Part shown: in pieces, positions 1-64,000 of the stretch | Layout of the letters: each line of letters opens with the position of its first letter | Position numbering within the stretch: the stretch's first letter is position 1 | Source of the DNA: a virus | Strand: one strand, 5' to 3' | Length of the DNA stretch: 64,000 nucleotides | IMG/VR virus record: IMGVR_UViG_3300044653_000098 | Span: 64,001 to 128,000 of that record | The notes under the pieces: model-generated | Told to the model about the DNA's origin: nothing | The model's database searches: none | What the model saw: only the letters and a program-made list of their open reading frames with translations | Made by a program: the position numbers and the translations under genes

Positions 1-44
1 AGCCTCCGTTTGTGGGCTGTGGAGTCTCCACCGTACCATGCACG

Positions 45-60
45 GTTGACACGTGTCTAC
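45..60. promoter_or_regulatory. Quasi-palindromic operator/-35 element GTTGACACGTGTCTAC (copy 1 of 5)
   Basis: Same 16-mer family at 698, 2725, 23319 and 55460. On the minus strand TAGACA-N18-TACGGT precedes an RBS for a gene running off the left edge. Confidence 0.7.
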
Positions 61-68
61 TCAGCACA

Positions 69-95
69 AGACCCCCGGAGGCTATCCGGGGGTCT
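69..95 (-). terminator. Intrinsic terminator-like hairpin
   Basis: AGACCCCCGGA-ggcta-TCCGGGGGTCT, an 11-bp perfect stem just downstream of the 115-645 gene. Confidence 0.65.
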
Positions 96-114
96 GTGTG
101 GGCTTGGTTGTGGC

Positions 115-645
115 CTAGTGGTTGTTCCCCTCGTCATACAGCCACGTGCCGCACATACGCTCATCACGGCAGATTGCCGACCCGTAGACCTCCGTTTTCC
201 AGCCGGCCACGAGCTGAGCGAACTCAAGGTCAAGGCTGATCAGCACTATGTCTTGGGCACCATCGGCCGTCCAGTCATACACGGTGTAGGTCACCACGCC
301 GGCGTCTTGCGCGCGGAGCCATGCGTTGCCGGCCGGAATCGCGGCGAACATCGGCGCGCACTCTGAGAAGTCCTCCGCAAGCTCAGCCTCCGCTGCTTCT
401 ACGCGAGCACGGTCGGCTGTCGGGTCGTACATTCGGTTCCCAAAGTGTGAGAGCGGTGCATGGATCGGTTCGTCAAGCTCTCCAGCCTCCGCGGCGTCCA
501 TAGCTGCGCTAATGGCGGCCGAGTTGCGCTGCAGCTCATCCTGCAACTGTGCGGCCGCGCGCTTGGCTACGGCGATCTTCTGTTCCGGGGACAGCTCCCC
601 AAACCTCTTGCCGGCCGGCCACGCTGTGGGATCGTTCGGGTCCAT
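115..645 (-). CDS. Hypothetical early protein
   Basis: ORF with GGAGG RBS inside the conserved AAACGGAGGC leader upstream of ATG 645. Confidence 0.75.
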   Translation of the reverse strand: MDPNDPTAWPAGKRFGELSPEQKIAVAKRAAAQLQDELQRNSAAISAAMDAAEAGELDEPIHAPLSHFGNRMYDPTADRARVEAAEAELAEDFSECAPMFAAIPAGNAWLRAQDAGVVTYTVYDWTADGAQDIVLISLDLEFAQLVAGWKTEVYGSAICRDERMCGTWLYDEGNNH

Positions 646-697
646 TGCTCTGTGCCTCCGTTTGGTGGGCTGTGGAGACTCCATAGTCGCATGCGGG

Positions 698-713
698 GTA
701 GACACGTGTCAAC
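698..713. promoter_or_regulatory. Operator/-35 element GTAGACACGTGTCAAC between divergent genes
   Basis: Reverse complement of the 45-60 motif; TAGACA-N18-TAGACT on the plus strand. Confidence 0.7.
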
Positions 714-771
714 CAGACACGCTAGACTCATCCCACGATGCACAGCCCACCAAACGGAGGCAAAGACTCAG

Positions 772-1101
772 ATGGCAAACATCAAATCTCATGACGGCCA
801 GGCGCACATGAGCGCCACCTACAGCAAGCCGGAAGAGACGGCCAGCCTCACCACAGACGGCAAGACGCACCTGACGCTGACCGTCACCACAGACGGCCGC
901 TTGCTGCGCAAGACAGCTCACCGTTTCCGCTCATCACAGCGCAAGTGCGGCTACCGGCTCAGCAGCACGGATTACCGCCTCGTGACCAAGGTCAGGGTGC
1001 ATCCTTCCCGCCTCACAGAGGAATACCGGCCGCAGCTCCGCGCTGATCTGGCAGCCATAGCGGCACGGTGGGGGTATGCCCCCGACCACACGGAAGCCTG
1101 A
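772..1101 (+). CDS. Hypothetical early protein
   Basis: ATG 772 preceded by the CACAGCCCACCAAACGGAGGC leader. Confidence 0.75.
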   Translation: MANIKSHDGQAHMSATYSKPEETASLTTDGKTHLTLTVTTDGRLLRKTAHRFRSSQRKCGYRLSSTDYRLVTKVRVHPSRLTEEYRPQLRADLAAIAARWGYAPDHTEA

Positions 1102-1143
1102 GCACGCCCACAGACGCACGTGCTGTTAGCTCAGCTCCCAAAA

Positions 1144-1183
1144 TACGGGCCGGAGGAAAAGCACAGCTAGCCTCCGGCCCGTA
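1144..1183 (+). terminator. Terminator-like hairpin
   Basis: 13-bp inverted repeat TACGGGCCGGAGG/CCTCCGGCCCGTA downstream of 772-1101. Confidence 0.55.
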
Positions 1184-1374
1184 CTCATGCGCCTAGGTGT
1201 CTCCACAGCAATCCGCGCACAAGAGCTAGCTCAGCTCTCCAGCCCCGCACAGCCGCTCGCGTGGCCTCCGTCCCGGGCGTGCCTGTGGGCATGATGTAGA
1301 GCCGTTATGCACCCATAGCCACAGCCCGCTAGTAGCGTCTGCGCGGGGCTGAGCTTAACGGAGACAGCCGTACA

Positions 1375-1402
1375 GCCCTACCCGTATGTAATCGGGTAGG
1401 GC
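1375..1402 (-). terminator. Terminator-like hairpin
   Basis: GCCCTACCCG-N8-CGGGTAGGGC downstream of the 1456-2670 gene. Confidence 0.55.
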
Positions 1403-1455
1403 AAACGGCAGAATCGCTCTCAGGGCCGTACAGCTACAAGCGCTGCAGCCATGCG

Positions 1456-2670
1456 TCATCTATCGCGGCGTCCGTCTTGCGGTGCTTGCCTTCCCGCGTG
1501 CCGCGCCTTCATGCCGGCCTCCCACCTGTCCAGAGCGGACAGCACGTCAGCCTGTGCAGTGAGGCTGAGTGTCGCGGTGTAGACGAGTCCGTCAATGACT
1601 ACGAGTGTCAGGCTGACATAGCACTGCGGGCACACGGGCATGTCCCCGCCACACAACTCGCTGTAGGCGGTCAGTGTGCCATCACACGGGGCTGAGCAGT
1701 TCTCACAGCTCACAAGCTCAGCCGGCGCGGTGTAGGGGTGACCCTGCCATGGTGAGTCCGGCCGGTGCGCGTTACGGCCGCACGTGGTGCAGCGCTTGGA
1801 GTTGTGAGCCCCGGACACGTCATCCTTGGCCGGCTGTGCCGTGTCCTCACGCACGGGGCGGAGGTTCGGCCACGTGTAGCCAAGCGCGTAGTGGTCGGCA
1901 CTGTGCCCGTCGGTGAAACTGCAGGTCAGACCCGGCATTCCGGGGTGCATGGACGGGCACGGCTGAGCGTTCGCGCTGGTCCGCTCTTCCGCCGGCTCGT
2001 GCCGTTCCGTGCACGGGATCACCGCTATGGAGTCCCCATCGCTGTAGTGCCGCAGCTCTTCGTGGTAGTGCAGCTCGTGCCGCTCGCTGATCTCGTCTAT
2101 GAGCGCGTTCGTGTCGGCTAGCTCCCGCGCGTCATCGGCCGGCAGCACCTCTAGCGGCTGGTCAGTGTCGTGGGGTCCGTTCATGCCCCGCGCGTCACAC
2201 AGCCACGTGCGCTCGTACTCCACGTACACCAGACGCCACGTGCCTCCGGGGGTCATGCGGAACACTGGCCGGTGACAGTAGCTGCAGGTTCCCTCTTCCG
2301 GCTTCTCAGCTCCCACAACCACAGCAGCCTGAGCGTGCCCGCGTACGCGCGCCTCTTCCGGGCTGGTCACCATGGCTAGCAGCTCATCCGCTACGTGGCC
2401 GGTCTCCGCCATGCGCACGCGCTTGCCTGAGTCCGTCAGCACGTTGCCGTTGTCCTCGTGTCCGGGGCTGAGCGCTTCCGCTGCGGCTGTGGGCACGTAG
2501 AACACCTGCAGCTCAGGGTGAGCCGTGCCAAAGATTCCAGCAAGCTCATAAGCCTGATCCCACGTGCCCGCGTAGTTCGCCGCGCGCTGGAACCGGTTGG
2601 CTGTGGGCTTGCGGTAGGCGATCGTCCATGTGGCTATGGTGCGACTCTCGTGCGTGTTGGTGCTGGTCAT
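1456..2670 (-). CDS. Hypothetical early protein with several Cys/His metal-binding modules
   Basis: CSYC..C..H, CP..C..H..H, CTTC..H..H and CENC..CPQC motifs; AAACGGAGGC RBS leader. Confidence 0.75.
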   Translation of the reverse strand: MTSTNTHESRTIATWTIAYRKPTANRFQRAANYAGTWDQAYELAGIFGTAHPELQVFYVPTAAAEALSPGHEDNGNVLTDSGKRVRMAETGHVADELLAMVTSPEEARVRGHAQAAVVVGAEKPEEGTCSYCHRPVFRMTPGGTWRLVYVEYERTWLCDARGMNGPHDTDQPLEVLPADDARELADTNALIDEISERHELHYHEELRHYSDGDSIAVIPCTERHEPAEERTSANAQPCPSMHPGMPGLTCSFTDGHSADHYALGYTWPNLRPVREDTAQPAKDDVSGAHNSKRCTTCGRNAHRPDSPWQGHPYTAPAELVSCENCSAPCDGTLTAYSELCGGDMPVCPQCYVSLTLVVIDGLVYTATLSLTAQADVLSALDRWEAGMKARHAGRQAPQDGRRDR

Positions 2671-2724
2671 CTGTGCCTCCGTTTGCTGGGCAGTTGGGTC
2701 AACCATGCTCAGGCTTTCAATGGA

Positions 2725-2740
2725 GTAGACCTGTGTCTAC
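2725..2740. promoter_or_regulatory. Operator element GTAGACCTGTGTCTAC
   Basis: GTAGAC-N4-GTCTAC palindrome upstream of the 1456-2670 gene. Confidence 0.65.
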
Positions 2741-3253
2741 CCGTTCAGCTCCCATTGTTATCAACCTGTAACCTACCCAAACGATCAGCCTCCGTTTATC
2801 GCCAGGCGCGCTACCAGCCATGACTTACCATCCGCCGGCTAGCCCAGTACCCAAATAGATGGGTACAGCCTCCGTTTAGCTCAGCCGTTCCCATACCTCG
2901 ATAGTCCCACCCAATGGGACACCCCCCGCGCCAACCGCTGCAGCTCCCCTGTGCCCGTGCCGCACAGCTCCCCGTGCGCAGCTCTCAGCGCCACGCACAG
3001 CCGCTCACAGCCCCTGCCCTGTGTCAGCACATGGCCAGCACCGCAGCGTGCCTCTCAGCCCCGCGGGCACACAGCTCAGCTCGGCCGGTCAGCTCAGCTC
3101 CCCGCGGCCGTCCGTTCGGCTGCCCCCGTTGCCGGCTAGGCCCCCGCCCCCGCCGTGCCCGCCCCCCGTCGTGCGGGGCGATGAGGGTTAGGAGTCCCGT
3201 TCCTCCGCCCCCGCACTGACCGGCGCCTTCCATTAACAGATGCACCCGCACAC

Positions 3254-3474
3254 GTCACAGCACATCACCCGTCCCTGCGGAGCCCAGGGTTTGATGGCCT
3301 GGGGAAGTGATTGTGATGTGTGATGGGGCCCCCTGACCTGTGATAACTCCAGGAAAGGTGGTCACAGTGATGTACCGCATCACTCATGTGCCCGGATGAT
3401 GTCACATGCCGCTGACCTGGGCGCATCACTATCTTGTGATGGAGGACATCACAGCTGCCGCCAAGTGGTGTGAT
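3254..3474. repeat. Non-coding cluster of about 14 GTGA(T/C)/(A/G)TCAC motifs
   Basis: Copies at 3254, 3264, 3307, 3313, 3320, 3340, 3361, 3367, 3379, 3401, 3425, 3436, 3448 and 3470, in both orientations. Confidence 0.65.
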
Positions 3475-3769
3475 CTGGCGCCTGGCCGGTAATAATGGCA
3501 GGGCGTGCCCCGGGGAGCCTGCGGAACGATGATCAGCGTCCTCGTTCCGGCCAGGACCGTTACCCCCCGGGGCCGCCCCGCCAGCGAAACGGAAGGCGGA
3601 GGCCCATGAACGTAGCTAGCAAGGTGCCGGAGCGGCCGCAGCCGCCAGCTGCACCGGGCGGATATCACCAGGAAGCTGCGCCTGATAGTGCGTGGCGGGT
3701 GATCGGGGGGCTTGCCACGATCGGGAGCAAGCGGTGCCGGGCAGGCGCGACGCGGAACAAGCGGGCGGG

Positions 3770-4363
3770 ATGAGCCGCAGGCGCCGCAGGCGCCGCAGGA
3801 GGTTCCAGGCGGGCTGGCTGAGCTGGGCGGTGCCGCTGGCCGGGGGTGTGTGGATCTGGACGTCCCTGCACGATCCTGGACGCCAGGCGGGCATGTGGAC
3901 GATCGAGGGCGCCGCGGTGCTGGCCTGGCCGCTGGCGCTGACCGCGGCGTTCTACGTGCTGCCCGCGACTGCGATGTCTGCGGTACCGAGGGGGCTGCGC
4001 AAATGGTGGCGCCGGAGCTACACCGCGCGGCCGGCGATTCCGCTGTTCATCCGCCGGGCTGTGATGTACGCCGACGCGCACCGCTGTGTGCACTGCGGGG
4101 AGTGGCTGGACCTGCAGCTGGACCACGTCTTCCCCTGGAGCCTCGGCGGCCTGAGCGTGCTGTTCAACCTGATGGTGCTGTGCGGGACGTGCAACCGCGT
4201 GAAGTCCAACTACTGGCGGTTCCGCTCGGGGCATGAGATCTACCGGGCGTTCGACAACGCTGACAACATCCGGATGGCCCGGGAGATCCTGAGGTCGGAG
4301 AAGCTGGCGAGGATCAGCCCGCTGCGGTGGTACCGGGCTTCGCTCGCGCTAGGGGTGATCTAG
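3770..4363 (+). CDS. HNH endonuclease with N-terminal membrane anchor
   Basis: CVHC...LDHVFPWSLGG....NLMVLCGTCNRVKSN; two hydrophobic segments after an Arg-rich N-terminus. Confidence 0.85.
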   Translation: MSRRRRRRRRRFQAGWLSWAVPLAGGVWIWTSLHDPGRQAGMWTIEGAAVLAWPLALTAAFYVLPATAMSAVPRGLRKWWRRSYTARPAIPLFIRRAVMYADAHRCVHCGEWLDLQLDHVFPWSLGGLSVLFNLMVLCGTCNRVKSNYWRFRSGHEIYRAFDNADNIRMAREILRSEKLARISPLRWYRASLALGVI

Positions 4364-4795
4364 GTGAACTGGGGAGCGCTGGAGGCGGTCGCGGCCGGGC
4401 TGGTCACCGCCGTTGTGGTGGTTGGCCTCGTCTGGCTCTATGTGACCCATTCCCCAGCGGCCTTCAGGCACAAGGCCGACGAGCACTACCTGGAGGCGCG
4501 GGACGCGGTGCTGGCGGCCGTCAGGCACCTGCCTAAGCGCAAGGTGGTGGTCCGGTCGGCCGACGGCACGGTGTTCCAGGTCGCCCGGCGCCCTCCGCTG
4601 CGGATCTACCTGCTGATGGTCGGCTGCAAAGGCACGACGTTCAGCTTCGGCCGGGACGGCCGGGTCGACCTCGGCGGGAACCGCGGGCGGTCTCTGTCAC
4701 AGGCGATGCGGGACGGCCATCATTCGTGGGCGAGCAGGGCGGAGCTATTCAAGATGGCCGAGCAGCTGAAGACGGCAAAGCCGGTGAAGCGGTGA
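4364..4795 (+). CDS. Hypothetical membrane-anchored protein
   Basis: N-terminal transmembrane helix; abuts the HNH stop codon. Confidence 0.7.
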   Translation: MNWGALEAVAAGLVTAVVVVGLVWLYVTHSPAAFRHKADEHYLEARDAVLAAVRHLPKRKVVVRSADGTVFQVARRPPLRIYLLMVGCKGTTFSFGRDGRVDLGGNRGRSLSQAMRDGHHSWASRAELFKMAEQLKTAKPVKR

Positions 4796-5112
4796 TAGAC
4801 GACATGCCGCTATGCGACTGCGAGTGGTGCCTGTCGTTCCGGCCTTACCCGGAGCCGCGTTGCCGTCCTCTGCGCTCTGTGCGCATCCGCGAGCGCCGGG
4901 CACGCAGGCGCCGCTGGCTCCAGGACGCCGCGTACATGCCGCTGTGGTGCCTGGATGCCACGCTGGGCGGGATGAGCCCCTCCGTGGCGCTGACGGCCGC
5001 CTGCGGGGTTTACCTAGGTGTGCTGTTCGAGATGCCGCTGTGGCTGGTCTGCGCCATCCTGTTCGTGGCCAGCGTCCTGCCCGCGCCCCCGGATCACACC
5101 TCCCAGCAGTGA
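4792..5112 (+). CDS. Hypothetical membrane protein
   Basis: GTGA overlap with the previous gene; C-terminal hydrophobic hairpin. Confidence 0.6.
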   Translation: MIDDMPLCDCEWCLSFRPYPEPRCRPLRSVRIRERRARRRRWLQDAAYMPLWCLDATLGGMSPSVALTAACGVYLGVLFEMPLWLVCAILFVASVLPAPPDHTSQQ

Positions 5113-5136
5113 TCTGGCCAGCTCAGCGGTGTGACA

Positions 5137-7176
5137 TCACTGCTGGGGCGGAGGCGGCGTCTTCGGGTACCAGCGGCCGTTCTTGCTGTCGAGCAGCTCA
5201 GCGTCACGGTCCTTGCCCAGCTCGCGCTGGATGTGCGCACGGTCGACCCCGATCCCCTCTCTCTTGAGGATCGTGAGGATCTCGCTGGTCGCGATGCCCA
5301 TCCGGGAGCGCTCCGCGATCAGCGCGTAGGCCCGCAGCTTCCACGCCGGGGCGTTGCCCTGCGGGGTGTATCCCTGGGCGAAGGTGGTCAGGTCCGCCAG
5401 GGTGTCGCCCATCATCTCCTGGAACACGTCCAGCTGGGCCCTGCGCTCTTCCTCGCGGTCGATCACCGCGGTAGCTGCGGCGCTGCGCGCCGGGGCGGCT
5501 GCGGCCGGGGGCTCGGGCGCCAGGTTCTGGAACAGCTCGGAGCGGTTCCACCGCTCGGTGTAGTCCTCGCCCAGCACGGCGAGGTCGGCCTCGTCAAAGA
5601 CCGGCCGTATGGACGAGCAGCGGGCCGCGATCCGGTCGACCTTCGCGCGGTCCTCGGGGTGCTCGTCGCCGGGGTCGAGGCGGAAGAACTTCCACACCTT
5701 CAGCTTCCGGTCACGGTCGCCCATCCGCCAGATGAGCCCGGTGCCCCTGTGCTGGAGGCGGGAGATCGCCTTGGCCGCCGGGTCGGAGTCCGGGACCGCG
5801 GACCGGGCGTCCATCTCCGTCATCTGGCCGAGAGTAATTTTCAGGCCGCTCTGGCTCTTGAGGTCGCCGGAGCCGGCCTGGGAAACGGTTGGCCGCTGTG
5901 TGGTCCAGATTGGGTCGACCGCGGACGGCCGGCCTTTCCGGGTGATGTCGTTGGCCCAGGCGACCATCTGGACGTTGGAGACGCCGGCCAGCTGCTGCTT
6001 CTCCCGCGGGGCGTCGAGCATGAAAATGTCGGCCACCTCATCGCCCACGAGCATCACCGCGGGCTTGGCCCGGCTCGGCACGAGCTTGGTCCGGTGCCTG
6101 ACGGCGTTCTCGTCCCGGCGTCCCGCCACGAGCCGGTCGGCTGCCTTGAACATCAGGTATGCCTCCGCTCTGGTGGTGGCGACCCAGTCGATGCACGGGC
6201 GCAGGCCCTTGGCCCCGTTGTTGAGTACCTCGTCGTTGATCCATGGCTGGATCCACGGTCCCGACAGCGAGCCGCCGCCGAGGTCGACGCACCAGACGAT
6301 GACGTCCTCGCACGCGGAGAACTGCGCGATCAGGACGTTGAGAAGATTGCTCTTGCCCCAGCCCCGGATACCTGTCAGGAACGTTGCTACCTCGCGGAAC
6401 AGGATGCGGCCCAGCTCTCCGATCGCTGCGACGCCGATTGGGATGGGCTTGTTGATGGTGAGGACTTCGTCGTGCTCGGGGAACAGCACGGTCTCCTCAA
6501 AGATGTCTTCCTCGTTGAGGGTCATGATGGCCTCGCCACCGTGCTTGCCCCCCTCGAAGGTGATCGCTCCCGGGTCCATCTTCAGCGGGATGCAGAGCTT
6601 CTCCACACAGGTCCGCAGGGTGTTCAGGGTGACCGAGCCGTCCGTCGGGAGGCGCAGGTACACGATGCGGTTGCCTCGTGCCTCCTCGATCTGGATGATC
6701 GAGATGTTCAGCAGGCCGATCCGGGTGAAGGCCGCGATGAGCTTGCGCCGCTCTGCCGCTGCGGCGAACGACGCCGCGCGGGTGTTCGCCTGGTGGCTCT
6801 CCATGGCATGGCGTTCCCAGACCAGGCCGCCAGCGACAATCACGGCCCCGATAACCGCGACCAGAGAGACCAACGCCGGCCAGTGCCACACGCCGGTCAG
6901 CTTCGCATACACCAGCCATCCCGGAACAGTGACCGCGACCGCTATGGCGCAAATGACGACCGAGGAGGACTTCGACCGGATCGAGATCCCGGCCGCAACT
7001 GAGCCGGAGATCACGAGTGCGAGCGCCCCCGCCGGGAAAGCGTGGATCTTGGTGAGTGCGAACAGGAACAACGCCACGCCCACAGCCAGCCCGGTCTCGA
7101 TCATGTGCGTCCACACATGACGGGGTGCCGGGTCAAGGGACTTCGCCGGGGCGGGCTGGCTGCGGGTCGTGGTCAT
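5137..7176 (-). CDS. TraB-like FtsK/SpoIIIE DNA translocase
   Basis: N-terminal TM helices, Walker A GIRGWGKS, Walker B MLVGDE, TQRP motif and C-terminal winged-helix; this is the architecture of actinomycete plasmid TraB. Confidence 0.85.
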   Translation of the reverse strand: MTTTRSQPAPAKSLDPAPRHVWTHMIETGLAVGVALFLFALTKIHAFPAGALALVISGSVAAGISIRSKSSSVVICAIAVAVTVPGWLVYAKLTGVWHWPALVSLVAVIGAVIVAGGLVWERHAMESHQANTRAASFAAAAERRKLIAAFTRIGLLNISIIQIEEARGNRIVYLRLPTDGSVTLNTLRTCVEKLCIPLKMDPGAITFEGGKHGGEAIMTLNEEDIFEETVLFPEHDEVLTINKPIPIGVAAIGELGRILFREVATFLTGIRGWGKSNLLNVLIAQFSACEDVIVWCVDLGGGSLSGPWIQPWINDEVLNNGAKGLRPCIDWVATTRAEAYLMFKAADRLVAGRRDENAVRHRTKLVPSRAKPAVMLVGDEVADIFMLDAPREKQQLAGVSNVQMVAWANDITRKGRPSAVDPIWTTQRPTVSQAGSGDLKSQSGLKITLGQMTEMDARSAVPDSDPAAKAISRLQHRGTGLIWRMGDRDRKLKVWKFFRLDPGDEHPEDRAKVDRIAARCSSIRPVFDEADLAVLGEDYTERWNRSELFQNLAPEPPAAAAPARSAAATAVIDREEERRAQLDVFQEMMGDTLADLTTFAQGYTPQGNAPAWKLRAYALIAERSRMGIATSEILTILKREGIGVDRAHIQRELGKDRDAELLDSKNGRWYPKTPPPPQQ

Positions 7177-7185
7177 CTTGTCCTC

Positions 7186-8925
7186 CTACTGGGTCAGCCA
7201 GAGACGGTGCGCCGCGCGGTGCGTGGCGAACGCGTCGCTTGCCGCATCCCCCGTGCTGGCGAGAGCTGAGCCGTACTCCCTCAGGCTCTCGATGAACGCC
7301 GGGTGGATGTGCTCGTCCGTCATCCCGTCAGCGGCCGCCTGGACTGCTTTGCCGATCACGCTGGGCAGCTCGGCCATCCGCTTAGCCCACTGGTCCAGGT
7401 CGTCGCCGCTGGTGGGATGGAACGTGGCAATGTGGTCGTGGACGGCCTCCTCGACCGCATCAAGGTTTCCTGACATAGGGCCTCCTCTAGTTGATGGTGC
7501 TCGCTGCCTGCGCACCTGCGGTGCTTGCAGCCGGGGTGCCGGAGCGGGGGCCGACCTTGGTGCTCCCTGCGGGGAAGCTGGTGCCGGAGCGGGGTTTGGC
7601 TTGCTCTGGCGCTCCTGCTCCCGCCTGGCGCGCTCGCGCTCTCTCCGTTCCTCCCTCATCCGCTTGTTCCAGACCTCCTGCCAGCGGCGGCCAAGCTGAG
7701 CGCCGCTGAGCAGACCTGGAATCCGGCGCTGCCGGGGTTCTCCCAGCCGCGGGACCGGGCGCCATTTGCCTGGAGCCCAGTTGCCTTTGCCCTGGACTTT
7801 GCGCAGCTTGCGCCTGCGGTGCAGCTGGCGCAGTCCTGCAGCCAGGGCGATGGGAGCCAGAATCCGGTCCCGCCACCGTGGCCGCTGGCTGCGGATGTGC
7901 TGGCGCAGGGCTCTTCGCTGAGCCCTGGTCTGCTTGCGCAGTGTCCTGCGGCGCTGCCCGCGCAGCCGCCGGCCGTGGCCTTTGGCTCCAGGACCCCACT
8001 GAACCTGCGGGCCGCCTGCGGGACGGACCGCCCCTGGCTGCCGCCGCCGGAGCCTGGCCGGGACGAGCTTTCGCAGTCTCCTGCGTGCCCGCCCAGGCTT
8101 AGGCGTGCTGCCTGTCGGGATGCCCGGAGGCCGTCCGCCAGCTGGCCGCAGACCGCGGCGTCCGCGCACCCGCGGGCGGCTGCCCGTGCCTGGCCGTGCG
8201 CCTGAGCCTCCAGCAGTCCGGGGACGGTGCGGGATGAACCGCCTGATGCCCCCTCGCGGACGGCTGGCGGTACCCGGGCGCCGCCCGCCTCCTGGGCGCC
8301 CGCCCGCCGGGCGTGAGCCCGCTGGACGGTGTGGCCGGTGCGGCAGGAACCTCCGCATGCCACGACGTGGGCCGCCCGCACCGGTTCCTGTGCCGGAGCG
8401 CCGTCGACCCGCGCCCGGACCAGTTCCCGAACGGCGCCTTCCGCTCCCCAGACCGCCGCCTGGGGACATAGTGCGCCTGCGCGAGCGCCCGGACGATCCG
8501 GAAGCGCCTGACCCGGAGCGCCTGCCCCGTCCCAGGCCCAGACCGCCGCGCCCTGATCCGCCGCCGGATCTCCGGCCTCCGCCCGCACTGCCGCGCGAGC
8601 GGCCGCCTCCGCCGAGCCTCGGCAGTACCCTCCCGCCCGAGGACCGGCTGCTTGAGCGCCGCTCCCTGCGGGACGAGCTGCCCGGAGGCCGTGCGAAGTG
8701 CTTCCGGATACGCGGGTACTGCCAGATTCCGGCTGCCCCGGTCCCGGCTGCCCCGGTCCCGGCCGCTGCCATCTCCACCGGGCCTGCGCCGAAACCGTGG
8801 ACAGCTCCGACCACGGCCGCGATGCCTCCCAGCAGATAGAGAATCGGCCTGCGGCCCCGGACATGCCCCGGGCGTTCCTGCGGGCCTGCACGCGGCTCTT
8901 CATCGAGGGTCTCTTCATCAGCCAC
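7186..8925 (-). CDS. Arg/Gly-rich membrane protein of the tra region, with probable in-frame internal start at 7476
   Basis: N-terminal TM segment, low-complexity R/G middle, globular C-terminal ~96 aa preceded by its own AGAGGAGG RBS. Confidence 0.65.
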   Translation of the reverse strand: MADEETLDEEPRAGPQERPGHVRGRRPILYLLGGIAAVVGAVHGFGAGPVEMAAAGTGAAGTGAAGIWQYPRIRKHFARPPGSSSRRERRSSSRSSGGRVLPRLGGGGRSRGSAGGGRRSGGGSGRGGLGLGRGRRSGSGASGSSGRSRRRTMSPGGGLGSGRRRSGTGPGAGRRRSGTGTGAGGPRRGMRRFLPHRPHRPAGSRPAGGRPGGGRRPGTASRPRGGIRRFIPHRPRTAGGSGARPGTGSRPRVRGRRGLRPAGGRPPGIPTGSTPKPGRARRRLRKLVPARLRRRQPGAVRPAGGPQVQWGPGAKGHGRRLRGQRRRTLRKQTRAQRRALRQHIRSQRPRWRDRILAPIALAAGLRQLHRRRKLRKVQGKGNWAPGKWRPVPRLGEPRQRRIPGLLSGAQLGRRWQEVWNKRMREERRERERARREQERQSKPNPAPAPASPQGAPRSAPAPAPRLQAPQVRRQRAPSTRGGPMSGNLDAVEEAVHDHIATFHPTSGDDLDQWAKRMAELPSVIGKAVQAAADGMTDEHIHPAFIESLREYGSALASTGDAASDAFATHRAAHRLWLTQ

Positions 8926-9691
8926 TAGCCACCTCCTGTGCCATTCCTCGTGCTGCTGCCAGCACCTGCCTTGCGATGTGACGACTGCTCAGGCCGTACG
9001 CTTCGCGGAGCCCCCGCTCAGTGAAGCTCGTGCCCTTGCGGATTTCCTTGGAGATTTCTTGCACGAGCTGGCGCATCGCCGGGTCGGTGTCGAGCTTCGG
9101 CTTCGGGCCGCGCTTCGCGTTGATGCTGACCACGTTCTTCTCGCGCTGCTTTTCGGTGTGCTCGGTCACCACCACCGGGCGCTTGGGCTTCGGCTGCCTG
9201 CGCAGCTCCTCGGCTGCCTTGGCCTTGGCCACCGCGTCCTTGACCAGCCCGAGCCCAATGCCCAGCGCGATGGTGGCGACGAGCGGCGCAACGGCGCTGC
9301 CCAGCTTCACGACGATTCCGGCGTGCAGCCCGTCGTGCACGGCGTTTCCCAGGATCGATACCGTCAGTGCTCCGGTCGTCACGATCCATGCCCAGCCGCG
9401 GGTGCGCCACCGGGTGTCCCCGCGCAGAGCGCACAGGAACAGCCGCAGCTCCCCCAGGGCAATGAGCCAGTCAATTATGATGGGATAGCCAGCGGCCCAG
9501 GGCTCGTGAAGATGAAGGTAGTTAATAGCGAGAGCGAACAGGCCCCGGTAGGACTCCCCGAAAGCCCACGATGTTGCCGAAATGATGATTACTGTCAGGC
9601 CCCACATGGTAATGGGGTCTGCGCGCTGAAGCGCCTTGCTCAGGTTGCCTGCGTGTGCAGCTGCGCGGAACCTGGTCATCCTGCCGGCCAT
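8918..9691 (-). CDS. DUF2637/SpdA-like plasmid spread protein with C-terminal HTH
   Basis: Four TM segments with S-Y..L, P..ID and S..GN..H motifs; C-terminal TERGLREAYGLSSRHIARQVL HTH; AGGAGG RBS. Confidence 0.75.
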   Translation of the reverse strand: MAGRMTRFRAAAHAGNLSKALQRADPITMWGLTVIIISATSWAFGESYRGLFALAINYLHLHEPWAAGYPIIIDWLIALGELRLFLCALRGDTRWRTRGWAWIVTTGALTVSILGNAVHDGLHAGIVVKLGSAVAPLVATIALGIGLGLVKDAVAKAKAAEELRRQPKPKRPVVVTEHTEKQREKNVVSINAKRGPKPKLDTDPAMRQLVQEISKEIRKGTSFTERGLREAYGLSSRHIARQVLAAARGMAQEVASG

Positions 9692-9887
9692 CCCGGACCC
9701 TCCTGGGTTCGTAGTCGGGTGGTTACAGCTCTCGGTGCGAGTTACTGTAGCCATAACGATTGTGGAACGCGATTGTTCCTGCGTATGCTGGCCTGTTCGG
9801 TGTTTGCCTTTGACACAGTGCTGGCCCTCGCCATTTAGATGGACGCACTTATGCCGCCGTCGCCGTGGCCTGCCGATGAACGCGGTC

Positions 9888-10271
9888 ATGGACAGGAACC
9901 TAAGCCGTTTGCTCCAGACGGGGCACTCGATTCCCGCAGATCTCCAGCAAGACGACACCGGCCCGCAGGTAGACGCGGCGGCGGCCGGGTGGGCACGGGT
10001 GCGCCAGATCCGCGGTACACAGGCCGATCCGAGGATGCCCCGCGAGCAGACTCCGTCCCCGGAGCCGGGGCAGCCGCCGGTCAACCACGCGCTGAGGCAG
10101 TTCCTGGCCACCGGCTCCTCGGCACCTCCGAGTGTGCGTGCCACCGGCCGCACGCCGCAGGCTCCCAGCGAGGTGCCGCCTGCCAAGGATGACGGCCGGT
10201 GGACCGGCCCCGGTTCAGCAGCGGCCGCGGTCCCGGTTGGCCTGGAGCAGGCGATGGGGCAGGACCGGTAG
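9888..10271 (+). CDS. Hypothetical protein
   Basis: ORF only; Pro-rich. Confidence 0.4.
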   Translation: MDRNLSRLLQTGHSIPADLQQDDTGPQVDAAAAGWARVRQIRGTQADPRMPREQTPSPEPGQPPVNHALRQFLATGSSAPPSVRATGRTPQAPSEVPPAKDDGRWTGPGSAAAAVPVGLEQAMGQDR

Positions 10272-10607
10272 CCGCCCCGTATAAGGTGCAGGCGCGGCTC
10301 CTGGCTTCTCTTGACCGGGGTTGTCTGGGAGCCGTGCCGCAGATGTCTCAGGCACGACAGCTGTCCCGTGCCCCTCCTGGGAAGGGCACGGTCCCGAGCC
10401 CGGAGTCTGAGACGCGGAGACGAGGGAGGGGCCTTTAAGCAGGTCCCCTGTAGGTCCCTCCCGACTCTCGGCGCCGGAAGATCACGACTTGGCACCTCCC
10501 CTTTTTGCGGTCTTGTCATTTTCTGGACACGACCGGTAGCCTCCAGCCGATAAGAGACGCCCCTGAGGCGCAGGTCACTGGTCTTGCACCTCGGCTAGGG
10601 GGCGTTC

Positions 10608-10949
10608 ATGAATGCTGCTGCGAAGGTCCGGCATGAGCCGGCCGTCTACTTCGTCACCGTCCTGGGCACGCTCGTCGCGCTCATCGTGGCGTTCGCCCAC
10701 CTCTCCCAGACCGATGCCGCCTACCTCGGCATGCTGGTTACCGGGCTGGGCACGATCATCACCGCCCTGCTGGCCCAGCCGCGCCACGTCGCGGTCATCG
10801 GCGGGGCGGCCGCTGACATCCTGCAGTCCCTCGTGCTGTTCAAGATTCACATGAGCAGCGGGGAGCAGGCCGCGATCCTCCAGGCGGTGGCGCTGCTCAC
10901 TGGCTACCTGGCGATGCGGCCGAACCTCACGCCCGACCACAGCGACTGA
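10608..10949 (+). CDS. Holin-like membrane protein
   Basis: 113 aa with 4 hydrophobic segments, N-terminal EPA motif and C-terminal R..LTP, as in actinophage holins. Confidence 0.6.
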   Translation: MNAAAKVRHEPAVYFVTVLGTLVALIVAFAHLSQTDAAYLGMLVTGLGTIITALLAQPRHVAVIGGAAADILQSLVLFKIHMSSGEQAAILQAVALLTGYLAMRPNLTPDHSD

Positions 10950-10973
10950 TCCGGGCGGAGCGGGGACCAGCAC

Positions 10974-11702
10974 ATGATGTTCATCGGTGGTATTTGCGTT
11001 TCCCAGGAACAGGCCGTCCATGCCCTCGACGTCCTGCGCGAAAGCCCTGGGATGATGGTCCGGCAGCCTCTCCAGCGGGCCGGGAACCCGCTGGCGGCCT
11101 GCGACTACCACGCGGCCGCAGCGCCGTACCGTTCCCGGCCCCAGGATGTGCCTGCGGCCGGCCGGGGCGCTGCCGGGCGGCACCTGACCAAGCCCGCGTT
11201 CGTGCTCGCGGTTGAGACAGCCCTGGCCCTCGACCGCCAGGCGGACGAGCGCAAGGCCGAGCTGGAGCGTGCGGTGGCTGCTCTGCAGCCACCTGTGTCC
11301 CGCGAGGATGTCGACGCGGCCATGGCAGCCTTCGCCGTTGATTGCTCTTACGTGACCTCGATGGCCAATAACGCCGTCGCGGTCCTGCGCAAGCGCTACG
11401 CCACGGGCCGGAGGTTTGCCCTCCGCGCGGCCTCCCAGGCGGCCGTGGCGCTGTGCTCCAGCCGTCCGGGTGCGTTCCGGTGCGCCGCGGTCGCGCCGTG
11501 CGGGACGGGAGACTGCAGGCTCGCCCGCGGGGTGCTGGCGGGGCTCGACATCCCGGCCGGCCGGGAAGCACGCGGCCCGGCGCTGGCCCGCCCGGGCAAC
11601 CATGTGGCGGCCGGGGACCGGTTCGCGCCTGATGTCATGCTCGACTCGCTGCTGGAGCGGCAGCCCTGGATCGCTGGCGGGGGTTTGTCTGTCGCCGTAT
11701 AG
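10974..11702 (+). CDS. Hypothetical protein sharing a domain with the ECF-like sigma factor at 23354
   Basis: VLRESPGMMVRQPLQRAGNPLA versus VLRSAPGIMVRQPLAKAGHPLA. Confidence 0.65.
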   Translation: MMFIGGICVSQEQAVHALDVLRESPGMMVRQPLQRAGNPLAACDYHAAAAPYRSRPQDVPAAGRGAAGRHLTKPAFVLAVETALALDRQADERKAELERAVAALQPPVSREDVDAAMAAFAVDCSYVTSMANNAVAVLRKRYATGRRFALRAASQAAVALCSSRPGAFRCAAVAPCGTGDCRLARGVLAGLDIPAGREARGPALARPGNHVAAGDRFAPDVMLDSLLERQPWIAGGGLSVAV

Positions 11703-11824
11703 TGACCGGTGCCTCCAGCCATCGCGCTGGGTGGCGGACAGCCCAGCAGGCGAGCAGGGCTGATGAAGCAGAGGGCCGGGGCCTACCGTGATCCCGGCCC
11801 TCCTGCATCTCCTATGCTCTCCCG

Positions 11825-12466
11825 GTGCCTGAAGTCCCTACCCTGCGCGAGAAGTGGCCCTCCATCCTGGCCACAGTGATCATTGCCCCAGCATCAGCGT
11901 GGCTGCTGAGTTTCGCCGGGGTGGCCGGCACCGTCACCGGGATCGCCGTCGGCAGCGCGCTGTCGGGCACGGCCGGGTCGGTGGTCGAGCGGTGGATCCG
12001 GCTGTCTCACCAGGCAGCCGCCCGCAAGCTGACCGAGCACAAGGCAGCATCCGCCCACGGCCGCCAGCCTCCTGCGCATGCGGAGGTGGAGGATCCCTGG
12101 GAGAGCTACTACCGGCCGGGCACGGCGGTGCGGCGTTTCGACATCCCGTGGCGCAGGGCGGCGCTGTGGGCAGCAGCCGCCATCGTGCTGTCCGGAGGAT
12201 CGGTAGTGGTGGCCCAGGCGGTCAGCCACCGTTCGGCCAGCGATCTGGTGCGGGGGATACCGGCGCGGCGTCGACCAGTGCCTGAGAACACGGTTGCTCC
12301 CGTTCCGTCCTATTCTCCGTCACCTTATGTAAGCCCTACGCCGGCCGTGACCCCCAGCTCATCACCCTCCGTCACGCCCAGCCCTTCGTCGTCGCCTTCC
12401 CCCACACCGGTCCCCTCCTCCACCCCGACGCCGGTCATCAGTCCGTCTCCGATAATCCCGGAGTGA
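11825..12466 (+). CDS. Membrane protein with Pro/Ser/Thr-rich tail
   Basis: TM segments plus SPSPTP repeats. Confidence 0.7.
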   Translation: MPEVPTLREKWPSILATVIIAPASAWLLSFAGVAGTVTGIAVGSALSGTAGSVVERWIRLSHQAAARKLTEHKAASAHGRQPPAHAEVEDPWESYYRPGTAVRRFDIPWRRAALWAAAAIVLSGGSVVVAQAVSHRSASDLVRGIPARRRPVPENTVAPVPSYSPSPYVSPTPAVTPSSSPSVTPSPSSSPSPTPVPSSTPTPVISPSPIIPE

Positions 12467-12497
12467 GGATCGTCGCTGATCTGACGATGGCGCGGGC

Positions 12498-12941
12498 ATG
12501 AATGTCGTCACGGCGCCTGACCCGCGCTCTGCGCGGCTGCCGGTCCGGAGTCTTCTGCTCATCGCCGCGCTCTGCGTGCTCGCGGTCTTCTACACGATCC
12601 ACATGCGCCAGTGCCAGTCCGAGGCGTGGCGGATCATCGGCTCGCGCGACCCCTCCGGCGCTTGGTACGGGTTCTGGTCGGGGCTGGGCGGCTCGCTGCC
12701 GGACATCGCGCTGTTCACCGGGGTGACGGCGTGGTATCTGCACCACACCTGCCATATGAGCCCCTGGTGCCTGCGCTGGGGCAAGTTCGAGGCTGCCGGA
12801 GGGGTGTTCAGGCTGTGCCGTCACCACCACCCAGACATCGACGCGCTGAAGCATCTCTCGCGCCGCGACATGATTCACAAGCTGCACCGGGAGCACCTGG
12901 ACCGGACCTCTCGCAGAGCGCCGGCCAAGCCCAGGGCATGA
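12498..12941 (+). CDS. Hypothetical membrane protein
   Basis: TM segments; WYGFWSG and C..C..C..HH motifs. Confidence 0.7.
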   Translation: MNVVTAPDPRSARLPVRSLLLIAALCVLAVFYTIHMRQCQSEAWRIIGSRDPSGAWYGFWSGLGGSLPDIALFTGVTAWYLHHTCHMSPWCLRWGKFEAAGGVFRLCRHHHPDIDALKHLSRRDMIHKLHREHLDRTSRRAPAKPRA

Positions 12942-13294
12942 ACGGCCACCACAAGGCCGCGCTCGCGACGATCTCGGCCTGCTCGGCCCTCACGATGCTG
13001 TGGGGCTGGCTGTTCTCGCTGGCCGAGCAGCTGCCGGCCACCACCGGCCTGTACTGGTCGGTGATCACCGCGGCGACCGTCGGCTACGGCGACGTGATCC
13101 CGCACAACCCGCTGGGCCGGCTGATTGCCGTGGCCGCCGCCATCACCGCGATCCCGCTCTACTCGGCCAGCGTCGGCCTGTTCATCGGGGGAGTGGCTGC
13201 CCGGGTCATCCACAACGTTGTGCACGATGCCAAGACCGAGATCAAGGACCATGTCGAGGAGCGTCTGCGGCATCATCTGCAAAACCGCATGTAG
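12938..13294 (+). CDS. Minimal 2-TM potassium channel (KcsA-like pore)
   Basis: LYWSVITAATVGYGDVIP selectivity filter flanked by two TM helices; ATGA overlap with the previous gene. Confidence 0.9.
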   Translation: MNGHHKAALATISACSALTMLWGWLFSLAEQLPATTGLYWSVITAATVGYGDVIPHNPLGRLIAVAAAITAIPLYSASVGLFIGGVAARVIHNVVHDAKTEIKDHVEERLRHHLQNRM

Positions 13295-13364
13295 CCTGCG
13301 CGTTCGCCTGCGCTGGGCACCTCACCTGCGGTAAGTTCACCGCGCAGCCTCCGGAAGGGACGCC

Positions 13365-13970
13365 ATGAGCAAGCAGCTGGGCCGCCGCGACGCACTCCGG
13401 ATCGAGGCGCTGCACGCCGCGGTCGCTTTCGCGGCCTCGGCTGAACCGGAGGTAGTGCTGCTTGCAGTAGCCGACGACTGTTTCGGCTGGCTCGTACGGC
13501 ACGAGACGGAGAAGCTCGCCGTCTCCGTTAAGGTGACCCGTCCCGATGGGACAGTCGCATTCACCGCCCAGCTCACCCAGTCAGCAGGAGAAGGGAACAC
13601 GCCGCTCATGACCGCTATGTTCGACGCAGACACCGCCACCATCACTATCGAGCCGGAAGACTCGATGAACCAGCCGACCGGCGACAGCCTGACCGTTGCG
13701 CAGAGCGACAACGGCACGCCGACGACCGGCGGCGCCCCGGCCACGCCTGGCACGATCGCCAACGTCACCTACACCACCGACGACAACGGCGCGATCACCG
13801 ACGTCACGGTCGCTCCGGTGGCCACGGGCTCGGTCACGATCACGGTGTCGGACCCGAGCGCGCCGGGCGTGGCCCCGTTCACCAACACCTTCGACGTCGC
13901 TGCGGGCGCAACTGCGTCGCTGGTCGGCGCCGTCACGGTCAACGCAGGGGCGAACTCGCCTTCTGCCTGA
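13365..13970 (+). CDS. Hypothetical protein with Thr/Val-rich beta-sandwich (Ig-like) C-terminal domain
   Basis: GSVTITVS-type strands; possible internal start near 13608. Confidence 0.55.
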   Translation: MSKQLGRRDALRIEALHAAVAFAASAEPEVVLLAVADDCFGWLVRHETEKLAVSVKVTRPDGTVAFTAQLTQSAGEGNTPLMTAMFDADTATITIEPEDSMNQPTGDSLTVAQSDNGTPTTGGAPATPGTIANVTYTTDDNGAITDVTVAPVATGSVTITVSDPSAPGVAPFTNTFDVAAGATASLVGAVTVNAGANSPSA

Positions 13971-14146
13971 TTTACCGGACGATGCCCAGGACGTGAGCCC
14001 TGAGGCACGTGCCGGCGCAGCCGGGAACTGGCGGTCCTTTCCTCCTCTGGTCCGCCAGTTCGTCCGGCCGGCGCGCTTTCATGACCCCTGATCTGCTCTC
14101 ATCTGGGCATAGAGGTGCCCGATAGCAAGCCACCGGTATAAGAGAC

Positions 14147-15868
14147 GTGATCGCTGACGTCAGAACGTGGGATCCGCGTGTCCGCATGCAGGCTGCCTGG
14201 ATGGCCCACGAGGCGCCCGACATCACCGACTACGAGGTGCCAGCCTGCTGGAATGATAGAGTCTGCCTCCAGCACCGGCAGTCTGCCGGCCGCTGCCCGC
14301 TGTGCGGCTCGGACCGCAGCCCGCACCTGTGCCCGCTGTGCGACTACTGCGGGGTCATGCTCCGGCGCCACCAGCGGACTGGTTCGATGTGGCTGTTCCT
14401 GGCCGGGGATGCCCTGCTGGCGGACACGGTCGGCCTGGGCAAGACGCCCTCGGTGACCGGGATGCTCGCCTTCTGCAAGGAATCCGGCGAGCTGAGCCTG
14501 CAGAACCGGGCGGTGGTCGTCGCCAAGTCCAGCGCCGTCGGCCAGTGGGCCACGCAGCTGACCCGCATGATTCCGTCGCTGCGGGTGATCGCCACGACCG
14601 GCAGCATGCCCAAGCAGCAGCGGATCAACGCCTACCTGACCCCGTGGGAGGTAGCGGTCATCTCCGAGCGCACGCTGGCCTCGGCCCGCGGGGCGAAGCG
14701 GAGCAAGGAAGGCGACCTCACGTACCTGTCGCACTTCCCGGTCGGGATCGTCGTTGCCGACGACACCGATGCCATGCGCACCCGCACGACCCGGACGTCG
14801 CACGCGGTCCGTGAGCTGGCTGGCCGGGCGTCCAGGGTGGTCATCGTGCACGGCACGCCACTCCAGAAGAAGATGGATGAGCTTTACAACTTCCTGGAGC
14901 CGATCGGCGGCCCGGCCCGCCTCGGCAGCCAGCGGCAGTTCCATTACCGGTACGTCACCACCTCGACCGACTCCTACTACACCCGTGACAGCACCGGGCA
15001 GGTGGTCGAGTGCGAGCGCACCACCGACACCGGGGTCAAGAACGAGCAGGAGCTGCAGCGGCTGATCGCCCCGCTGATCCTGCGCCGCCGGCCCGAGCAC
15101 GTGGACGACATGACCCTGCCCGCGATCCAGCCGCACGTGGTCTGGCTCGACCCCTCCCCGGCCCAGGCCCGGCGCTATGCCGAGCTGCAGGACGGGGTGC
15201 TGCGTCTGATACGGGAGCAGGGCGAGACCATCTCCCGGCCGCAGGCGGCCGCGCTGTGGACCCACGGCTGGCAGATCTGCTCCGGGCTGGCCACCCTGGA
15301 CGAGGGGCCCGGTGACGACAGCATCAAGCTCGACTGGATCATGGAGCATGTCGAGCCGCCGAGCGCCATGAGCCTGGGCGGGTTCGCCGGCGATAAGGCC
15401 GTGGTCTTCGTCAACTTCAAGCCGAATGTGGAGGCCCTGTCCCGGAGACTGGACGTCGCGGGCATCCGGCATGTAGTCATGTGGGGGAACGAGACCGGCC
15501 AGGCCGAGCGTGACCGCCGGCTGGCCGCATTCCGCCAGGATCCTGGCTGCCGGATGCTGATCGGGACGACGACTATCGAGATGAGCCTGAACCTTCAGGC
15601 CGCGCGCCACCTCGTTGCCGTCGATACCATCCCGAACCCCGCGCGCATGACGCAGCTAGCGGGGCGCGTGAGGCGCGCGGGGTCTCCGTTCAGCACGGTG
15701 TACTTTCATCAGCTTCTGCTTCGTGGGACGCAGGAGGAGGGTATTCTCAACCAGCTGTACTCCGAGCAGGAGACCGCGGACACCGTCTGGGGAGAGCAGG
15801 GCGATCTGTTCCAGGACAGAACCCCGCTGGAGATGCTGCGGATGATCGCAGCCCGGAGGGCGGCATAG
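14147..15868 (+). CDS. SNF2-family helicase
   Basis: LLADTVGLGKT, HGTPLQK..DELY, LILRRR, SLNLQAA and QLAGRVRR motifs; N-terminal Cys cluster. Confidence 0.9.
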   Translation: MIADVRTWDPRVRMQAAWMAHEAPDITDYEVPACWNDRVCLQHRQSAGRCPLCGSDRSPHLCPLCDYCGVMLRRHQRTGSMWLFLAGDALLADTVGLGKTPSVTGMLAFCKESGELSLQNRAVVVAKSSAVGQWATQLTRMIPSLRVIATTGSMPKQQRINAYLTPWEVAVISERTLASARGAKRSKEGDLTYLSHFPVGIVVADDTDAMRTRTTRTSHAVRELAGRASRVVIVHGTPLQKKMDELYNFLEPIGGPARLGSQRQFHYRYVTTSTDSYYTRDSTGQVVECERTTDTGVKNEQELQRLIAPLILRRRPEHVDDMTLPAIQPHVVWLDPSPAQARRYAELQDGVLRLIREQGETISRPQAAALWTHGWQICSGLATLDEGPGDDSIKLDWIMEHVEPPSAMSLGGFAGDKAVVFVNFKPNVEALSRRLDVAGIRHVVMWGNETGQAERDRRLAAFRQDPGCRMLIGTTTIEMSLNLQAARHLVAVDTIPNPARMTQLAGRVRRAGSPFSTVYFHQLLLRGTQEEGILNQLYSEQETADTVWGEQGDLFQDRTPLEMLRMIAARRAA

Positions 15869-15871
15869 GCC

Positions 15872-16066
15872 ATGGCTGTCACCGATCAGTTCTGGCGAGT
15901 GACTTTGAGACTGCCCCACGGAGCCGTGATGATATTTTCCGTAACGGGCGCTACGCGCCGGGACGCTGCGGCGGCCATGTTCCTGCACCTGCTGCACCAT
16001 GGCCCAGCCCCTAGCAAGATCAGCGACATCAAGTTGTGGCAGCAGGCTTCTCGCGTTAAGCCGTGA
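15872..16066 (+). CDS. Hypothetical protein
   Basis: Small ORF tightly coupled to its neighbours. Confidence 0.5.
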   Translation: MAVTDQFWRVTLRLPHGAVMIFSVTGATRRDAAAAMFLHLLHHGPAPSKISDIKLWQQASRVKP

Positions 16067-16746
16067 CGCCGGAGATCGAGCGTCTTGTTGCGGAGCTGAT
16101 GCCCCAGGCCAAGGCCGAGGCGTGGAAGCTGTTCAACACGGCGCCCCAGCAGCTGAGCCTGGACGAGCTGGTCTCCTGGGCTTATCTCGGGCTGTCCAAG
16201 GCCGGGGACCGGTGGCAGGGGTACTGCGAGAAGAACAGCTACAGCCCGGATGCCACGCAGTATTTCGCTGCGTATGCGCTGCGCTACATCCGCGGGACGA
16301 TGGTCGACTCCCTGCGCTCCTCCGACCACGTCACCCGTTCGATGCGCCGCCGGGCCAAGGATCTGCGCGACGCCGGCCAGGATCTTGGCGTCGGTGAGAG
16401 TGAGCTGGCGGAGAAGACCGGCCTGACGGTCCAGCAGATCCGGGCCACGGTTGCCGCGGTGGCCCGGCGGCCGGTGTCCATGGATGCCGAGCCCGTCGAC
16501 ATCGCGGATGATGACGACGTGGAGGGCCAAGCGGTGGTTAACACCGTGCTGGCCGCCGCGGTGCAGGTGCTGCTGGCCCAGCCCCCCGACGTCCAGGCCG
16601 TGATCGCGCTGCGCTACCACCAGGGGATGGACCTGCGGGCGGTGGCTACGCAGCTGGGCTGGCCGGAATCCGAGGTGGGCGACCTGCACACCGCAGGCAT
16701 CCTCGCCGTGCACGAGGCCATGCTGTCCGCGGTTGATGAGTCCTAG
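16063..16746 (+). CDS. FliA/WhiG-like sigma70-family sigma factor
   Basis: DELVSWAYLGL, FAAYALRYIRGTMVDSLRSSDHVTRSMR (region 2), PVSMD and region-4 HTH. Confidence 0.9.
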   Translation: MTPEIERLVAELMPQAKAEAWKLFNTAPQQLSLDELVSWAYLGLSKAGDRWQGYCEKNSYSPDATQYFAAYALRYIRGTMVDSLRSSDHVTRSMRRRAKDLRDAGQDLGVGESELAEKTGLTVQQIRATVAAVARRPVSMDAEPVDIADDDDVEGQAVVNTVLAAAVQVLLAQPPDVQAVIALRYHQGMDLRAVATQLGWPESEVGDLHTAGILAVHEAMLSAVDES

Positions 16747-16763
16747 GGAGCGGTAACAGCCTC

Positions 16764-17228
16764 ATGCTGGATCGTGCAGAGAAGCTGGCCGGGCGCTGGT
16801 TCAAGGCGCAGATGGATGCCTACCTGGACCGCCTGAACGCCGAGGATCCCCCGAACTTCACGGTGCCTGAGGTGCTGCGCAACCCCCGCCACGACTGCAA
16901 GCACCGCGGCGGGATGTCGACGTCCTTCCGGATGGCGGAGATCTACGTCACCTCGCCGGAGATCTGGATCTGCTATTGCAGCAAGACTGGCCTGATGGGG
17001 CCGGACTTCCCTCATGACGACTGCCAGGGAGGCGTCGTGGCTGCCGTGGAGGCCCGCTTCGGCTTCCTGTACTCCGAGGGCCGGTGCCGCTGCGGGATCC
17101 ACGGCCGCTCGCCTCATGGCCGCATTGTCGATGCCGTAGAGCGTCCTCCGATCGGAAGGGTACGGGCGTGGCAGACGACGGACATGGCGGCAAAGTCCCC
17201 GGGAAGTGGAAGGACGCCCTCCCGGTAG
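16764..17228 (+). CDS. Hypothetical Cys-rich protein
   Basis: ORF with GTAACA-N5-ATG start context. Confidence 0.6.
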   Translation: MLDRAEKLAGRWFKAQMDAYLDRLNAEDPPNFTVPEVLRNPRHDCKHRGGMSTSFRMAEIYVTSPEIWICYCSKTGLMGPDFPHDDCQGGVVAAVEARFGFLYSEGRCRCGIHGRSPHGRIVDAVERPPIGRVRAWQTTDMAAKSPGSGRTPSR

Positions 17229-17782
17229 TCCCCGATAAGGTTGCGGAGCACCTCGATGCGGGCCACGACGTGCCGCTGGAGGCCATGGTCAGCGAGAAGG
17301 CCATGGAGCAGTTCGAGGACCATGTCAGGCGCCAGGCAGAGCCGGTGCACGCTGAGGATCTGATCCCGGTCGCCCGCAACGACCCGCGGATCCAGGGGCC
17401 CGCCCCGGGCAACGGCTCGGTGCTGCCCAAGGTGCCGGTCCGGCGCCGCGTCATCCCCGCCCCGTTCAAGCGGCCGAGCATCCACATCGACCACCACGGC
17501 AAGAGCTGGCAGGTTAAGCACGTTGAGTCGGTGCAGGCCGGCGACATCGTGCCGGACGTCGGCCGGGTGGCCAAGGCTGAGCAGCGGACCCGGTACGTGC
17601 GGATGTCGGAAGTGATGAGGCTGGAGGATCTTCAGCTGCACGCCCTGAACCCGCACAAGCAGGTGGCGGTCGGCCTCGAAGTCGTGCTCACCGGTATAGA
17701 TGGCCGTGAGCACCTATTTGAGCCGTCTCAGCGCATACGAGTCTTCACCGCGGAAGAGCACGCGGGTGCCAGCGCCGACTAA
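17168..17782 (+). CDS. Hypothetical protein
   Basis: GTG start with GGAAGG upstream; coding-like codon usage. Confidence 0.6.
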   Translation: MADDGHGGKVPGKWKDALPVVPDKVAEHLDAGHDVPLEAMVSEKAMEQFEDHVRRQAEPVHAEDLIPVARNDPRIQGPAPGNGSVLPKVPVRRRVIPAPFKRPSIHIDHHGKSWQVKHVESVQAGDIVPDVGRVAKAEQRTRYVRMSEVMRLEDLQLHALNPHKQVAVGLEVVLTGIDGREHLFEPSQRIRVFTAEEHAGASAD

Positions 17783-17966
17783 GGCCGAGCTGGGAGCCGT
17801 CCCGGCCGGCCTGATCACCGGCCTGCGCCCGCACGACTGCATCAACTGCACCTGGACCATGGTCCGCGGGGTGTGGACCCTGAAGTTCATCCACTCCGAG
17901 TGCCCGGCGCACCGCGGCCTGCCGCGCGCCACCGACGGCCTGCGCTCCTGGATGCTTACCGGATGA
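17700..17966 (+). CDS. Small hypothetical Zn-binding protein
   Basis: HDCINC...CPAH; ATGA overlap with the MTase; start uncertain. Confidence 0.45.
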   Translation: MAVSTYLSRLSAYESSPRKSTRVPAPTKAELGAVPAGLITGLRPHDCINCTWTMVRGVWTLKFIHSECPAHRGLPRATDGLRSWMLTG

Positions 17967-18571
17967 AGACAGGCAGCCTCTGCACGGGCTACAGCGGCCT
18001 GGAGCTGGGCGCTGCCGCCTACTTCGACATCGACTTGCAGTGGGTGGCTGACAACGACTCTGACGCCGCGGTGGCGCTGGCTGAGCACCATCCTGGGGTG
18101 CTGAACCTCGGGGACATCAAAGAGGTCGACTGGTCCCGCGTCACCCCGGTCGAGCTGCTGCTCCTGGGCTTCCCGTGCCCGGACGTCTCGTCGGCCGGCC
18201 GGCGGGCAGGGCTGCAGCCCGGTAACAGGAGCGGGATCTGGTCGCACTGCGCTTATGCGATAGGAGTGCTACGACCTCAGCTGATCTTGGTGGAAAATGT
18301 AAAGGGGCTGCTCAGTGCTCGTGCCCACAGCGACGTGGAACCCTGCCCGTGGTGTATGGGAAACGCCACAGATCGCATCCTGCGGGCACTTGGTGCCGTA
18401 CTCGGTGACCTTGCCACGCTCGGGTACGATGCGGAATGGGAAACTCTATCCGCCTCTGACGCCGGCTGCTGCCATCCCCGTGATCGGGTCTTCATCGTCG
18501 CCTGGCCCCGTGCTGCTGAAGACACCGACAGCCCAGCTGGGGATCAACGGCGGGAGCCAGCATCCGTCTAA
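17963..18571 (+). CDS. C5-cytosine DNA methyltransferase, N-terminal (catalytic) subunit
   Basis: Motif I SLCTGYSG, IV GFPCPDVS, VI ENVKGLL, VIII HPRDRVFIVA. Confidence 0.9.
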   Translation: MKTGSLCTGYSGLELGAAAYFDIDLQWVADNDSDAAVALAEHHPGVLNLGDIKEVDWSRVTPVELLLLGFPCPDVSSAGRRAGLQPGNRSGIWSHCAYAIGVLRPQLILVENVKGLLSARAHSDVEPCPWCMGNATDRILRALGAVLGDLATLGYDAEWETLSASDAGCCHPRDRVFIVAWPRAAEDTDSPAGDQRREPASV

Positions 18572-19037
18572 GCGCAAGGCAGGCGGCCACGGCCCGACCC
18601 TGGCCGACGAGGTCGAGCACGAGATCCTGCTGAGGGACTGGGATCTGCTGCCAACGCCCGCGGCCCGCGACTTCAAATCAGGCGAGTCGAATCTGCTGGA
18701 GCGCAATGCGCGGCCGCTCAACGAGGTAGCCGTCAACTGGCTGCGTCCGGCCGGCGGGGTGGTCGACTGGGGCAAGTTCGCCCGTGCGGTGTTGCGGTGG
18801 GAGCAGGTGTTTGGTCACCTTGTGCCCTGCCCCCTGGAGCCCGGCCGGTTTGGCAACCTTGTGCTGGCTCCTGTGTTCGTGGAGTGGATGATGGGACTGG
18901 AGCCTGGGTGGGTGACGGACCTTCCCATCTCCCGTAACGCCAAGCTGAAGCTGCTTGGCAATGGTGTGGTTCCCCAGCAGGTGGCGCTTGCGCTGCCCCG
19001 GCTGCTGCAGCGGGTACCAGTGTCATGGATTCGCTAG
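18315..19037 (+). CDS. C5-cytosine DNA methyltransferase, C-terminal subunit (TRD plus motifs IX-X) in an overlapping frame
   Basis: LLPTPAARD, FVEWMMGL..GWVT and LKLLGNGVVPQQ; start uncertain. Confidence 0.85.
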   Translation: MLVPTATWNPARGVWETPQIASCGHLVPYSVTLPRSGTMRNGKLYPPLTPAAAIPVIGSSSSPGPVLLKTPTAQLGINGGSQHPSKRKAGGHGPTLADEVEHEILLRDWDLLPTPAARDFKSGESNLLERNARPLNEVAVNWLRPAGGVVDWGKFARAVLRWEQVFGHLVPCPLEPGRFGNLVLAPVFVEWMMGLEPGWVTDLPISRNAKLKLLGNGVVPQQVALALPRLLQRVPVSWIR

Positions 19038-20506
19038 ATCACGGAAAGCGTGTTCTGGGAACGATACTGGGCCACCAGGACCGGCAGGCTCTCGACTACG
19101 CCCTGCGCTGGCTCCAGCCCGAGCACTTCACCGACGCCGTCCAGGCCAACATCTGGGTGATGTGCCAGCGGTACCTGGACCAGGCTGGCCACGTGCTTAC
19201 CCGCAGCGCGCTGGAAGACATCATGAGCCACCAGCCGCCCGGCACAGCCCTCATGTATACGGAGATGTTCGACAGCCTCGTGACGTGGAAGGCCGACGCC
19301 ACCGCGGCCGGCGTCGCTGCGTTTCAGTGGTCGGTGCAGCAGCTGCGCGATCTGGCCGCCGAGCGGCTGACGGGCGAGGCCCTGACCCGCGGGATGGAAA
19401 TCCTGCGCCGGGGCTGGACGGAGGGCCGCCAGTCCTGGTCCGGCCACGACGACGCCCGGCGCTGGCTGATCACCCGTTTCTCCGAGATCGAGCGCCAGAT
19501 GCGTTACGCCGAGGTGCCCGAGGGCGACATGCGCACCGAGGGCGCAGCCATGCTGAGCGAGTACGGAAATCGCAAGGCCATGGCTGCCCGAGGCGAGACC
19601 GGGAGCATCGCCACTGGCATCCTGGAGCTGGACAAGCTGCTCGGCGGCGGTCTGGAGCGGGGCGAGCTGGATTTCATCGCCGCCTACACCAGCGTCGGGA
19701 AGACCAGCCTGTGCGTCCACCTCGCCTGGCACGCCGCAGTGATGCAGGGCAAGAACGTCGTCTACTTCACCAGCGAGACGCTGCGCGAGCAGATCAAGAT
19801 CAAGGTGATCTCCCGGCACTCCCGGCTGGAGAAGTTTGGGCTGAAGTACGGGCTCAACAGCAAGGACATCAAGGCGGGACAGCTGACCCCGGAGGGCGAA
19901 CGGTCCTTCGCCGCGGTGAGGGACGATTTCGACCGGATCGCCGGGCGGCTGTTCATTGCCCAGGTGCCCAAGGGCGCCACGGTCAGCGTCATCGATGCGA
20001 GCCTGGAGCGCATTACCCGGGACTGGGAGGCCGATCTGGTCATCCTGGACTCGGTAAACCTGCTGCGGCCTGAGGAGACGCGCCGGTCCGGCTGGGAGGA
20101 GCACTCCCGCACGATCAAGGCGTCCAAGGAACTGGCAGCCACCTACCACGATGGCCGTGGGGTGCCTTTGGTTAGCCCGTGGCAGATATCCGAGTCCGGC
20201 CAGCGCGCGGCCCGCGAGCGCGGGCACTACCTAGTCGGGGATTTGGCCGAGTCACACGAGGCGGCCACCAGCTCGGATGTGGCCCTGTCGCTCATGAGTC
20301 CCGCGGACTTTGGCGGCGGCCGCAACGTCACGCTGGAGATGAGCGTGCTGAAGAACCGCGACGGTGAGTCCCTGCAGGGCGCAAGCTCCACCATCAAGCT
20401 GCGCACCGACTACGCCACGAGCTACTTCATGGCCCAGGGCGGAGGCTCCGACAGCGTCACCCAGCTGATGCAGTACCAGGCCAACGGGTCCAATGTCTTC
20501 GGGTGA
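19025..20506 (+). CDS. dnaB: DnaB-like replicative helicase
   Basis: TGILELDKLLGGGLERGEL, Walker A AYTSVGKT, YFTSE, VILDSV, WQI and KNRDG. Confidence 0.9.
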   Translation: MDSLDHGKRVLGTILGHQDRQALDYALRWLQPEHFTDAVQANIWVMCQRYLDQAGHVLTRSALEDIMSHQPPGTALMYTEMFDSLVTWKADATAAGVAAFQWSVQQLRDLAAERLTGEALTRGMEILRRGWTEGRQSWSGHDDARRWLITRFSEIERQMRYAEVPEGDMRTEGAAMLSEYGNRKAMAARGETGSIATGILELDKLLGGGLERGELDFIAAYTSVGKTSLCVHLAWHAAVMQGKNVVYFTSETLREQIKIKVISRHSRLEKFGLKYGLNSKDIKAGQLTPEGERSFAAVRDDFDRIAGRLFIAQVPKGATVSVIDASLERITRDWEADLVILDSVNLLRPEETRRSGWEEHSRTIKASKELAATYHDGRGVPLVSPWQISESGQRAARERGHYLVGDLAESHEAATSSDVALSLMSPADFGGGRNVTLEMSVLKNRDGESLQGASSTIKLRTDYATSYFMAQGGGSDSVTQLMQYQANGSNVFG

Positions 20507-21062
20507 GCTGGCCGGCGGCGAGCTGATCTCCCTGGCCAACCGGATCGTGCCTTTCCCGCTGGCATGCCGCGAGGCCGGGATGGACAACGTGCCAGAGCCC
20601 CGGCAGAGCGGCAGCCGGGCCTATTGCCCGTTCGGTGAGTTCAGCCACCCCGATGGTGGCCGGGATCAGGCGCTGCGCGTCTACTACGATCACGGGTTCT
20701 GCTTTGCGGAATGGCTGTACCTGTCCCCGGTCAAGATCCTCGCTCTGGCCCGGGATCTCGCCGCGGAGGAGGCTGCCAGGCACCTGCTCGACTGCGTCGG
20801 GTACCAGCCGGCCTCGTGGCAGGAGCGGTGGGAGGAGCTGCTGGAAGAGCGGCCGGAACCGGATTACGCTGCCCTGGCCCGTGCTCTTCGTTCCCGGCTG
20901 GAGGTTAGGTACGCTGACTGGGGGAATCGCCAACTCGATTCTAATGTTTCGACAATGCTGGCCAGCTGCCTTGGGCTGCTGACACGGGTCCACTCGGAGG
21001 CGGACTGCAAGCTTTGGCTGGAGCGGTCCTCAGAAGTGATGGCGCAGGCACTAGGAGGATGA
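20493..21062 (+). CDS. Primase-type (CHC2-like) zinc-finger protein without TOPRIM domain
   Basis: YCPF...H.D....ALRVY....FCFA directly after dnaB. Confidence 0.55.
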   Translation: MSSGELAGGELISLANRIVPFPLACREAGMDNVPEPRQSGSRAYCPFGEFSHPDGGRDQALRVYYDHGFCFAEWLYLSPVKILALARDLAAEEAARHLLDCVGYQPASWQERWEELLEERPEPDYAALARALRSRLEVRYADWGNRQLDSNVSTMLASCLGLLTRVHSEADCKLWLERSSEVMAQALGG

Positions 21063-21063
21063 G

Positions 21064-21354
21064 ATGACTGCAAAGACCACGCTGAACGTCCCAAAGCTGC
21101 CCGGATGGATCACGCTGAGCGAGGCGGGAAAGATCCTGGGAGTCTCCCGGTGGGCGGTCCACAAGATGTGCGACCGGGAAGCTCTCAAGCCGGGTGAGAA
21201 GCCGGTGCTGAATGCTTTCTACATCGGGGATCCGGACCGCCCGGTATACCTTGTGCGCGAGGCGGAAGTCTCGGCCCTCAAGAGGAACCGGGGCCGCCCA
21301 GCCCAGCCCTCGGCTAGTTCCGCAGAGGCAGTGCCCGAGGTGCAGACGGCGTAA
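21064..21354 (+). CDS. HTH DNA-binding protein (excisionase/MerR-like)
   Basis: ITLSEAGKILGVSRWAVHKMC. Confidence 0.75.
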   Translation: MTAKTTLNVPKLPGWITLSEAGKILGVSRWAVHKMCDREALKPGEKPVLNAFYIGDPDRPVYLVREAEVSALKRNRGRPAQPSASSAEAVPEVQTA

Positions 21355-21419
21355 CAAGAGCAGGGCCCTGGGATCCACGGGCGGTGGTCCCAGGGCTCTT
21401 CACGTTGGAGGGTGGGGAT

Positions 21420-21914
21420 ATGGCGATCTTCGCGGACATGGTGGCCGAGCAGGCGACGGAAGCTGCTGCCACCTATGATGGCCACCGCTGGCGCTGGCTG
21501 GTTGAGCAGTGGGGGCGCCCGGTACGCAGAAACGGTCTTGTCCTCCCGGAGCAGCAGCTGAGCGACGGCGCGGTTATTGATGTAGCAGGCGCCCTGACCT
21601 GTGATGCTGTCATGCGGCGCTGGCTTGGGCTGCCTGGCGAGGAGAATGCCCCCAGGCGGCGGGCTGCCCTGGAGCTGCAGGAGGCCCTGCACGGCTTCGA
21701 GATGGAGCGCGCAGCCCGGCCGCCGCAGGTGACCTACTCGCTGCCGCTCAGTGCTCCGGTGACGGAGGATCCGTACGGCAGCACCTATCCCATCCCCGCG
21801 CCTGCCACCAGCCCGGCAACCATGCCCGTGCCCGCGGTGCATCCGGCCCGTCCCGGCCTCATCGAGACCACCCATCAGGTCCGGGCGTTTCTCAGAGACC
21901 GCCTGCACAGATGA
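21420..21914 (+). CDS. Hypothetical protein
   Basis: ORF with GGAGG RBS. Confidence 0.6.
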   Translation: MAIFADMVAEQATEAAATYDGHRWRWLVEQWGRPVRRNGLVLPEQQLSDGAVIDVAGALTCDAVMRRWLGLPGEENAPRRRAALELQEALHGFEMERAARPPQVTYSLPLSAPVTEDPYGSTYPIPAPATSPATMPVPAVHPARPGLIETTHQVRAFLRDRLHR

Positions 21915-22315
21915 AAACCATCCTCACGTTCCTGGCACCGCGGGAGATGCTGTCTCCCGCACAGCTGTGGTTCCTGGCCGGGCAGGACCCCGCTCGCTAT
22001 CTGGAGCTGATGCGTGAGTATGGGTACATCGTGCCCTCCCGTGGCGCTCCCCAGGAGCCACTGCCGTGCGGCTGGCCAGACAATGGGCACCGGGTGCCAC
22101 TCGAGTATGACGACACCCTGGTCTGGGAGGAGCCGTCGGACAGCGGCAACGGTGTCTACCTGGTTCGCCAGCTGGCCGATGGGCGCTGGTACTGCCCATG
22201 TGAGGACTTCGAGTACCGCGGCATGGAGCGGCCTTGCAAGCACATCGTGCGCCGGCAGCGGAAGATCGCAGAGGCTGTCGCAAGCCAGGACGGCAGAGGT
22301 AGGGTGACGGCGTGA
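21911..22315 (+). CDS. SWIM zinc-finger protein
   Basis: WYCPCEDF......PCKH. Confidence 0.75.
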   Translation: MKTILTFLAPREMLSPAQLWFLAGQDPARYLELMREYGYIVPSRGAPQEPLPCGWPDNGHRVPLEYDDTLVWEEPSDSGNGVYLVRQLADGRWYCPCEDFEYRGMERPCKHIVRRQRKIAEAVASQDGRGRVTA

Positions 22316-22563
22316 ATGAGCTGCTGGAGGAACGCGGGTGGGAAGAGCTTCCTCCAGGGGAGCTGTGCTGGCTGGACTGTGCCGGGCAGGCCCTGCACAA
22401 GGAATGGCATCACAGCGAGATAGATCTCTGCGAACCGCACGCCCTGGTGCTGGAATCCGGGCGCAAGAACGCCACCTACGCTGGGGCGCTGACCCCGTCC
22501 GACTCGGTTGCAATCGAGTGGCCGTGGCGCCGCATTGCCCGTCAGCTTGTCGACGTCGTATAA
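22312..22563 (+). CDS. Hypothetical protein
   Basis: Coupled ORF with C..C..C..H motif. Confidence 0.55.
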   Translation: MNELLEERGWEELPPGELCWLDCAGQALHKEWHHSEIDLCEPHALVLESGRKNATYAGALTPSDSVAIEWPWRRIARQLVDVV

Positions 22564-22568
22564 GTCCT

Positions 22569-22835
22569 ATGGCGGCAGGACGATGCGAGGGCTGTGGCAG
22601 ATCAGACTCTGCGTCCAAGATTGCGCGTCACATCCAGGCATGCGATGAGTGGCTGAAGCTGTACGCCAGGGATCCGGCGCTGGCGCTGTCTCCCGAGGAG
22701 TCGGCCCGGCGGTGGAAAGGCGGGGGCCGCGCTTCCGAGCGCGCGGCATATCTGCTGGCTGTAACCTCTGACATCGAGGAGCGCCGGGCCGCTGCCCTGG
22801 AGCGCTTCCGTCCCGCCGACATCCTGGCCGATTAG
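22569..22835 (+). CDS. Hypothetical C2HC zinc-finger protein
   Basis: CEGC...HIQAC. Confidence 0.6.
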   Translation: MAAGRCEGCGRSDSASKIARHIQACDEWLKLYARDPALALSPEESARRWKGGGRASERAAYLLAVTSDIEERRAAALERFRPADILAD

Positions 22836-22842
22836 GAGCGCC

Positions 22843-23283
22843 ATGCCCGATGATGCGCAGCCCACGACCAACTCCAAGATCGAGAACATGAAGCGGGCGC
22901 GGGAAGCTCAGTTCGCCGGCTGGTTCGAGAAACGGCACTGGCGGGTGGCCGAGGAGACCAACGGCCTGCGGACGCGCGATGGCATCACCATTCTGTACGA
23001 CCACGGGGAGTTCTGGGTCCAGCATCCCGGTGTGTTCAAGACCCCGCTCGGGCACCGCGGCAAGCGCGGGTTCCTGGTCAGGGAGACCGACGCCAAGGGC
23101 AATGACCTTGATCCTGCGTCGGTGCAAGCCTTCGGCCATCTCACCCTGAAGACGGCCGGGGAGCGCTACGGGACGATCCACGGCCTGCCGGCCGAGCCCC
23201 GCAGAGAGCCTCCTGAGGAGCTGCTGGGACAGCTGGACCCCCCTCACCCGGATTCGGACGACCCTCCTGAGCCGACTGGCTGA
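22843..23283 (+). CDS. Hypothetical protein
   Basis: AGGAG RBS; coding-like codon usage. Confidence 0.7.
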   Translation: MPDDAQPTTNSKIENMKRAREAQFAGWFEKRHWRVAEETNGLRTRDGITILYDHGEFWVQHPGVFKTPLGHRGKRGFLVRETDAKGNDLDPASVQAFGHLTLKTAGERYGTIHGLPAEPRREPPEELLGQLDPPHPDSDDPPEPTG

Positions 23284-23318
23284 GAACTGTCGCCCCTGGG
23301 TGGTAGGATTCCCTTCCA

Positions 23319-23348
23319 GTTGACACGGGTCTACCTCCCGGCTAGTCT
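23319..23348 (+). promoter_or_regulatory. sigma70 promoter with overlapping operator
   Basis: TTGACA-N17-TAGTCT; GTTGACACGGGTCTAC operator copy. Confidence 0.8.
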
Positions 23349-23353
23349 GCTAG

Positions 23354-24499
23354 ATGGAAGAGCCCAGCACGCCTGGGCGCGCATTCCAGCTCGGAAGCAG
23401 GAGGATGCGCATGCCGCAACCTGTAAGTGCAGTGCCGTCATCGCCGGAAGAGTTCGTCAGGCTGTACCGCGATTATGTCGTGCATCTGGTCCGCAAGCTC
23501 GGGGTTCCGGACCAGGACTGTGAGGACGTCGCGAACGACATCCTGGAGAAAGAGCTGAGGGCCAGGGACACGCTCGGCCGCGAGGTCGGGGTCCTGGCGC
23601 TCTACAACCCCCGGCACGAGGTCGAGTTCCAGGGCGAGCGCAAGCGGGTAACCTTCCGCGCGTTCCTGTCCGCCCGGGTAGCCCTGAGAGTGCGGGGCAA
23701 GCGCGAGACCATTCAGCGCCGCGCCGGGCGCGAGCTGCTGATCTGCGACTCCGCGGTCAGCGACGGCCAGAGCTGGATCGACCTGTTCGGGGGATCGGTC
23801 ACCGACGACTACAGCCACCTGGACGCCGAGGAGTGGCTGGCCGCCATGCGTGACCGGCTGGCCCGCGTTCCCCGCAGCTCCCCCGGTGACAGCTGCGACC
23901 TCATCGCCTTGTTTGATGAGCTGGTCAGCCAGATCAAGCGGACCGGGGCGATCGACCGGTCCGCGGTGCAGTCCCGCTTCGACGTTGCCGACACCACGGT
24001 GACCAACTGGCTGCACCGGCTTCGCGAAATTATGGGCGCCGTCCCCGGCACCGAGCTGGCCCCGCCGGAGAGCCGCGTCATCGGCGGCGTGACCCTGACC
24101 ATGGCCGACATCCGGATGGCGCTCAACGTTCTGCGCAGCGCCCCCGGCATCATGGTCCGGCAGCCGCTGGCCAAGGCCGGGCACCCGCTGGCCAGGGCCG
24201 AGGCGGGCTGGTACCACTCTTTCTCCAAGGAAGAGATCAAGGCTTTCCCCGAGATCGCGGTCGACCCCCAGACCCACCGCAAGCCTGCCGGGCACGTGAA
24301 GCTCGCCGTGATCCACCGGCTGGAGCGGATGCTCGGGCTGCTCATGGCCGAGGCCCCGGCGCCCGAGCCGGAAGAGCCGCTGACCGAGTGGGAGCTGACC
24401 GAGGCCCGCCTGTGGTCGGCCGGCCTGAAGGACACCTCGGTGCTGGATGAGATCCACAAGTGGTGGGAGACCAGCCACTCGGAGGTATCAGTCGCATGA
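23354..24499 (+). CDS. ECF-like sigma factor with C-terminal extension
   Basis: EEFVRLYRDYVVHLVRKLG....CEDVANDI and FRAFL (region 2); IDRSAVQSRFDVADTTVTNWLHRLR (region 4 HTH). Confidence 0.7.
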   Translation: MEEPSTPGRAFQLGSRRMRMPQPVSAVPSSPEEFVRLYRDYVVHLVRKLGVPDQDCEDVANDILEKELRARDTLGREVGVLALYNPRHEVEFQGERKRVTFRAFLSARVALRVRGKRETIQRRAGRELLICDSAVSDGQSWIDLFGGSVTDDYSHLDAEEWLAAMRDRLARVPRSSPGDSCDLIALFDELVSQIKRTGAIDRSAVQSRFDVADTTVTNWLHRLREIMGAVPGTELAPPESRVIGGVTLTMADIRMALNVLRSAPGIMVRQPLAKAGHPLARAEAGWYHSFSKEEIKAFPEIAVDPQTHRKPAGHVKLAVIHRLERMLGLLMAEAPAPEPEEPLTEWELTEARLWSAGLKDTSVLDEIHKWWETSHSEVSVA

Positions 24500-24642
24500 T
24501 GGCAGAACAGACGGTTGTCGTTCAGGGTCTGGATGTCCTGGGCATCGTTGCAAGTATCGGGCTGGTGGTACTGATCTTTGGTCTTGTGTGGGTCATCAAT
24601 CTCCTGGGCGACATCCGCAGAGAGCTGCGGAGGAATCGGTGA
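24496..24642 (+). CDS. Small membrane protein
   Basis: Single TM helix; coupled on both sides. Confidence 0.55.
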   Translation: MMAEQTVVVQGLDVLGIVASIGLVVLIFGLVWVINLLGDIRRELRRNR

Positions 24643-25427
24643 TCGTCGGCCACGACCGCGTCATGACCGAGTTGCTGTGCTGCTCCGAGCCGGCCATGCT
24701 TCTGCAGGGCCCCGCCAGCGTCGGCAAGTTCACCGCAGCCCGTCACGTCGCCTACTCCTGGGAAGTGCAGCAGGCCGACCTGTTCTGCATCGAGAAGCTT
24801 TCAGCAAACGATGCTAAGCGGGTGGCTGACCAGCTGGCTTACATCCCGCCGTTCGGTGAGCTGAAGGCGTTCATCATCCGGACGGACGGATCCACCCCCA
24901 TCGCCCAGAACATCCTGCTGAAGACGCTGGAGGAGCCCACGCCCGGCATCCGGTTCTTCCTGGTGGCTTCGGAGCCTGTGCTGCCCACGATCGCCTCGCG
25001 GTGCCGCCTGTTCCAGTTCGGGCTGCTCAGCGACGGTGAGGTCGAGCAGGTGCTTCGCCAGACCGGGATGAATGCCGAGTCGGCCGCCTTCCACGCACCG
25101 CTCGGCGCGGGCCGGGTGCAGGCCGCCAGGGCCGGGGTCAGTCCCCATGCCCGCGGTCAGGTCGTCTCAGCGCTGCGTGCGCTGGCCGCCAGGGATCCGT
25201 CCATGCTGCCCGCCGCCCTGAGGGAATGGGACGAGGCGGCTCACGAGCTGCTCAAGTTGTGGGCTGCTGAGGCCGCCTCCGGCCGGTGGCGCGTGTTCAC
25301 TGACGAGAGCGCCCCCGGTGCCAGTGCGGACATGGCCCGGAAGTTGCTCGGCCGGCTGGGCAGCTACTCCCAGAGCGCTCCCAAGCTGGCGGCTTACGCC
25401 GCGCTCGACTCCCTGTGCTGGAGCTGA
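24639..25427 (+). CDS. holB: Clamp loader delta-prime subunit
   Basis: LLQGPASVGKFTAA, AQNILLKTLEEP and LPTIASRC. Confidence 0.85.
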   Translation: MIVGHDRVMTELLCCSEPAMLLQGPASVGKFTAARHVAYSWEVQQADLFCIEKLSANDAKRVADQLAYIPPFGELKAFIIRTDGSTPIAQNILLKTLEEPTPGIRFFLVASEPVLPTIASRCRLFQFGLLSDGEVEQVLRQTGMNAESAAFHAPLGAGRVQAARAGVSPHARGQVVSALRALAARDPSMLPAALREWDEAAHELLKLWAAEAASGRWRVFTDESAPGASADMARKLLGRLGSYSQSAPKLAAYAALDSLCWS

Positions 25428-25489
25428 TTTCCTGCGCGATACCCCTCCTGTCGTGCAGCATTGCACCGACCACATAGGAGGGGAATACG

Positions 25490-26047
25490 ATGCCTGACGA
25501 GATCGGGGCTGTCGACCTCAGCGGACTGCCCGGCAGGATGGATGCCGCCCGGCGGCAGAGGAGTGAGCCGCCTCACCCGCAGCGCCCTCCGTCCCGGACC
25601 ACCGCCAGGGTGCACTCGGCGGTGACCAATCCAGATGGATCTGGCGTAGCCCAGATCATGGTCACGGACGACGCTCCTCCGTGGATGACCCCTGAGCTGG
25701 AGCAGAGCCACAAAGACCTGCTCGACCTGGGTGAGCAGGTGCAGCGGCGCAGTCAGGAGGTGCTGCGCTACGGGGGGAACATCCCCCTGGAGAGCATGTT
25801 CTCCCTGCAGCTGTTCACGCTGGTCGACATGCTCTTCCCGCGGACCACCGAGCGCGGCCAGAGGCAGTTTCTGGAGTATCAGGTCCGGGTGCAGAACCGG
25901 CTGCTGGAGATTCTCGACTCCGTTGAGGCGCAGATCCACCAGGCAGCCCTGGCCGCCGGGAGTCACGTTCCCCCGGAGGCCCTGGCCCGGATGGCTGAGC
26001 GCGCCGGGATACCCACCCCGGCGGCCGAGCAGAGACGAGGTGGATGA
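25490..26047 (+). CDS. Hypothetical protein
   Basis: AGGAGG RBS. Confidence 0.7.
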   Translation: MPDEIGAVDLSGLPGRMDAARRQRSEPPHPQRPPSRTTARVHSAVTNPDGSGVAQIMVTDDAPPWMTPELEQSHKDLLDLGEQVQRRSQEVLRYGGNIPLESMFSLQLFTLVDMLFPRTTERGQRQFLEYQVRVQNRLLEILDSVEAQIHQAALAAGSHVPPEALARMAERAGIPTPAAEQRRGG

Positions 26048-27015
26048 TGGCAACTTACGGGCAGTGGGCTAAGAAACGGGAGCTGGGCAGGATCAGCTGG
26101 GTCTGCGGCAATGAGCCCGTGCTGATCGAGGAGATCGTCGCCACGGCGCTGGCGCAGGCCACGTCCAGCCTCGTCCTTGATGCGGCGGAATGCACTGAGG
26201 CCGACGTCTGGTCCGCGGCCGCCTCACCGCCGGCCGATCCGGACGAGCGCCTGCTGGTTCTCGTCCGCAGCGCCCAGCGGCTGAAACGGTGGGATCAGCT
26301 CGCCCCGCTGCTCACCGCCCGCGACCTCGGTCAGGTCCGGGTGCTGTTCGTCTCCTCTGAGGAACGGCTGGCCAGGCGCCGCGGTGAGGACGAGGAGAAG
26401 GCGGTCCTCGCACCGCATCTGGCCCTGCTGCGCGACAGCCGGCCGGGGATGGTGGTGGAGTGCCGGGTGCCGGAAGACTGGCGGGACATGCCCGAGTGGC
26501 TGCTTGAGTGGGCCAGCACGGCGCTCGGCGGTGCCGGGCGCGTGGCCGGGGAGATGCTGCTCATGCTGTCCGGCAGCATCACCGAAGCGGCTGCGGTGGC
26601 TGCCAAGCTCACCGGAGCCGGGATCCCCCCGAGCCGGGAGATGATCACTGCCCTGGCCGACCCGGCCGCTTCCTACACCGAGGCTGTGATAGCTGGACGC
26701 ACGGCGGAGGCCCTGGCAGCGGCCGCGGGCATGACCCGCGAGGACACCGGGGCTGCGATCGGGCTGCTTGCCTCCCGGCTCGACCTGCTGCTTGCCCTCC
26801 ACGAGGCCGCCATGAGGCACTGGGACGCCCGTGAGACCGCGGTGAAGGGCAGCGTGCCCAGCTTCCTCCAGCTGCGCTACAGGGCCGCTGCGGCCTCGTA
26901 CAGCCACGAGCGTGCCCGCTCGCTCCGGCTGGTCCTGGCGGAAGCTGACGCAGCGTGGCGCTCGGGAGCCCAGGATGGGGTGCCGGAGTTCGTCGCGGTG
27001 CTGTGGGCGGCTTAG
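26044..27015 (+). CDS. holA: Clamp loader delta-like subunit
   Basis: WVCGNEPVLIEEIV N-terminus, 323 aa, and context with holB/dnaX/dnaN. Confidence 0.6.
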   Translation: MMATYGQWAKKRELGRISWVCGNEPVLIEEIVATALAQATSSLVLDAAECTEADVWSAAASPPADPDERLLVLVRSAQRLKRWDQLAPLLTARDLGQVRVLFVSSEERLARRRGEDEEKAVLAPHLALLRDSRPGMVVECRVPEDWRDMPEWLLEWASTALGGAGRVAGEMLLMLSGSITEAAAVAAKLTGAGIPPSREMITALADPAASYTEAVIAGRTAEALAAAAGMTREDTGAAIGLLASRLDLLLALHEAAMRHWDARETAVKGSVPSFLQLRYRAAAASYSHERARSLRLVLAEADAAWRSGAQDGVPEFVAVLWAA

Positions 27016-27029
27016 GAGGTAGCAGGGAC

Positions 27030-27470
27030 ATGACGACCAAGCCACGCCAGCGCCCTGGCGATCAGCCGCTGCCGGTCCCGAATGAGCGTCCCTCGATTCA
27101 TGATCTGGCAATCGAGGATCTGACGACCGGGCTGTTCAGTGATCCCGCCCCCGGCATCGACCTCATGGGGTCGCGCAAAGACCTTGGACTGGAGCGGTAC
27201 GGCTCCCTGCTGCAGGCGTTCAACGGCCGTGACGCGCACCGGGATTCCCTGGAAGAGATGGCTGATCTAATCGTCTACACCAGGCAGATGATTGAGGAGC
27301 ACCGGGAGGCTGGAACACCCCCTGGGCCCATGCTCATTAGGCTGGAGGTTGTCTACCAGACCCTGCTGTTCCTGCTAGTCGATATGTCGACACTCTCGCT
27401 TCCTGCGCCAGAGCCGAGCTATGGTGATGGTGAGCAGGCAGGAGAGCCTGCGGACGGAGCTGGTTCATGA
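27030..27470 (+). CDS. Putative all-alpha nucleotide pyrophosphatase-like protein
   Basis: GLERYG..L..FNGRD...DSLEEMADLIVY acidic helix motif. Confidence 0.5.
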   Translation: MTTKPRQRPGDQPLPVPNERPSIHDLAIEDLTTGLFSDPAPGIDLMGSRKDLGLERYGSLLQAFNGRDAHRDSLEEMADLIVYTRQMIEEHREAGTPPGPMLIRLEVVYQTLLFLLVDMSTLSLPAPEPSYGDGEQAGEPADGAGS

Positions 27471-27859
27471 CAGGCGCAGCCCCGCCCAGCTGGCGGGTTT
27501 ACCAGAAGGAATGGACCGTCGTCTACACCAGTGATGCAACGGACAAGGAAGGCGCGGCGGAGACCAGCCGGTTCCTTGCCGAGCATTATGATGGCCGCCT
27601 GAACGACGAGGACATCCGGATGAGTCTTACGGTCCCTGTCCTCGTGAACGGCCAGCGCCCCGAGAACTGCGAGCCAACGCATGCGCGCGGCTCGGTGCGG
27701 ACCTGGAACCTCCGTGGTGAGTGGGGCCTGCGCGAGGACGCAGACAACCACGTCGAGAGGATCTGGGCCGCAGAAGGTGTAGTCCCTACCGTGGTGGGGG
27801 CAGAAACACCACAGGAGCAGGAGCTGCTCGATTACGGGAAGAGGATGCTGCCCGCATGA
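27467..27859 (+). CDS. Hypothetical protein
   Basis: Coupled ORF. Confidence 0.6.
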   Translation: MTGAAPPSWRVYQKEWTVVYTSDATDKEGAAETSRFLAEHYDGRLNDEDIRMSLTVPVLVNGQRPENCEPTHARGSVRTWNLRGEWGLREDADNHVERIWAAEGVVPTVVGAETPQEQELLDYGKRMLPA

Positions 27860-28032
27860 GCCCAGTTGCTGTCGAGGCACTCGAAACCAGGCTGGCGCAG
27901 ACAGAGCGCGAGCGTGACTTCGCGAACACGGTGGCCGCGGAGGCCGTCCGCATGCTCAGCGATGATCAGCTTCACGCGCTGCGCCGCCGGCTGGCGGGGT
28001 GCGACGAGCCTGCGCTCGTCCGCACGGGCTGA
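27856..28032 (+). CDS. Hypothetical protein
   Basis: Coupled small ORF. Confidence 0.5.
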   Translation: MSPVAVEALETRLAQTERERDFANTVAAEAVRMLSDDQLHALRRRLAGCDEPALVRTG

Positions 28033-28373
28033 TGCGTGTCTACCGGGATCGCTCCGGGCGTGTCGCCGGCACGTCCCAGGGCTGCTTGTCCTACTTTATC
28101 GGATGGTCGTTCGGGGTCATCCTCACACTTGGGGGAATCGCCCTCATCTTCCTGTGGCCGCTGGCGGTCTTCCAGGGACCTAACGACTGGCAGCCCCGGC
28201 TCTTCTGGTTCTTCACCCAGTGGTTCCTCGTCTCCCTGATCGTCCGCCGGGTCTCCCGCGTCGCCAGGCGCCGCCGGCTCGCCGCGCAGGCCGACCGGGC
28301 CATCGCTGAAAAGTACGGGCCCGGCCCGAGGGACTGGTCGCCCATGACCGACGACGGCCGACGGGCAATCTGA
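28032..28373 (+). CDS. Hypothetical membrane protein
   Basis: Two TM helices. Confidence 0.6.
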   Translation: MRVYRDRSGRVAGTSQGCLSYFIGWSFGVILTLGGIALIFLWPLAVFQGPNDWQPRLFWFFTQWFLVSLIVRRVSRVARRRRLAAQADRAIAEKYGPGPRDWSPMTDDGRRAI

Positions 28374-28395
28374 GCCTCACACGAGTAATACAGGC

Positions 28396-30927
28396 GTGAG
28401 CCAACCCACGACTGCGTTTGCGCCGGACTACGGTCTTATCTCCAGCGACGACGAGTTCGAGCAGCTCTGCCAGAAGCTGGTAGAAGATGGTCTGCCCTTC
28501 GGCTTTGACATCGAGACCAGCTATGACGGCGAGCCCCGCGAGGAAGCCCAGCTGCACCCGGAGACTAACTTCGTCTGCGGGCTGAGCTTCACCAATGCCA
28601 CGACCTGGGCCCGGTATGCACCGCTGCGCCACGACTTCGGGTTCAACCTGGACAACAAGCGCGCCGCCGTCGCCTTCTGGCAGGTGGTGCAGACCCGGCT
28701 GGGGATCCCGCACAACGCGAAGTTCGAGCGTCGCTGCCTGTCCCGCTGGTTCATGGAGTACCTGGGCGATCACCCGCTGCTGGGCGCCGCGGTGCGTGCG
28801 GCCTGCGGGTACTTCGACGTCCTGTCCGACACGATGCTGGAATCCTACGTCGAGGCGGCCAACCAGAAGCACGGGCTAAAGGAAATCACCTTCCTCAACT
28901 TCGGCCACAAGATGGCTGAGATCTTCGACCTGTTCCCGCAGCGCCTGACCAAGGGCGGCAAGCCGCGCAAGCTCACGCAGAAGGAACAGAAGAGCATCCG
29001 GTTCAGTGAGCTGGACCAGCACGACCCTAAGGTCATCGCGTACGCCTGCGAGGACTCCCTGTGGGCGCTGGTCCACCACTACCGCCGCTACCCGGTGGTC
29101 AAGGACAACTGGATCTACCAGCTGGAGATGGCGATCCTGCCGATCGCCTGCAAGATGGAGGACCGGGGGGTCCAGTACGACTGGAACTTCCTGCGTGAGG
29201 GAGCAGTGCGCGCCCGGGCGTTCCAGGACAAGCTGGCGCGGGTGATCAACGCTGAGCTGACCAAGCTCGTGCGCGGGATGGACCCGGAAGCCGACGAGGT
29301 TGACATCAACCTCGCCTCCCCGGCGCAGATCTCCGCGGTGCTCTACGACAAGCTCGGGTTCACGACCCGGCGCAAGACCAACAGCGGGAAGAACTCGACC
29401 GACGAGGTCGCGCTGACCGGGCTGGCCAAGTCCTATCCGGTGGTCCAGCGGATCCTGGACTGGAAGTCGCTGAATAAGCTCGCAGGCACCTATCTGGAGG
29501 TCTACGAGGAGCGGTTCAGCTACGCACCTGATGGCAGGGCCCACCCCGGCTGGCTCCAGCATGGGGTGCCGGCCGGCCGGTTCGCGGCCGCGGGGCCGCC
29601 GGTCCAGCAGAGCCCCAAGCACTACCACTACAAGATCACCCGCGAGGAGTGGCAGGAGGCCACCGGCACCGCGGCGGAGCAGGACATTACCTTTGACTTC
29701 AACTTCCGCGATGCGATCGTCGCCCCGCAGGGCTACTACCTGATCGGGTTCGACTACAAGAACATGGAGCTGCGGGTTCTGGCCGGCGAGGCCCAGGAGC
29801 CCGCGCTGCTGGAGGCGTTCGGCCGAGGCGAGGACGTCCACATGCTGACCGCCACGCTCATGCTCGGGCGCCCGGCGGCCCAGATCGCCAAGGACGACCG
29901 GGACAAGTTCGGCAAGATCATGAACTTCGCCCTGTCCTATCAGATGGGTGTTGACGGCCTGTCCCAGCGTCTCGGTGTCAGCAAGGACGAAGCTCAGGCT
30001 TTGTTCGATCAGTATTTTTCTGCCTACACCCGGATCAAGGCGTACATGGACCAGACCGTGGCCAGCGCCAAGGCGCTCGGCTACATCACCACCCGGTTCG
30101 GCCGGAAGGTGAAGATCTGGGAGTTCCTGAGCAATGAGCGGTGGATCTACGCCGCCGGGGAGCGCCTGGCTGGGAACGCGCCGATCCAGGGCGCCGGGAC
30201 CGGGGACTACCCGAAGATCGCCATGGTGCGCGCTGAGGCGGCTCTGCAGCAGGCTGGGCTGGCGGACTCGGCCGAGCTGGTCATGAACATGCACGACGCC
30301 CTGTACTGGTACGTGAAGGCCGACGTGGCCCCGGCCGACGTTATTCGCGTCCTGCAGCCCGCGGTTGTCTTCCCGGTTGAGGGCTGGCCGCCTATCGAGG
30401 TCGAGTGGTGCGCCGGGTACCGGTGGGGATCAATGAAGGACTTGGAGGTGCTGCCAGATGGCTCTGTACGGATCGCCGGAGCAGAGGAGCCAGCAGTCGG
30501 AGTACGTGAACCGGCTGGAGTACCTGAGCAAGATGAACCAGCCGCTGAGCCAGTCGGAGCGCGAGTGGCGGTTCCAGAGCCGGCGGTGGCCAGCGCTGCT
30601 CCTGCTGTGCTCGCTGGGCCTGCTCGCAGCCCTGACCCTGGCCTACCTGCTCTGGACACTGCGCCCCGCACTGTGATCGTCACGCTCGAACGTCAGCCCG
30701 AGGTCTTGGCCTGGACGGGTTTCTGCGGCTGGTTGCAGAGCGATGAGATGGCCGGGAGCAACCGGGTGATCGTGCGTGTGCCCGCGGGAGAAGTGGAGCT
30801 GGATATGCGGTGCAAGCTCGACCCGGCGTGGCAGCCTAATGTGTCCCTGCTCTTCGGCGGGGCGGTGGTCAACTACGCTCCTGATAGCGTCGATACAGGA
30901 GCCCTGGCCGCCGGACTGAGCCTTTAG
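28396..30927 (+). CDS. polA: Family A DNA polymerase (3'-5' exonuclease plus polymerase) with extra C-terminal domain
   Basis: Exo FDIET, HNAKFE, YACED; motif A DYKNMELRVLA, motif B KIMNFALSYQMG, motif C MHDAL; no 5'-3' exonuclease. Confidence 0.95.
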   Translation: MSQPTTAFAPDYGLISSDDEFEQLCQKLVEDGLPFGFDIETSYDGEPREEAQLHPETNFVCGLSFTNATTWARYAPLRHDFGFNLDNKRAAVAFWQVVQTRLGIPHNAKFERRCLSRWFMEYLGDHPLLGAAVRAACGYFDVLSDTMLESYVEAANQKHGLKEITFLNFGHKMAEIFDLFPQRLTKGGKPRKLTQKEQKSIRFSELDQHDPKVIAYACEDSLWALVHHYRRYPVVKDNWIYQLEMAILPIACKMEDRGVQYDWNFLREGAVRARAFQDKLARVINAELTKLVRGMDPEADEVDINLASPAQISAVLYDKLGFTTRRKTNSGKNSTDEVALTGLAKSYPVVQRILDWKSLNKLAGTYLEVYEERFSYAPDGRAHPGWLQHGVPAGRFAAAGPPVQQSPKHYHYKITREEWQEATGTAAEQDITFDFNFRDAIVAPQGYYLIGFDYKNMELRVLAGEAQEPALLEAFGRGEDVHMLTATLMLGRPAAQIAKDDRDKFGKIMNFALSYQMGVDGLSQRLGVSKDEAQALFDQYFSAYTRIKAYMDQTVASAKALGYITTRFGRKVKIWEFLSNERWIYAAGERLAGNAPIQGAGTGDYPKIAMVRAEAALQQAGLADSAELVMNMHDALYWYVKADVAPADVIRVLQPAVVFPVEGWPPIEVEWCAGYRWGSMKDLEVLPDGSVRIAGAEEPAVGVREPAGVPEQDEPAAEPVGARVAVPEPAVASAAPAVLAGPARSPDPGLPALDTAPRTVIVTLERQPEVLAWTGFCGWLQSDEMAGSNRVIVRVPAGEVELDMRCKLDPAWQPNVSLLFGGAVVNYAPDSVDTGALAAGLSL

Positions 30928-30941
30928 GGAGTAACAGGATC

Positions 30942-31325
30942 ATGGATATCGAATACCACTGGGCGAGTGAGTACGCCCGCCGCAAGTTCGGCGTCACATT
31001 GAACGATGGAGACGATCTCTACCGTCTCCTCCGGGACATCCACCTCCGGGGCAGCGCCCCTGAGATTGCTGCGAAGCTGACGGGCGATCAGGTGTTCAAC
31101 CTGCTGAGCCTGGAGGCTGAATACCGCGCTCTTACCGCATACGGGATCTACGTCGGCGGCCTGTACGAGGCCGGAGGCGAGGCTGCGCTGCCTCCCGATG
31201 CACAGGACACCGCCACTAGGCTGCGTAAGCTGGCGGCGACACGCCAGGAGATGTTCGCTGACCTGCGCTCCAAGTTCGGGGCCGAGGAGCCTGCTATGGC
31301 CGGCGCGGCCGGGGCCGGTGTCTAG
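30942..31325 (+). CDS. Hypothetical protein
   Basis: ORF with GTAACA-N5-ATG context. Confidence 0.65.
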   Translation: MDIEYHWASEYARRKFGVTLNDGDDLYRLLRDIHLRGSAPEIAAKLTGDQVFNLLSLEAEYRALTAYGIYVGGLYEAGGEAALPPDAQDTATRLRKLAATRQEMFADLRSKFGAEEPAMAGAAGAGV

Positions 31326-31830
31326 CCCGGACCCATCCGCTAACCTCCGCGCTGCGATACTCAGCTGGCTTCAGGAGGCACAGCGCCTGCGCGCTCAGGT
31401 GTCGGCCGCTGTGCCTCCTCTGGGCTCTCACCCGGACCGCTTCGCTGAGGCGCTGCTGGTGGCCCGCGGGTGCCAGGACCGGGTCGAGCAGATCCTCGGT
31501 GAGGCGGAGAGCCTGCGGCACATGTCCCGTCGGTGGGCCTGGGATCTGGAAGCCACCGCCGACGACGCCTACGATGCCCAGGTGGCTGCGAACCGCCAGA
31601 TGGGTCGCGGCGGTGAAGGCGACTACCGCACCGGCCGCGAGCGCCAGGCGGAGATCAATCTTTCGATACTTACCCAGCTTCAGGCTCACCGGAGCGCCCG
31701 TCGTTTCTACGATGAAGTGGACGAGCTGGTCGAGCGGCTGCGGATCCTGCATCGCGGGATTGATGGAACGCGCCAGGATCTCGGCAACTACCTGCGTCAC
31801 GTGCAGTGGGAAAAGAGCATGGAACGATGA
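31318..31830 (+). CDS. Hypothetical coiled-coil protein
   Basis: Helical ORF in the replication block. Confidence 0.6.
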   Translation: MSSPDPSANLRAAILSWLQEAQRLRAQVSAAVPPLGSHPDRFAEALLVARGCQDRVEQILGEAESLRHMSRRWAWDLEATADDAYDAQVAANRQMGRGGEGDYRTGRERQAEINLSILTQLQAHRSARRFYDEVDELVERLRILHRGIDGTRQDLGNYLRHVQWEKSMER

Positions 31831-32057
31831 GATGCCACAGGTGCCATAAAATGATAGGCCCTGGCGTCGCATGGGCTAAGCACGTGGAGTGTCGCCGGGT
31901 AGATGGAGTGCTGAAGGTCTTCGGCAAAGACATGCCGGACGGGAAACTGGCCGACGCCCGCGGCGAGCTGGTGTGGGCCAAGGACTCCAAGTGCTACTGG
32001 ATTGATGCAAAGCATGAAAAGCGATCTGGAACTCCTGCGTCAGCGGCTGCGAGCTAA
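31827..32057 (+). CDS. Hypothetical Zn-binding protein
   Basis: CHRC..C; ATGA overlap. Confidence 0.5.
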   Translation: MRCHRCHKMIGPGVAWAKHVECRRVDGVLKVFGKDMPDGKLADARGELVWAKDSKCYWIDAKHEKRSGTPASAAAS

Positions 32058-32378
32058 GCAGGCCGAGCGCGCCGCTGACCCCGGCTACCGGGAACGGCCG
32101 TCATCCGATTGGCGTCCCCAGGATGTAGCCGACGTGGAGGAGCTGCTCAGTGCTGGCCAGCAAGATGAGAGACGAGCTGGACGAGAAGATCAATGAGTTC
32201 GGGGACTTTGATGTCTGCATGGTCGACACTCTGCAGCCGGAGTGGCGCATTCCGGTGGCCGACATAGTTGTAGAGCTGGGCGATGCAGATAGATTCACGC
32301 TCGTCTCCGAGTAAGTGGCTTTGTCAGAGCCCTCGGGTGTAATAGCTGTAACGATGACCCAAGCGCGAGGAGCGTGGC

Positions 32379-33830
32379 ATGGGACGAGTTCCATACAACG
32401 AAGAGTTCGGCGGCGGTACCGGCGGCCCCAAGTTCCCCAGGGTGTCTCTGGTCAAGGATCAGAAGATGCGTCTGATCTGCCCGGAGCAGCCTTACATGGA
32501 GTGGGTGCACAGGCTGGAGGCTCCCGAGTTCCAGAATGGCGAGCCCCTGAAAAAGAAGAGGGAGGGCCGTAACGGCGAACCGGACACCCTGGTCTGGTCG
32601 CTGGAGTGGATGGGCAACCCCATCTGCGCGGGCGTCCACGAGACGCTCAGGGCCAACGCTGGTCTGGACCCGCAGAACTGCCCGATCTGCGCTGTTTCCG
32701 TGCAGATGAACGGCAGGGGAGTTCGCGCGGCGCAGTGCCGGTACGCGATGAACGTGCTGGAATACCCGATGCTGCCGAACGGTCAGCTGGTCAGCCCGTT
32801 CAGCCTCCGGGTCCTGCTCTGGGCGTTCACGTCCAGGATGTACGACAAGCTCGTCGCGCTGCGGAACGAGCACGGCAGCTTCCAGGACCACGACATCATC
32901 ATCGGCCCGGTCGAAGGCCCGATCAATTTCCAGAAGTACCCGATCGAGATTGGGCGGCAGGCGTACTGGCAGCAGATCCCGAACGGCGAGCAGGTGGTCC
33001 GGGGCACCTACACCCCTGCCAATCTGGCCACCGAGATTCAGCTGCGTGACGCTTGCGGGCGGCCGCCGTCGCAGTACCTGACCCAGGATCTGGAGCGGGT
33101 GCAGCAGCGGTGGCAGATGGCTGACGCCGCGGAAGCTCAGGCCAACGGCAGCGCGGCGCCGCAGTTCAGCGGCCAGCTGCAGGCTCCGGCGCAGCAGAGC
33201 CTGCAGGCGGGGTTCGAGAACGTCCTTTCCGGAGGGCAGCAGGGCGGCCCGGCTCAGCCCATGTACGCCGGGCAGCAGCAGGCTCCGGGACAGTCCCAGT
33301 TCGGCGGGTTCCCGGCCCAGCCGCAGAACGGCCAGGCACCCCAGCCCGCGGCGGTCGCCGCGCCTGTGGGTAACCCGTTCGAGCAGCAGGCTGCTGCTCC
33401 CCAGGGCAACCCGTTCCCCGTGCAGGAGCAGCCCTCGGCTCAGCAGCCGGACTTCGCTGGGCAGGGGTACGGTCAGGGCTTCGGTCAGCAGCCACCTGCC
33501 ACTCCTCAGGGCAACCCGTTCGCCCCGCAGCAGGCAGCCGCGCCGCAGCAGCCCGCCCCTCAGGGCAACCCGTTCGCGCCGCAGCAGGGTGCTCCGGCCC
33601 AGGCCCAGCAGCCGTTCGCCGGCGTCCAGCCGGCGCAGCCTGCCCCGGGCCAGCAGCTGCCTCCGGGTCTGGCGATGTTCCAGCCCATGACCCAGGGTCA
33701 GCAGGCGCCTGTTCAGCCGTCGCTCGAAGCTCCGCCCGCTCAGGCTGCCCCGCAGGCTGGCCAGTCGGTGGCTTTCGGAGATCTCATGAACATGGGCGGC
33801 CAGCCACAGCAGGGCCCGCCGAGCCAGTGA
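32379..33830 (+). CDS. gp32-like single-stranded DNA-binding protein with Gln/Pro-rich tail
   Basis: H..C...CPIC Zn site, RYAMNVL, position before RuvC and RecA; 4x GNPF repeats in the tail. Confidence 0.6.
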   Translation: MGRVPYNEEFGGGTGGPKFPRVSLVKDQKMRLICPEQPYMEWVHRLEAPEFQNGEPLKKKREGRNGEPDTLVWSLEWMGNPICAGVHETLRANAGLDPQNCPICAVSVQMNGRGVRAAQCRYAMNVLEYPMLPNGQLVSPFSLRVLLWAFTSRMYDKLVALRNEHGSFQDHDIIIGPVEGPINFQKYPIEIGRQAYWQQIPNGEQVVRGTYTPANLATEIQLRDACGRPPSQYLTQDLERVQQRWQMADAAEAQANGSAAPQFSGQLQAPAQQSLQAGFENVLSGGQQGGPAQPMYAGQQQAPGQSQFGGFPAQPQNGQAPQPAAVAAPVGNPFEQQAAAPQGNPFPVQEQPSAQQPDFAGQGYGQGFGQQPPATPQGNPFAPQQAAAPQQPAPQGNPFAPQQGAPAQAQQPFAGVQPAQPAPGQQLPPGLAMFQPMTQGQQAPVQPSLEAPPAQAAPQAGQSVAFGDLMNMGGQPQQGPPSQ

Positions 33831-34357
33831 GCGACCTGCGCATCGCCGGGCTGGATCTGAGCCTCACCAGCACAGGTGTCGCTCTCATCCAGCCCGGCGG
33901 TCCCGTCTCTGTGTACCGGATCCAGCCGCCGTCCGCGGCCAAGGCCACTGTGCACGAGCGCCTGAAATTCCTCTACACCGAGGTCCGGCAGCTCGTGGCT
34001 GGCGCTACCCACATCACCGTCGAGGGGCCCGCATTCAACCAGAATGCGGCCGCCCACAAAATGGGCGGCGTGTGGTGGAACGTGATGCATGTTCTCTGGC
34101 TCGATAACCCCGATGCTGAGGTCGTGGTGGTGTCCCCGACCACGCTCAAGGTCTACGCCACCGGCCGGGGTAACAAGCTGGAAAAGGACGAGGTGGCCAT
34201 CAAGGTGGTCCGCCGCTACCCGGCCGTCGACATCCGTAATAACGACATGGCCGACGCGTGGGTCCTGGCGGCTATGACCGCCGATCAGCTCGGCTGCCCG
34301 GTGGTCGAGGTTCCCAAGGATCACCGCCGGGCCCTGAAGGACTGGCCCTACAAATAG
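33827..34357 (+). CDS. ruvC: RuvC-like Holliday junction resolvase
   Basis: IAGLDLSLTSTGVA, VEG, PTTLKVYATGRGN and NDMADAWVLA. Confidence 0.9.
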   Translation: MSDLRIAGLDLSLTSTGVALIQPGGPVSVYRIQPPSAAKATVHERLKFLYTEVRQLVAGATHITVEGPAFNQNAAAHKMGGVWWNVMHVLWLDNPDAEVVVVSPTTLKVYATGRGNKLEKDEVAIKVVRRYPAVDIRNNDMADAWVLAAMTADQLGCPVVEVPKDHRRALKDWPYK

Positions 34358-34366
34358 GAGCGCTAC

Positions 34367-35440
34367 ATGGCAGGTAAGACCAAGCAGGACGGTGCTGAGG
34401 TTGCCGACCCGCTGGCTGCGTTCATGGCCAAGGTCAACAAGGAACACGGTGAGGGGTCCATGCTGACCCTGAATGACAGCGCCATCGAGGTCGAGCGCAT
34501 CACCACCGGCTCGATCGGCCTGGATGACGCGCTCGGTGGCGGACTGCCCCGCGGCCGGATCGTGGAGATCTACGGCCCGGAGAGCTGCGGGAAGACGACC
34601 GTGGCCCTGCAGGCGGCCTACCGGGTGCAGCAGGCTGGCGGGCGGGTGTTCTTTGTCGACGCCGAGTATGCGCTGGACCCGGACCTGTGCCGGGGGATCG
34701 GGATCGACACCGACCAGCTGTATTTCCTTCAGCCTGACACCGGGGAGCAGGGGCTGAACGTCACCCAGGACGCGATTGAGTGCGGGCTGTTCGACCTGAT
34801 CATCGTGGACTCGGTCGCGGCCCTGGTGCCCAAGGCGGAGATCCAGGGGGAGATCGGGGACTCGTTCGTGGGGCTTCAGGCCCGGCTTATGTCACAGGCC
34901 ATGCGAAAGCTGGTCGGGGCGTTCCCGGGCCCAGGTGAGCCCGGTCGCCGCGCGGTCGTCATTTTCATCAACCAGCTGCGCATGAAGATCGGTGTGCAGT
35001 TCGGCAGCCCGGAGGACACGCCTGGCGGCAAGGCGCTGAAGTATTACTCCTCGGTCCGGCTCGACGTCCGGCGCATCGAGACCCTTGGCGGCCACGCCGC
35101 TGCCTACGGCAACAAGCTGAGGATCAAGGTCACCAAGAACAAGGTCGCGCCGCCGTTCAAGACGGCTGAGGTGGACCTGCTGTTCGGCCGCGGGATCAGC
35201 CGTGAGGGCGAGCTGGTCGACCTGGGTGTGGAGCGGGGTGTCATCCGCAAGTCCGGCTCCTGGTACATCTACGGGGATCTCCAGATCGGGCAGGGCAAGG
35301 CCAACGCCGTCGACTGGCTTGCTGCTAACCCGGACATCGCTGGGGAGATCGACGTCCAGATCCGGGCGCTGCTGGCCAGTAGCGCTCCGGCCCCCGTCCC
35401 GGTGGTGGCTGAGGTGGGGAATCCGTTCGCCACCACCTGA
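34367..35440 (+). CDS. recA: RecA recombinase
   Basis: [36 protein letters not shown] and KNKVAPPF. Confidence 0.98.
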
Positions 35441-35499
35441 TGGTGCTTCCTGTCCCCTGATGCGTAATAGCGTCAGAAGCTCATGTCCGAGGAGGCACT

Positions 35500-36678
35500 A
35501 TGGCAACCGTTACCTTCGAGCAGATGCGTGACAAGCTCCTGACCGTCGACCAGACTCTGGAGTCGCTGCGCTCGACCGAGCCCCTGACCGAGGTGGTCTT
35601 CCATCCGGCCGAGACCGTCACGTTCCGGATCGCGCCCGGCTGGCAGGAGGGGAACAAGAACGACAACTACGCCGCGGTCGACGCCCACATCCAGATCCCC
35701 AGTGGCGAGGAGTACCAGCTGAGCCGGCTGGCGCTGCTGGAGGCCGGGGCTCTCGCTGGCATCCCGCGGCACAAGCAGGAGGAGTGGCCGGCCTCGTTCA
35801 TGGAGACCCTGCTCAACTGGTGGTTCCAGGAGAAGGCCGAGCGTGACCACAAGCTGCTCATCCGCGCAGCCAACGGCGGCAACCCCTCGCTGGCTCTGGC
35901 CGCCTGCCGCTCGACCATCACGCCGTTCTCAAACGTCCGGCTGATGGAGATCATGATCGACCGGGTCCGCCACAAGCTCGGTGCCGACGCCGAGGTGCTG
36001 GTCGACTACAAGTTCAGCCACAGCCTGGAATGGACGACCCTGCGGCTGGTCGTGCCGGACCTCAACCGGGTCATCACCGGCACCCGCGACGAGAACGACA
36101 CGTGGTGCGGCGGGATTGACCTGTCCAACTCGCTGGTCGGCATCCACCCAAGCCGCCTGCAGGGTTACGCCTTCCGGTGGTGGTGCACCAATGGCGAGAC
36201 CACCGACCTCGCCCAGACCACCCAGTTCTCCCGCAAGGGCTCCTACGACCCTGCCGACGTGTGGGCGTGGGCCCGGACCTCGGTAGATGAGATCCTGGGC
36301 GGTCTGAGTGGCGTGTTCGATAGCGTCCAGCAGCTTACCGCGGCGCCGGTTACCGGAGACTCCGCGAGCGTGACCGCGATCCTGCACGACCTGTTCGCCC
36401 GGTACAACGTCCCCGTCCGCGAGCGCAACCGGATCATCGCCGGGCTGGCTGACCTGGGTGGGGATATCACCATGTACGACCTCATGCAGGAGGTCACCCG
36501 CGCAGCCAACATGGATGGCCTGCCTCCGCGGGCGGTCGCCCAGCTCATGGCGCTCGGCGGTCACATGGCCGAGGCGGGCACCGAGCGGTGCACCGAGGAG
36601 CACCCGTGCCGTCGGCTGCTGCCGCCCGACTTCCAGATCCCGCGCTCGCGCGTCCGGCAGAACCCCGCCACCAACTAG
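35500..36678 (+). CDS. DUF932-family protein
   Basis: GIDLSNS..G and FRWWCTNG motifs. Confidence 0.65.
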   Translation: MATVTFEQMRDKLLTVDQTLESLRSTEPLTEVVFHPAETVTFRIAPGWQEGNKNDNYAAVDAHIQIPSGEEYQLSRLALLEAGALAGIPRHKQEEWPASFMETLLNWWFQEKAERDHKLLIRAANGGNPSLALAACRSTITPFSNVRLMEIMIDRVRHKLGADAEVLVDYKFSHSLEWTTLRLVVPDLNRVITGTRDENDTWCGGIDLSNSLVGIHPSRLQGYAFRWWCTNGETTDLAQTTQFSRKGSYDPADVWAWARTSVDEILGGLSGVFDSVQQLTAAPVTGDSASVTAILHDLFARYNVPVRERNRIIAGLADLGGDITMYDLMQEVTRAANMDGLPPRAVAQLMALGGHMAEAGTERCTEEHPCRRLLPPDFQIPRSRVRQNPATN

Positions 36679-36680
36679 CC

Positions 36681-36926
36681 ATGCCACACGGAGACTCAGA
36701 CGAGCAGGCCCGCTCCGGCGGGCCTCTCGTTCTGACCGCCCTGGTCGACTGCGCCATGGACGAGGGCGGCTGCGGGACGACCTTTCAGGCCATCTGGACG
36801 GACGACTCCCTCTCGGTCGAGGACATGGCCGAGCCCCCGGTGGCCAGCATCACCTGCCCGGAATGCGGCCACGTCCACGTGGCCATGGAATGGCCGGGCT
36901 GGACCTTCTACAGTGAAGCCGGGTGA
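36681..36926 (+). CDS. Small Zn-ribbon protein
   Basis: C......CG...CPECG. Confidence 0.6.
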   Translation: MPHGDSDEQARSGGPLVLTALVDCAMDEGGCGTTFQAIWTDDSLSVEDMAEPPVASITCPECGHVHVAMEWPGWTFYSEAG

Positions 36927-36935
36927 TAGAGCAGG

Positions 36936-37862
36936 ATGATTGACACCCTGGAGATAGAGAACTACCAGTCGCTGCGGAAGGTCCGGCTGCGCCTTGGCCG
37001 GTTCACCGTTATCACCGGGCCGACCGGCTCGGGCAAGACCGCGATCTTCCGGGCCGCCCGGCATCTGGTCTTCAACTCCCGCGGGGACTCCTACATCACC
37101 CGCGGGCAGAAGAGCTGCAAGGTGATCGCCAGCGTCCAGGAGGAAGGCTGGTCGGCCGGGATCGAGCGCGGCAAGACCAGCTGCTACCGGATCTCCAAGC
37201 TCGCAGGTGAGCCCGAGACGGCAACCTTCACCAAGCTCGCCGGGGGCGTCCCTGACGCGGTTACCGGGTTGCTGCGGCTGGGCAAGCTGAACTTTGCCTC
37301 CCAGTTCGACGGCCCGTTCCTGCTGGAGGAGTCGGCCGGCGAGGTCGCGCGGGTGCTCGGCGCGCTCACCAACGTCACCGTGGTCTTCGAGGCCGCCCGC
37401 GAGGCGACCCGGCGCAAGCAGAGGCTGGGCGACCAGCTGAAGGACCGCCAGGCAGAGCTGGCCCGGCTCCAGGAGGAGGCGCAGGGCTTCGCTGGCCTCC
37501 CGGGCCGCCTGCAGGCTGTCCAGGCGGCTGAGGCCGCTCAGGAGCGTCTGGAGGGTACCCAGGCCAGGGGGCAGCGCCTGCAGCAGCTTCTGGCGCAGCG
37601 CGCGGCCGCTCACGAAGCGCTCCAGCGAGCGGCCGCCGCGGTGCGGCCGGTGCCAGATCTTGATAAAGCTGAGGCCGCGTACTCACGCTGGAGGCGTCTG
37701 GCGGACCTACTTACTGAGCGCGAATCGCTGCGGGTGCGGTACATGGGAGCCGACTCCGACGTGGCGCTTGCTACCGAGCGGATCCTCGGCCTGGAGAGAG
37801 AACACCACGAGATGCTCACGCAGGCCGGGGTCTGCCCGGTGTGCGGGCAGGCGGTCGGGTAG
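36936..37862 (+). CDS. SbcC/Rad50-like ATPase, N-terminal half
   Basis: LEIENYQS, Walker A GPTGSGKT, Q-loop ASQFD and coiled coil ending in the CPVC zinc hook. Confidence 0.85.
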   Translation: MIDTLEIENYQSLRKVRLRLGRFTVITGPTGSGKTAIFRAARHLVFNSRGDSYITRGQKSCKVIASVQEEGWSAGIERGKTSCYRISKLAGEPETATFTKLAGGVPDAVTGLLRLGKLNFASQFDGPFLLEESAGEVARVLGALTNVTVVFEAAREATRRKQRLGDQLKDRQAELARLQEEAQGFAGLPGRLQAVQAAEAAQERLEGTQARGQRLQQLLAQRAAAHEALQRAAAAVRPVPDLDKAEAAYSRWRRLADLLTERESLRVRYMGADSDVALATERILGLEREHHEMLTQAGVCPVCGQAVG

Positions 37863-37898
37863 GGTCGATTGGCCGGGTGTGCCTAGCCGGGAGGATCC

Positions 37899-38963
37899 GT
37901 GAGCGCAGAGGGCCAGGACCGCAGCAACTGGCAGCGTGTCGGGCCCTGGACCGGCCTCGGGTTCGGATTCTGCAAGGCCACCGAGAGCACCAACTACGTC
38001 GACCCGACCTTCGCCTCGAACTGGGCGAACATGCGCAGCGAGGGTGTGCCCCGCGGCGCCTACCATTTCTTCCACCCTTCCGTGGACGCGGCCGCGCAGG
38101 CTGAGTTCTTCGTCGCCCGCGTGCGCGACGAGGGGCTGGCCGACGGGGACATGCTCGTCTCCGATACCGAGATCACCGTGGGCACCGACGGCACGCTCCG
38201 GATGAGCCCGCACGCTGCCCGCCGCTCGGCCCTGTTCGACACCGACGAGGACAGCCGGCTTGTGCCGCTGGCCACCGACACCGGGGCCATCCCGCTCACG
38301 GCGGACGCAGCGGCGTTCCCCGGCTCGGTCAAGACGTTCCTGGACAGGGTGCACGAGCTGGCCCCGCACAGCCCGGTGCTGATCTACACCAACCTGTCGG
38401 TGGGGCGCCAGCTGGCCAGCTGCTCCGGCTACCTGCTGTGGATCGCCTGGCCAGAGGACACCCCGCCGCCGGACGTGGCCCCGTGGAAGAGCTGGAAGTT
38501 CTGGCAGTGGTCGTGGAGCGGAGGGTTCGATAACTGCGACCGGGACGCCTACAACGGCACGGTCGCTGAGCTGCACGACTGGCTGGGCAAATACAGGCGG
38601 GCGGATCCTGCCCCTGCGCCAAAGCCGGCGCCTGCTGTTCACCTGATGGAGGAAGACGTGCCGGTACTCAACACCGGGATCAACGCCCAGACGGAAATCT
38701 CGGTCCAGAAGGGCCAGGCCAAGGCCATCCAGTTCATCAACGACTGCGAGGGAGCTGGCGACCCGGCGCCCCATCTGCGCGTCGCGATCCTGTCCGAGGA
38801 GCACGGCTGGAGCCAGATCGAGGGCGCGCAGGAGGGCACGTTCGTGCTGAAGCCCTCGGGCGCCACCCAGGTCAACTTCACGGCCGGCGACGTCGTAGGG
38901 GTCAGCGTGAGCCGGTACGCCCAGGGCGCGCAGGTGCAGGTGGCGTACGCGCTTTTGACGTAG
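37899..38963 (+). CDS. GH25 lysozyme (endolysin)
   Basis: GQDRSNWQ, KATE..YVDP, GAYHFF, DTE, IYT, LWIA, WQWS and DRD. Confidence 0.9.
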   Translation: MSAEGQDRSNWQRVGPWTGLGFGFCKATESTNYVDPTFASNWANMRSEGVPRGAYHFFHPSVDAAAQAEFFVARVRDEGLADGDMLVSDTEITVGTDGTLRMSPHAARRSALFDTDEDSRLVPLATDTGAIPLTADAAAFPGSVKTFLDRVHELAPHSPVLIYTNLSVGRQLASCSGYLLWIAWPEDTPPPDVAPWKSWKFWQWSWSGGFDNCDRDAYNGTVAELHDWLGKYRRADPAPAPKPAPAVHLMEEDVPVLNTGINAQTEISVQKGQAKAIQFINDCEGAGDPAPHLRVAILSEEHGWSQIEGAQEGTFVLKPSGATQVNFTAGDVVGVSVSRYAQGAQVQVAYALLT

Positions 38964-38970
38964 TAGAGGT

Positions 38971-39999
38971 GTGGCCAAATACCTCATCTTCGGTGACGTC
39001 CATCTCGGGCCGACGCCGAGCAGCTGCACCGGCACCTACGTAGATGATCTGTTCGATCTGCTGGAGCAGTGCATCTACCTAGCGCGTTCCCGGAACGTGG
39101 CTGCCGTGGTGATCGCCGGGGATCTGTTCCACTCGAAGGCACCGACGCGCACCAGCCACGCGCTGGTGACCCGGCTGATCAAGCTGCTGCGGCGGTTCGG
39201 GGTCACGGTCTGGTTCGTGCCCGGCAACCACGACATGCAGCACGACCGGATCGAGTCACTCGATGAGACTCAGCCTGCCGGGGAACTCCTGGCCTCCGGC
39301 GTGGTCAAGCTGCTGGACGGCTGGGACGACGAGTACAAGCACCTTTACGGCGTGCCCTGGCAGCAGCTCTGGGAAGACGAGATCGTCTTTGGCGCGCTGG
39401 CGGACTACCGGTCTCTGCACGAGACCCGGCCGCCGGAGCATTCTCTGGTCGTGACCCATGCCCCGCTGTACCCGCCTGGCCTGGAGCTGGCATACGAGTT
39501 CTACCCGCCTGGGAGATGGGCTTACGCCATGGGCCCGGGCCAGCACAGCTGCTACTACGGGCATGTGCACGAGCGCGCGGGCATCTGGCAGGTCCAGCCG
39601 CCCGACCTTCGTCCCGGGCACGATGTTGTCTATGCCGGGGATCCTCCGGGTGCAAGCGTTGTCACCTTCTGCAACCCCGGCGCCCTGTCCCGCGGCAGCC
39701 TGCACGAGCACAACCTGACCCGGATGCCCGCGGTCGCGATCTGGGACTCCGCCGACGGCCAGTTCACCGAGATCACCCTGAATGCCAAGCCGCCGGAGGA
39801 GGTCTTCCGGCTCCAGGAGAACCGCCAGACCACCGACATGACCGGCCGGCTGGAGGAGTTCCTGGTCTCGGTCGGCAGCACCCAGCTGGAAGTGATGAGC
39901 GTGGAATCCGTGGCGGCGCATGTCCGCGGCCTCGGATTGTCAGAGGCCGACACTACTTTGGCCATAGAACTATTGATGGAGGCTGCCAATGTCCGCTGA
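38971..39999 (+). CDS. SbcD/Mre11-like metallophosphoesterase nuclease
   Basis: GDVH, AGDLFH, GNHD, TH and GHVH. Confidence 0.9.
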   Translation: MAKYLIFGDVHLGPTPSSCTGTYVDDLFDLLEQCIYLARSRNVAAVVIAGDLFHSKAPTRTSHALVTRLIKLLRRFGVTVWFVPGNHDMQHDRIESLDETQPAGELLASGVVKLLDGWDDEYKHLYGVPWQQLWEDEIVFGALADYRSLHETRPPEHSLVVTHAPLYPPGLELAYEFYPPGRWAYAMGPGQHSCYYGHVHERAGIWQVQPPDLRPGHDVVYAGDPPGASVVTFCNPGALSRGSLHEHNLTRMPAVAIWDSADGQFTEITLNAKPPEEVFRLQENRQTTDMTGRLEEFLVSVGSTQLEVMSVESVAAHVRGLGLSEADTTLAIELLMEAANVR

Positions 40000-40558
40000 C
40001 GCCAGGACCGCGGTGCTGTTCGACCTGGATTCGACGCTGCGCAACTCCCGCCAGCGCCACCACCTGTCCCCGGTCCGTCTGGCCAACGGCCAGCCTCCGG
40101 ATAACGGGGGCCTGACCCCTCGGGACTGGCACGATTATGCGATGGCGGGAATCACTGACGTGCCTATGATGGGCCCGATCACCGCGCTGCGGCTGTTCTG
40201 GCCACACCATCAGATCCACATCGTCTCCGGCAGCAACGAGTCAGCCCGCGGAAACACCCTGCAGTGGCTGGACCGGCATGTCGGCCTGAACTGGATCGAC
40301 GGCGTCCACCTTCGCGCCGACGACGACTTCACCGAGAACGGTCCGTACAAGGTCGCCCACGTCCTCGCGCTGCGCGAGCAGGGGATCGAGACCGTGCTGT
40401 TCTTCGAGGACTGGGCGCCCGCCGCGCAGCATATCGAGGCTGTGGGCCTGGTGCCGGTCGTCTGCGTGAACCCCTGCTACCCGTGCAAGACGTGCGGCGT
40501 CGACCCGCTGGCGGATGCGCTGGCCGGGCAGATCGACAACCGTGGCGGGGGGCTGTGA
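39989..40558 (+). CDS. HAD-family phosphatase (PNK 3'-phosphatase-like)
   Basis: FDLDSTL, VSG, LR...D....K and FED. Confidence 0.8.
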   Translation: MSADARTAVLFDLDSTLRNSRQRHHLSPVRLANGQPPDNGGLTPRDWHDYAMAGITDVPMMGPITALRLFWPHHQIHIVSGSNESARGNTLQWLDRHVGLNWIDGVHLRADDDFTENGPYKVAHVLALREQGIETVLFFEDWAPAAQHIEAVGLVPVVCVNPCYPCKTCGVDPLADALAGQIDNRGGGL

Positions 40559-41397
40559 GCGTCCTCGCCGGCGCAGAGGAGCGTGCACTCAGGGTCAGCT
40601 GGAGCCTGATGCGCGTGAACTTCGAGTGCAAGCAGAAGCGCCATCTCAAGCAGACCACCAAGAAACCTACCAACATGGACATCCGGAACTTCTTCCCCGG
40701 AACCGTGGTGGACATCTGCATGCGCCGCTGGCTGGAGCTGGACGACCCCCCGGCCGGCGGCATGCAGGCCATGCTGGATGAGGTGCTGGAGTTCGCTGAG
40801 ACCAACGCCCGCGAGACAGGCGATGGGATCGTTCAGTGGCGCGACCTGCACGATAAAAAGCGCGTCCGGGCGGACTGCTGGGAGCTGCTCGGCCGGCTGG
40901 AGCCGATCCTGCACCGGTATGCGCTGTCCGTCGACTACTCCCCCGCGGTGCGGTTCAAAGAGCCGTTCATCCTGCCGTACCTGGACGGCACTCCGCAGCA
41001 GATCTGGCTCGTGGGGGAGATGGACCTGTTCACCCGCACCCAGCCAGTGCCTGACCTGCGCGTCTGGGACCTGAAGAACACCAAGAACGCCCAGTACTGG
41101 CGCAAGACCGTCGGCCAGCTGCTGTTCTATGACCTCGCGGTGTGGGCACAGCACAAGCAGTGGACCGTCGAGTGCGGCCTGATCCAGCCCATGTGCCCTG
41201 AGCAGGTGCTGTCGTTCCAGTTCACCGACCAGAACCGGCGTGAGCTGATGATGCACCTCGCTGCCTTCTGCCGGGATGTCTGGATCAAGGACGTCACCCC
41301 AAAAGCCGGGACTGAGGGCTGCTCGTACTGCGAGATGCGCACCGCCTGCGTCCGGTATGCGGGCAACCGCGGCCGCGTCGCGTGGCCCGCGGCGTAA
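40555..41397 (+). CDS. PD-(D/E)XK exonuclease (Cas4/RecB-like, Fe-S staple)
   Basis: N-terminal Cys, GEMD, DLK, QL.FY and CSYC.....C. Confidence 0.85.
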   Translation: MSVLAGAEERALRVSWSLMRVNFECKQKRHLKQTTKKPTNMDIRNFFPGTVVDICMRRWLELDDPPAGGMQAMLDEVLEFAETNARETGDGIVQWRDLHDKKRVRADCWELLGRLEPILHRYALSVDYSPAVRFKEPFILPYLDGTPQQIWLVGEMDLFTRTQPVPDLRVWDLKNTKNAQYWRKTVGQLLFYDLAVWAQHKQWTVECGLIQPMCPEQVLSFQFTDQNRRELMMHLAAFCRDVWIKDVTPKAGTEGCSYCEMRTACVRYAGNRGRVAWPAA

Positions 41398-41404
41398 TAG
41401 AGCC

Positions 41405-41659
41405 ATGGACGATCTCGAACAGCGGCTGGCCGGCGTGCGCGCCCAGGCTGAGCAGGCGCGTCAGCGCCAGGCGCGGGCGGAAGCTGAGCGCCACCAGGCC
41501 CAGGGCTCCCTGGCTGCCGCAGACCAGACGCTCCGGGACGAGTTCCCTGAGCTGGTGAGCCAGAATCCGGAGAGCCTGCTGGCCGCGCTCCGCCAGCAGG
41601 CCGAGGCCGAAGTCAGCAACGTACTGACGGCCCTGGCGGCCGCGGAGGGAGCGTCATGA
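41405..41659 (+). CDS. Small coiled-coil protein (possible Rad50 coil segment)
   Basis: Heptad-rich; lies between the SbcC halves. Confidence 0.6.
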   Translation: MDDLEQRLAGVRAQAEQARQRQARAEAERHQAQGSLAAADQTLRDEFPELVSQNPESLLAALRQQAEAEVSNVLTALAAAEGAS

Positions 41660-42912
41660 CGGCAATCAGTGAAGTGCTCGGGGCGCCGGAAGACAGCCCG
41701 TTCGCGGCAGCGACACCGCCGGTCTCGGCCAGCCACCAGGAGTTCAGCTTCACCTGCCCCCGGTTCCAGCTGGCCCTCATGGCCACCCGCGCCGGGAACG
41801 TGGTGCCTGCCCGCGAGGGCCACCAGATGGTTCTCAACAACTTCGCCATCCAGGTCACGGCTGATCCGCCCCGGCTGGAGGTCACCGGCACCGACCTGGA
41901 GCTGCGCGTCATCGCCGCTACCCCCGCAGTGCAGGTGACCCGCTCGGCCGACCAGGACTCGCTGCCGCTGCTCATGCTGCCGGCCAAGCGCCTGCAGGCG
42001 ATCCTGTCCGAGGCGCCCGATGGCGACGTAACGGTCAGCGTCAAGGGGGACAAGGCTGTCATCACCGCCGGGTCGGTGAGCTGGGAGCTGCAGGTGCCTT
42101 CGGATGGCTCGGACTACCCGCGCCCGCCCGCCCTGGACGAGGTGGACTGGCAGGAGACCGCGCGGGTGCCGCTGCTGTCGGCGTTGCGCACGGTCCGGCA
42201 CGCGGTCAGCAAGTCCGGCACTAAGCCGAACCTCTCCCAGGTCGACATCCGCTCCCGCGACACCGACGGCGTGCCGTGCATGACCGCGGCCGATGGCACC
42301 CGGTTTGCGCAGATCCCGCTGCCCGGGTTCCCGGTCGAGATGCGGATCCCCGCTGCGGGCTCCCCGGCCGCCACCGACGAGCTGATCCGCCTCCTGATAG
42401 CTTCCGAGGCGGACACCGTGCGGGTGGGAAAGCAGGGGAAAAGCTTGTTCTTCGGTGTGGATTCGACGGTTTTCCGGGTTTTTCAGCTGCCGCTGGAGTA
42501 CCCGGACATCTGGAAGCTGCTGCTGGAGCCCACCCTGGCCAACACCGACCTGCTCACGGTCAGCCGCGACGAGCTGAAGCGCGCGATCAGCCGGGTGCGG
42601 ATCAACGCCGACGACGGCACGCACGCCATCGGCCTGCAGCTGTGCGCCGGCCGGCTGACCGTCTTCACCCGCGACACCCGCGGCAATCAGGCTGAGCAGA
42701 CGATCGAGGCAACCTGGGATCAGCCGGAGCGCTCGCTGCTGGTCAACCACCTGTTCCTGGCCGAGATGCTGGGCGTCCACCCCAGCGGCGAGTGCATCTT
42801 CCGGCTCGGCAGGGACTCCGGGAAAAAGCGCTCGGTGGTGCTGCTCCGCGACGATGCGAGCGGGATCACCGGCATCATCAACCAGATGTCCGGGTCGCTG
42901 GCCGGGGCGTAG
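41656..42912 (+). CDS. dnaN: DNA sliding clamp beta subunit
   Basis: GTDLEL, DYP, AADGTRFA, EYPD and LKRAISRV motifs; ~400 aa three-domain length. Confidence 0.9.
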   Translation: MTAISEVLGAPEDSPFAAATPPVSASHQEFSFTCPRFQLALMATRAGNVVPAREGHQMVLNNFAIQVTADPPRLEVTGTDLELRVIAATPAVQVTRSADQDSLPLLMLPAKRLQAILSEAPDGDVTVSVKGDKAVITAGSVSWELQVPSDGSDYPRPPALDEVDWQETARVPLLSALRTVRHAVSKSGTKPNLSQVDIRSRDTDGVPCMTAADGTRFAQIPLPGFPVEMRIPAAGSPAATDELIRLLIASEADTVRVGKQGKSLFFGVDSTVFRVFQLPLEYPDIWKLLLEPTLANTDLLTVSRDELKRAISRVRINADDGTHAIGLQLCAGRLTVFTRDTRGNQAEQTIEATWDQPERSLLVNHLFLAEMLGVHPSGECIFRLGRDSGKKRSVVLLRDDASGITGIINQMSGSLAGA

Positions 42913-42919
42913 CAGGGAC

Positions 42920-43591
42920 ATGAGCACCGAGCTGGCACAGCGGGTCAGGGCGGCACGCAGCCGCACCGACATGGACATCGGCCGCGCCCGCGAGGTGGGC
43001 CGGGCCGGGCAGCTGGCCGAGTCCGCCGTAGCCCGGCTACAGGAGGAGATCGAGCGCCACGAGCGCACGGCGAAGCTGTTCACCACCATTGGCGAGACGC
43101 GCCAGGAGCTGGCCCGCCAGCAGATCGAGGGTCTCGTCACCCGCGGGCTGCAGACCATCTTCGATGAGGATCTGAGCTTCCACCTCGTGCCGTCGGTGCG
43201 GGGGAACAACGCCCAGGTCGACTTCATGATCCGGTCGGTGCACGACGTGCCGCCAGATCCTGAGAGGCAGACCTACGGGCCGGTCCAGGTCGACACCCCG
43301 GTGCTGGAGGCGCGCGGCGGGGGCATGGCTGTGGTTGTGGCCTTCATGCTGCGGCTGGTCGTGCTCCTGCTTACGCCAGGCACCCGCAAGGTGCTGTTCC
43401 TCGATGAGAGCTTCGCTCACGTCTCGCGTGGCTACGAGCCGAGAGTGGCCGAGTTCCTGAGAATGGTGAGCGAGAATGCTGGGGTGCAGATAGTTCTGAT
43501 CACCCACTCTGACGCGTTCTCCGACCTTGCCGACGCCCTCTACCGGCTGGAGCTGGAAGGCGGCGTGACCGTGGTGCGCCAGGAGGGCTAA
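42920..43591 (+). CDS. SbcC/Rad50-like ATPase, C-terminal half
   Basis: Signature RGGG, Walker B LFLDESF and H-loop LITH. Confidence 0.85.
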   Translation: MSTELAQRVRAARSRTDMDIGRAREVGRAGQLAESAVARLQEEIERHERTAKLFTTIGETRQELARQQIEGLVTRGLQTIFDEDLSFHLVPSVRGNNAQVDFMIRSVHDVPPDPERQTYGPVQVDTPVLEARGGGMAVVVAFMLRLVVLLLTPGTRKVLFLDESFAHVSRGYEPRVAEFLRMVSENAGVQIVLITHSDAFSDLADALYRLELEGGVTVVRQEG

Positions 43592-44229
43592 TGCGGCCTC
43601 TCCTGAGCATTCTCATCGCGACGCTGGGCAGTCGGCAGGACAAGTTCTTCGAGCTGCTCGATATGCTGCTGCCGCAGGCAGAGGAAAGCGGCGAGGTGGA
43701 GGTCACCGGCCTCTACAACCACGGCGAGCACCGGCTGGCGGTCGTCCGGCAAAGGCTGCTGGAAAGTGCCAGCGGCACGTACCTGTGCTTCGTGGATGAC
43801 GACGACATGGTCAGTCCGGACTATGTGGAGACCCTCCTGGCCGTCCTTCGGGACCACACCCCTGACTCGGTTGGGTTCAAGGTGTTCCTGAGTCACCGTG
43901 CCCAGGTCTCCACCTGCAGCCGCGTCCGCTTTGGCCAGAAGGTTTACGGCCACACCTGGGACTGGGGCATCATGACCCCGGTCCGGACTGAGATCGCCCA
44001 GAAGTGCCGGTTCGACACCTACACGGGCGGCCGCGTCGGTGAGGACGGCTGGTTCAAGGCCCAGCTGTTGTCCCTGCTCGGCCCCGAGGAGTTCATAGAT
44101 AAAGTGCTCTATGAGTACCGGTGGGACGCTGAGGACTCGACGCAGACCCACCTCGCCCGGCAGCCTCGCCTCCCGCGGCCCTACGTTGGGTCACTGGCGT
44201 TCCGGTGGCATGAATGGAGCAGCAGATGA
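43591..44229 (+). CDS. GT2-family glycosyltransferase
   Basis: LSILIAT, YLCFVDDDD and GED. Confidence 0.85.
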   Translation: MRPLLSILIATLGSRQDKFFELLDMLLPQAEESGEVEVTGLYNHGEHRLAVVRQRLLESASGTYLCFVDDDDMVSPDYVETLLAVLRDHTPDSVGFKVFLSHRAQVSTCSRVRFGQKVYGHTWDWGIMTPVRTEIAQKCRFDTYTGGRVGEDGWFKAQLLSLLGPEEFIDKVLYEYRWDAEDSTQTHLARQPRLPRPYVGSLAFRWHEWSSR

Positions 44230-44417
44230 AAGACCGCAGCAAGATTGTCTACTGCACCATGGACAGCTCTCAGTGGCTGATCCTGATCCCGCCCGCAGGC
44301 TTGGTGTCCCCTCCGGTGATAACCCTGCATCAGTCATTTGTCGGGCCCGTGGAGTTCTACCACGCCTCGGCCTACAACATCCCGGTGCCCGACGACGCTA
44401 AGGCGGCCGCGAAATGA
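44226..44417 (+). CDS. Hypothetical protein
   Basis: Coupled small ORF. Confidence 0.5.
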   Translation: MKDRSKIVYCTMDSSQWLILIPPAGLVSPPVITLHQSFVGPVEFYHASAYNIPVPDDAKAAAK

Positions 44418-47365
44418 CCAGTCCTGCGTCCGTCCAGAGCTGGCTCGACCAGACCGCCTACAAGATGGACCTGAGCTGCCAGTACCTCGGGGATGAGCCG
44501 AACACCCTGAACCGGGACTGGGACTCCGCCACGCTGCGGTGGCTCATGTGCGCGAGCTGGCCCTATGAGCATGCGGCCGGCAACCAGTCGATCCCCTACG
44601 TCGCCAAGGCGGTCACTGATGCTTCCCCGCATTATCTGTGCGACCGGTTCTACCTGCCTGCGACGCCACGCGATATGCGACTTCTGGAGCGCGGGGGCGT
44701 GCCCGTATTCGGTATCGAATCAAAGCACCAGCTCAGTGACTTTGACGTGGTGGGAACCTCTATCTCCTACCTTGTTCTGCTGATGAACTTCGCCAAGATG
44801 CTGACCATGAGCGGGATTCCGCTGCGGTGGCGCGAGCGGGAGGACGACCCCGGCGCCTACCCCATGGTCATCATCGGCGGCCAGGCGTTCAGCGCCCCTG
44901 CTGCGATGGAGCCGATCGCGGATTGCATCTGGCTGGGCGAGGCCGACACCGAGCCCGGCAACGGCGGGATGGCCGCGGTGTGCCGGAGGATCGAGGAGTT
45001 CAAGGCCGACGGCTCCTGGCGGCAGGACCGGATCGGGTGCTACCGCGAGCTGGCGCTGGAGTTCGGGTACCTGCACTTCCCGCGGTTCGTGAAGACGCAC
45101 TACCGGTACGAGGACCGCGGCCTGCCGCAGCCCTCGAAGGTGGTTGCGGGCTATGAGTCCCTGCTGCCGGGCATGACCTTCCCCCGGCGCTCGCGCCGGG
45201 TCCGCGACATGAACGCCATCTCCCCGCTGACCGCCGCGCCGCTGCTGTACTCCGACCCCGCGCTCGGCGCCGGGGACATGGAAGTCGCCCGCGGCTGCCC
45301 GGCGTGGTGCAGCTTCTGCCGGCTGAGCTGGCTGACCAAGCCGTACCGCCAGCGGGACGTCGCCTTGTCCGTCGAGCACGCTGCTCAGTGGCACCGCGCC
45401 ATGGGTGCGGTCGAGCTGAGCCCGTTCGCCCCGGACTTCCCGATGCACACGCAGCGCCAGCTGCTGATCAAGCAGTTGCTGGAGCAGGTCAACGACGAGG
45501 CCGACGCGGTGGCCATGCGCATTGACGACGCCATCGCGGACAAGGGCGTTTACATCCAGCTCCAGGCCCTCGGCGGGATGGACGCGATCACCCTCGGCCT
45601 GGAGGGCAACTCCCAGCGCATGCGTGACCTCGTCGGCAAGGGCACCTCCGACAACGAGGTGATCGAGGCGGTCCGGCAGGGGATCCAGGCTGGCCTGCGC
45701 AAGTTCAAGCTCTTCATGATCACCAACCTGCCCGGCGAGGAGAAGGGCGACGTCCTGCGGATCGTCCGGCTGGGCGAGCAGCTGGCCGCGGTCCGCGACG
45801 AGCTGGGGCAGCCAAACGTCCAGATCCAGTTCAGCTGGACTCCGCTGCTCATCGAGATGGGCACGCCGTTCCAGTGGTTCGCCGTGACCCACGCCGACCA
45901 CACGCTGATCAAGATCGCTGAGTTCTTCCGCGACCTGAAGATCGCCTTCAAGATCGGGACCAAGGCCGAGCCCAACAAGGTGGCATTCTTCCAGCTGTGC
46001 CAGCGAGCCTCCGCCGAGGTGGGCGAGGCGATCGTGGACGTCATGGAGGAGATGGACATCGCCTGCTGGGGTGGTGTGCCCCGCGGCGATCCAGGCAAGC
46101 GCAACGGGATGAAGGACCGGCTGGAGGACGCCCTGATCGCCCACGGCTTCCTCAACGGTTTCGATGACTGCTTTGACGAGCGTCGCCTGCGTGACCTGTT
46201 CGGCGCCGAGTACATCGACACCGGGGTGCCCCGCCGGCTGCTGTGGAGCACCTATCTCCAGATGGTGGAGTTCCTGGAGCAGACGGACGCCGACACCTAC
46301 GACGACCTGCTCGACCCGGCCTACCGCGGCAACGAGTGGGTCGGCCGGTGCGACACCGCCTGCCAGGGCAATTCCTGCGGAGTGTGCTCACGCAGTGACT
46401 TGGAGTTGCGACGGGACTACATCAGTGCTGCGAAGAATGAGCTGACCACCGGCCTAGCGGGGGTCCGGCCGATCGACCAGTCTTCGGTGGTCATGCGCAT
46501 CCGGCTCCGGCTGGTCCGGAGCGAGAAGTACCGCTTCGTCGGCAACGACCACTGGCGGTTCGCGGTCCGGCGCGCGGCCTACCAGGCCGCCTACGCCATG
46601 GCCAACACGCTGCCTTCCGGCTTCTCGATAGCCAAGCGCACCATCCGCTTCGCCAGCGATAGGTTCGGCAGCCAGGGGCTGGCGGGCACCGACTACGTCG
46701 AGTTCGGGATCACCCGCGAGCTGGATGACTGGCAGCTGCACGCGTTCGTTGCCGGGATGTCAGCTCTTCTGGACCGGTGGGTGTCGGTGATCGAGGAGAG
46801 CCGGACCCAGCTGCCCCCGGTGGCCGGGGAGCTGCGCAAGGACGCGGATGTCAGCTTCTGCTCTATGACCCTGGCAGCGAGCCCTGACGTGGCCGCTGCG
46901 CGCCTCGCAGCCTGGGGCCGGGCAGAGACCGTGCCCATGATCCTGCGCCATCCTGGGGTCTACTTCGGGCTCGCCGCCGAGGAGGTCGACGCCCGCGAGT
47001 TCGTGGACGACATGTGGGTGGCTGCCACCGGCAACAAGCTCGAACTCAAGATGTTCACCCGCGGGGAGCCGGGGCCCTACCAGCTGATGTCGACGCTCAT
47101 GGGCAAAAAGAGCTGGATCGAGGCCATGGCTCACCCGGCGTGGCGGCATGACTTCTTCCTGCCTGGCGCGACCGGGCTGGCTGCCATCCAGGGCGACATG
47201 CTGGCGGCCGCCTGCACGGAGTGCGGGCTGCCAGTGCCATACGGCGCCGACGGCCAGCCGTGGCTGCGCGCAGACCTCAGCGACTCCCTCGACATCTGCC
47301 CGCGGTGTCTCGATGAGCGCCATGGCCGGGTGCTCGCGGGCCTGCCCCGCCTCGCGGCCGTATAA
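44414..47365 (+). CDS. TIGR03960-type radical SAM protein fused to a TIGR03936/DUF2344-like domain
   Basis: VARGCPAWCSFC (CX3CX2C), N-terminal FDVVG.S..Y and IIGG..A.EP.AD, C-terminal RIRLR....YRFV...RRA domain. Confidence 0.85.
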   Translation: MTSPASVQSWLDQTAYKMDLSCQYLGDEPNTLNRDWDSATLRWLMCASWPYEHAAGNQSIPYVAKAVTDASPHYLCDRFYLPATPRDMRLLERGGVPVFGIESKHQLSDFDVVGTSISYLVLLMNFAKMLTMSGIPLRWREREDDPGAYPMVIIGGQAFSAPAAMEPIADCIWLGEADTEPGNGGMAAVCRRIEEFKADGSWRQDRIGCYRELALEFGYLHFPRFVKTHYRYEDRGLPQPSKVVAGYESLLPGMTFPRRSRRVRDMNAISPLTAAPLLYSDPALGAGDMEVARGCPAWCSFCRLSWLTKPYRQRDVALSVEHAAQWHRAMGAVELSPFAPDFPMHTQRQLLIKQLLEQVNDEADAVAMRIDDAIADKGVYIQLQALGGMDAITLGLEGNSQRMRDLVGKGTSDNEVIEAVRQGIQAGLRKFKLFMITNLPGEEKGDVLRIVRLGEQLAAVRDELGQPNVQIQFSWTPLLIEMGTPFQWFAVTHADHTLIKIAEFFRDLKIAFKIGTKAEPNKVAFFQLCQRASAEVGEAIVDVMEEMDIACWGGVPRGDPGKRNGMKDRLEDALIAHGFLNGFDDCFDERRLRDLFGAEYIDTGVPRRLLWSTYLQMVEFLEQTDADTYDDLLDPAYRGNEWVGRCDTACQGNSCGVCSRSDLELRRDYISAAKNELTTGLAGVRPIDQSSVVMRIRLRLVRSEKYRFVGNDHWRFAVRRAAYQAAYAMANTLPSGFSIAKRTIRFASDRFGSQGLAGTDYVEFGITRELDDWQLHAFVAGMSALLDRWVSVIEESRTQLPPVAGELRKDADVSFCSMTLAASPDVAAARLAAWGRAETVPMILRHPGVYFGLAAEEVDAREFVDDMWVAATGNKLELKMFTRGEPGPYQLMSTLMGKKSWIEAMAHPAWRHDFFLPGATGLAAIQGDMLAAACTECGLPVPYGADGQPWLRADLSDSLDICPRCLDERHGRVLAGLPRLAAV

Positions 47366-47494
47366 GGCACCAAGCAGCACTCCCTAACCGAGCTGGGGAG
47401 CGCAGCAGGCGCGGAGGGCGCCGGTATCCAAGTATGGCTACTGGGATCGCACGTCGCCCTCCGCGCCGAATAGCCCAGGAGTCTGGAGGGCGCG

Positions 47495-47743
47495 GTGGCC
47501 GAGGTGTGGGTTGACGGGGCGGTGTCCTGTTATGACCCTGAGTGCTCCGGCCACGCCGAGCCCGAGAGTGACGGCGAGACGCGCTGGTACGAGTGCACGA
47601 AGTGCGGCTACCAGTTCGAGTTCCGGGTGGTCCGCCAGGCGGACTCCGGAACCTGCGCCATCGGTGTGAGCGCCGAGACCCGGCGTGCCGCTCCTGGACC
47701 GGTCCTACTGCAGATCGGGAGGCGGCCAGATGACCGACACTGA
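47495..47743 (+). CDS. Small Zn-ribbon protein
   Basis: C....C...CTKC; GGAGG RBS. Confidence 0.6.
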   Translation: MAEVWVDGAVSCYDPECSGHAEPESDGETRWYECTKCGYQFEFRVVRQADSGTCAIGVSAETRRAAPGPVLLQIGRRPDDRH

Positions 47744-48302
47744 GACAGCACAGCAGCCCAAGTCCCTGAGCGCGATGGCTGACGAGGTTCTGGCATGGTG
47801 CCAGGACAAGGGCTGGTACGACACCCCGGTCAGCTTCGCGGAGGCCATGGCCCTGCTGCACAGCGAGGTGGCCGAGGTCTCCGAAGCGTGGCGGCAGTGG
47901 GGGCTGGCTGACAACACTGCCGTGCTCACGTATACCGACCAGGCCACCGGACAGTACGCACTGGCAAAACCCGAGGGCGTCGGCAGCGAGTTCGGAGACA
48001 TCCTGATCCGGTGGCTGGACGACTCCCGGCGCTTTGGCGTCGACCCCGACCTCAAGGTCAACTCGCTGCCCAAGATCTCCAGCTCGTTCCTGGAGAACAT
48101 GAACGCGCTGCACACGCTGATCGCCTCGTCGTCCGAGGCGTTCTACGAGAACGACGCTTGGTGGTACCGCAAGCACGCCCGGATCGTCACGTTCCTGCTC
48201 CAGCTCTGCGCGCACTACGAGATCGATCTGCAGGCGGAGTACGAGCGGAAGATGGCCTACAACCGCACCCGTGCCTACCGGCACGGCGGTAAGCGCCAGT
48301 AA
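47730..48302 (+). CDS. MazG-like nucleotide pyrophosphohydrolase
   Basis: LLHSEVAEVSEAWR, EFGDILIR and KMAYNRTRAYRHGGK. Confidence 0.85.
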   Translation: MTDTETAQQPKSLSAMADEVLAWCQDKGWYDTPVSFAEAMALLHSEVAEVSEAWRQWGLADNTAVLTYTDQATGQYALAKPEGVGSEFGDILIRWLDDSRRFGVDPDLKVNSLPKISSSFLENMNALHTLIASSSEAFYENDAWWYRKHARIVTFLLQLCAHYEIDLQAEYERKMAYNRTRAYRHGGKRQ

Positions 48303-48508
48303 TGGCTGGCGGAAGGCCCCAGAAGTACCCGTGGGATGAGTGGGCGGACGGCCGTGAGCATGTGATCTCCCGCGGCACGCACTTCCAGGTGCCGGTGGAG
48401 ACCATGCGGGTCAATCTGCACAAGTTCGCTGTCGGCCAGCGGCTGAAGGTGAGCACGCGCCGCCGGCAGGACAGCCTGAAGTTCACGTTCTCGGAGGCAG
48501 CTACATGA
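48302..48508 (+). CDS. Hypothetical small protein
   Basis: KYPWDEW motif; coupled. Confidence 0.65.
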   Translation: MAGGRPQKYPWDEWADGREHVISRGTHFQVPVETMRVNLHKFAVGQRLKVSTRRRQDSLKFTFSEAAT

Positions 48509-49668
48509 TCGGTGACGACCTGGAATCCCTGGCTCTGCGCTACCGCCCGCGGCGGTTCGCTGACGTGGCCGGCCAGCTTGCTTCGGTGGCGGTGCTCTAC
48601 CAGATGTCTATCCGCGGGAAGATCCCGGGCGCCTCGATCCTCTATGGCAACCGGGGGTCAGGCAAGACCACCTCAGCCCGGATCGTCGCGGCCGCTCTCA
48701 ACTGCAAGGCAGGCCCCGGGCAGCCGGACGCCTACCCGTGCCTGGACTGCCCGTCCTGCCGGGCGGTGTGGAACAACACCAGCCTGGACTACATGGAAAT
48801 CGACGCCGCGAGCAACGGCTCGGCCGAGAAGGTGCGCACGCTTCGTGAGGAGCTGGCCTACTCCAGCTCGACCGGGCAGCGGGTTGTGGTCCTGGACGAG
48901 GCGCACTCGATGTCCGTGGTGGCGTTCAATGCCATCCTCAAGCTGCTGGAGGAGCCACCTCCCGGTGTGTCGTTCATCCTGTGCACCACCGAGCTGGCCA
49001 AGATTCTGGCCACGGTGCGCAGCCGGTGTGTCCCGTTCCGGTTCGCCCGGCTGGGGATCGACGTCATCGCCTCCCGGCTGGCCTGGATCTGCCAGCAGGA
49101 GAGCATCCCGGCCGAGCCAGCGCTGCTGGCTGCCATCGCTGAGCAGGCTGACGGCGCTATGCGCGACGCGGTCATGACGCTGGACCAGCTGCAGAGCGTG
49201 GGGATCTACGACCTCGCCCGCTTCCAGGCCATGACCGGCTGGGCCGACTACGCTCCGGGCCTCATCTCCGCCATGCTGGCCGGGGACGACGCCTCGATGT
49301 TCACCCAGCTCGACACGGTGCTTCAGCAGAACGGCGACTACGCCGAGGTGAGCACCAAGCTGACGGGCTGCCTGCGGGACATTCTGGTGCTGCTCGGCGG
49401 CGGCCAGATCACCGCTCAGGGAGCTGCCCTGGAGGCCCGCACGTCACTGGCTAGCCGGCTGGACGCCCCGCGTGTTGCCCGCGCCATGCGGGTGATGTGG
49501 GAGCTGAAGACCCGGGTGGCCAAGACTGAGCCCAAGGCCACCCTGGAGCTGGCGTGCTCGGTGATCTCCGCCGAGCTGCGCCCGCCGCAGGCCGCCCCGT
49601 CGCTGTCCGCGGTGCCGCAGCCGCTGACCCTCGCTCAGATGGGGAACGGGCACCGCGTTTCTGCCTGA
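48505..49668 (+). CDS. dnaX: Clamp loader gamma/tau ATPase subunit
   Basis: LALRYRPRRFADVAGQ, GNRGSGKTT, EIDAAS, LDEAHSMS, LKLLEEPP, SRC and GAMRDA. Confidence 0.95.
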   Translation: MIGDDLESLALRYRPRRFADVAGQLASVAVLYQMSIRGKIPGASILYGNRGSGKTTSARIVAAALNCKAGPGQPDAYPCLDCPSCRAVWNNTSLDYMEIDAASNGSAEKVRTLREELAYSSSTGQRVVVLDEAHSMSVVAFNAILKLLEEPPPGVSFILCTTELAKILATVRSRCVPFRFARLGIDVIASRLAWICQQESIPAEPALLAAIAEQADGAMRDAVMTLDQLQSVGIYDLARFQAMTGWADYAPGLISAMLAGDDASMFTQLDTVLQQNGDYAEVSTKLTGCLRDILVLLGGGQITAQGAALEARTSLASRLDAPRVARAMRVMWELKTRVAKTEPKATLELACSVISAELRPPQAAPSLSAVPQPLTLAQMGNGHRVSA

Positions 49669-49704
49669 GGCTGCCGCCGGTCACCGGGTGGCGATAGCTC
49701 GTGC

Positions 49705-50661
49705 ATGAGAATCCTGGTGACCGGCGGGGCCGGCTTTATCGGGTCGGCCCTGGTTCGCCGGCTGGCAGGGGAAGATCATGAGGTCGTCGCGCTGGACGAC
49801 TGCTCCCGCGGGCAGTTCGAGCGCCTGACGGGGGTGCCCTGCCGCCGGATTCCCGGGGATGTCCGGGATGAGGACGCGGTCCTGGAGGGTATGCAGGGCT
49901 GCGATGCTGTGATTCACGCCGCGTACTTGCAGGGCACTCAGACGTTTTACGCCGAGCCCAGGCAGGTTCTCGACGTCGCACTGCGCGGGATCCTGAACGT
50001 CCTGTCGGCCTGTGAGAAGCGCGGGACTCCTGACCTGCTGCTCATCTCCAGCTCCGAGGCATACCAGGTTGCTCCCACGGTGCCGACGCCTGAGGAGATC
50101 CCGCTCGTCGTCCCCGATGTGCAGAACCCGCGGTACAGCTACGGGGGCGGGAAGATCTCCTCCGAGCTGGCTACTCTCGCCTGGCATCACGCCGGGGTGC
50201 TCGACCGCGCCATCATCGCCCGGCCGCACAACGTCGTTGGCCCGGACATGGGCCGCGAGCATGTGATCCCGGAGTTCGCCATCCGGATGGGCAAGCTCGT
50301 GCGCGAGTACCGCAGCGGGATCATCCCGTTCCCGATCCAGGGCACGGGCGAGGAGACGCGCAGCTTCTGCTACATAGATGACTGCGTGGAGCAGCTGTAC
50401 CGGCTGCTCATGCGTGCGCCGGAGGGCCCGAGCGTCTGGCACGTCGGGAACATGGACGAGCGCACGATAGCTGACGTCGCGCACGCTGTGGCTGCCTGCT
50501 ACGGCCGGGAGATCAAGGTCGTCCCCGGCAAGCTTCCCAAGGGCTCGCCCCCGCGGCGCCTGCCGGACACGGCCAAGATCGAGGCTCTCGGATATAAGGC
50601 CGTGGTTCCCTTTGATGAGGCTGTGCGGCGTTCCGTGGAGTGGTACCAGCACAATGGGTGA
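49705..50661 (+). CDS. NAD-dependent NDP-sugar epimerase/dehydratase
   Basis: TGGAGFIG, SSSEAY, YGGGK and TRSFCYIDD. Confidence 0.92.
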   Translation: MRILVTGGAGFIGSALVRRLAGEDHEVVALDDCSRGQFERLTGVPCRRIPGDVRDEDAVLEGMQGCDAVIHAAYLQGTQTFYAEPRQVLDVALRGILNVLSACEKRGTPDLLLISSSEAYQVAPTVPTPEEIPLVVPDVQNPRYSYGGGKISSELATLAWHHAGVLDRAIIARPHNVVGPDMGREHVIPEFAIRMGKLVREYRSGIIPFPIQGTGEETRSFCYIDDCVEQLYRLLMRAPEGPSVWHVGNMDERTIADVAHAVAACYGREIKVVPGKLPKGSPPRRLPDTAKIEALGYKAVVPFDEAVRRSVEWYQHNG

Positions 50662-51784
50662 GGTAACCGAGTGCGGGATCTGCGGCAGCCCGGAGCTGGA
50701 CCGCATCCTGGACATGGGTTTGCAGCCGCTGGCCGAGCGCGAGAGTGATCTGTACCCGCTGGCTCTGCTGAAGTGCTCGAACTGCACGCTGGTGCAGCTC
50801 AGTTACATCGTGGATCAGCAGGAGGTGTTCCCGCTCAACCACCCGTACGCCACCGGCAACACCAGGTTCCTGCGGGAGCACTTCGCTAAGCTGGCCGCCG
50901 AGCTGGCGGACCAGAGGCTGAAGCCCGGCGATCTGGCGGTCGACATAGGCGCCAACGACGGCACCCTGCTGGCTGCGATCGGGCTGGCAGCGCCGGGCGT
51001 GCGTCTGGCCGCGGTCGAGCCCACCAACCAGGCCCGCAAGTGCCGTGAGCGCGGCATCAGCACCTACCAGAAGTTCTTCACGCCCGCGGTGGCCGGCGAG
51101 ATCCTGCACGACCTCGGATGGGCCAAGGTCGTCATCGCCAGCAATGTGCTGGCTCACGTCCCGGACCCGCACGGGTTCGTGCACGGGGTCACCACGCTGC
51201 TGGACCCCGCTGGCGGGGTGTTCATTACCGAGAACCATGATTGGGCCAGCATCCTCAATGGTCTGCAGGTAGACACCATCTACCACGAGCATCTGAGGTA
51301 CTACTCTGTCGCGGCTCTGTCGCATCTGCTGGCCGTGCACGGCCTTGAGGTGGCCGGTGTCGAGCCGGTGCCGACACACGGGGGATCCCTGCGGGTGACC
51401 GCCCGCAAGACCAGAGGCTCGCTCAGGGACCGCTCCCGGGACGCCATGTACCGGCTGCGTAACCTGCTGGCCCAGGCAGCGGCTCGTGGCGCGGTCTACG
51501 GCATCGGAGCGGCGACCCGCGCGACGCCGCTGATCCACTATGCGGATATCGCCGGCTTTATCGACTGCGTCTGCGAGGTCTCCACCAGCGAGAAGATAGG
51601 AACGTGCATGCCGGGCACCTCTATCCCGGTGGTGGACGAGGCCAAGCTGGTGGCTGACCAGCCGCCGCACGCTCTGCTGTTCTCCTGGCACATCGCGGAC
51701 AGTCTGGTCCCCAAGCTCCGTGAGATGGGTTACCGTGGCAGGCTGATCGTCCCCCTCCCAGAGCCGAGGATCATAGATGGCTGA
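50654..51784 (+). CDS. NDP-hexose C-methyltransferase
   Basis: Zn site CGIC/CSNC, DIGANDG, NVLAH, DTIYHEH, THGGSLR and YGIGA. Confidence 0.92.
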   Translation: MGEVTECGICGSPELDRILDMGLQPLAERESDLYPLALLKCSNCTLVQLSYIVDQQEVFPLNHPYATGNTRFLREHFAKLAAELADQRLKPGDLAVDIGANDGTLLAAIGLAAPGVRLAAVEPTNQARKCRERGISTYQKFFTPAVAGEILHDLGWAKVVIASNVLAHVPDPHGFVHGVTTLLDPAGGVFITENHDWASILNGLQVDTIYHEHLRYYSVAALSHLLAVHGLEVAGVEPVPTHGGSLRVTARKTRGSLRDRSRDAMYRLRNLLAQAAARGAVYGIGAATRATPLIHYADIAGFIDCVCEVSTSEKIGTCMPGTSIPVVDEAKLVADQPPHALLFSWHIADSLVPKLREMGYRGRLIVPLPEPRIIDG

Positions 51785-52139
51785 CCGGTTCGAGGATCAC
51801 CGTGGCGTGATCCAGGACATCCTGCCCGGCCCGATCGACTGCGTCACCCGGATCTTCACCCGGGCCGGGATGGTTCGCGGGAACCATATTCACCGCGAGA
51901 CCCACCAGTGGACCTACATCATCAGCGGGACCATGGAGACGGTCCTGTCGGATGATGTAGGGCGTGTGCACACGGATACCCGCATGACGGGCGACCTGTT
52001 CCACGAGCCTCCGGGGATGGCGCACGCCTGGAGAGCTGTGTCCGATGTCTGGGTGCTGGTTTTTACCCGTGGGCCGCGCTCGGGCGAGAACTACGAGAGC
52101 GACGTCCAGCGCCTGGCACCGGAGGAACACCTGCTGTGA
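51777..52139 (+). CDS. Cupin (NDP-sugar isomerase/epimerase-like)
   Basis: EDHRG, RGNHIH....Q and PPGMAHA. Confidence 0.85.
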   Translation: MADRFEDHRGVIQDILPGPIDCVTRIFTRAGMVRGNHIHRETHQWTYIISGTMETVLSDDVGRVHTDTRMTGDLFHEPPGMAHAWRAVSDVWVLVFTRGPRSGENYESDVQRLAPEEHLL

Positions 52140-52960
52140 GCGACTTCAAGGACATGTGCGTCATCGTGATGGCGTGGCGCAGGCCCTACTACCTGAAGCA
52201 GACCCTGGAGTCCTGGGCAGCGGCCGACGGCATCAAGGACATCCGCAGCTTCATCGTCGGGCTCGGAGAGCACCCGCGCAAAGGCGAGAACCTGGCTGTC
52301 ATAGCCGAGGCTGAGCAGGCGATGGGGCGCCCGATCTGGATCCTGGAGGACAGCGACCGGGCCAAGGCCAGCCCGGCCATGCACCGCCCTATGGCCGAGG
52401 CGTGCAACGCCGCCTGGGGCAGCCACGTCGAGGGCGTGCCGGACGCCGGGTGGGTGATCCTGTCGGAGGAGGACAACACCGTCGCTGATGACGTTCTGCA
52501 CTACAACAGCTGGTGCCGCGATACCTTCCAGGACCGTAAGGATGTGCTGCTGGTCTGCTCCCACGACATCCCCTGGGTGGAGGGCTGGTTCGGGCCCGCG
52601 CCGGCTGAGCGTGAGCCGCTGCGCGCCGACGGCGACCCCAACCCCGAGATCGTCCGGCTCAAGCTCGGGTTCGACTCCCACGCCTGGGGCACGTGGCGCG
52701 ACCGGTGGGAGCAGATCCTGGAGCCCACCTGGGACTATGAGTGTAACTCCGGCGGCCCCGACAACTCCGGGTGCGACTGGAACATCGCCACCCGGGTCAT
52801 GCCCAACGGCGGGTATCTAGCGGCCTGCCCCGATGCCTCCCGCTCGTGCAACATCGGCCGCGATGAGGGCGTCTACATGCGCCCGGAGAACTGGCACGTC
52901 AATGAGGCGTTCAAGCCGGTTTACGGGCAGCAGAAGTACCGGCTGGTCGAGGGCTCCTGA
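52136..52960 (+). CDS. GT-A fold glycosyltransferase
   Basis: VMAWRRP.YL..TL.S, ILSEED and AWGTWRDRW. Confidence 0.75.
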   Translation: MSDFKDMCVIVMAWRRPYYLKQTLESWAAADGIKDIRSFIVGLGEHPRKGENLAVIAEAEQAMGRPIWILEDSDRAKASPAMHRPMAEACNAAWGSHVEGVPDAGWVILSEEDNTVADDVLHYNSWCRDTFQDRKDVLLVCSHDIPWVEGWFGPAPAEREPLRADGDPNPEIVRLKLGFDSHAWGTWRDRWEQILEPTWDYECNSGGPDNSGCDWNIATRVMPNGGYLAACPDASRSCNIGRDEGVYMRPENWHVNEAFKPVYGQQKYRLVEGS

Positions 52961-53583
52961 TGGCTGACATCTCCGTCCTGCTGCCGACACGCAACCGGCC
53001 AGAGCTGCTGTGCCGCAGCCTCAACTCACTGTTTAACCTGGCAGATGAGCCGGACCAGATTGAGGTCTTGCTGGCGGAGGACCCGGATGCGATCTACGAC
53101 CCCAAGTACGGCAACGTCCTCATCTGGGTGGCTCCGGAGCGCTACGGCAGCGCCCGGATGCACGAGTATTACAACGCCCTGGCCCGGCTGGCTCACGCTC
53201 CGCGCCTTATGATCTGGAATGATGATGCGCTTATGTGCTCCTGGGGGTGGGACACTGCTGTGCGCAGTGCGCCCCCGGACGGCTGCCTGTGGCTGGACCA
53301 CATGGGCACCGGTCCTGATCACTGCAACATGTTCCCGGTCTGGCCCAAAGCCTGGACTGACCTGCTGGGTCACATCGCTGACGGCTCTCCCCGCGTGGAT
53401 ACCTGGATCCAGGAAGTGGCCGAGATCATGGGCCGGCAGGTGAAGGTGCCGGTCCAGCTCCGGCACATCAGCCCGGACGATCAAACGTGGCGAGAGGGGC
53501 GGGAGTATTTCCTGCCCGAGTTCCATGCGCTGCGGCATCTGCGCGAGCGTGACGCCGAAATCCTGCTGGCTAGCGGATTCTAG
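52960..53583 (+). CDS. GT2-like glycosyltransferase
   Basis: ISVLLPTRNRP and IWNDD. Confidence 0.8.
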   Translation: MADISVLLPTRNRPELLCRSLNSLFNLADEPDQIEVLLAEDPDAIYDPKYGNVLIWVAPERYGSARMHEYYNALARLAHAPRLMIWNDDALMCSWGWDTAVRSAPPDGCLWLDHMGTGPDHCNMFPVWPKAWTDLLGHIADGSPRVDTWIQEVAEIMGRQVKVPVQLRHISPDDQTWREGREYFLPEFHALRHLRERDAEILLASGF

Positions 53584-53591
53584 GAGCTGAG

Positions 53592-54374
53592 ATGGCCCGG
53601 CGCTGGCATCCCATGATGTTCTATAACGAGCTGGACTGGCTGGAATGCCAGCTCTGGGAGACCTACGAGGTGATGTACCGCTACATCATTGTCGAGGCCA
53701 CCCTGGATCACCAGGGCCATCCCAAGCCGCTGTACTACGACGACAGCAAATCGCGCTTCGATCAGTGGCGAGACAAGATAATTCACGTCATTGTGCGCGA
53801 CCTGCCGACGGCGCAGACGACGGCCAACCACTGGGAGAGGGAACGGCCGCAGCGCGACGCGGCTATGCCCGTCCTCTTCGAGCAGGGCAAGCCGGAAGAC
53901 CTGATCTTCAACCTGGATGTGGACGAGATCCCGAGCCAGACCGCTCTGGCTGCCGAGACCCCGGAGATCAAGGGCCTGCAGCTGAGCAACCACCTGTTCG
54001 CGGTCGACTGGTACTCCGAGATGAACGTCATGGGATCGCTCGTGCCGGTGAACTGCCTGGAGCGGTCCATGCAGCCCTCCGAGTTGCCAGGCGCGGTCCG
54101 CGGCGGTCTGTCCTGGATCCGGGAGCACCGCTACGGCTACCCGGTCATCCACAACGCCGGCTGGCACTTCAGCTGGGTCGGCGGGGTGGACGAGTACATC
54201 TCCAAGGACCAGCGCACCCCGCACACCGAGCACCACGATGAGCGAATGCGCCCCGGCGGACCGGAATACTCCTACTATGAGGGAGCCGGGCAGACGCCTG
54301 TCGATGTTGGCCCGGACTGGCCGCGGTACATCCGGGAGCGCCGTTGCCCTGCCAGCTGGTTCCGGCCCCGGTAG
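53592..54374 (+). CDS. GT17-like glycosyltransferase
   Basis: FYNELDWL, IIVEA...G.PKPL, WERE..QRD, DVDEIP and GWHFSW. Confidence 0.8.
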   Translation: MARRWHPMMFYNELDWLECQLWETYEVMYRYIIVEATLDHQGHPKPLYYDDSKSRFDQWRDKIIHVIVRDLPTAQTTANHWERERPQRDAAMPVLFEQGKPEDLIFNLDVDEIPSQTALAAETPEIKGLQLSNHLFAVDWYSEMNVMGSLVPVNCLERSMQPSELPGAVRGGLSWIREHRYGYPVIHNAGWHFSWVGGVDEYISKDQRTPHTEHHDERMRPGGPEYSYYEGAGQTPVDVGPDWPRYIRERRCPASWFRPR

Positions 54375-54382
54375 GAGTCCTC

Positions 54383-55048
54383 TTGCTGATCGCGATGCCG
54401 GTAGACAGCCACTCCCCCGGTGATCTCGCTCACTCCCTAGATAGCTGGAGCCGGGTGCGGCCGCCGGGCGGCGAGCCTCTGGAGTTCATCTTCGCGGTCG
54501 AGCCTGACCCCGACATCGTCCCGGAGGTCATCAACCGCTACGCCGGGACGTTCAGCTGGAAGGTGGACATCTTCCAGAACGAGAACCGGCTGGGCCCGGA
54601 CCTCAACCCCGCCCACGTGCTGGAGCTGGCGTTCCGGCGCTCGCCTCAGGTGGTGTTCGCTGACGCCAGCGCGATCGTGTCCACCGACGTTGCCGAGTAC
54701 CTGAGCTGGGCCCTGGAGTGGTTCGAGCACGATGCTCAGTGCCTGGCGGTCTGCACCTTCGAGGAGCACGGCACCTCGCTCAACCCGTCTCTCGCGCGCA
54801 CCGACTTCGCGTTCACCCCGGCCTGCTTCGGGATGTGGGGAAACCGGTGGGACCGGATGCGGCACTGGGATTTCAAGGCCACGGATGACTTCCGGTGGAC
54901 CGACTACGTCCAGCAGCGCCACCTCATGCCCACCGGCCGGTATGTGATCAAGCCCTGGCAGTCCCGCTCGCAGCCGATCCGCGGACCGCGGTCCGCCAGC
55001 TTCGAGCAGGAGGTCGAGCCTCAGCCGACCTACAGCCTGACGGCCTGA
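54383..55048 (+). CDS. Glycosyltransferase-like protein (degenerate paralog of 52136)
   Basis: FGMWGNRW and P..SRS motifs shared with 52136; DxD not evident. Confidence 0.6.
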   Translation: MLIAMPVDSHSPGDLAHSLDSWSRVRPPGGEPLEFIFAVEPDPDIVPEVINRYAGTFSWKVDIFQNENRLGPDLNPAHVLELAFRRSPQVVFADASAIVSTDVAEYLSWALEWFEHDAQCLAVCTFEEHGTSLNPSLARTDFAFTPACFGMWGNRWDRMRHWDFKATDDFRWTDYVQQRHLMPTGRYVIKPWQSRSQPIRGPRSASFEQEVEPQPTYSLTA

Positions 55049-55073
55049 TGAAGCCCTGCACCGTAACAGGTGC

Positions 55074-55310
55074 ATGCCAAGAGGATGGGATCCCGCGTAC
55101 GACCCGTTCGGCGGGTACCGGGCAACCCGGTCGTTCCTGGGTGTCCGGATCAGCGACAAGACTTTCTCAGACGACTCGATCGACAAGATCCTGAAGGACG
55201 GCAAGGACCCGAAGAAGGTGCTCGGCAAAAAGATGAAAGAGCTGAGCATCAAGGACAAGCAGAAGCTGATCAGGCGTATCGAGGCCCGTGAGAAAAAGAG
55301 AAACCAGTGA
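55074..55310 (+). CDS. Small basic hypothetical protein
   Basis: Lys-rich ORF with GTAACA-N5-ATG context. Confidence 0.6.
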   Translation: MPRGWDPAYDPFGGYRATRSFLGVRISDKTFSDDSIDKILKDGKDPKKVLGKKMKELSIKDKQKLIRRIEAREKKRNQ

Positions 55311-55342
55311 GGAAGAGATGATCTTACGCAGGGGGAGACCCA

Positions 55343-55426
55343 GCCCCCGTAGCCCAAAACACCAAGAGGCAGAGGCGCCGCTTTAAAACCGGTCGAGTGT
55401 GGGTTCGAGCCCCACCGGGGGCACCA
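55343..55426 (+). tRNA. tRNA-Leu(TAA), enlarged D-loop
   Basis: GCCCCCG/CGGGGGC acceptor, loop TTTAAAA, TTCGAG T-loop, encoded CCA. Confidence 0.75.
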
Positions 55427-55459
55427 GATGGAAGTTCTGCAAGATGGTCCGGAAAAAGA

Positions 55460-55489
55460 GTTGACACGGGTCTACCGGCATCGTAAGGT
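55460..55489 (+). promoter_or_regulatory. sigma70 promoter of the tRNA array with overlapping operator
   Basis: TTGACA(55461)-N17-TAAGGT(55484); ATG 6 nt downstream (leaderless). Confidence 0.85.
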
Positions 55490-55495
55490 GGGTAC

Positions 55496-55594
55496 ATGAT
55501 GCAACGCAGGTACTCAGAGCAGCGGAATCAGGATGGGCATTTTGCCATCCCGTGCCCCGCCATGCTGGGGACCAGCGAGGTGGCTTCTGGGTAG
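55496..55594 (+). CDS. Leader peptide (32 aa) MMQRRYSEQRNQDGHFAIPCPAMLGTSEVASG
   Basis: ATG at the predicted +1; the 3' end overlaps the antiterminator strand. Confidence 0.7.
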   Translation: MMQRRYSEQRNQDGHFAIPCPAMLGTSEVASG

Positions 55595-55654
55595 AGGAAG
55601 ATCAAGCTCGGAAGCCGCCCGCAGGGACAGAAGCCCTCGCGGGCGGTTTGCGTT
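55575..55654 (+). terminator. Attenuator: antiterminator (55575-55592/55606-55622) versus terminator (55612-55622/55639-55649)
   Basis: Mutually exclusive pairings sharing AAGCCGCCCGC; the terminator ends in TTTGCGTT. Confidence 0.7.
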
Positions 55655-55666
55655 ACAGCTGAACAT

Positions 55667-55737
55667 GGGGAGCAGGCGACGGCTGCCGGCGGGATTCCAA
55701 ACCCCGCGACGAGTGGGTTCGACTCCTACGCACCCTG
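55667..55737 (+). tRNA. tRNA-Trp(CCA), atypical D-arm
   Basis: Loop TTCCAAA; T-arm GTGGG-TTCGACT-CCTAC. Confidence 0.65.
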
Positions 55738-55738
55738 C

Positions 55739-55834
55739 GGAGCACCACCCTGAAGGCTGGGGTGAACGTGCCAGCAGATTGATAACTCAACAGCGTGAGC
55801 ATCGCCCAGGGCGCCATCCCTGGGCACAAGCTCC
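55739..55834 (+). ncRNA. Unassigned multibranch structured RNA
   Basis: GGAGC/GCTCC closing stem enclosing hairpins CACCCT/GGGGTG, TTGA/TCAA and GCCCAGGG/CCCTGGGC. Confidence 0.5.
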
Positions 55835-55896
55835 CCCGTCCGCGCCTGCGCTCAGGTCTTCCTGGGTCACCATCGGGCACGGCCGGGGGAGATCAT

Positions 55897-55968
55897 GGGG
55901 ATGAGAAGCTGAGGTAGCGACCGCGCCCTGCAAGCGTTGGTGACTCGGTTCGATTCCGAGCATCTCCA
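55897..55968 (+). tRNA. tRNA-Ala(TGC), C33, atypical D-arm
   Basis: GGGGATG/CATCTCC-A with G3:U70; loop CCTGCAA. Confidence 0.7.
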
Positions 55969-56047
55969 CGAGACCGCCGCTTGGGGAACAGCTGGGATGG
56001 CCTGGTACCGGGCGTTACCCCCAGACCTGAAACGGAGCGGCGGCAGA

Positions 56048-56122
56048 CTGGGTATAGCTCAGGTTGGTCAGAGCGCGCGGTCCGGGGCCGCGAGGCCGCT
56101 GGTTCAAATCCAGCTACTCAGA
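56048..56122 (+). tRNA. tRNA-Pro(CGG), C33
   Basis: CGCGG-TCCGGGG-CCGCG. Confidence 0.85.
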
Positions 56123-56124
56123 CC

Positions 56125-56254
56125 GGGGGGAGATGCGGGTTCGAGTCCCGCCCTGTCCGTGAAAACTCTCCGCGGTGGCCGATCTGCAGGCGGCTGGCCG
56201 GCCAGGGCCCTGGTCAGGAGAGGGACAGGTAGTCCAATTGGCAGGACGCCCCCT
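56125..56254 (+). ncRNA. Circularly permuted tRNA-like RNA (3' half before 5' half)
   Basis: GGGGG-AGAT-T arm-CCTGTCC-G (56125-56159), then GGACAGG-TA-D arm-G-CCCCC (56223-56254). Confidence 0.85.
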
Positions 56255-56259
56255 ACATT

Positions 56260-56379
56260 TTCTGGTGCGGCTTACCACGATCCGGCTGGGGTTCGGGAGA
56301 AGAACGTCCGGGAGGTCGAGCGCAATACGCGGGCGCAGTTCCGCGCAAACGGCGGCCGGATGCTGTGGGAGCACCAGAA
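56260..56379 (+). ncRNA. Unassigned long-stem structured RNA
   Basis: Nested stems TTCTGGTGC/GCACCAGAA, CCACG/TGTGG and ATCCGGCTG/CGGCCGGAT. Confidence 0.55.
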
Positions 56380-56382
56380 CAA

Positions 56383-56457
56383 CGGGATGTCGCGTAAGGG
56401 TTAGCGCGCCTGGTTTGGGACCAGGCAGTCAAGGTTCGAGTCCTTGTATCCCGACCA
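56383..56457 (+). tRNA. tRNA-Pro(TGG)
   Basis: CCTGG-TTTGGGA-CCAGG; encoded CCA. Confidence 0.9.
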
Positions 56458-56524
56458 GCGGCCAGGATGTTCACCGTGTCCTGGTGCAGCGGAGGCTCGT
56501 TAGGGAGCACCCAACGGTGACGGC

Positions 56525-56597
56525 GGGTCTGTAGCTCAGACGGGAGAGCGGTCCCCTGAAAAGGGACAGGTGGAGGATTCGATCGCCTCCGGGCCCA
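56525..56597 (+). tRNA. tRNA-Phe(GAA)
   Basis: GTCCC-CTGAAAA-GGGAC. Confidence 0.85.
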
Positions 56598-56615
56598 CGC
56601 TGTAGCAGGTAGCCC

Positions 56616-56687
56616 GCCGCACTAACACAATGGCTAGTGTGTCTGTCTTCCAAGCAGAGAATGCGAGTTCGATTCTCGCGTGCGGCT
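56616..56687 (+). tRNA. tRNA-Gly(TCC)
   Basis: TCTGT-CTTCCAA-GCAGA; U73. Confidence 0.9.
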
Positions 56688-56792
56688 CGGTGACGAGCAG
56701 AGCTGAAACCTCTGTGATCGCGCAAGTGGCTGGCAGGCCACGGCCGGGCAGGCTCTGGGGGACTGCCATCTCGCAGGGGTGCCCGGTTCTGA

Positions 56793-56865
56793 GTGCCGCT
56801 AGCACAACGGTTACTGCACCTGACTCTTAATCAGGGGGTTCTCGGTTCGAGTCCGAGGCGGCGCA
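56793..56865 (+). tRNA. tRNA-Lys(CTT)
   Basis: CCTGA-CTCTTAA-TCAGG. Confidence 0.9.
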
Positions 56866-56866
56866 C

Positions 56867-56942
56867 GGGCGAGTACGTCCAACTGGCAGAGCGGCCGGCC
56901 TCAAAATCCGCGCGGTTGCGGGTTCGACTCCCGCCTCGCCTA
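56867..56942 (+). tRNA. tRNA-Leu(CAA), short variable arm
   Basis: Loop CTCAAAA, imperfect anticodon stem, canonical T-arm. Confidence 0.75.
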
Positions 56943-56947
56943 CACGA

Positions 56948-57021
56948 TGGAGCATGGTGGTAATTCGGTATCCCACTGGGCCCTGAACCCAGGGATCCAG
57001 GTTCGAGTCCTGGTGCTCCAG
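56948..57021 (+). tRNA. tRNA-Gln(CTG), C33
   Basis: CTGGG-CCCTGAA-CCCAG; U1-A72, G73. Confidence 0.85.
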
Positions 57022-57023
57022 CT

Positions 57024-57116
57024 AGTCCTGGCCCGGCTTTCCCTGAATTGACAGGCGACCCCGAAGCGTGACGGCGCATAAGGGGACGGGCACGACGGTG
57101 CGGTCCGGCCGGGACT
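57024..57116 (+). ncRNA. Unassigned multibranch structured RNA
   Basis: AGTCCTGGCC/GGCCGGGACT closing stem with three internal hairpins, two carrying GACG loops. Confidence 0.5.
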
Positions 57117-57120
57117 TCAT

Positions 57121-57195
57121 GCCTCCGTAGCTCAATGGTGGAGCAGTGCCCCCGTAAGGCACAGGCCGCAGGGTCAGTACCTGCCGGAGGCTCCA
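57121..57195 (+). tRNA. tRNA-Thr(CGT), C33, non-canonical T-loop
   Basis: GTGCC-CCCGTAA-GGCAC; T-loop GTCAGTA; encoded CCA. Confidence 0.8.
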
Positions 57196-57196
57196 T

Positions 57197-57285
57197 GCGC
57201 TCGTGGCGGAATAGGTATACGCGCTAGCCCGAGATGCTAGTGCTCCGCGAGGGGCGTGCGGGTTCGACTCCCGCCGAGCGCACCA
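57197..57285 (+). tRNA. tRNA-Leu(GAG), C33
   Basis: CTAGC-CCGAGAT-GCTAG, long variable arm, encoded CCA. Confidence 0.85.
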
Positions 57286-57286
57286 C

Positions 57287-57355
57287 GCCGCCGCGCACGG
57301 CTTGCGGCCCGGCTCCTGTAAAGCTGGAGGTCCGGATCGGCACCGGACGGCGGCT
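57287..57355 (+). tRNA. tRNA-Thr(TGT), C33, degenerate D/T loops
   Basis: GCCGCCG/CGGCGGC-T acceptor; CGGCT-CCTGTAA-AGCTG. Confidence 0.65.
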
Positions 57356-57359
57356 CTGC

Positions 57360-57433
57360 TCCGGGATCGGGTTGCCGGCATCCCGACGCGGCTTTGGACC
57401 GCGGTCACGCTGGTTCGAGTCCAGCTCCCGGAA
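57360..57433 (+). tRNA. tRNA-Gln(TTG)
   Basis: CGCGG-CTTTGGA-CCGCG. Confidence 0.8.
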
Positions 57434-57437
57434 CGAT

Positions 57438-57509
57438 GCCTGCCTAGTGATAACGGCAGCACGCGTCCTTGGTAAGGACGTAGACGGAGTTCAATTCTCC
57501 GGGCAGGCT
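57438..57509 (+). tRNA. tRNA-Thr(GGT)
   Basis: CGTCC-TTGGTAA-GGACG. Confidence 0.9.
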
Positions 57510-57513
57510 CTGT

Positions 57514-57586
57514 GTGGACGTGGCGAAGCTGGTATCGCATCTGCTTGCCAAGCAGAAGATCGCGGGTTCGATCCCCGTCGTCCACT
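57514..57586 (+). tRNA. tRNA-Gly(GCC)
   Basis: TCTGC-TTGCCAA-GCAGA. Confidence 0.9.
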
Positions 57587-57683
57587 CTCCGGCTGCGGTG
57601 TTCACCGTGCCAATGCGAAGGGCCCGACAGGTTCGGTAACCCGGATGGATAAGTCTGCTAGGCCAGCAGGCAAACGGTTGAAT

Positions 57684-57767
57684 GTCCCGGTGGCGTAATT
57701 GGTAGCCGCGCACGGCTCAGACCCGTGTGCCTTAACGGGCGTGAGGGTTCGACCCCCTCCTGGGACA
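57684..57767 (+). tRNA. tRNA-Leu(CAG)
   Basis: CACGG-CTCAGAC-CCGTG, long variable arm. Confidence 0.9.
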
Positions 57768-57773
57768 CGATCG

Positions 57774-57853
57774 GAACTCCCTCCCGCCGCGGTTCGCGAA
57801 CGCGGTGATCAGGAGAGCTAAGGGTCTGGCCCCGCGCCCGGCCGGAGGAGTTC
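57774..57853 (+). ncRNA. Unassigned structured RNA
   Basis: GAACTCC/GGAGTTC closing stem; CGCCGCG/CGCGGTG and TCTGGCC/GGCCGGA hairpins. Confidence 0.5.
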
Positions 57854-57887
57854 ACAGTCAATGCGCATGGCAAGCGGGGCGTGACAT

Positions 57888-57961
57888 GGTCTGCGACCAG
57901 CTGGAGGTTGGAGGCGGCCTGCAAAGCCGTCAGCAGCGGGGTTCGATTCCCCGGCGGGCCT
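57888..57961 (+). tRNA. tRNA-Cys(GCA)
   Basis: GCGGC-CTGCAAA-GCCGT; U73. Confidence 0.8.
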
Positions 57962-57965
57962 CTAA

Positions 57966-58163
57966 CAGGCTCCGTCTGCGTGGATTTCGCAGTTCGGGCC
58001 GTTCCCCGGCGGGATGGCATTGGCGGAGGCTGCGGCCGCGCTCAGGAGGGTGCCGAGTGCAATACCCGCGGCGAGAAGGGCTGCTAGAAGTCGGTAGCGC
58101 ATGGTCTTCACCTTTCTGCTGGTAGCTGTCACGGTACGCCTAAGTGATTGTTCTGCACAGGCA
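57966..58163 (+). ncRNA. Unassigned ~200-nt structured RNA
   Basis: GATGGC/GCTGTC and TGGCGGAG/TTTCTGCTG stems enclosing GCCGCG/CGCGGC and GAAGG/TCTTC branches. Confidence 0.45.
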
Positions 58164-58164
58164 T

Positions 58165-58249
58165 GGAGCGGTGGCCGAGCGGCCTATGGCGGTGTCCTGC
58201 TAAGGCACTCACCGGAAACGGTGCGCGGGTTCAAATCCCGCTCGCTCCT
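58165..58249 (+). tRNA. tRNA-Ser(GCT)
   Basis: GTGTC-CTGCTAA-GGCAC, long variable arm. Confidence 0.9.
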
Positions 58250-58252
58250 CTT

Positions 58253-58337
58253 GGAAGGTAGCGCCGAGGATGGCGAACTGGTCCCGAAAACCAGGCCGGG
58301 GTGAGTAGCCCCGAGGGTTCGATTCCTTTACCTTCCT
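58253..58337 (+). tRNA. tRNA-Ser(CGA), C33
   Basis: CTGGT-CCCGAAA-ACCAG, long variable arm. Confidence 0.8.
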
Positions 58338-58341
58338 CTGA

Positions 58342-58415
58342 CCGCCCCGGCTCAGCCGGTGAAGAGGCCCGTCTGATAAGCGGGTAGTCGCATGGTTCAA
58401 CTCCATGGGGGCGGA
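58342..58415 (+). tRNA. tRNA-Ile(GAT)
   Basis: CCCGT-CTGATAA-GCGGG. Confidence 0.8.
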
Positions 58416-58416
58416 C

Positions 58417-58491
58417 TGGCCAGTAGCACAAAGGTAAGTGCACCCGTCTTATAAGCGGGCGATACGGAGTCAAGACCCGGCTGGCCTACCA
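58417..58491 (+). tRNA. tRNA-Ile(TAT), aberrant T-arm
   Basis: CCCGT-CTTATAA-GCGGG; encoded CCA. Confidence 0.7.
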
Positions 58492-58564
58492 GCTCCCCGC
58501 GCCCGACTGGACGGGCACCGGACTTTTAATCCGGACTGACTGGGTTCGATTCCTTGGGGGAGCA
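58492..58564 (+). tRNA. tRNA-Lys(TTT)
   Basis: CCGGA-CTTTTAA-TCCGG. Confidence 0.85.
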
Positions 58565-58569
58565 CGCAA

Positions 58570-58641
58570 GCGTCGCTGGTGTAAAGGAAGCGCGCTCGCC
58601 TTCTAAGCGAGATGGTCTCAGTTCGATTCTGGGGCGACGCA
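58570..58641 (+). tRNA. tRNA-Arg(TCT)
   Basis: CTCGC-CTTCTAA-GCGAG. Confidence 0.9.
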
Positions 58642-58642
58642 C

Positions 58643-58713
58643 GGCTCGTTAGGTTAACGGCAGACCGCCTGGTTCTCAGCCAGGGAGCAGGGGTTCAATT
58701 CCCCTACGAGCTA
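58643..58713 (+). tRNA. tRNA-Glu(CTC)
   Basis: CCTGG-TTCTCAG-CCAGG. Confidence 0.9.
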
Positions 58714-58717
58714 CTTT

Positions 58718-58795
58718 GCCGCTGTTACTCTGATGGTAAGGGGTAGCCGGGTTTTCACCCCGGACACGACGCGGGTTCGAGTCCCGTCAGCGGCT
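58718..58795 (+). tRNA. tRNA-Glu(TTC)
   Basis: CCGGG-TTTTCAC-CCCGG. Confidence 0.8.
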
Positions 58796-58796
58796 C

Positions 58797-58870
58797 TGCG
58801 GACAGCAGCACCGGTCGTGCTGAACGGTCTCATAAGCCGAGATAGCTGGGTTCGACTCCCAGGTCCGCAA
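58797..58870 (+). tRNA. tRNA-Met(CAT) (elongator or Ile2 type)
   Basis: CGGT-CTCATAA-GCCG; TGCGGAC/GTCCGCA acceptor. Confidence 0.75.
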
Positions 58871-58883
58871 CTGTTCAATCTGA

Positions 58884-58957
58884 TCCGGCGTAGCTCAGTC
58901 TGGTAGAGCAGCCGCCCGTTAAGCGGAAGCGCGCAGGTTCGAGCCCTGCCGCCGGAG
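58884..58957 (+). tRNA. tRNA-Asn(GTT), C33
   Basis: CCGC-CCGTTAA-GCGG; U1-A72, G73. Confidence 0.85.
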
Positions 58958-58969
58958 CGCAGTAATCAT

Positions 58970-59042
58970 GGTTCTGTAGCTCAGTGGTCAGAGCGTCCGC
59001 CTGTCGAGCGGAGGGCCGCGGGTTCGACTCCCGTCAGGACCG
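58970..59042 (+). tRNA. tRNA-Asp(GTC)
   Basis: TCCGC-CTGTCGA-GCGGA; G73. Confidence 0.9.
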
Positions 59043-59053
59043 CGCATGATAAA

Positions 59054-59128
59054 GGGTGCTTAGCTCAGCGGAAGAGCAGCAGCACGACACGCTGAAGGCC
59101 GCAGGTTCGATCCCTGCAGCGCCCACCA
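59054..59128 (+). tRNA. tRNA-Val(GAC), C33
   Basis: CAGC-ACGACAC-GCTG; encoded CCA. Confidence 0.85.
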
Positions 59129-59216
59129 TGCGCGTTACGCCGGAGAACGGCCGCCCAATACGCGCAGCAGGGGACTGTCGTACAGGCGGAGGAAGTCGGC
59201 TTGGCGGTCCCAACTA

Positions 59217-59288
59217 GCGTCCATCGTTCAACGGATAGGACGGCAGGCTACGGACCTGCTGATGGGAGTTCGAGTCTTCCTGGACGCA
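59217..59288 (+). tRNA. tRNA-Arg(ACG)
   Basis: GCAGG-CTACGGA-CCTGC. Confidence 0.9.
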
Positions 59289-59289
59289 C

Positions 59290-59361
59290 GGGCCGTTAGC
59301 TCAGCGGCAGAGCGGCGCCCCCACACGGCGCGCAGCGGAGGTTCGAGTCCTCCATGGCCCA
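59290..59361 (+). tRNA. tRNA-Val(CAC), C33
   Basis: GCGCC-CCCACAC-GGCGC. Confidence 0.85.
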
Positions 59362-59363
59362 CT

Positions 59364-59434
59364 GAGGGCGAACCGCATGGCGCGGAGGCTGGTTGTGAGC
59401 CAGTCAGCAGCGGGTTCGAATCCCGTCGTCCTCC
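59364..59434 (+). tRNA. tRNA-His(GTG), no encoded G-1
   Basis: GCTGG-TTGTGAG-CCAGT; C73. Confidence 0.75.
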
Positions 59435-59520
59435 CTTTCCCCCGGTCGTAGGGCCGCACCCGGCAGGGTGATCCGGAGAGCCTGTGTCCATCAGGGCGGG
59501 GATCAAAAACTCCGGGCTAT

Positions 59521-59601
59521 GGCGGAGTGACCCGAGATGGCATGGGAGCGGTCTGTAAAACCGTCGCTTCGGCACGGCTGGTTCGATTCCAGCGTCCGCC
59601 A
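59521..59601 (+). tRNA. tRNA-Tyr(GTA)
   Basis: GCGGT-CTGTAAA-ACCGT, GC-TTCG-GC variable arm. Confidence 0.85.
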
Positions 59602-59656
59602 CTCTCCGGGTGCAGGAGCCACACGGCTTGGCCGCCGTGCCTGCCCCGGAGCGTAA

Positions 59657-59728
59657 GCGCCTATCGTTCAGTGGATAGGATCGCGGCCCCCGAAGCCGCA
59701 GACGCTGGTTCGAGTCCAGCTGGGCGCA
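59657..59728 (+). tRNA. tRNA-Arg(CCG), C33
   Basis: GCGGC-CCCCGAA-GCCGC. Confidence 0.85.
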
Positions 59729-59729
59729 C

Positions 59730-59804
59730 TGGCCTGAAGCTCAATGGACGAGCGGTCGCCCCCTAAGCGAACGGCTGCGGGTTCGAGTCCCGTCAGGCCG
59801 GCCA
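59730..59804 (+). tRNA. tRNA-Arg(CCT), C33
   Basis: TCGC-CCCCTAA-GCGA; encoded CCA. Confidence 0.8.
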
Positions 59805-60016
59805 CATCGATGCTCACGCTGCGAGTTGTCCTGGTATCCGGTTCGGCGTTTCTTGCCCGTCGTCCTATCCGGCCCGGCCCCGTCCAAGCGCTCCCGCGGA
59901 GATAGCTGTTGTGGCGGGGCCCGGTCGTATGATAGAGTTGCTTTCGTAACCGCCCGGACCTGCCTATCAGTGCGACGCAGCCGGGCGGACCGCTTTTCCG
60001 GGCCGATGAGCCGGCC

Positions 60017-60511
60017 ATGGACCTGTCCGGCGCCACCCTGGCTGAGCTGAACGCCGAGCTGATCACGCGCACCGCCCCGGTCGAGTCGCTCGACCGGCTG
60101 TTTGCGTTGCCTGATTGGGTGACCGACCCGGATCTGTGCAACTCCTACGAGGTGCTGGTCGCCCGGCTCCGGAGAGAGACCGACCACCTGCCCCTGAACA
60201 CGCTCCAGCAGATGAGGATCGAGCGGATCGTCTTCAACTACATCGTGCTGAAGTTCAGGGAGTCTCACGCGGGCAGCGACCACCAGTTCACGGACCACCT
60301 CAAGGACTGGAACACCTACTGGGCCTCGATCACCCGGGAGTTCGACGCGGTGCTGCGCGCCTGGCAGCCCAAAGAGCAGGACGCGATCATGCACATGGTG
60401 AAGCTGGCCGTCGAAGAGGTGATCGCGACGATCGAGGACACCGGGGTGCGCAATGACCTCGTGCGGAGGTTCCCCGACACCTTCAAGCGCATGGGCCTGA
60501 TCAGCGCCTGA
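60017..60511 (+). CDS. Hypothetical helical protein (possible terminase small subunit)
   Basis: Strong coding signal; first gene of the morphogenesis block. Function guessed from size and position only. Confidence 0.55.
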   Translation: MDLSGATLAELNAELITRTAPVESLDRLFALPDWVTDPDLCNSYEVLVARLRRETDHLPLNTLQQMRIERIVFNYIVLKFRESHAGSDHQFTDHLKDWNTYWASITREFDAVLRAWQPKEQDAIMHMVKLAVEEVIATIEDTGVRNDLVRRFPDTFKRMGLISA

Positions 60512-60524
60512 CGAAGTATCGTGC

Positions 60525-61103
60525 GTGGCTGGCTACCTGGACAAGCTCCTGGGACTCGCCGCGGTGCGGGTGCCGGAGTACCAGCGCCGGAGCGCGAAGG
60601 GCGGCGCGGTAAGCGTCTCCAGCTATACCCGCATGGGCCGCGACGCGATGCAGTCCCACCTGACCTCCTCGCACGGGATGGACGCCCGCGGGCTGGGAAA
60701 GGACTTCAGCCACCCGACCAGCCTCGCCGCTTGGCACGGCGCCGACCACGTCGCCCGCGGCGACGGGCTGGACCACCAGCACCCCGAGGGCATCGCGGCG
60801 CACGCCGACCACGCCGTGGCTCATGAGAGCGAGCATGGCCACGGGCTCGGGGCTGTGGCCGGCCACATGGCGGTCTGGGAGGCCCCTGCTATCGCCCACC
60901 GTGAGGTGCGCCGGACCGTCGACCGCCAGACGCGCCGCCGGCTCTACCGGCTGGACAAGCACCGCGGTGGCTCGAAGAAGCGCCCAGGAGGCGGCTTCGC
61001 GTCCGGTGTGGCGTCAGGAGCGTCGGGCTCCTCCTCCGGTGGGGGCGGAGGATCGGGTGGCTCAGGGAGCAGCTCAGGCTCGTCTGGAGGCAACAGCCAG
61101 TGA
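60525..61103 (+). CDS. Hypothetical His/Gly-rich virion-associated protein
   Basis: VRVPEYQRR..KGGAVSVSSYTR motif typical of phage head-module proteins. Confidence 0.55.
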   Translation: MAGYLDKLLGLAAVRVPEYQRRSAKGGAVSVSSYTRMGRDAMQSHLTSSHGMDARGLGKDFSHPTSLAAWHGADHVARGDGLDHQHPEGIAAHADHAVAHESEHGHGLGAVAGHMAVWEAPAIAHREVRRTVDRQTRRRLYRLDKHRGGSKKRPGGGFASGVASGASGSSSGGGGGSGGSGSSSGSSGGNSQ

Positions 61104-62104
61104 CGTACCTGGAGAGGCTCCTCGCGCTCACGCCGCAGACGCCCGAGGCGTCGACCGTGCCCAAGCCCATCCACCCTGGTGGCCCTGGTCTCTGGCACCA
61201 TAAGAAATGGATGGCGCCACCCTACGTGGAGCACGTCGCCCAGGCTCTGATGCGCCGGGGCAAGTCCGAGTCCGAGGCGTACCACCTGGCGGTCGGATTG
61301 ATGCACTCATGGAGTGCAGGTCACGACGGTCATGGACACCACGTGCACGCCGACGTCAAGGCGGCGGCCGCCGCCAACCTCGCCAAGTGGGAGGAGCTGC
61401 GCGGCCGCGCCCACGCCAGCCACTTGGCCAAGAAGGCAAAGGGGCACAGCAAGAGCCATCACGATCTCGCGGCGAGCGCTGCGTGGGACGAGATCGGTGA
61501 GCTGATGGTGGAGTTCGCCCGGACCGCCCCGCTCGACATCATGGAGCTGGCCTCGGGCCCGACCTACTTCTACGACGCTTCGATGCTCAAGGGAGGATCG
61601 GAGGCCAGCGCGCCGGGCGCCAAGCGGATCACCAGCAACCAGCTGCGCCAGAATCCGAGCCAGACAGTTGCCGCCAACCCCCCGCTACCGCCCGGCGTCA
61701 CGCTGCCCACCCCGGCCGAGCTGAACCAGCTCGCCGCGAATATCTCCTCGGCCGGCCTGCCCGAGAGCGACCTCATCCGTGGCGCCCGCGATCACGCCAG
61801 GGCAGCAGCCATGAAGATGCAGGCTAACCAGCCGGTCGACGCGCTGCACATGCTGCGCGCGTGCCAGGCGGGGATCGTCTCAGCCCACCGGGAGTACAAC
61901 GGCAGTCTCATCCCGGTGGCCAATGTGTTCAGCGCGCGGCTGGCGCCTGCTGAAGCAGCCTCGGCGCGGGCCGAGATGTTCGAGGGACTGAAGACCCGCG
62001 ACACCTTCCGCCAGCTGGCTACGCAGTGTGCGCAGTTCATCGACCGGATCCGCCGTCACATCTTCCATGGTTTGTATAACCACATGGCCGAGGCAAGGTT
62101 CTAG
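61100..62104 (+). CDS. Hypothetical head-module protein
   Basis: PPYVEHVAQAL..RG.SES.AY..AV...W and A.WEELR motifs resemble actinophage head-region proteins. Confidence 0.6.
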   Translation: MTYLERLLALTPQTPEASTVPKPIHPGGPGLWHHKKWMAPPYVEHVAQALMRRGKSESEAYHLAVGLMHSWSAGHDGHGHHVHADVKAAAAANLAKWEELRGRAHASHLAKKAKGHSKSHHDLAASAAWDEIGELMVEFARTAPLDIMELASGPTYFYDASMLKGGSEASAPGAKRITSNQLRQNPSQTVAANPPLPPGVTLPTPAELNQLAANISSAGLPESDLIRGARDHARAAAMKMQANQPVDALHMLRACQAGIVSAHREYNGSLIPVANVFSARLAPAEAASARAEMFEGLKTRDTFRQLATQCAQFIDRIRRHIFHGLYNHMAEARF

Positions 62105-62721
62105 TGGACAAGGTCACCCGCCTGCTGCAGCTCGCTGCACAGGACATCAGCCCGTCGAGCACCATGATCTACCTGCAGGCCCCGCCAGCGCTGTTTCCTG
62201 GTGAGGTGATCGATAAGCCCGGCCACCTCACCGTGGTGTATCTGGGCAAGGTCGGGCAGGCCGAGTTCACCACCGCCTGCGAGCGGGCGAAGTCCGCGGC
62301 CGGCGCGGTGCCGCCGATCCACGCCACGGTTGGCGGCCTTGGCTCGTTCGAGCCGACGGAGAACTCCGACGGCAAGAAGGTCTACTACTGCCCCGTCTAC
62401 GGCGACGGCATTCACTGGCTGCGTGCGCTGCTGGCCGACCTCGCCGCGCCGAACGCGCTGCCGTTCGTCCCGCACATCACCCTGGCCTACGCGGACGAGG
62501 GCGATGACCCCCCGCCTCCGGTCACCAGCGGCCGGCTGTGCTTCACCCAGCTGTACGTCGCCCGCGGCGCGCAGATCTGCGCCTACCCGCTGAAAGGCGG
62601 CCACGAGCCGCACGGTTCCGGTCAGCACATGCGGGACCGGCGGCCGGGCGAGGCTCCGCTGAGCCGGATCGACGCTGTGGTGGAGCTGGCCGACAAGGTG
62701 GCGCCGGGATGGCGTACCTAA
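62104..62721 (+). CDS. 2H phosphoesterase (2'-5' RNA ligase/Acb1-like)
   Basis: Two HxT motifs: GHLTVVYLG and PHITLAY. Confidence 0.85.
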   Translation: MDKVTRLLQLAAQDISPSSTMIYLQAPPALFPGEVIDKPGHLTVVYLGKVGQAEFTTACERAKSAAGAVPPIHATVGGLGSFEPTENSDGKKVYYCPVYGDGIHWLRALLADLAAPNALPFVPHITLAYADEGDDPPPPVTSGRLCFTQLYVARGAQICAYPLKGGHEPHGSGQHMRDRRPGEAPLSRIDAVVELADKVAPGWRT

Positions 62722-62828
62722 TACTGAGGTGGCGTGCAGCCGGTCCTCTTGCGGTCTTGCCCGGCGTCTGGCAGCAAAGCCGGACCGCGTCAGCTGCCAG
62801 GCACGCCACCTCGCAGTACGATGGACGT

Positions 62829-63008
62829 ATGACTGTTCCCGAAGCTCGCAAGCACATCGGCCACCGGGTGCGCTACCAGATCGGCGCCTGGGTGCAGTTC
62901 GGCCACATCACCTGGGCTGGCCAGGGGCAGGTGCTGGCCCTGTTCGACGGCGCGTGCCATCCGCGGTCTGTCTGCCCTGGGGCGCTCAAGCTGGCGCCCA
63001 GCCTGTAG
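62829..63008 (+). CDS. Small hypothetical protein
   Basis: TACGAT-N6-ATG; SH3-like beta pattern. Confidence 0.45.
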   Translation: MTVPEARKHIGHRVRYQIGAWVQFGHITWAGQGQVLALFDGACHPRSVCPGALKLAPSL

Positions 63009-63029
63009 CGGGCGCCGATGTAGCAGGGC

Positions 63030-63866
63030 ATGACGACTGCCCTGGACAAGGTGCTCGCCGCGACTGCGGAGCTGACCTCCCCTGCGCCGCTCAGTGACGA
63101 GGAAGAGGCCATCCGCACCACGGTGCTGGTCGAGGCCGCCGGCTCCGCGGTGGCCGAGGCGTGCCGCCTGCTCGGCGGGGTGTCTCTGGACGCCTGCCCC
63201 TCGGCCGTGGTCGAGGCCGCCGCCAGCCTGCTCGGCGCCAGCCTCGCCTTTGAAGGGCTGGAACTGGCTCCGGACGACGACTGGGTCGAAGCCACCGCGC
63301 TCGACGTCACCGCGCTGGCCCTGGCCGGGGCTTCTGGTTCCTCGAAGCCGTACGGAGACGTATCGTACGCAGACCCCGGCTACCAGCAAGATGGCAAGAA
63401 GCGCTATCCGCTGGACAGCAAGCACCTGCGGGCAGCGATCTCCTATTTCAGCCAGTCCGACAACCGTGAGCCGTACACCTCGGAGCAGATCAAGGCCATC
63501 TGGGGCAGGATCAAGTCGGCCGCGAGCAAGGCGGGTATCAACCTGTCGCCCTCCACGGGCAAGGTCGCTGCGTCTGCGCCCCTGGACATGGCCGGCCTGC
63601 TGGAGCTGGCCGCCAAGGGCCAGCAGTTCCCCGAGCGCGTCATCAAGAACCACCCCCGATTCCACGGCGGCCACGAGCACGACCACATGCACCTGAACGA
63701 CAACCGGCACGGGCCGTCGGTGGCCGGGTTCGCCGCGGGCGGGAACAACTCGATCACCGCCTACAACCACCCGCCCATGACCGGGATGCACGCCCACGCT
63801 CACGTGCACGCCAACGACGCCACTCACGGCCCCATGCGGGCGCACGATGACGACGACTGGGGCTGA
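63030..63866 (+). CDS. DUF6582-domain protein (phage head-module associated)
   Basis: YGDV.YADPGYQ.DGKKRYPLD....RAA.SY.....N...Y...Q...I..RI..AA..GI. Confidence 0.7.
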   Translation: MTTALDKVLAATAELTSPAPLSDEEEAIRTTVLVEAAGSAVAEACRLLGGVSLDACPSAVVEAAASLLGASLAFEGLELAPDDDWVEATALDVTALALAGASGSSKPYGDVSYADPGYQQDGKKRYPLDSKHLRAAISYFSQSDNREPYTSEQIKAIWGRIKSAASKAGINLSPSTGKVAASAPLDMAGLLELAAKGQQFPERVIKNHPRFHGGHEHDHMHLNDNRHGPSVAGFAAGGNNSITAYNHPPMTGMHAHAHVHANDATHGPMRAHDDDDWG

Positions 63867-64000
63867 GCGCGTAGTAGCTTCAGGGCGGCCCGGCGGGAAG
63901 GTGTGGTCCGGAGCAAATCTCCGGCACGGCATCAATGAGGGCCAGCATGAATCACACCCGCCGGGCCGCCCGATCACTTCTGCGTGACAGCCTGGGATCT

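Follow-up and report, generated by a model that had tools for sequence, protein, structure and literature searches.

The actinobacterial whiB7/wblC genes are preceded by an upstream ORF (uORF) and then a Rho-independent terminator; efficient translation of the uORF leads to termination, and poor translation leads to an antiterminator and read-through (bioRxiv 10.1101/2023.06.02.543512). The uORF of M. smegmatis whiB7 is long and contains every amino acid but Cys, and it thereby signals deficits in many amino acids, tRNAs and synthetases (bioRxiv 10.1101/2023.06.02.543512). Broad sensing by a diverse leader peptide is thus not new, and the original prediction for the locus described here overstated its novelty in calling it unlike single-amino-acid attenuators. 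Classical leader-peptide attenuators (trpL, hisL, leuL, ilv-type) also occur in Actinobacteria (PMC1262725, PMC11857589). Mycobacterial polycysteine sORFs are leaderless first cistrons on which the position of the ribosome alters downstream RNA structure (bioRxiv 10.1101/834739).

The DNA analysed here (the window) is a stretch of 64,000 nucleotides, positions 64,001 to 128,000 of IMG/VR virus record IMGVR_UViG_3300044653_000098, and coordinates are those of the window. The phage is large and GC-rich (141.7-kb contig, 67% GC), and its host group is presumably the Actinobacteria. Directly ahead of an array of tRNA genes lie a promoter, a 32-codon ORF and a terminator-like hairpin with a competing antiterminator hairpin. 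Judged from the sequence and from folding models, there is about an even chance that this region is a ribosome-dependent (leader-peptide) transcription attenuator heading the phage tRNA gene cassette. Given this layout ahead of the array and its retention in a distant relative, the output of tRNAs is probably coupled to the efficiency of ribosomal translation. The region was divided as follows.

55461–55489, + strand: putative promoter; –35 TTGACA at 55461–55466, 17-nt spacer, –10 TAAGGT at 55484–55489.
55496–55594, + strand: leader ORF, 32 codons plus TAG; peptide MMQRRYSEQRNQDGHFAIPCPAMLGTSEVASG, with predicted translation and transcription start.
55531–55550, + strand: hairpin H1 (GGATGG ... 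CCATCC), inside the ORF; stem kept and loop variable among close relatives.
55557–55583, + strand: hairpin B ('region 1:2' of a classical attenuator), competing with the lower stem of the antiterminator.
55572–55625, + strand: antiterminator (AT), with the stop codon at the apex of its upper stem.
55615–55654, + strand: terminator-like hairpin (T) and tail; hairpin 55615–55646, 12 bp, one bulge.
55655–55666, + strand: conserved 5' leader of the first tRNA, ACAGCTGAACAT (relatives CAACTGAACAT), kept even in the distant L005.
55667–59804, + strand: tRNA array of about 34–35 genes, from a degenerate Trp(CCA) to Arg(CCT) at 59730–59804.

Promoter, 32-codon ORF, antiterminator and terminator, the hairpin apex again carrying the stop codon, were found in three close relatives and in one distant lineage (L005). 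The independent lineages compared were two only, the window group (with L001 and L007) and L005/L006. The second lineage is much diverged (its neighbouring glycosyltransferase is only 52% identical) and carries the entire layout, with pairing sequences in the antiterminator and inner terminator stems that differ from those of the window. Initiation differs as well, L005 having a 5' leader with an SD-like GAGG and the window phage a predicted leaderless start. The search for a conserved uORF and switch, proposed with the original prediction, was successful for the layout, which recurs in L005/L006, but RNAalifold gave no net covariation signal (+1.06; two independent lineages only).

The predicted arrangement of TTGACA-N17-TAAGGT, 6 nt and then ATG at 55496 is present in the window. 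Compared with a sigma-70/HrdB-type promoter (–35 TTGACA, –10 TANNNT, 16–18 bp), the site has 6/6 matches at –35 and TAAGGT at 17 bp. A simple promoter scanner overlooked it, since TAAGGT is too far from TATAAT for the –10 rule of that program. The –35 element sits within a phage-wide motif, TTGACACGGGTCTACC, and the extended motif TTGACACG(T/G)GTCTAC occurs in 17 copies in the 141.7-kb contig, one of which is the array promoter; as a member of this 17-copy motif, the putative promoter is beyond chance. It is conserved in L001, L007 and L005, and is the sole promoter-like site on the + strand of 55000–60100. In the window, L001 and L007 the A of the ATG follows the –10 by 7 nt and is the predicted +1; the C-A start context recurs in L001 and L007. 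A leaderless start of the ORF is therefore predicted.

Default ARAGORN identified 30 tRNAs in 56048–59804. Further genes were added by Rfam or by relaxed ARAGORN, and one lies outside the downstream array.

55343–55426: atypical tRNA-like gene, upstream of the promoter.
55667–55738: degenerate Trp(CCA), relaxed ARAGORN.
55897–55969: Ala(TGC), relaxed ARAGORN.
57290–57356: Thr(TGT), relaxed ARAGORN.
58417–58488: Ile(TAT), Rfam.
59521–59601: Tyr(GTA), Rfam.

The 35 downstream tRNAs originally counted and the coverage of all 20 amino acids are reached only with the weak calls included. No other repeated motif was found in the array spacers. A LigT-type RNA-end-healing gene adjoins the array region. 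On the + strand of 55000–60100, no terminator-like site besides T occurs outside tRNA bodies. Since the sole promoter-like and sole terminator-like sites both lie ahead of the array, transcription from here or from upstream would have to pass T, which favours conditional read-through.

The terminator had been placed at 55612–55649; a terminator-like hairpin is there, but it extends over 55615–55646. This GC-rich hairpin ends 20 nt ahead of the first tRNA and consists of CCGCCCGCAGGG, a 7-nt loop and CCCT-C-GCGGGCGG, followed by the U-rich tail TTTGCGTT. It forms a putative intrinsic terminator between the leader ORF and the genes to be regulated, and is present in all four relatives, L005 differing in the inner stem and having TTTTT as its tail. 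The predicted pairing of 55575–55592 with 55606–55622 was recovered and extends in nascent RNA to 55572–55625: the upper stem of AT joins 55582–55592 to 55606–55616, and the lower stem joins 55572–55581 to 55617–55625, occupying 55615–55622 of the terminator arm. In folds of the nascent RNA, AT is present and dominant in all four sequences, and pairing probabilities are 0.76–1.0 (mean 0.95) over the initial 8 nt of the 5' arm of T. L005 builds a two-tier equivalent from other sequences (CCGGGGT/GCCCCGG), and at the position of H1 it has a different hairpin (ACGGGC/GCCCGT). Hairpin B was seen in minimum-energy folds of L001, L007 and window segments. Simple exclusion of the terminator by the antiterminator was not confirmed: AT takes only 8 of the 12 nt of the arm, and in the minimum-energy and centroid folds of the full window leader a shortened hairpin A (55582–55616) coexists with T. 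Sequestration of a GC-rich terminator arm by upstream RNA was common in shuffles (mean 0.67). The end of the ORF at the hairpin apex is in the attenuator's favour, chance placing one there in about 6% and 8% of shuffles for the two lineages.

In the attenuator proposed here, host RNA polymerase would start at the phage promoter, and the transcript would begin with AUG 55496 and be translated as a leaderless 32-codon ORF. About seven codons at the end of the ORF, together with the stop, would form the 5' strand of AT, and its 3' strand would include the opening 8 nt of the 5' arm of T. A ribosome reaching the stop would cover the 5' strand of AT, so that T would fold and transcription would end after about 155 nt; a ribosome delayed earlier would leave AT standing, and polymerase would read into the array. 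The most effective stall in the model would be at about codons 19–22, where the ribosome would also block hairpin B. With 18 of the 20 amino acids represented in the peptide, a shortage of many charged tRNAs could in principle slow the ribosome. We infer transcription start, ORF translation, termination at T and switching alike.

Ribosome positions were modelled at equilibrium, a crude treatment on which the result for the window depends. T won over AT unless a ribosome was near codons 19–22. In the window group, a ribosome with its P-site at codons 19–22 masked hairpin B, so that AT won, and the terminator probability was 0.00–0.48; with the ribosome at codons 25–32 it was 0.96–0.99. A modelled ribosome at the stop codon covered the 5' strand of AT and freed T, and the direction of control originally proposed fits this geometry. 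The suggested comparison of masked and unmasked folds favoured T with a ribosome at the stop codon, and the unmasked leader also favoured T at equilibrium. The gap between terminator and antiterminator states in the window was ordinary (13.5 vs 16.0 ± 2.9, P 0.2) and the computed barrier from AT to T was low (3.5 kcal/mol); a switch in the window would thus rest on a narrow range of ribosome positions. Only in L005 was the antiterminator statistically exceptional: the terminator state was just 3.2 kcal/mol better (shuffles 14.4 ± 2.8, 0/300 as low), and the computed barrier out of the antiterminator was 12.9 kcal/mol.

Neither the gap nor the barrier in the window suggests a stable alternative state, and in this respect the region could be a small, unregulated transcription unit that ends in a leaky T. 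Promoter, ORF (or a small RNA of about 155 nt) and T would then form the whole unit, and partial read-through would supply the tRNAs constitutively, independent of translation. Unconstrained folding predicts T in all four sequences without exception, and its interrupted U-tract in the window suggests partial termination. However, such a unit leaves unexplained why the stop codon lies at the apex of a terminator-reaching hairpin in both lineages with different sequences, why the antiterminator of L005 is almost iso-energetic with the terminator, and why the ORF is retained under two initiation modes; the leader peptide also matches no Pfam or PHROG family. We regard this explanation as unlikely.

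The leader ORF has the 32 codons plus TAG, 25 distinct codons and 18 amino acids (Lys and Trp absent) that were predicted, including the Arg, Ser and Gln codons named at that time. It is promoter-proximal and short, with a start that is credible as predicted from the sequence. A 32-codon ORF is kept in each of L001, L007 and L005/L006, and its length and stop position are preserved between the two lineages; in L005 the SD-like GAGG precedes ATG/GTG, and an alternative GTG start gives 35 codons. In both lineages the leader peptide uses more amino acids than expected by chance (18/20 in the window, P(18 or more) = 0.006–0.019; 19/20 in L005, P 0.0009–0.0016). The diversity of codons, which had been taken as a signal, is ordinary: at least 25 distinct codons had P = 0.07 against six-frame windows, P = 0.37 against the tRNA region and P = 0.38 against dinucleotide shuffles. 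The eight A/T-ending codons of the ORF are ordinary too (P = 0.15–0.39).

Conservation of the region is also what might be expected of a non-coding structured leader in which the ORF is incidental. Its hairpins would then act in precursor processing or stability, as entry sites for RNase P or RNase E or by protecting the 5' end, or would make polymerase pause before the long tRNA transcript, which is untranslated. H1 and hairpin A have conserved stems and variable loops, the leader has a more stable fold than its shuffles (z = –3.4), the short stretch from T to the first tRNA is conserved even in L005, and ORFs of this size are often open by chance in DNA of 67% GC. Among the three close relatives, the last 53 nt of the ORF are nearly invariant, with a single substitution (in L007) and zero synonymous changes; this invariance fits RNA-level constraint as well as coding. 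Ten codons of the ORF differ within the close group, eight of them non-synonymously. However, 18–19 of 20 amino acids would be unexpected of a non-coding frame, windows of the structured tRNA region having a mean of 13.4 (P(18 or more) = 0.0055). The ATG exactly at the predicted +1 in the window, the GAGG before the start in L005, and the preserved length and stop position argue in the same direction. In a MAFFT alignment of the two ORFs the N-terminal halves contain only in-frame gaps (3 and 6 nt) and the 3' halves are out of frame; similarity of the two peptides is weak (P about 0.01). A non-coding leader with an incidental ORF is unlikely.

A third alternative is a leader RNA of the put or rrn-leader kind, acting by processive antitermination or by modifying polymerase, which would confer Rho or pause resistance across the 4.3-kb untranslated array. 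By analogy it would suit promoter-proximal tandem hairpins before a long untranslated operon, but it is very improbable, as Rfam families apart from tRNA gave no match in the leader at E up to 1 and the last hairpin is intrinsic-terminator-shaped with a U-rich tail in all relatives, a feature that put-type elements do not have. Rfam cmscan at this threshold gave nothing in 55427–55666. A T-box riboswitch, with the specifier loop and T-box sequence that the Rfam T-box model captures, found no support, cmscan of 55000–60300 (E up to 1) returning only tRNA-type and chance matches.

A ribosome-dependent attenuator could also be a general gauge of decoding capacity, in which the loss of nearly any host tRNA would open a complete replacement set. 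Because the peptide samples nearly all amino acids, nearly any such loss would hold the ribosome back. We consider this extension unlikely. A stall at almost any codon had been expected to open the switch, and in the equilibrium model of the window only P-site codons 19–22 abolish T. The leader codons are not enriched for those decoded by the array's own tRNAs (26/32 vs a null mean of 27.1). If the gauge existed, tRNA loss might come from tRNA-cleaving defences, host shut-off or phage late-gene demand, and restored decoding would close the array again. The phage would then carry a self-regulating tRNA supply beside its LigT-type gene.

Like whiB7/wblC, the phage element has a diverse leader peptide (18/20 in the window and 19/20 in L005, above the null). 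It differs in being phage-borne and placed before tRNA genes rather than a transcription factor gene, in lacking alanine enrichment (Ala 3/32 residues) and in the predicted leaderless start in the window phage; Rfam gave no relation of the leader to whiB7, and tRNAs, not a whiB7 gene, lie downstream. With the trpL, hisL, leuL and ilv-type attenuators it shares a promoter, a short ORF, predicted competing hairpins 1:2, 2:3 and 3:4, and an ORF stop in region 2. In the equilibrium model it would also behave as they do, with termination when the ribosome is absent or at the stop and read-through upon a stall in region 1. Unlike these attenuators, its 32 residues of 18 different amino acids include no tandem regulatory codons for one amino acid, the overlap of AT and T is partial (8 nt) and the genes regulated would be tRNAs. 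As in the polycysteine sORFs, a short ORF, here predicted to be leaderless, is the first cistron and is proposed to act via ribosome position. Those sORFs sense Cys only and act on translation by unmasking a ribosome-binding site, whereas the phage leader would target a terminator before untranslated genes.

The array and its leader lie on a single 141.7-kb contig (64-70% G+C; the window is bases 64001-128000), and its gene content is phage-like. The host is likely a high-GC actinobacterium. No record resembling the region was found in the phage collection (leader DNA and one neighbouring protein gave no match), and the array gave scattered single-tRNA matches only. Streptomyces phage Faust was tried as a comparison array and set aside, its tRNAs being dispersed among small genes and so not comparable.

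tRNA genes were called with ARAGORN at default settings, yielding 30 tRNAs (56048-59804). Rfam added 58417-58488 (anticodon loop TAT, Ile) and 59521-59601 (GTA, Tyr), and relaxed ARAGORN added degenerate Trp(CCA) 55667-55738, Ala(TGC) 55897-55969 and Thr(TGT) 57290-57356. Counting the weak calls brings the set to about 35 tRNAs with all 20 amino acids covered, as predicted, which the firm calls do not reach. Trp(CCA), the first tRNA after the terminator, carries acceptor and anticodon-stem mismatches and was seen at relaxed thresholds only; its copies are clean in two close relatives (L001 and L007) and in a distant one (L005). Upstream of the array promoter, 55343-55426 holds a tRNA-like gene of atypical form whose CCA is encoded; it could be a Leu(UAA) tRNA in which the anticodon stem has mismatches. 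Its place is taken by a 93-nt tRNA-like gene in L001 and L007 (4-base anticodon in ARAGORN) and by none in L005. The spacer after tRNA-Trp (55739-55800) is identical in the window and L001, while adjacent tRNA bodies differ strongly, and array spacers may hold functional RNA elements; no further promoter and no shared motif were found in them. The 258-nt spacer 56125-56382 has T-arm-like matches to several array tRNAs and could represent a fragment of a tRNA, or a tRNA that has been rearranged.

The leader comprises the following features, all on the plus strand; the hairpins are predicted folds.

55461-55489: promoter, TTGACA (55461-55466), 17 nt, TAAGGT (55484-55489), then GGGTAC and the ATG at 55496
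55496-55594: ORF of 32 codons plus TAG
55557-55583: hairpin B, competitor of the antiterminator lower stem
55572-55625: antiterminator hairpin AT
55582-55616: hairpin A, a shortened upper hairpin
55615-55646: terminator-like hairpin T, CCGCCCGCAGGG, 7-nt loop, CCCT-C-GCGGGCGG, then TTTGCGTT

The promoter sequence was found as originally predicted. A relaxed scan of the plus strand (55000-60100) returned no promoter-like site but this one and, leaving tRNA bodies aside, no terminator-like site but T; a simple scanner had missed both because of strict -10 and U-tract rules. The distance from the last T of the -10 to the A of the ATG is 7 nt, in a C-A context, and the transcript is therefore predicted to be leaderless. 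The -35 sits within an extended motif, TTGACACG(T/G)GTCTAC, of which the contig has 17 copies spread over both strands. After most of them comes a conserved 5' leader (AGCCCA..AAACGGAGG) that carries a strong Shine-Dalgarno sequence; the tRNA-leader copy differs in that ATGATG comes directly after it. The motif is a palindromic promoter-operator motif, with window copies at 46, 712 (minus strand), 23320 and 55461, and an imperfect CGGGTC variant occurs in the copies at the tRNA leader (55461) and 23320.

Relatives were found by anchoring on neighbouring proteins, giving four usable sequences in two lineages. L001 (IMG/VR) and L007 are about 90% identical to the window in the leader, and their flanking tRNA bodies diverge much more; L005 and L006 are distant, with a neighbouring glycosyltransferase 52% identical. 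IMG/VR scans returned just the already known relative, the genome-contig collection held no relative, and a metagenome pattern scan with the conserved pre-tRNA-Trp leader gave unrelated low-GC repeats and chance matches only. The same order is kept in all four sequences: promoter (GTTGACACG.GTC.AC), 32-codon ORF, hairpin whose apex holds the stop codon, terminator hairpin with U-rich tail, and CA(A/G)CTGAACAT before tRNA-Trp. L005 has a 5' leader of about 53 nt with an SD-like GAGG after the promoter's homologous +1, then ATG (an in-frame GTG would give 35 codons), so the ORF persists although its translation would start in another way.

In three further lineages of the wider phage group (L021, L043 and the P0006 contig) protein-coding genes come straight after the glycosyltransferase gene, and the locus has no tRNA array and so yields no leader sequence; array and leader, promoter included, therefore behave as an inserted cassette. 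At L021 9318-10504 and L043 3572-4763, the gene next to the glycosyltransferase gene is the homologue of a 164-aa gene. In the window, a 78-aa Lys-rich ORF without Pfam or PHROG match (55074-55310) separates the glycosyltransferase gene from the tRNA region; L001 lacks it, and so it reflects an insertion or deletion. At 62104-62721, 2.3 kb beyond the array, is a LigT-like 2H phosphoesterase (2'-5' RNA ligase superfamily; PF13563 and PF02834 above cut-off), which has a longer 526-aa form in relatives (L021). It fits an RNA-repair context without being specific to one.

The leader ORF uses 25 distinct codons for 18 amino acids, lacking Lys and Trp, as predicted. Its codon diversity, put forward as special, proved ordinary (P 0.07 for six-frame windows, 0.37 for tRNA-region windows, 0.38 for stop-free dinucleotide shuffles), as did its eight A/T-ending codons. 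What is unusual is 18 amino acids in 32 residues (P 0.006, 0.0055 and 0.019 for the six-frame, tRNA-region and shuffle nulls). The L005 peptide, MKPVWSDRRHDGRTCPFAILPEQANGTGVRLG, served as an out-of-sample test of this idea and contains 19 of the 20 amino acids (P 0.0009-0.0016). Its similarity to the window peptide is weak (P about 0.01 against shuffles); the two share ancestry and so are not independent trials, yet most positions have changed. Neither matched Pfam or PHROG. Leader codons were not enriched for those read by the array's own anticodons (26/32 readable, null mean 27.1).

The leader fold was more stable than shuffles (z = -3.4), matched no Rfam family, and contained T in all four sequences when unconstrained. 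In the window fold T stands beside hairpin A, so the clean mutual exclusion first proposed does not hold. The proposed antiterminator pairing itself was recovered in modelled nascent RNA: before the T 3' arm is present, AT is predicted to tie up the 8 nt that open the T 5' arm, with a probability of 0.76-1.0 in the window, L001 and L007. L005 has an equivalent two-tier hairpin made of other sequences (CCGGGGT with GCCCCGG). Ribosomes were modelled with a footprint of -12 to +15 around the P-site. With a ribosome at codons 25-32, T is predicted to form (probability 0.96-0.99), in line with termination after full translation. In the window, L001 and L007, T was lost (probability 0.00-0.48) for P-site codons 19-22 only, positions at which the ribosome also masks hairpin B. 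The claim that a stall at almost any codon opens the switch is therefore narrowed by the models, while the amino-acid diversity still favours broad sensing.

Shuffled sequences were used as a reference for the competition. Upstream RNA commonly sequestered the GC-rich T arm in shuffles (mean 0.67), and in about 6% of window and 8% of L005 shuffles an ORF ended at the hairpin apex by chance. The T-versus-AT energy gap was ordinary in the window (13.5 against 16.0 +/- 2.9 kcal/mol in shuffles) and only 3.2 against 14.4 +/- 2.8 in L005 (0/300 as low). Computed AT-to-T refolding barriers were 3.5 (window), 7.6-7.7 (L001, L007) and 12.9 kcal/mol (L005), all folding figures being crude equilibrium or direct-path estimates. 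The models suggest termination by default with a narrow sensitive window in the window phage, and default read-through in L005, where a terminating ribosome would be needed to halt transcription. A rival reading takes T as the leaky terminator of a small transcription unit that is fixed; against it, the geometry of ORF stop, antiterminator and terminator is constant while the sequences change, and we regard it as unlikely.

Ten codons have changed in the close group, 8 of them non-synonymously; codons 3-5 differ in each of its three sequences. The last 53 nt of the ORF carry one substitution (TCT to CCT, L007) and zero synonymous changes. MAFFT alignment of the window and L005 ORFs placed in-frame gaps in the N-terminal halves; the 3' halves were not aligned in frame. 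RNAalifold on the four sequences gave no net covariation, a set without power (small, three of four near-identical). The close-group pattern would be expected of a leader whose peptide sequence is of little importance and whose 3' half also serves as RNA structure. A non-coding RNA would fit it just as well. A non-coding leader for processing or stability is rather improbable given the constant position of the ORF stop. An antitermination RNA is very improbable.

The original observation holds in part, and its interpretation is supported in part. A ribosome-dependent attenuator is the favoured reading, at about even chances; its support is computational and comes from two lineages, and the best case for it lies in the architecture. 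The sole recognisable promoter and the tRNA cassette of 4-6 kb, which selection has retained in both lineages, have T between them, and an unconditional, efficient terminator would make little sense there. This position, with the constant geometry, favours the attenuator. That a stall at almost any codon turns the array on, as rescue from tRNA-cleaving defences, is possible but doubtful: the amino-acid diversity speaks for broad sensing, and the narrow modelled window in the window phage and the absence of codon matching to the array speak against it.

Large phage tRNA arrays have been much discussed in terms of codon-usage compensation, replacement of degraded host tRNAs and escape from anticodon nucleases; to our knowledge, hardly anything is known of how phages control them. 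A full-text search of a literature library found no paper on a leader-peptide attenuator ahead of phage tRNA genes, or on their control by a leader peptide. If the attenuator is real, the phage would gauge translation itself and tune its tRNA supply, and the reach of attenuation, with its amino-acid, synthetase and whiB7 systems, would come to include tRNA genes, in a compact part of about 200 bp.

At whiB7/wblC, efficient translation of the uORF leads to a Rho-independent terminator and stalled translation to an antiterminator, and knock-down of amino-acid biosynthesis, tRNA or synthetase genes activates the system (bioRxiv 10.1101/2023.06.02.543512). A leader peptide that senses broadly thus has a precedent. 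The modelled leader shares the 1:2, 2:3, 3:4 hairpin logic of classical amino-acid attenuators and lacks their regulatory codon runs. whiB7/wblC is closest in working logic; the phage leader stands outside that family, having no homology, no alanine enrichment and another target, and would be an attenuator of a GC-rich, probably actinobacterial phage set before an array for all 20 amino acids.

What the first reader, a model, noticed from the sequence alone, without database searches (positions are those of the whole stretch)
55739..59950. About a dozen structured non-tRNA RNAs interleaved in the tRNA array
Seen: spacers of 50-200 nt with self-closing stems at 55739-55834, 55831-55891, 55974-56043, 56260-56379, 56688-56792, 57024-57116, 57587-57683, 57774-57853, 57966-58163, 59129-59216, 59441-59516 and 59864-59935. 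Other tRNAs are only 0-10 nt apart. CGAG(C/T)GCAATAC recurs at 56317 and 58054, and CAATACGCG at 56323 and 59156. Inference: tRNA processing would release these as discrete small RNAs, possibly decoys or antitoxin mimics co-induced with the tRNAs. I could not assign any to a known family.
Basis: partly seen in the sequence, partly recalled or inferred. Interest (0 to 1): 0.7.

Follow-up and report, generated by a model that had tools for sequence, protein, structure and literature searches.

The report
Mixed spacers in phage tRNA operon
The gaps between the tRNA genes of this soil phage are not a dozen new RNA genes but a mixture: a few folded RNA elements that look selected or tRNA-derived (one is a tRNA with its two halves swapped), a small protein gene on the other strand, a terminator, and several fast-changing fillers.

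Summary
The window lies in a 141.7-kb, 67% GC soil phage. One stereotyped phage promoter (55461) heads an operon of about 35 tRNAs that ends at a hairpin (59864-59935). The 12 intervals exist as described, but they are heterogeneous.

- **57966-58163:** a minus-strand gene for a 46-aa signal-peptide protein, not an RNA.
- **59864-59935:** the likely operon terminator.
- **56260-56379:** the tail of a 258-nt element whose first half is a perfect circularly permuted tRNA (T arm, closed acceptor stem, D arm).
- **56689-56792 and 57023-57120:** conserved in the only relative found. Every substitution keeps the predicted pairs (P=0.001 and P=0.06).
- **55739-55830:** 100% conserved.
- **55831-55891 and 55974-56043:** strong hairpins, replaced by unrelated sequence in the relative (55831-55891 by another strong hairpin).
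- **Four intervals** (57587-, 57774-, 59129-, 59441-): fold no better than shuffles and are replaced or deleted in close variants.

The recurring motifs are at chance level, and no Rfam family matches. tRNA-sized spacers fold into cloverleaf shapes about ten times more often than shuffles, which suggests tRNA-derived relics or mimics.

The decoy or antitoxin role is untested. This scan has noted structured spacers in other phage tRNA arrays before.

The parts
55461..55489 (+). Promoter of the tRNA operon (TTGACACGGGTCTACC, then TAAGGT)
   Evidence: One of 11 genome copies of TTGACACGKGTCTACC-N8-9-TANNNT. Conserved in L002.
55497..55655 (+). Leader: a leaderless 32-codon frame (55497-55594) followed by a 12-bp GC hairpin and TTTGCGTT (about 55612-55655)
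   Evidence: Read from the sequence. 87% identical in L002 with the frame kept. Its role as an attenuator is inference.
55668..55738 (+). Degenerate tRNA-Trp(CCA)-like gene with an aberrant D arm
   Evidence: Scores 23.5 bits only with the tRNA-Sec model. L002 has a canonical tRNA-Trp at the same place.
55739..55830 (+). 92-nt element, 100% identical in the sister phage. Holds the left arm (55786-55804) of a 19-bp long-range helix.
   Evidence: identity; z -2.8; inverted repeat, -32 kcal/mol.
55831..55891 (+). Strong hairpin. The interior is replaced by another hairpin in L002, while the base CTCCCC/GGGGAG is kept.
   Evidence: z -5.2. The L002 analogue at 3496-3590 has z -4.9. Alignment.
55897..55970 (+). 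Non-canonical tRNA-like gene, 100% conserved in L002
   Evidence: Rfam tRNA score 18.9 bits. 7-bp acceptor stem and canonical T arm read from the sequence. Identity.
55971..56047 (+). Closed hairpin spacer, variable between relatives
   Evidence: z -2.5, closure p=0.015. Not homologous in L002. Soil variants join 55969 directly to 56383.
56125..56253 (+). Circularly permuted tRNA: 3' half (56125-56159), 63-nt linker hairpin that closes the acceptor stem (56160-56222), 5' half (56223-56253)
   Evidence: The MFE is a permuted cloverleaf. The de-permuted sequence is called a canonical tRNA by ARAGORN in both phages. U8, A14, A15:U48, G18G19 and the TTCGA T loop are all present (and reading). 94% identical in L002.
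56254..56382 (+). The outer stem TTCTGGTGC/GCACCAGAA is kept, but the inner fold is uncertain.
   Evidence: z -2.0. 5 pairs of the window's MFE are broken in L002. An alternative consensus fold fits both sequences.
56689..56792 (+). Conserved three-hairpin spacer RNA
   Evidence: 15 substitutions against L002 and none breaks a pair of the window's MFE (null mean 4.3, P=0.001). One compensatory pair, and a hairpin loop that is fully replaced. Near-identical in soil variants.
57023..57120 (+). Conserved cloverleaf-shaped spacer RNA closed by a 14-bp stem
   Evidence: z -3.25, closure p=0.04. 7 substitutions and 0 broken pairs, P=0.06. Cloverleaf topology occurs in 4.7% of shuffles.
   Evidence: Cloverleaf MFE, seen in 0.7% of shuffles. 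Two compensatory pairs against L002. Missed by ARAGORN and Rfam.
57588..57683 (+). Variable filler spacer, no excess structure
   Evidence: z +0.06. Not homologous in L002. Replaced by 101 other letters in a soil variant.
57769..57887 (+). Variable filler spacer
   Evidence: z 0.0. L002 has an unrelated 41-nt hairpin here.
57962..58102 (-). Gene for a 46-aa secreted or membrane peptide (signal peptide ending ASA|NA), preceded by GAAAGGTGAAG
   Evidence: Against L002: 9 synonymous and 4 non-synonymous codon changes, and 11 of 15 differences at the third codon position. The plus strand has z +0.8 and no pair conservation.
58417..58488 (+). tRNA-Ile(TAT) missed by ARAGORN
   Evidence: Rfam tRNA score 43.7 bits. 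Called in L002.
59129..59216 (+). Variable spacer made of two hairpins
   Evidence: z -1.7. Not homologous in L002, which has a cloverleaf-shaped 84-nt spacer here.
59436..59520 (+). Variable spacer, absent from close variants
   Evidence: z -0.3. Variants join 59435 to 59527 with 7 other letters.
59521..59601 (+). tRNA-Tyr(GTA) missed by ARAGORN
   Evidence: Rfam tRNA score 35 bits. Called in L002.
59605..59656 (+).
   Evidence: z -3.2. L002 has an unrelated 74-nt cloverleaf at this place, z -3.75.
59808..59827 (+). Right arm of the long-range helix, 3 nt after the last tRNA
59864..59935 (+). GC-rich hairpin at the end of the conserved block: probable operon terminator
   Evidence: z -3.8. 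100% identical in L002 up to 59929, after which the two phages diverge until the next gene. No U tract.

Best explanation
The stretch is one phage tRNA operon: a stereotyped promoter at 55461, a leader with a hairpin, about 35 tRNAs, and an end hairpin at 59864-59935. Its long spacers are a patchwork produced by fast gain, loss and decay of cassettes at tRNA junctions.

Host RNase P and RNase Z type cuts at the flanking tRNAs would release each spacer as a fragment. That step is inferred, not shown.

A minority of the fragments are structured RNAs kept by selection on shape rather than on sequence:
- the three-hairpin 56689-56792;
- the stalk-closed cloverleaf 57023-57120;
- the circularly permuted tRNA 56125-56253 with its tail;
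- the hairpin at 55831-55891.

Several of these, and several spacers of the sister phage, are tRNA-shaped. The likeliest origin is therefore tRNA genes that lost decoding features. They persist as tRNA mimics or as compact, nuclease-resistant modules that do not disturb the folding of their neighbours.

The remaining intervals are not RNA genes. One is a minus-strand signal-peptide gene, one is the terminator, and four are unstructured fillers that differ between near-identical phages.
For: **Operon frame**
- The promoter family has 11 copies in the genome and only one lies ahead of the array.
- 30 tRNAs are called by ARAGORN, two more by Rfam, and there are three weak tRNA-like genes.

**Heterogeneity**
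- z-scores range from +0.8 to -5.2, against a coding baseline of -0.34.
- The minus-strand gene shows third-position substitution bias.

**Selection on shape**
- 56689-56792: 0 of 15 substitutions break a pair (P=0.001).
- 57023-57120: 0 of 7 substitutions break a pair (P=0.06).
- Four conserved domains combined: P=0.003.
- At 55831-55891 one hairpin is replaced by another hairpin; at 59605-59656 a hairpin is replaced by a 74-nt cloverleaf-shaped spacer. L002's non-homologous spacers have mean z -1.8.

**tRNA-derived shapes**
- The permuted tRNA is confirmed by its MFE and by ARAGORN after de-permutation.
- Cloverleaf topology occurs in 5 of 14 tRNA-sized spacers, against 0.43 expected from shuffles.
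- 57286-57359 has a Thr-like anticodon loop and two compensatory pairs.

**Turnover**
- Spacers are replaced or deleted between the window, L002 and soil variants, while the flanking tRNAs stay 90-100% identical.
Against: - Only one alignable relative exists, at 85-100% identity. Covariation rests on about 40 substitutions, and only three truly compensatory pairs were found.
- 100% identity of 55739-55830 may reflect recent recombination rather than constraint.
- Most junctions (18) work with 0-12 nt, so hairpins are not needed for processing. The insulator idea is therefore weak.
- No RNA ends or abundances are known. The metatranscriptome contigs that match could be DNA carry-over and bridge spacer-tRNA junctions.
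- The distant cultured relative Magritte has spacers of similar length with no excess structure (mean z -0.56).
Confidence: 0.65

Rival explanations
1. One reading: most of the twelve spacers are dedicated, stable small RNAs (decoys, sponges or antitoxin mimics) made together with the tRNAs.
For: - The spacers are co-transcribed with the tRNAs and bounded by tRNA processing sites.
- There are precedents. T4 RNAC and RNAD come from its tRNA region (PMC3014915). The leuZ 3'ETS tRNA-spacer sponge in E. coli is cited from my own knowledge; the search only listed papers that mention it, and none was read.
Against: - Five of the 12 intervals fold like shuffles.
- One interval is a protein gene and one is a terminator.
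- Six to seven spacers are non-homologous, replaced or deleted in phages whose tRNAs are nearly identical.
- The intervals share no motif above chance.
- No copies occur elsewhere in the genome.
- There is no Rfam match.
- No toxin or defence partner was identified.
Confidence: 0.12
2. All of it is neutral debris: decayed tRNA genes and GC-rich filler whose apparent folds are by-products of 65% GC and of chosen boundaries, with no element under selection.
For: - Turnover between relatives is fast.
- tRNA fragments occur in spacers, for example a lone T arm in L002 at 7123-7158.
- 12% of coding windows also reach z<-2.
- Magritte's spacers are unstructured.
Against: - The pair-preserving substitution pattern (P=0.001 for one spacer, 0.003 combined).
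- A hairpin is replaced by another hairpin at the same place.
- The permuted tRNA keeps every tertiary-contact nucleotide in both phages.
- Cloverleaf shapes are enriched about ten-fold.
Confidence: 0.18
3. The structured spacers are cis-acting processing or stability signals of the polycistronic precursor. These would include RNase III or RNase E sites, exonuclease barriers, and a leader-trailer helix that loops out the whole array, as in rRNA operons.
For: - A 19-bp helix (-32 kcal/mol) joins 55786-55804 to 59808-59827 and brackets the array exactly. Both arms are 100% conserved.
- Selection acts on shape only, with free loop sequence, in 56689-56792.
Against: - A perfect 14-nt core arises in 6% of shuffles.
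- Most junctions have no hairpin.
- The phage encodes no RNase III.
- No covariation is possible, because both arms are identical in L002.
Confidence: 0.05

Closest known systems
T4 RNAC and RNAD (species 1 and 2 RNAs) from the T4 tRNA region
   Same: Non-tRNA small RNAs encoded among phage tRNA genes, co-transcribed with them, and of unknown role (PMC3014915; PMC9697503).
   Different: There is no sequence or Rfam relation. The T4 RNAs are shown to accumulate, whereas here nothing is known about accumulation. Here the elements differ even between sister phages.
YrlA, the tRNA-like Y RNA of bacteria and mycobacteriophages (Rfam RF02553; PMC4201824)
   Same: The 56125-56253 module has the YrlA order: T arm, acceptor-like stem closed by a loop, D arm. 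Like M. smegmatis YrlA it has a 7-bp acceptor stem, the feature that lets RNase P cut and CCA be added.
   Different: There is no GNCGAAN0-1G motif. The phage has no Ro60/TROVE gene. RF02553 gives no hit on the element. The linker is 63 nt long, and the 5' end abuts a tRNA-Pro.
tRNA transcript spacers acting as sRNA sponges in E. coli (3'ETS of leuZ, ITS of the metZWV operon)
   Same: These are by-products of tRNA operon processing that have a function of their own. This comparison rests on my own knowledge; the search only listed papers that mention it.
   Different: Those spacers act by base pairing with Hfq-bound sRNAs. No target, no Hfq-type site and no host are known here.
Permuted and split tRNA genes (Cyanidioschyzon merolae, some archaea) and two-piece tmRNA (Rfam RF04321)
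   Same: The 3' half is encoded upstream of the 5' half of the same cloverleaf.
   Different: Those are rejoined or carry an anticodon or a tag frame. Here the break is in the anticodon loop and no loop is left. ARAGORN finds no tmRNA, and no frame in 56254-56382 has a stop (reading). RF04321 gave only a 23-bit hit elsewhere, at 55944-56010.

Membership tests
tRNA (Rfam RF00005) | Score of 29 bits or more against the tRNA covariance model, or an ARAGORN call | tested here: not met
   None of the 12 intervals is hit at E<=10. Two neighbouring gaps are real tRNAs (58417-58488 at 43.7 bits; 59521-59601 at 35 bits).
YrlA (Rfam RF02553) | tRNA-like domain in the order T arm, acceptor-like stem-loop, D arm | tested here: met
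   56125-56253: permuted cloverleaf MFE. The de-permuted sequence is a canonical tRNA for ARAGORN.
YrlA (Rfam RF02553) | GNCGAAN0-1G motif near the 5' end (probable Ro60 contact) | tested here: not met
   A regular-expression scan of 56040-56390 and of the L002 copy found no match.
YrlA (Rfam RF02553) | Encoded within about 4 kb of a Ro60/Rsr (TROVE) gene on the same strand | tested here: not met
   PF05731 has no match in the whole 141.7-kb record, and the control genomes do match.
YrlA (Rfam RF02553) | Gathering score of 69 bits | tested here: not met
   RF02553 gives only matches of 25 bits or less, all on tRNA-tRNA junctions and none on 56125-56382.
Two-piece (permuted) tmRNA | Tag reading frame with a stop codon downstream of the 5' acceptor piece, and detection by ARAGORN or RF04321 | tested here: not met
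   ARAGORN finds no tmRNA in the window or the genome. No stop codon occurs in any frame of 56254-56382 (reading). The RF04321 hit is 23 bits and lies elsewhere.
Stable small RNAs of phage tRNA clusters (T4 RNAC/RNAD type) | Discrete, stably accumulating RNA species processed from the tRNA transcript | not testable with these tools
   Only assembled contigs of one soil metatranscriptome match. These show no ends and no levels.
Intrinsic terminator (59864-59935) | GC-rich hairpin followed by a U tract | tested here: inconclusive
   The hairpin has z -3.8, but no run of T follows it directly and the consensus scan does not list it. Its position at the end of the conserved block supports the role.
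Protein-coding gene (57962-58102, minus strand) | Ribosome-binding site, open frame kept in a relative, and substitutions biased to third codon positions | tested here: met
   GAAAGGTGAAG lies before the ATG. L002 has the orthologous 51-aa frame. There are 9 synonymous against 4 non-synonymous codon changes, and 11 of 15 differences are at position 3.

The most novel reading that the evidence does not exclude
The phage makes a Ro-independent, circularly permuted, anticodon-less tRNA mimic (56125-56382). RNase P and RNase Z would cut it into a two-piece tRNA-shaped RNA carrying a 129-nt tail. Together with the shape-conserved spacers 56689-56792 and 57023-57120, it would act in trans on host tRNA-binding factors such as modification or processing enzymes, acceptor-end toxins, or defence nucleases. 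That would make the tRNA operon a combined supply-and-decoy device.
Probability: 0.15. Interest if true: 0.75.

Novelty: new variant of a known kind. Interest (0 to 1): 0.42.

Why it matters
Phage tRNA arrays are usually annotated as tRNAs plus empty gaps. Here the gaps hold several things:
- a permuted tRNA with an intact tertiary core;
- shape-conserved RNAs;
- tRNA-shaped relics;
- a hidden peptide gene.

They also turn over between near-identical phages. If even the few conserved elements accumulate as RNAs, phage tRNA operons would be a source of tRNA mimics and small RNAs, as hinted by T4 RNAC/RNAD and by YrlA. In that case the array's role would go beyond codon supply or replacement of cleaved tRNAs. 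If they do not accumulate, the locus is still a clear picture of how tRNA genes are born, permuted and decay in a phage.

Tried and rejected
**Searches for more relatives (needed for covariation)**
- Megablast against phages and plasmids found nothing.
- Distant blastn hit only tRNAs.
- IMG/VR searches with three flanking proteins and one DNA pattern gave only the one sister record. They also gave three fragments, which hold no tRNA.
- The single metagenome pattern scan gave a chance 23-nt match.
- The first genome contigs pattern found nothing. The second hit unrelated tRNAs (Leu, Ala and others) in scattered phyla, so the source tRNA of the permuted element stays unknown.

**Other negative checks**
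- Spacers of the distant cultured relative Magritte are not homologous.
- No spacer recurs elsewhere in the genome.
- No further small frame with a ribosome-binding site was found in the spacers.
- The phage has no Ro60, RtcB, CCA-adding enzyme or RNase III.

**Sequencing reads**
- One soil metatranscriptome has contigs identical to 56146-56367, 56703-56883 and 57142-57429.
- Contigs show neither ends, strand nor level, and DNA carry-over cannot be excluded.
- I do not count the uncovered parts of that run as evidence either way.

**Ideas dropped**
- A tmRNA reading of 56125-56382: there is no stop codon and no ARAGORN call.
- A MITE-like reading of the closing stems: the stems are all different and there are no repeats.
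- A leader-trailer helix as a general feature: it is absent in Magritte, and its core arises in 6% of shuffles.

Full report
**Setting**

The window is bases 64001-128000 of a 141,724-bp IMG/VR virus record judged complete. It is about 67% GC. Its nearest cultured relative is Microbacterium phage Magritte, with 38% identity in the DnaB helicase. Parts of the stretch occur in many soil metagenomes.

ARAGORN tRNAs on the plus strand between 56048 and 59804. Rfam adds tRNA-Ile(TAT) at 58417-58488 and tRNA-Tyr at 59521-59601. It also gives weak tRNA-like hits at 55352-55423, 55668-55735 and 55899-55968. No non-tRNA family reaches its threshold.

A 16-nt promoter box, TTGACACGKGTCTACC followed by TANNNT, occurs 11 times in the genome. 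Exactly one copy lies ahead of the array, at 55461, and none lies inside it. Downstream of it come a leaderless 32-codon frame and a strong hairpin with TTTGCGTT. The array therefore looks like one transcription unit.

**The observation**

The twelve intervals are real spacers, and 18 other junctions are 0-12 nt.
- With neutral tRNA-to-tRNA boundaries, 5 of 13 spacers reach z<-2 and the mean is -1.34.
- For comparison, 60 coding windows of the same phage have mean -0.34 (12% below -2), and the tRNAs have mean -2.2.

So there is a modest but real excess of structure, carried by a minority of spacers.

End-to-end closure beats shuffles at p<0.05 in only two spacers. Among 2.3 kb of spacers, however, about 20 shared 9-mers are expected by chance, and no word of 12 or more is shared except one inverted repeat.

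**The only relative**

Protein and pattern searches of IMG/VR gave one sister phage, L002. Its array has the same tRNAs at 85-100% identity but rearranged spacers.

Conserved in L002:
- 55427-55667 (87%)
- 55739-55830 (100%)
- 56125-56382 (94%)
- 56712-56788 (95%)
- 57023-57120 (94%)
- 57999-58157 (85%)
- 59805-59929 (97%)

Not homologous in L002: 55971-56047, 56458-56524, 57588-57683, 57769-57887, 59129-59216, 59436-59520 and 59605-59656.

Contigs of soil variants tell the same story. One carries 56556-57290 almost unchanged, but has other sequence of similar length in place of 57291-57359 and 57578-57681. Others join 55969 to 56383, and 59435 to 59527.

**What each interval is**

1. *57966-58163* is a protein gene on the minus strand (57962-58102).
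   - It has a ribosome-binding site and an N-terminal signal peptide ending ASA|NA.
   - L002 has an orthologous frame.
   - Differences from L002 are 9 synonymous against 4 non-synonymous codons, and 11 of 15 fall at third positions.
   - The plus strand folds no better than shuffles, and its pairs are not kept.
2. *59864-59935* is a strong hairpin (z -3.8). It ends the block that the two phages share and lies before the next gene. It is most likely the operon terminator, although no U tract follows.
3. *56260-56379* is the tail of a 258-nt element that fills the whole gap 56125-56382.
   - The element's first 129 nt are a circularly permuted tRNA. In order: anticodon-stem 3' strand, variable loop, T arm, acceptor 3' strand and discriminator (56125-56159); a 63-nt hairpin that closes the acceptor stem; then acceptor 5' strand, D arm and anticodon-stem 5' strand (56223-56253).
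   - The MFE fold gives exactly this.
   - When the halves are put in normal order, ARAGORN calls a canonical tRNA in both phages.
   - U8, A14, the A15:U48 pair, G18G19 and the TTCGA T loop are all in place (and reading).
   - The three substitutions in its stems keep pairing.
   - For the tail, the outer stem is unchanged. But 5 pairs of the window's MFE break in L002, so the inner fold is unsettled.
4. *56689-56792* forms three hairpins.
   - Of 15 differences from L002, none breaks a pair of the window's own MFE (null mean 4.3, P=0.001).
   - One pair changed on both sides, and one hairpin loop is entirely replaced.
5. *57023-57120* is a four-way junction closed by a 14-bp stem. It has z -3.25, and 7 differences break no pair (P=0.06).
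6. *55739-55830* is 100% identical in L002, while the tRNA-Trp-like gene beside it has diverged strongly. I cannot tell constraint from recent exchange.
   - It holds the left arm of a helix (a 14-nt perfect core extending to 19 bp, -32 kcal/mol). The right arm starts 3 nt after the last tRNA.
   - A perfect core of this length appears in 6% of shuffles.
7. *55831-55891* (z -5.2) is replaced in L002 by a different, longer hairpin (z -4.9) on the same base pairs. *55974-56043* (z -2.8) is replaced by unrelated sequence and is missing from some variants.
8. *57587-57683, 57774-57853, 59129-59216 and 59441-59516* fold like shuffles, are not conserved, and are replaced or deleted in close variants.

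**A common thread**

L002's non-homologous spacers are also structured (mean z -1.8, with 8 of 14 below -2).

Among tRNA-sized spacers of both phages, 5 of 14 have a cloverleaf-topology MFE, where shuffles predict 0.43 in total. One of them, 57286-57359, has a Thr(UGU)-like anticodon loop with C33 and two compensatory pairs against L002. L002's 7669-7742 stands where the window has tRNA-Arg(CCG). Lone tRNA pieces also occur.

I therefore read many spacers as tRNA genes that lost their decoding features. Some still appear to be under selection for shape, and others are decaying or already replaced.

Magritte's array has spacers of similar length, small frames and an HNH gene. Its spacers show no excess structure and no homology, so this is a lineage feature, not a rule.

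**Mechanism**

Shown here:
- one promoter;
- tRNA-bounded spacers;
- shape-preserving substitutions in two or three elements;
- a permuted tRNA with an intact core.

Inferred:
- Since only about 5 of the 30 called tRNAs encode CCA and the phage has no CCA enzyme or RNase III, host RNase Z, RNase P and CCA enzyme process the transcript and would free the spacers.
- Closed, GC-rich ones should resist exonucleases.
- The permuted tRNA should be cut at its own acceptor stem, as M. smegmatis YrlA is (PMC4201824).

What the freed RNAs do is unknown. I found no partner gene. There is no Ro60 and no RtcB, and no Ro-binding motif.

**Comparison and novelty**

- The closest known kinds are T4 RNAC/RNAD (PMC3014915) and YrlA.
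- The element fails three of four YrlA membership features, so it resembles YrlA in topology only.
- It is not a tmRNA.
- Earlier notes of this scan report structured or stalk-closed RNAs in other phage tRNA arrays. Another first-stage note on this same genome reports the permuted tRNA. I re-derived the latter independently.
- I rate the whole finding as a new variant of a known kind, of moderate interest. The evidence base is thin: two genomes and no RNA data.

Noticed in passing
55461-55655: A copy of the phage's 11-fold repeated promoter (TTGACACGKGTCTACC...TANNNT) is followed by a leaderless 32-codon frame and a strong hairpin with a T-rich tail, just ahead of the tRNAs. This may be a leader or attenuator for the array, or a separate ~150-nt RNA. 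Both the frame and the hairpin are kept in L002.
   Followed up: partly
56048-59804: 10 of the 30 ARAGORN-called tRNAs have C instead of the near-invariant U at position 33 of the anticodon loop: Pro-cgg, Gln-ctg, Thr-cgt, Leu-gag, Ser-cga, Asn, Val-gac, Val-cac, Arg-ccg and Arg-cct.
   Followed up: partly
55786-55804 and 59808-59827: An inverted repeat brackets the array. It has a 14-nt perfect core, extends to 19 bp, and gives a duplex of -32 kcal/mol. The core 14-mer occurs only at these two sites in the genome, and both arms are 100% conserved in L002. It could be a leader-trailer processing helix. A perfect core of this length arises in 6% of shuffles.
   Followed up: partly
55352-55426: A tRNA-like gene with a 7-bp acceptor stem, a canonical T arm, encoded CCA and a TAA anticodon-like loop lies upstream of the array promoter. 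It is missed by ARAGORN. L002 has a 93-nt version that ARAGORN calls with a 4-nt anticodon.
   Followed up: no
whole array: No tRNA-Ala was found by ARAGORN or Rfam in the window's array, although nearly every other amino acid is covered. Magritte's array does have tRNA-Ala.
   Followed up: no
49705-55048: Directly upstream of the array lies a sugar-modification block: an NAD-dependent epimerase/dehydratase, a C-methyltransferase and glycosyltransferase-like proteins. A 983-aa radical SAM protein lies at 44414-47365.
   Followed up: no
56468-56478 and 57599-57609: The 11-mer TGTTCACCGTG occurs only twice in the genome. Both copies lie about 10 nt after a tRNA 3' end, in two otherwise unrelated variable spacers. 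About one such match is expected by chance.
   Followed up: no
L002:5519-5553, 6547-6617, 7123-7158, 7391-7434: The sister phage has extra hairpins, a cloverleaf-shaped insert and a lone T-arm fragment at tRNA junctions where the window has only 0-11 nt. This shows very recent gain or loss exactly at tRNA borders.
   Followed up: partly

What the first reader, a model, noticed from the sequence alone, without database searches (positions are those of the whole stretch)
56125..56254. Circularly permuted, anticodon-less tRNA gene
Seen: a perfect 3' half (GGGGG-AGAT-GCGGG TTCGAGT CCCGC-CCTGTCC-G) precedes a perfect 5' half (GGACAGG-TA-GTCC AATTGGCA GGAC-G-CCCCC). A 63-nt structured linker (CTCTCC/GGAGAG stem) joins them across the acceptor end. 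All four stems pair and the break falls in the anticodon loop. Known: permuted tRNAs occur in some algae and archaea; bacterial YrlA Y RNAs share this topology but have a long Ro60-binding stem, here only 6 bp. Inference: after RNase P and 3' trimming it would be a two-piece tRNA that mimics an anticodon-cleaved tRNA, serving as a decoy, a ligase substrate or a chargeable non-decoding carrier.
Basis: partly seen in the sequence, partly recalled or inferred. Interest (0 to 1): 0.85.

Follow-up and report, generated by a model that had tools for sequence, protein, structure and literature searches.

The report
Anticodon-less tRNA mimic in phage tRNA operon
A large uncultured phage carries, among its 30-odd tRNA genes, a small RNA gene built like a tRNA turned inside out and lacking an anticodon. 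It follows the design of bacterial YrlA Y RNAs but lacks their Ro60 docking site and has no Ro60 gene nearby, so it is an unusual variant of a known kind of tRNA mimic.

Summary
Window 56125-56253 (+) encodes a flawless circularly permuted cloverleaf. It has a 5-6 bp anticodon stem with open ends, a 4-nt variable loop, a T arm, a 7-bp acceptor stem closed by a 63-nt hairpin, and a D arm. All tRNA tertiary-contact bases are present; no anticodon loop is encoded.

It lies in the tRNA operon of a 142-kb, 67% GC uncultured phage. Its first base abuts the 3' end of tRNA-Pro.

One related phage keeps the whole ~255-nt module, but behind a different tRNA-Pro. Every stem substitution preserves pairing.

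The layout is that of YrlA Y RNAs, including the RNase P-cleaved, CCA-tailed Mycobacterium smegmatis YrlA. Membership fails: 30 bits against a 69-bit cut-off, no GNCGAA Ro60 motif, and no TROVE or DUF2828 gene.

It is not a decoding permuted tRNA, a tmRNA, an attP site or a protein-coding stretch.

My best reading is a Ro60-independent tRNA-mimic RNA matured by tRNA-processing enzymes, partner unknown. A neutral rearrangement relic is not excluded.

This scan found YrlA-like mimics before in other phages, always beside Ro60-like genes; this one has none. No expression data could be obtained.

The parts
55461..55489 (+). Putative promoter of the tRNA operon (TTGACA-N17-TAAGGT)
   Evidence: Read. 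The relative L002 has TTGACA-N17-TATGGT at the same place. The consensus scanner did not call it, so this is inference only.
56048..56124 (+). tRNA-Pro(CGG); its 3' end directly abuts the element and would define the element's 5' end
   Evidence: ARAGORN; Rfam tRNA 53.6 bits at 56048-56122. In L002 the module abuts tRNA-Pro(UGG) instead.
56125..56134 (+). 3' strand of the anticodon-like stem (GGGGGG) plus the 4-nt variable loop AGAU
   Evidence: L002 has five G.
56135..56151 (+). T arm GCGGG/UUCGAGU/CCCGC
   Evidence: It is identical to the YrlA consensus T arm. L002 has a C-to-U change that turns G-C into G-U.
56152..56159 (+). Acceptor 3' strand CCUGUCC plus discriminator G; no CCA is encoded (UGA follows)
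56160..56222 (+). 63-nt linker closing the acceptor end: a 7-nt bulge (with the discriminator), the 6-bp stem CUCUCC/GGAGAG, and two apical hairpins
   Evidence: Folds. It is 62/63 identical in L002, and the one change turns U-G into C-G.
56223..56229 (+). Acceptor 5' strand GGACAGG (A3-U70); the predicted RNase P site is 5' of G56223
   Evidence: The RNase P site is inferred from the M. smegmatis YrlA precedent.
56230..56248 (+). U8 A9, D arm GUCC/AAUUGGCA/GGAC, G26
   Evidence: L002 differs by one D-loop base.
56249..56253 (+). 5' strand of the anticodon-like stem (CCCCC)
   Evidence: L002 has CCUCC, which keeps the pair as G-U.
56254..56261 (+). Variable single-stranded junction; no anticodon loop
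   Evidence: Only 4/8 bases are identical to L002 and there is a 1-nt indel.
56262..56377 (+). Domain 2: a conserved long bulged hairpin with outer stem CUGGUGC/GCACCAG, a 14-bp inner helix with a 2-nt bulge, and a branched apex
   Evidence: 94% identical in L002. The inner helix keeps 14 bp in L002 through four substitutions that shift its register. MFE z = -2.25 in the window and -1.65 in L002. No Rfam match.
56383..56457 (+). tRNA-Pro(UGG); RNase P cleavage at its 5' end would release the module's 3' end
   Evidence: The processing step is an inference.

Best explanation
This is a real, selected non-coding RNA gene of about 255 nt, co-transcribed with the phage's tRNAs.

Domain 1 (56125-56253) is a high-fidelity tRNA body in YrlA-type topology. 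Its ends sit on the anticodon side, its acceptor end is closed by a hairpin, and it has no anticodon loop. Domain 2 (56262-56377) is a long bulged hairpin attached where the anticodon loop would be.

Inferred maturation:
1. 3' processing of the abutting tRNA-Pro makes the 5' end.
2. RNase P cleavage at the next tRNA makes the 3' end.
3. RNase P probably also cuts 5' of G56223, because a 7-bp acceptor is stacked on a 5-bp T stem.
4. The linker would then be trimmed and CCA added, as shown for M. smegmatis YrlA.
5. The product would be a two-piece tRNA body that still carries domain 2.

It cannot decode, and by the known identity rules it is unlikely to be aminoacylated.

Most likely function (inferred): a Y-RNA-like modular adaptor or decoy. 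The tRNA body engages a tRNA-binding host or phage factor through the elbow or the acceptor end. Domain 2 binds a second partner or stabilises the RNA. This would work without a phage Ro60.

What is shown: the structure, its uniqueness in the genome, its operon position, its conservation with pairing-preserving changes in one relative, and the absence of Ro60-type partners. What is not shown: expression, cleavage and any partner.
For: - **Structure and tertiary bases.**
- **Uniqueness.** It is the only strict descriptor hit in 142 kb, with none in 60 simulated genomes.
- **Non-coding setting.** The stretch 55311-60016 has no high-GC3 gene call and is packed with tRNAs.
- **Conservation in relative L002.** The whole module is kept at 93.5%. 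By segment: 3' half 94%, linker 98%, 5' half 94%, domain 2 94%. The nine plain spacers of the array are 58-93% and the junction is 50%.
- **Pairing-preserving change.** All 7 substitutions in predicted pairs keep pairing and none breaks it. By my own estimate p <= 0.01 even if half of random changes were tolerated. In domain 2 four clustered substitutions keep a 14-bp helix by a register shift.
- **Not a protein.** Two separate 1-nt indels rule out a conserved reading frame.
- **Position kept.** The module sits behind tRNA-Pro(CGG) here and behind tRNA-Pro(UGG) in L002. In both it directly abuts a tRNA 3' end (...GACC|GGGGG).
- **No recent local origin.** No tRNA of the array resembles the halves beyond the generic T arm.
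- **YrlA model.** It aligns the core from T arm to D arm. This is the model's best hit in the genome, at 30.2 bits.
Against: - Only two closely related genomes carry the module. Their flanking genes are 91-93% identical, so the conservation is only modestly above background. There is no true double-sided covariation in domain 1.
- There is no expression evidence.
- Folding energy is not significantly below shuffles for domain 1.
- No partner protein was identified.
- The closing helix next to G+1 and the lack of an RCCA 3' tail may make RNase P cleavage inefficient.
- tRNA arrays rearrange often, and the YrlA model also scores 25-40 bits on tRNA-tRNA junctions. A permuted arrangement can therefore arise without function.
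Confidence: 0.5

Rival explanations
1. It is a neutral relic of tRNA-gene rearrangement. Two tandem copies of one tRNA recombined in their anticodon loops, or an excised circle re-inserted. That left 3' half - spacer - 5' half. The element is transcribed passively with the operon and has no function of its own.
For: - tRNA arrays are mosaic. Between the two phages several tRNAs are replaced (67-78% identity) and the module or tRNA-Pro(UGG) has changed place.
- In Mycobacterium phage Myrna, a Lys-Lys tRNA pair and a tRNA-Asp followed by a stray 5'-half-like piece give YrlA-model scores of 31.7 and 40.3 bits.
- The two carriers are close relatives, so the conservation could be mostly shared ancestry.
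Against: - Both breakpoints fall exactly at the ends of the anticodon stem.
- Every helix is perfect and all tertiary bases are intact.
- The former spacer forms a helix stacked directly on the acceptor stem. At 98% it is the best-conserved non-tRNA stretch of the array.
- All 7 stem substitutions are pairing-preserving.
- No parental tRNA is present in the array.
- Direct abutment to a tRNA 3' end is kept after relocation.
Confidence: 0.25
2. It is a canonical YrlA-type Y RNA that works with the host's Ro60 (Rsr). The phage has simply not kept its own Ro60 gene.
For: - The module order is the same as in YrlA: V loop, T arm, closed acceptor, D arm.
- The T arm is identical to the YrlA consensus.
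- The host is probably an actinobacterium, a group in which Rsr and YrlA are common (PMC4201824).
- Domain 2 is a long bulged helix. It contains GUCGAGCG, one mismatch from the motif GNCGAAN0-1G.
Against: - The score is 30.2 bits against the 69-bit gathering score.
- The motif is absent on the 5' side, where the YrlA model places it; that position is occupied by tRNA-Pro.
- The near-motif in domain 2 is on the wrong strand and side, and it degrades further in L002, where it reads GUCGAGCA.
- D-stem bases that are nearly invariant in YrlA differ: GUCC/GGAC here against GCUC/GAGC.
- No TROVE or DUF2828 gene is present. The same TROVE search does detect Myrna's Ro60.
Confidence: 0.1
3. The tRNA-like part is only a processing handle. 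RNase P and RNase Z recognition of the mimic releases and stabilises domain 2, which is the functional small RNA. This would resemble the way MALAT1 uses mascRNA.
For: - Domain 2 is conserved and structured, with a compensated helix.
- The module sits between RNase P substrates.
- tRNA-like 3'-end processing signals are known (10.1101/312249).
Against: Flanking genuine tRNAs already provide processing sites, so a permuted mimic with a complete D arm and anticodon stem is not needed for release. The mimic is as conserved as domain 2.
Confidence: 0.1
4. It is a true permuted tRNA gene, as in Cyanidioschyzon merolae. The transcript is circularised and reopened at the acceptor end to give a decoding tRNA.
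For: The 3' half precedes the 5' half, and all four stems are present.
Against: - No 7-nt anticodon loop can be assembled. The bases after CCCCC are UACAUUUU here and UCUAGUU in L002, which is the most variable part of the module. They lack U33 in register and continue into a 116-nt hairpin.
- The 5' side is tRNA-Pro.
- By my own knowledge, bacteria lack the splicing endonuclease that recognises the bulge-helix-bulge motif.
- The array already appears to cover all 20 amino acids once the atypical Ala, Trp and Tyr candidates are counted.
Confidence: 0.03
5. It is a two-piece (permuted) tmRNA, an attP core derived from a host tRNA, or a protein-coding stretch.
For: - A permuted tmRNA has the same gene order.
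- attP sites often carry a tRNA 3' half.
- A 155-codon ORF (55937-56404) spans the element.
Against: - tmRNA: the element has A3-U70 rather than G3:U70, its discriminator is G with no CCA, there is no stop-terminated tag frame in domain 2, and no tmRNA model hits it.
- attP: the genome has no tyrosine or serine integrase, and an attP would not carry the matching 5' half.
- Protein: no high-GC3 gene is called, and two 1-nt indels separate the window from L002.
Confidence: 0.02

Closest known systems
YrlA (Y RNA-like A; Rfam RF02553), especially Mycobacterium smegmatis YrlA (Chen et al. 2014, PMC4201824; structure in Wang et al. 2018, 10.1101/312249)
   Same: [quoted passage not shown]
- The same tertiary bases are present, including the alternative A15-U48 Levitt pair.
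- The T arm is identical to the consensus.
- The design is modular, with a second domain at the anticodon end.
- M. smegmatis YrlA also has a 7-bp acceptor and is cut by RNase P and given CCA.
- Y RNAs are sometimes encoded next to tRNAs.
   Different: - There is no Ro60-binding helix or GNCGAA motif, and no rsr/TROVE gene within 4 kb or anywhere in the phage.
- It scores 30 bits against the 69-bit cut-off.
- The D stem differs from the nearly invariant YrlA D stem.
- The 5' end is fused to a tRNA rather than paired with the 3' end.
- The second domain is a 3'-only appended hairpin.
- The acceptor closure is a 63-nt branched hairpin.
Phage 'handle' RNAs beside DUF2828-type Ro60-like genes
   Same: They are permuted or sealed tRNA mimics interleaved with phage tRNA genes.
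   Different: The ACAGCAA / CNGCAA handle is absent from the module, and no DUF2828 or TROVE gene is present.
Permuted tRNA genes of Cyanidioschyzon merolae and some archaea
   Same: The 3' half is encoded upstream of the 5' half and joined across the acceptor end by a linker.
   Different: Those genes encode the complete tRNA, including the anticodon loop, and are matured into decoding tRNAs through a circular intermediate. Here no anticodon loop exists.
Two-piece (permuted) tmRNA
   Same: The gene order is the same: T arm and acceptor 3' strand, an intervening segment, the acceptor 5' strand, then a long 3' domain.
   Different: It has a full D arm and an anticodon-type stem, A3-U70 instead of G3:U70, and no tag reading frame. 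ARAGORN and Rfam give no hit.
Stable RNAs of unknown function in the phage T4 tRNA gene cluster (species 1 and 2 RNAs; recalled from memory, not checked here)
   Same: They are non-tRNA structured RNAs co-transcribed with phage tRNAs and processed by the tRNA machinery.
   Different: As far as I recall they are not permuted tRNA bodies. No sequence comparison was made.

Membership tests
YrlA (RF02553) | tRNA-like domain in the order V loop - T arm - closed acceptor-like stem-loop - D arm, with ends on the anticodon side | tested here: met
YrlA (RF02553) | Covariance-model score at or above the Rfam gathering score (69 bits) | tested here: not met
   The element scores 30.2 bits. tRNA-tRNA junctions reach 24.7 bits in this genome and 31.7-40.3 bits in phage Myrna. 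A score of 30 bits therefore shows topology only.
YrlA (RF02553) | Ro60-binding helix formed by the 5' and 3' ends, with GNCGAAN0-1G on the 5' strand | tested here: not met
   There is no such motif in or next to the element. The 5' flank is the acceptor strand of tRNA-Pro.
YrlA (RF02553) | Encoded within about 4 kb of a Ro60/Rsr (TROVE) gene on the same strand | tested here: not met
   The six-frame TROVE and DUF2828 searches were empty at E <= 1 in G000 (CheckV 100% complete) and in the relative. Positive control: Myrna's Ro60 was found at 82 bits. The two largest unassigned proteins are gp32-like and FtsK-like.
YrlA (RF02553) | Nearly invariant T-stem and D-stem sequences | tested here: inconclusive
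   The T stem GCGGG/CCCGC matches the consensus. The D stem GUCC/GGAC differs from GCUC/GAGC at two pairs.
Permuted tRNA gene (decoding) | All tRNA parts are encoded, including a 7-nt anticodon loop that can be restored by joining the transcript ends | tested here: not met
   No loop can be assembled, and the junction is variable and indel-bearing.
Permuted tRNA gene (decoding) | Splicing endonuclease and ligase pathway in the host | not testable with these tools
   The host is unknown. The phage has no RtcB or Rnl ligase.
Two-piece tmRNA | G3:U70 alanine identity pair, A73-CCA, and a tag reading frame ending in a stop | tested here: not met
   The element has A3-U70 and G73 followed by UGA. 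Domain 2 has no in-frame stop that is conserved between the two phages. ARAGORN and Rfam give no hit.
Phage handle RNAs with DUF2828 Ro60-like protein (this scan's notes) | A 7-8 bp closing stem followed by ACAGCAA / CNGCAA, next to a DUF2828-vWA gene | tested here: not met
   No ACAGCAA occurs in 55000-60100, no CNGCAA occurs in the module, and there is no DUF2828 hit.

The most novel reading that the evidence does not exclude
This would be a Ro60-independent class of phage tRNA mimic. After RNase P cleavage, linker trimming and CCA addition it becomes a two-piece, anticodon-less, non-chargeable tRNA body that carries an effector hairpin. The phage would use it to soak up or redirect a host factor that recognises the tRNA elbow or acceptor end. 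Examples are a defence toxin that targets tRNA 3' ends or a tRNA-processing or surveillance enzyme. The decoy would thereby protect the phage's own tRNA set.
Probability: 0.12. Interest if true: 0.8.

Novelty: new variant of a known kind. Interest (0 to 1): 0.45.

Why it matters
YrlA-type tRNA mimics have so far been defined by their partnership with Ro60, and what their tRNA-like half binds is still unknown. This mimic keeps the tRNA half in near-perfect form but has swapped the Ro60 handle for another hairpin, and it sits in a phage with no Ro60-like gene. That would separate the two halves functionally. It offers a clean bait for finding the factor that recognises the tRNA-like module. It also adds to the picture that phage tRNA operons carry non-decoding tRNA look-alikes, probably as part of the phage-host conflict over tRNA.

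Tried and rejected
**Searches that found nothing or were inconclusive**
- Rfam at gathering thresholds finds only tRNAs in the window.
- The 1.1-kb E-value search missed the YrlA alignment because of filters. It appears only in a 281-nt search.
- A control on four adjacent tRNAs gave no YrlA hit. Myrna's array and this genome's tRNA junctions did, so I do not count the hit as membership.
- BLAST of the module against 50,697 phage records gave only T-arm-sized matches.
- Exact-pattern scans were run for the T arm plus acceptor, the D arm, and domain 2. They covered viral contigs, metagenome contigs and species genomes.
  - The only true homologue found is the L002 contig.
  - L005 and L045-L054 hold ordinary tRNAs, or the motif in unrelated sequence.
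  - Some of those are tRNA-Ala genes with a GGGCAGG/CCUGUCC acceptor, from which the element differs by A3.
- Relatives were sought through the clamp loader and the 334-aa protein family.
  - L010 has the same array, but its contig ends at tRNA-Gln(CUG), before the module's position.
  - The other loci have no array.
- The genome search does not draw 'relatives' for a virus.
- No YrlA was found within about 1.5 kb of Myrna's Ro60 at E <= 0.01, so I had no phage YrlA as a positive control.

**Readings rejected**
- tmRNA
- attP
- protein-coding stretch
- decoding permuted tRNA
- recent duplication of a tRNA from this array

**Other negatives**
- The phage has no CCA-adding enzyme gene.
- The promoter/terminator scanner found nothing specific to the module.

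Full report
**Setting**

The window is bases 64001-128000 of a 141.7-kb IMG/VR virus record, rated 100% complete by CheckV. It is about 67% G+C.

The genes around the finding are phage genes:
- replication: a family A DNA polymerase, a DnaB-like helicase, RecA, the sliding clamp and the clamp loader;
- sugar modification;
- downstream: a terminase, a Mu-type portal and a major capsid protein.

A 679-aa FtsK-like protein clusters with Actinomycetota proteins. The host is therefore probably an actinobacterium; this is an inference.

From 55311 to 60016 my ORF screen calls no gene with high third-position G+C. The stretch holds 30 ARAGORN tRNAs on the + strand, one more seen only by Rfam, and several atypical candidates. 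The finding lies near the 5' end of this operon.

**The observation**

The order is:
1. the 3' strand of a 5-6 bp anticodon-type stem;
2. a 4-nt variable loop;
3. a canonical T arm;
4. the 7-nt acceptor 3' strand and discriminator G;
5. a 63-nt linker;
6. the complementary acceptor 5' strand;
7. U8-A9, a 4-bp D stem with an 8-nt loop, and G26;
8. the 5' strand of the anticodon-type stem.

Every helix is Watson-Crick in the window. The bases that build the tRNA elbow and core are all present: U8, A14, A21, G18-G19, U54-U55-C56, A58, G53-C61 and an A15-U48 Levitt pair.

ViennaRNA returns this permuted cloverleaf as both the MFE and the centroid. This holds for the element alone and for the 258-nt module.

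The folding energy is unremarkable against shuffles (z = -1.1) because the region is G+C-rich. I therefore tested the geometry with a descriptor. The element is the only strict hit on either strand of the 142-kb genome. Sixty first-order-Markov simulated genomes gave no strict hit and 0.18 relaxed hits per genome.

1. The first base of the element abuts tRNA-Pro(CGG). The Rfam match ends at 56122 and is followed by CC. No 5' strand is therefore available for a terminal helix.

2. After the last paired C comes an 8-nt junction. A 116-nt hairpin follows (56262-56377). It has the outer stem CUGGUGC/GCACCAG, a 14-bp inner helix with a 2-nt bulge, and a branched apex. It ends 5 nt before tRNA-Pro(UGG).

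3. No anticodon loop is encoded.

**Conservation**

One relative exists in IMG/VR: L002/L008/L009, whose clamp loader is 91% identical. It carries the whole module at 93.5% identity.

Identity by segment:

| Segment | Identity to L002 |
|---|---|
| 3' half | 94% |
| Linker | 98% |
| 5' half | 94% |
| Junction | 50%, with an indel |
| Domain 2 | 94% |
| Nine plain spacers of the array | 58-93% |
| tRNAs of the array | 67-100% |

Neighbouring protein genes are 91-93% identical. The excess conservation is therefore real but modest.

The pattern of change is more telling. Of 19 differences, 7 fall in predicted pairs. All 7 keep pairing (G-C to G-U, U-G to C-G and the like), and none breaks a pair. 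In domain 2, three adjacent changes on the 5' strand and one on the 3' strand convert one 14-bp register into another 14-bp register.

Two separate 1-nt indels exclude a conserved reading frame, despite the ORF at 55937-56404.

The module's place differs between the two phages:
- Window: Pro(CGG) | module | Pro(UGG) | Phe.
- Relative: Pro(CGG) | spacer | Pro(UGG) | module | Phe.

In both it follows a tRNA-Pro 3' end directly (...GACC then GGGGG). This suggests that tRNA 3' processing defines its 5' end; that is an inference.

**Comparison with known families**

*YrlA.* The Rfam YrlA model aligns the core from the T arm through the closed acceptor to the D arm. The score is 30.2 bits (E = 7e-5 in a 281-nt search), far below the 69-bit gathering score.
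- It is the best YrlA-model hit in the genome.
- A control stretch of four adjacent tRNAs gave none.
- But tRNA-tRNA junctions reach 24.7 bits here, and 31.7 and 40.3 bits in Mycobacterium phage Myrna. Chen et al. warned of exactly this artefact.
- The score therefore confirms topology, not membership.

The other defining YrlA features fail:
- The GNCGAAN0-1G Ro60 motif is absent.
- The 5' flank is a tRNA.
- No TROVE gene exists in this phage or its relative. The same search finds Myrna's Ro60 at 82 bits.

*Handle RNAs.* Earlier notes of this scan describe phage tRNA mimics that carry an ACAGCAA handle beside DUF2828-type Ro60-like genes. I tested both features and neither is present.

*Related enzymes.* The phage has no RtcB, Rnl-type RNA ligase or CCA-adding enzyme.

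*Other readings.* tmRNA, attP, protein-coding and decoding permuted-tRNA readings each fail a direct test.

*Origin.* No tRNA of the array looks like a parent. The T arm plus acceptor 3' strand occurs verbatim in ordinary tRNAs of unrelated organisms. Among them are tRNA-Ala genes with the acceptor GGGCAGG/CCUGUCC. The element has A3 where those have G3. It also has G73 where the archaeal tRNA-Ala genes I read have A73. By the textbook identity rules it would therefore not be an AlaRS substrate.

**Mechanism**

The structure and its operon position are shown. The rest is inferred from how tRNA operons are processed and from M. smegmatis YrlA. That RNA has a 7-bp acceptor, is cut by RNase P in vitro and in vivo, and has its 5' fragment trimmed and CCA-tailed (PMC4201824; 10.1101/312249).

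I expect release from the polycistronic precursor by 3' processing of tRNA-Pro(CGG) and by RNase P at tRNA-Pro(UGG). Cleavage 5' of G56223 and removal of the linker are possible. The result would be a nicked or sealed tRNA body with domain 2 at the anticodon end.

It cannot decode. It lacks the identity elements of the anticodon-independent synthetases. The modular design argues for an adaptor or decoy role, with the tRNA body and domain 2 binding different partners. I put this at about 0.5. A neutral rearrangement relic gets 0.25, and host-Rsr-dependent YrlA and a pure processing handle get about 0.1 each.

**Limits**

- Only two close relatives carry the module.
- The next relative's contig (L010) stops short of the locus.
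- There is no double-sided covariation in the tRNA-like domain.

**Verdict**

This is a new variant of a known kind, a YrlA-style tRNA mimic without a Ro60 handle or partner, and it is of moderate interest.

Noticed in passing
window 55897-55968 (+): Unannotated tRNA-Ala(UGC)-like gene. The acceptor GGGGAUG/CAUCUCC has G3:U70, followed by A73. The T arm is canonical, the D arm is reduced and the anticodon stem is irregular. Rfam tRNA scores only 18.9 bits, with a weak overlapping permuted-tmRNA hit. ARAGORN misses it. It is 100% identical in the relative. It would supply the otherwise missing Ala tRNA.
   Followed up: partly
window ~59523-59606 (+): Unannotated tRNA-Tyr(GUA)-like gene with a long variable arm, in the 221-nt gap between tRNA-His and tRNA-Arg(CCG). 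Relative L010 has an ARAGORN-called tRNA-Tyr at the same position.
   Followed up: partly
window 55343-55428 (+); L002 15629-15721: Odd tRNA-like gene upstream of the operon promoter. Its acceptor is GCCCCCG/CGGGGGC and it encodes ACCA. Its anticodon region is irregular around CUUUAAAAC. In the relative, ARAGORN calls a tRNA with a 4-base anticodon (aaac) and a long extra arm. It may be a suppressor or frameshift-type tRNA.
   Followed up: no
window 55668-55736 (+): Degenerate tRNA-Trp(CCA)-like sequence (Rfam tRNA-Sec model 23.5 bits). The relative has a normal tRNA-Trp at this place, and the two are only 71% identical.
   Followed up: no
window 61100-62721 (+): A 334-aa protein of no known family is followed by a 205-aa LigT-like 2H phosphoesterase (PF13563/PF02834). 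In relatives the two are fused into one protein of about 500 aa. The N-terminal ~110 aa of the 334-aa protein also occurs fused to HK97 prohead proteases and DUF6582. This may be a capsid-targeted RNA-end or cyclic-nucleotide phosphodiesterase. It lies 2.3 kb past the tRNA array.
   Followed up: partly
window ~57990-58103 (-): A small minus-strand ORF of about 38 codons lies inside a 202-nt gap of the tRNA array. It has a good ribosome-binding site (AAAGGTGA, then ATG) and a hydrophobic, signal-peptide-like N-terminus (read by eye).
   Followed up: no
L007 (Mycobacterium phage Myrna) 23368-23430: Directly after tRNA-Asp lies a stray tRNA 5'-half-like piece: an acceptor strand complementary to the 3' strand of tRNA-Asp, followed by a GCUC/AGUGGUA/GAGC D arm. 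It scores 40.3 bits on the YrlA model. Myrna's Ro60 gene is 36 kb away, and no YrlA was found within 1.5 kb of it.
   Followed up: partly
window 56048-59804 vs L008: The two related phages have mosaic tRNA arrays. Some tRNAs are 97-100% identical. Others of the same anticodon are only 67-78% identical: Gln-UUG, His, Lys-CUU, Ser-CGA and Gly-GCC. This points to gene-by-gene replacement.
   Followed up: no
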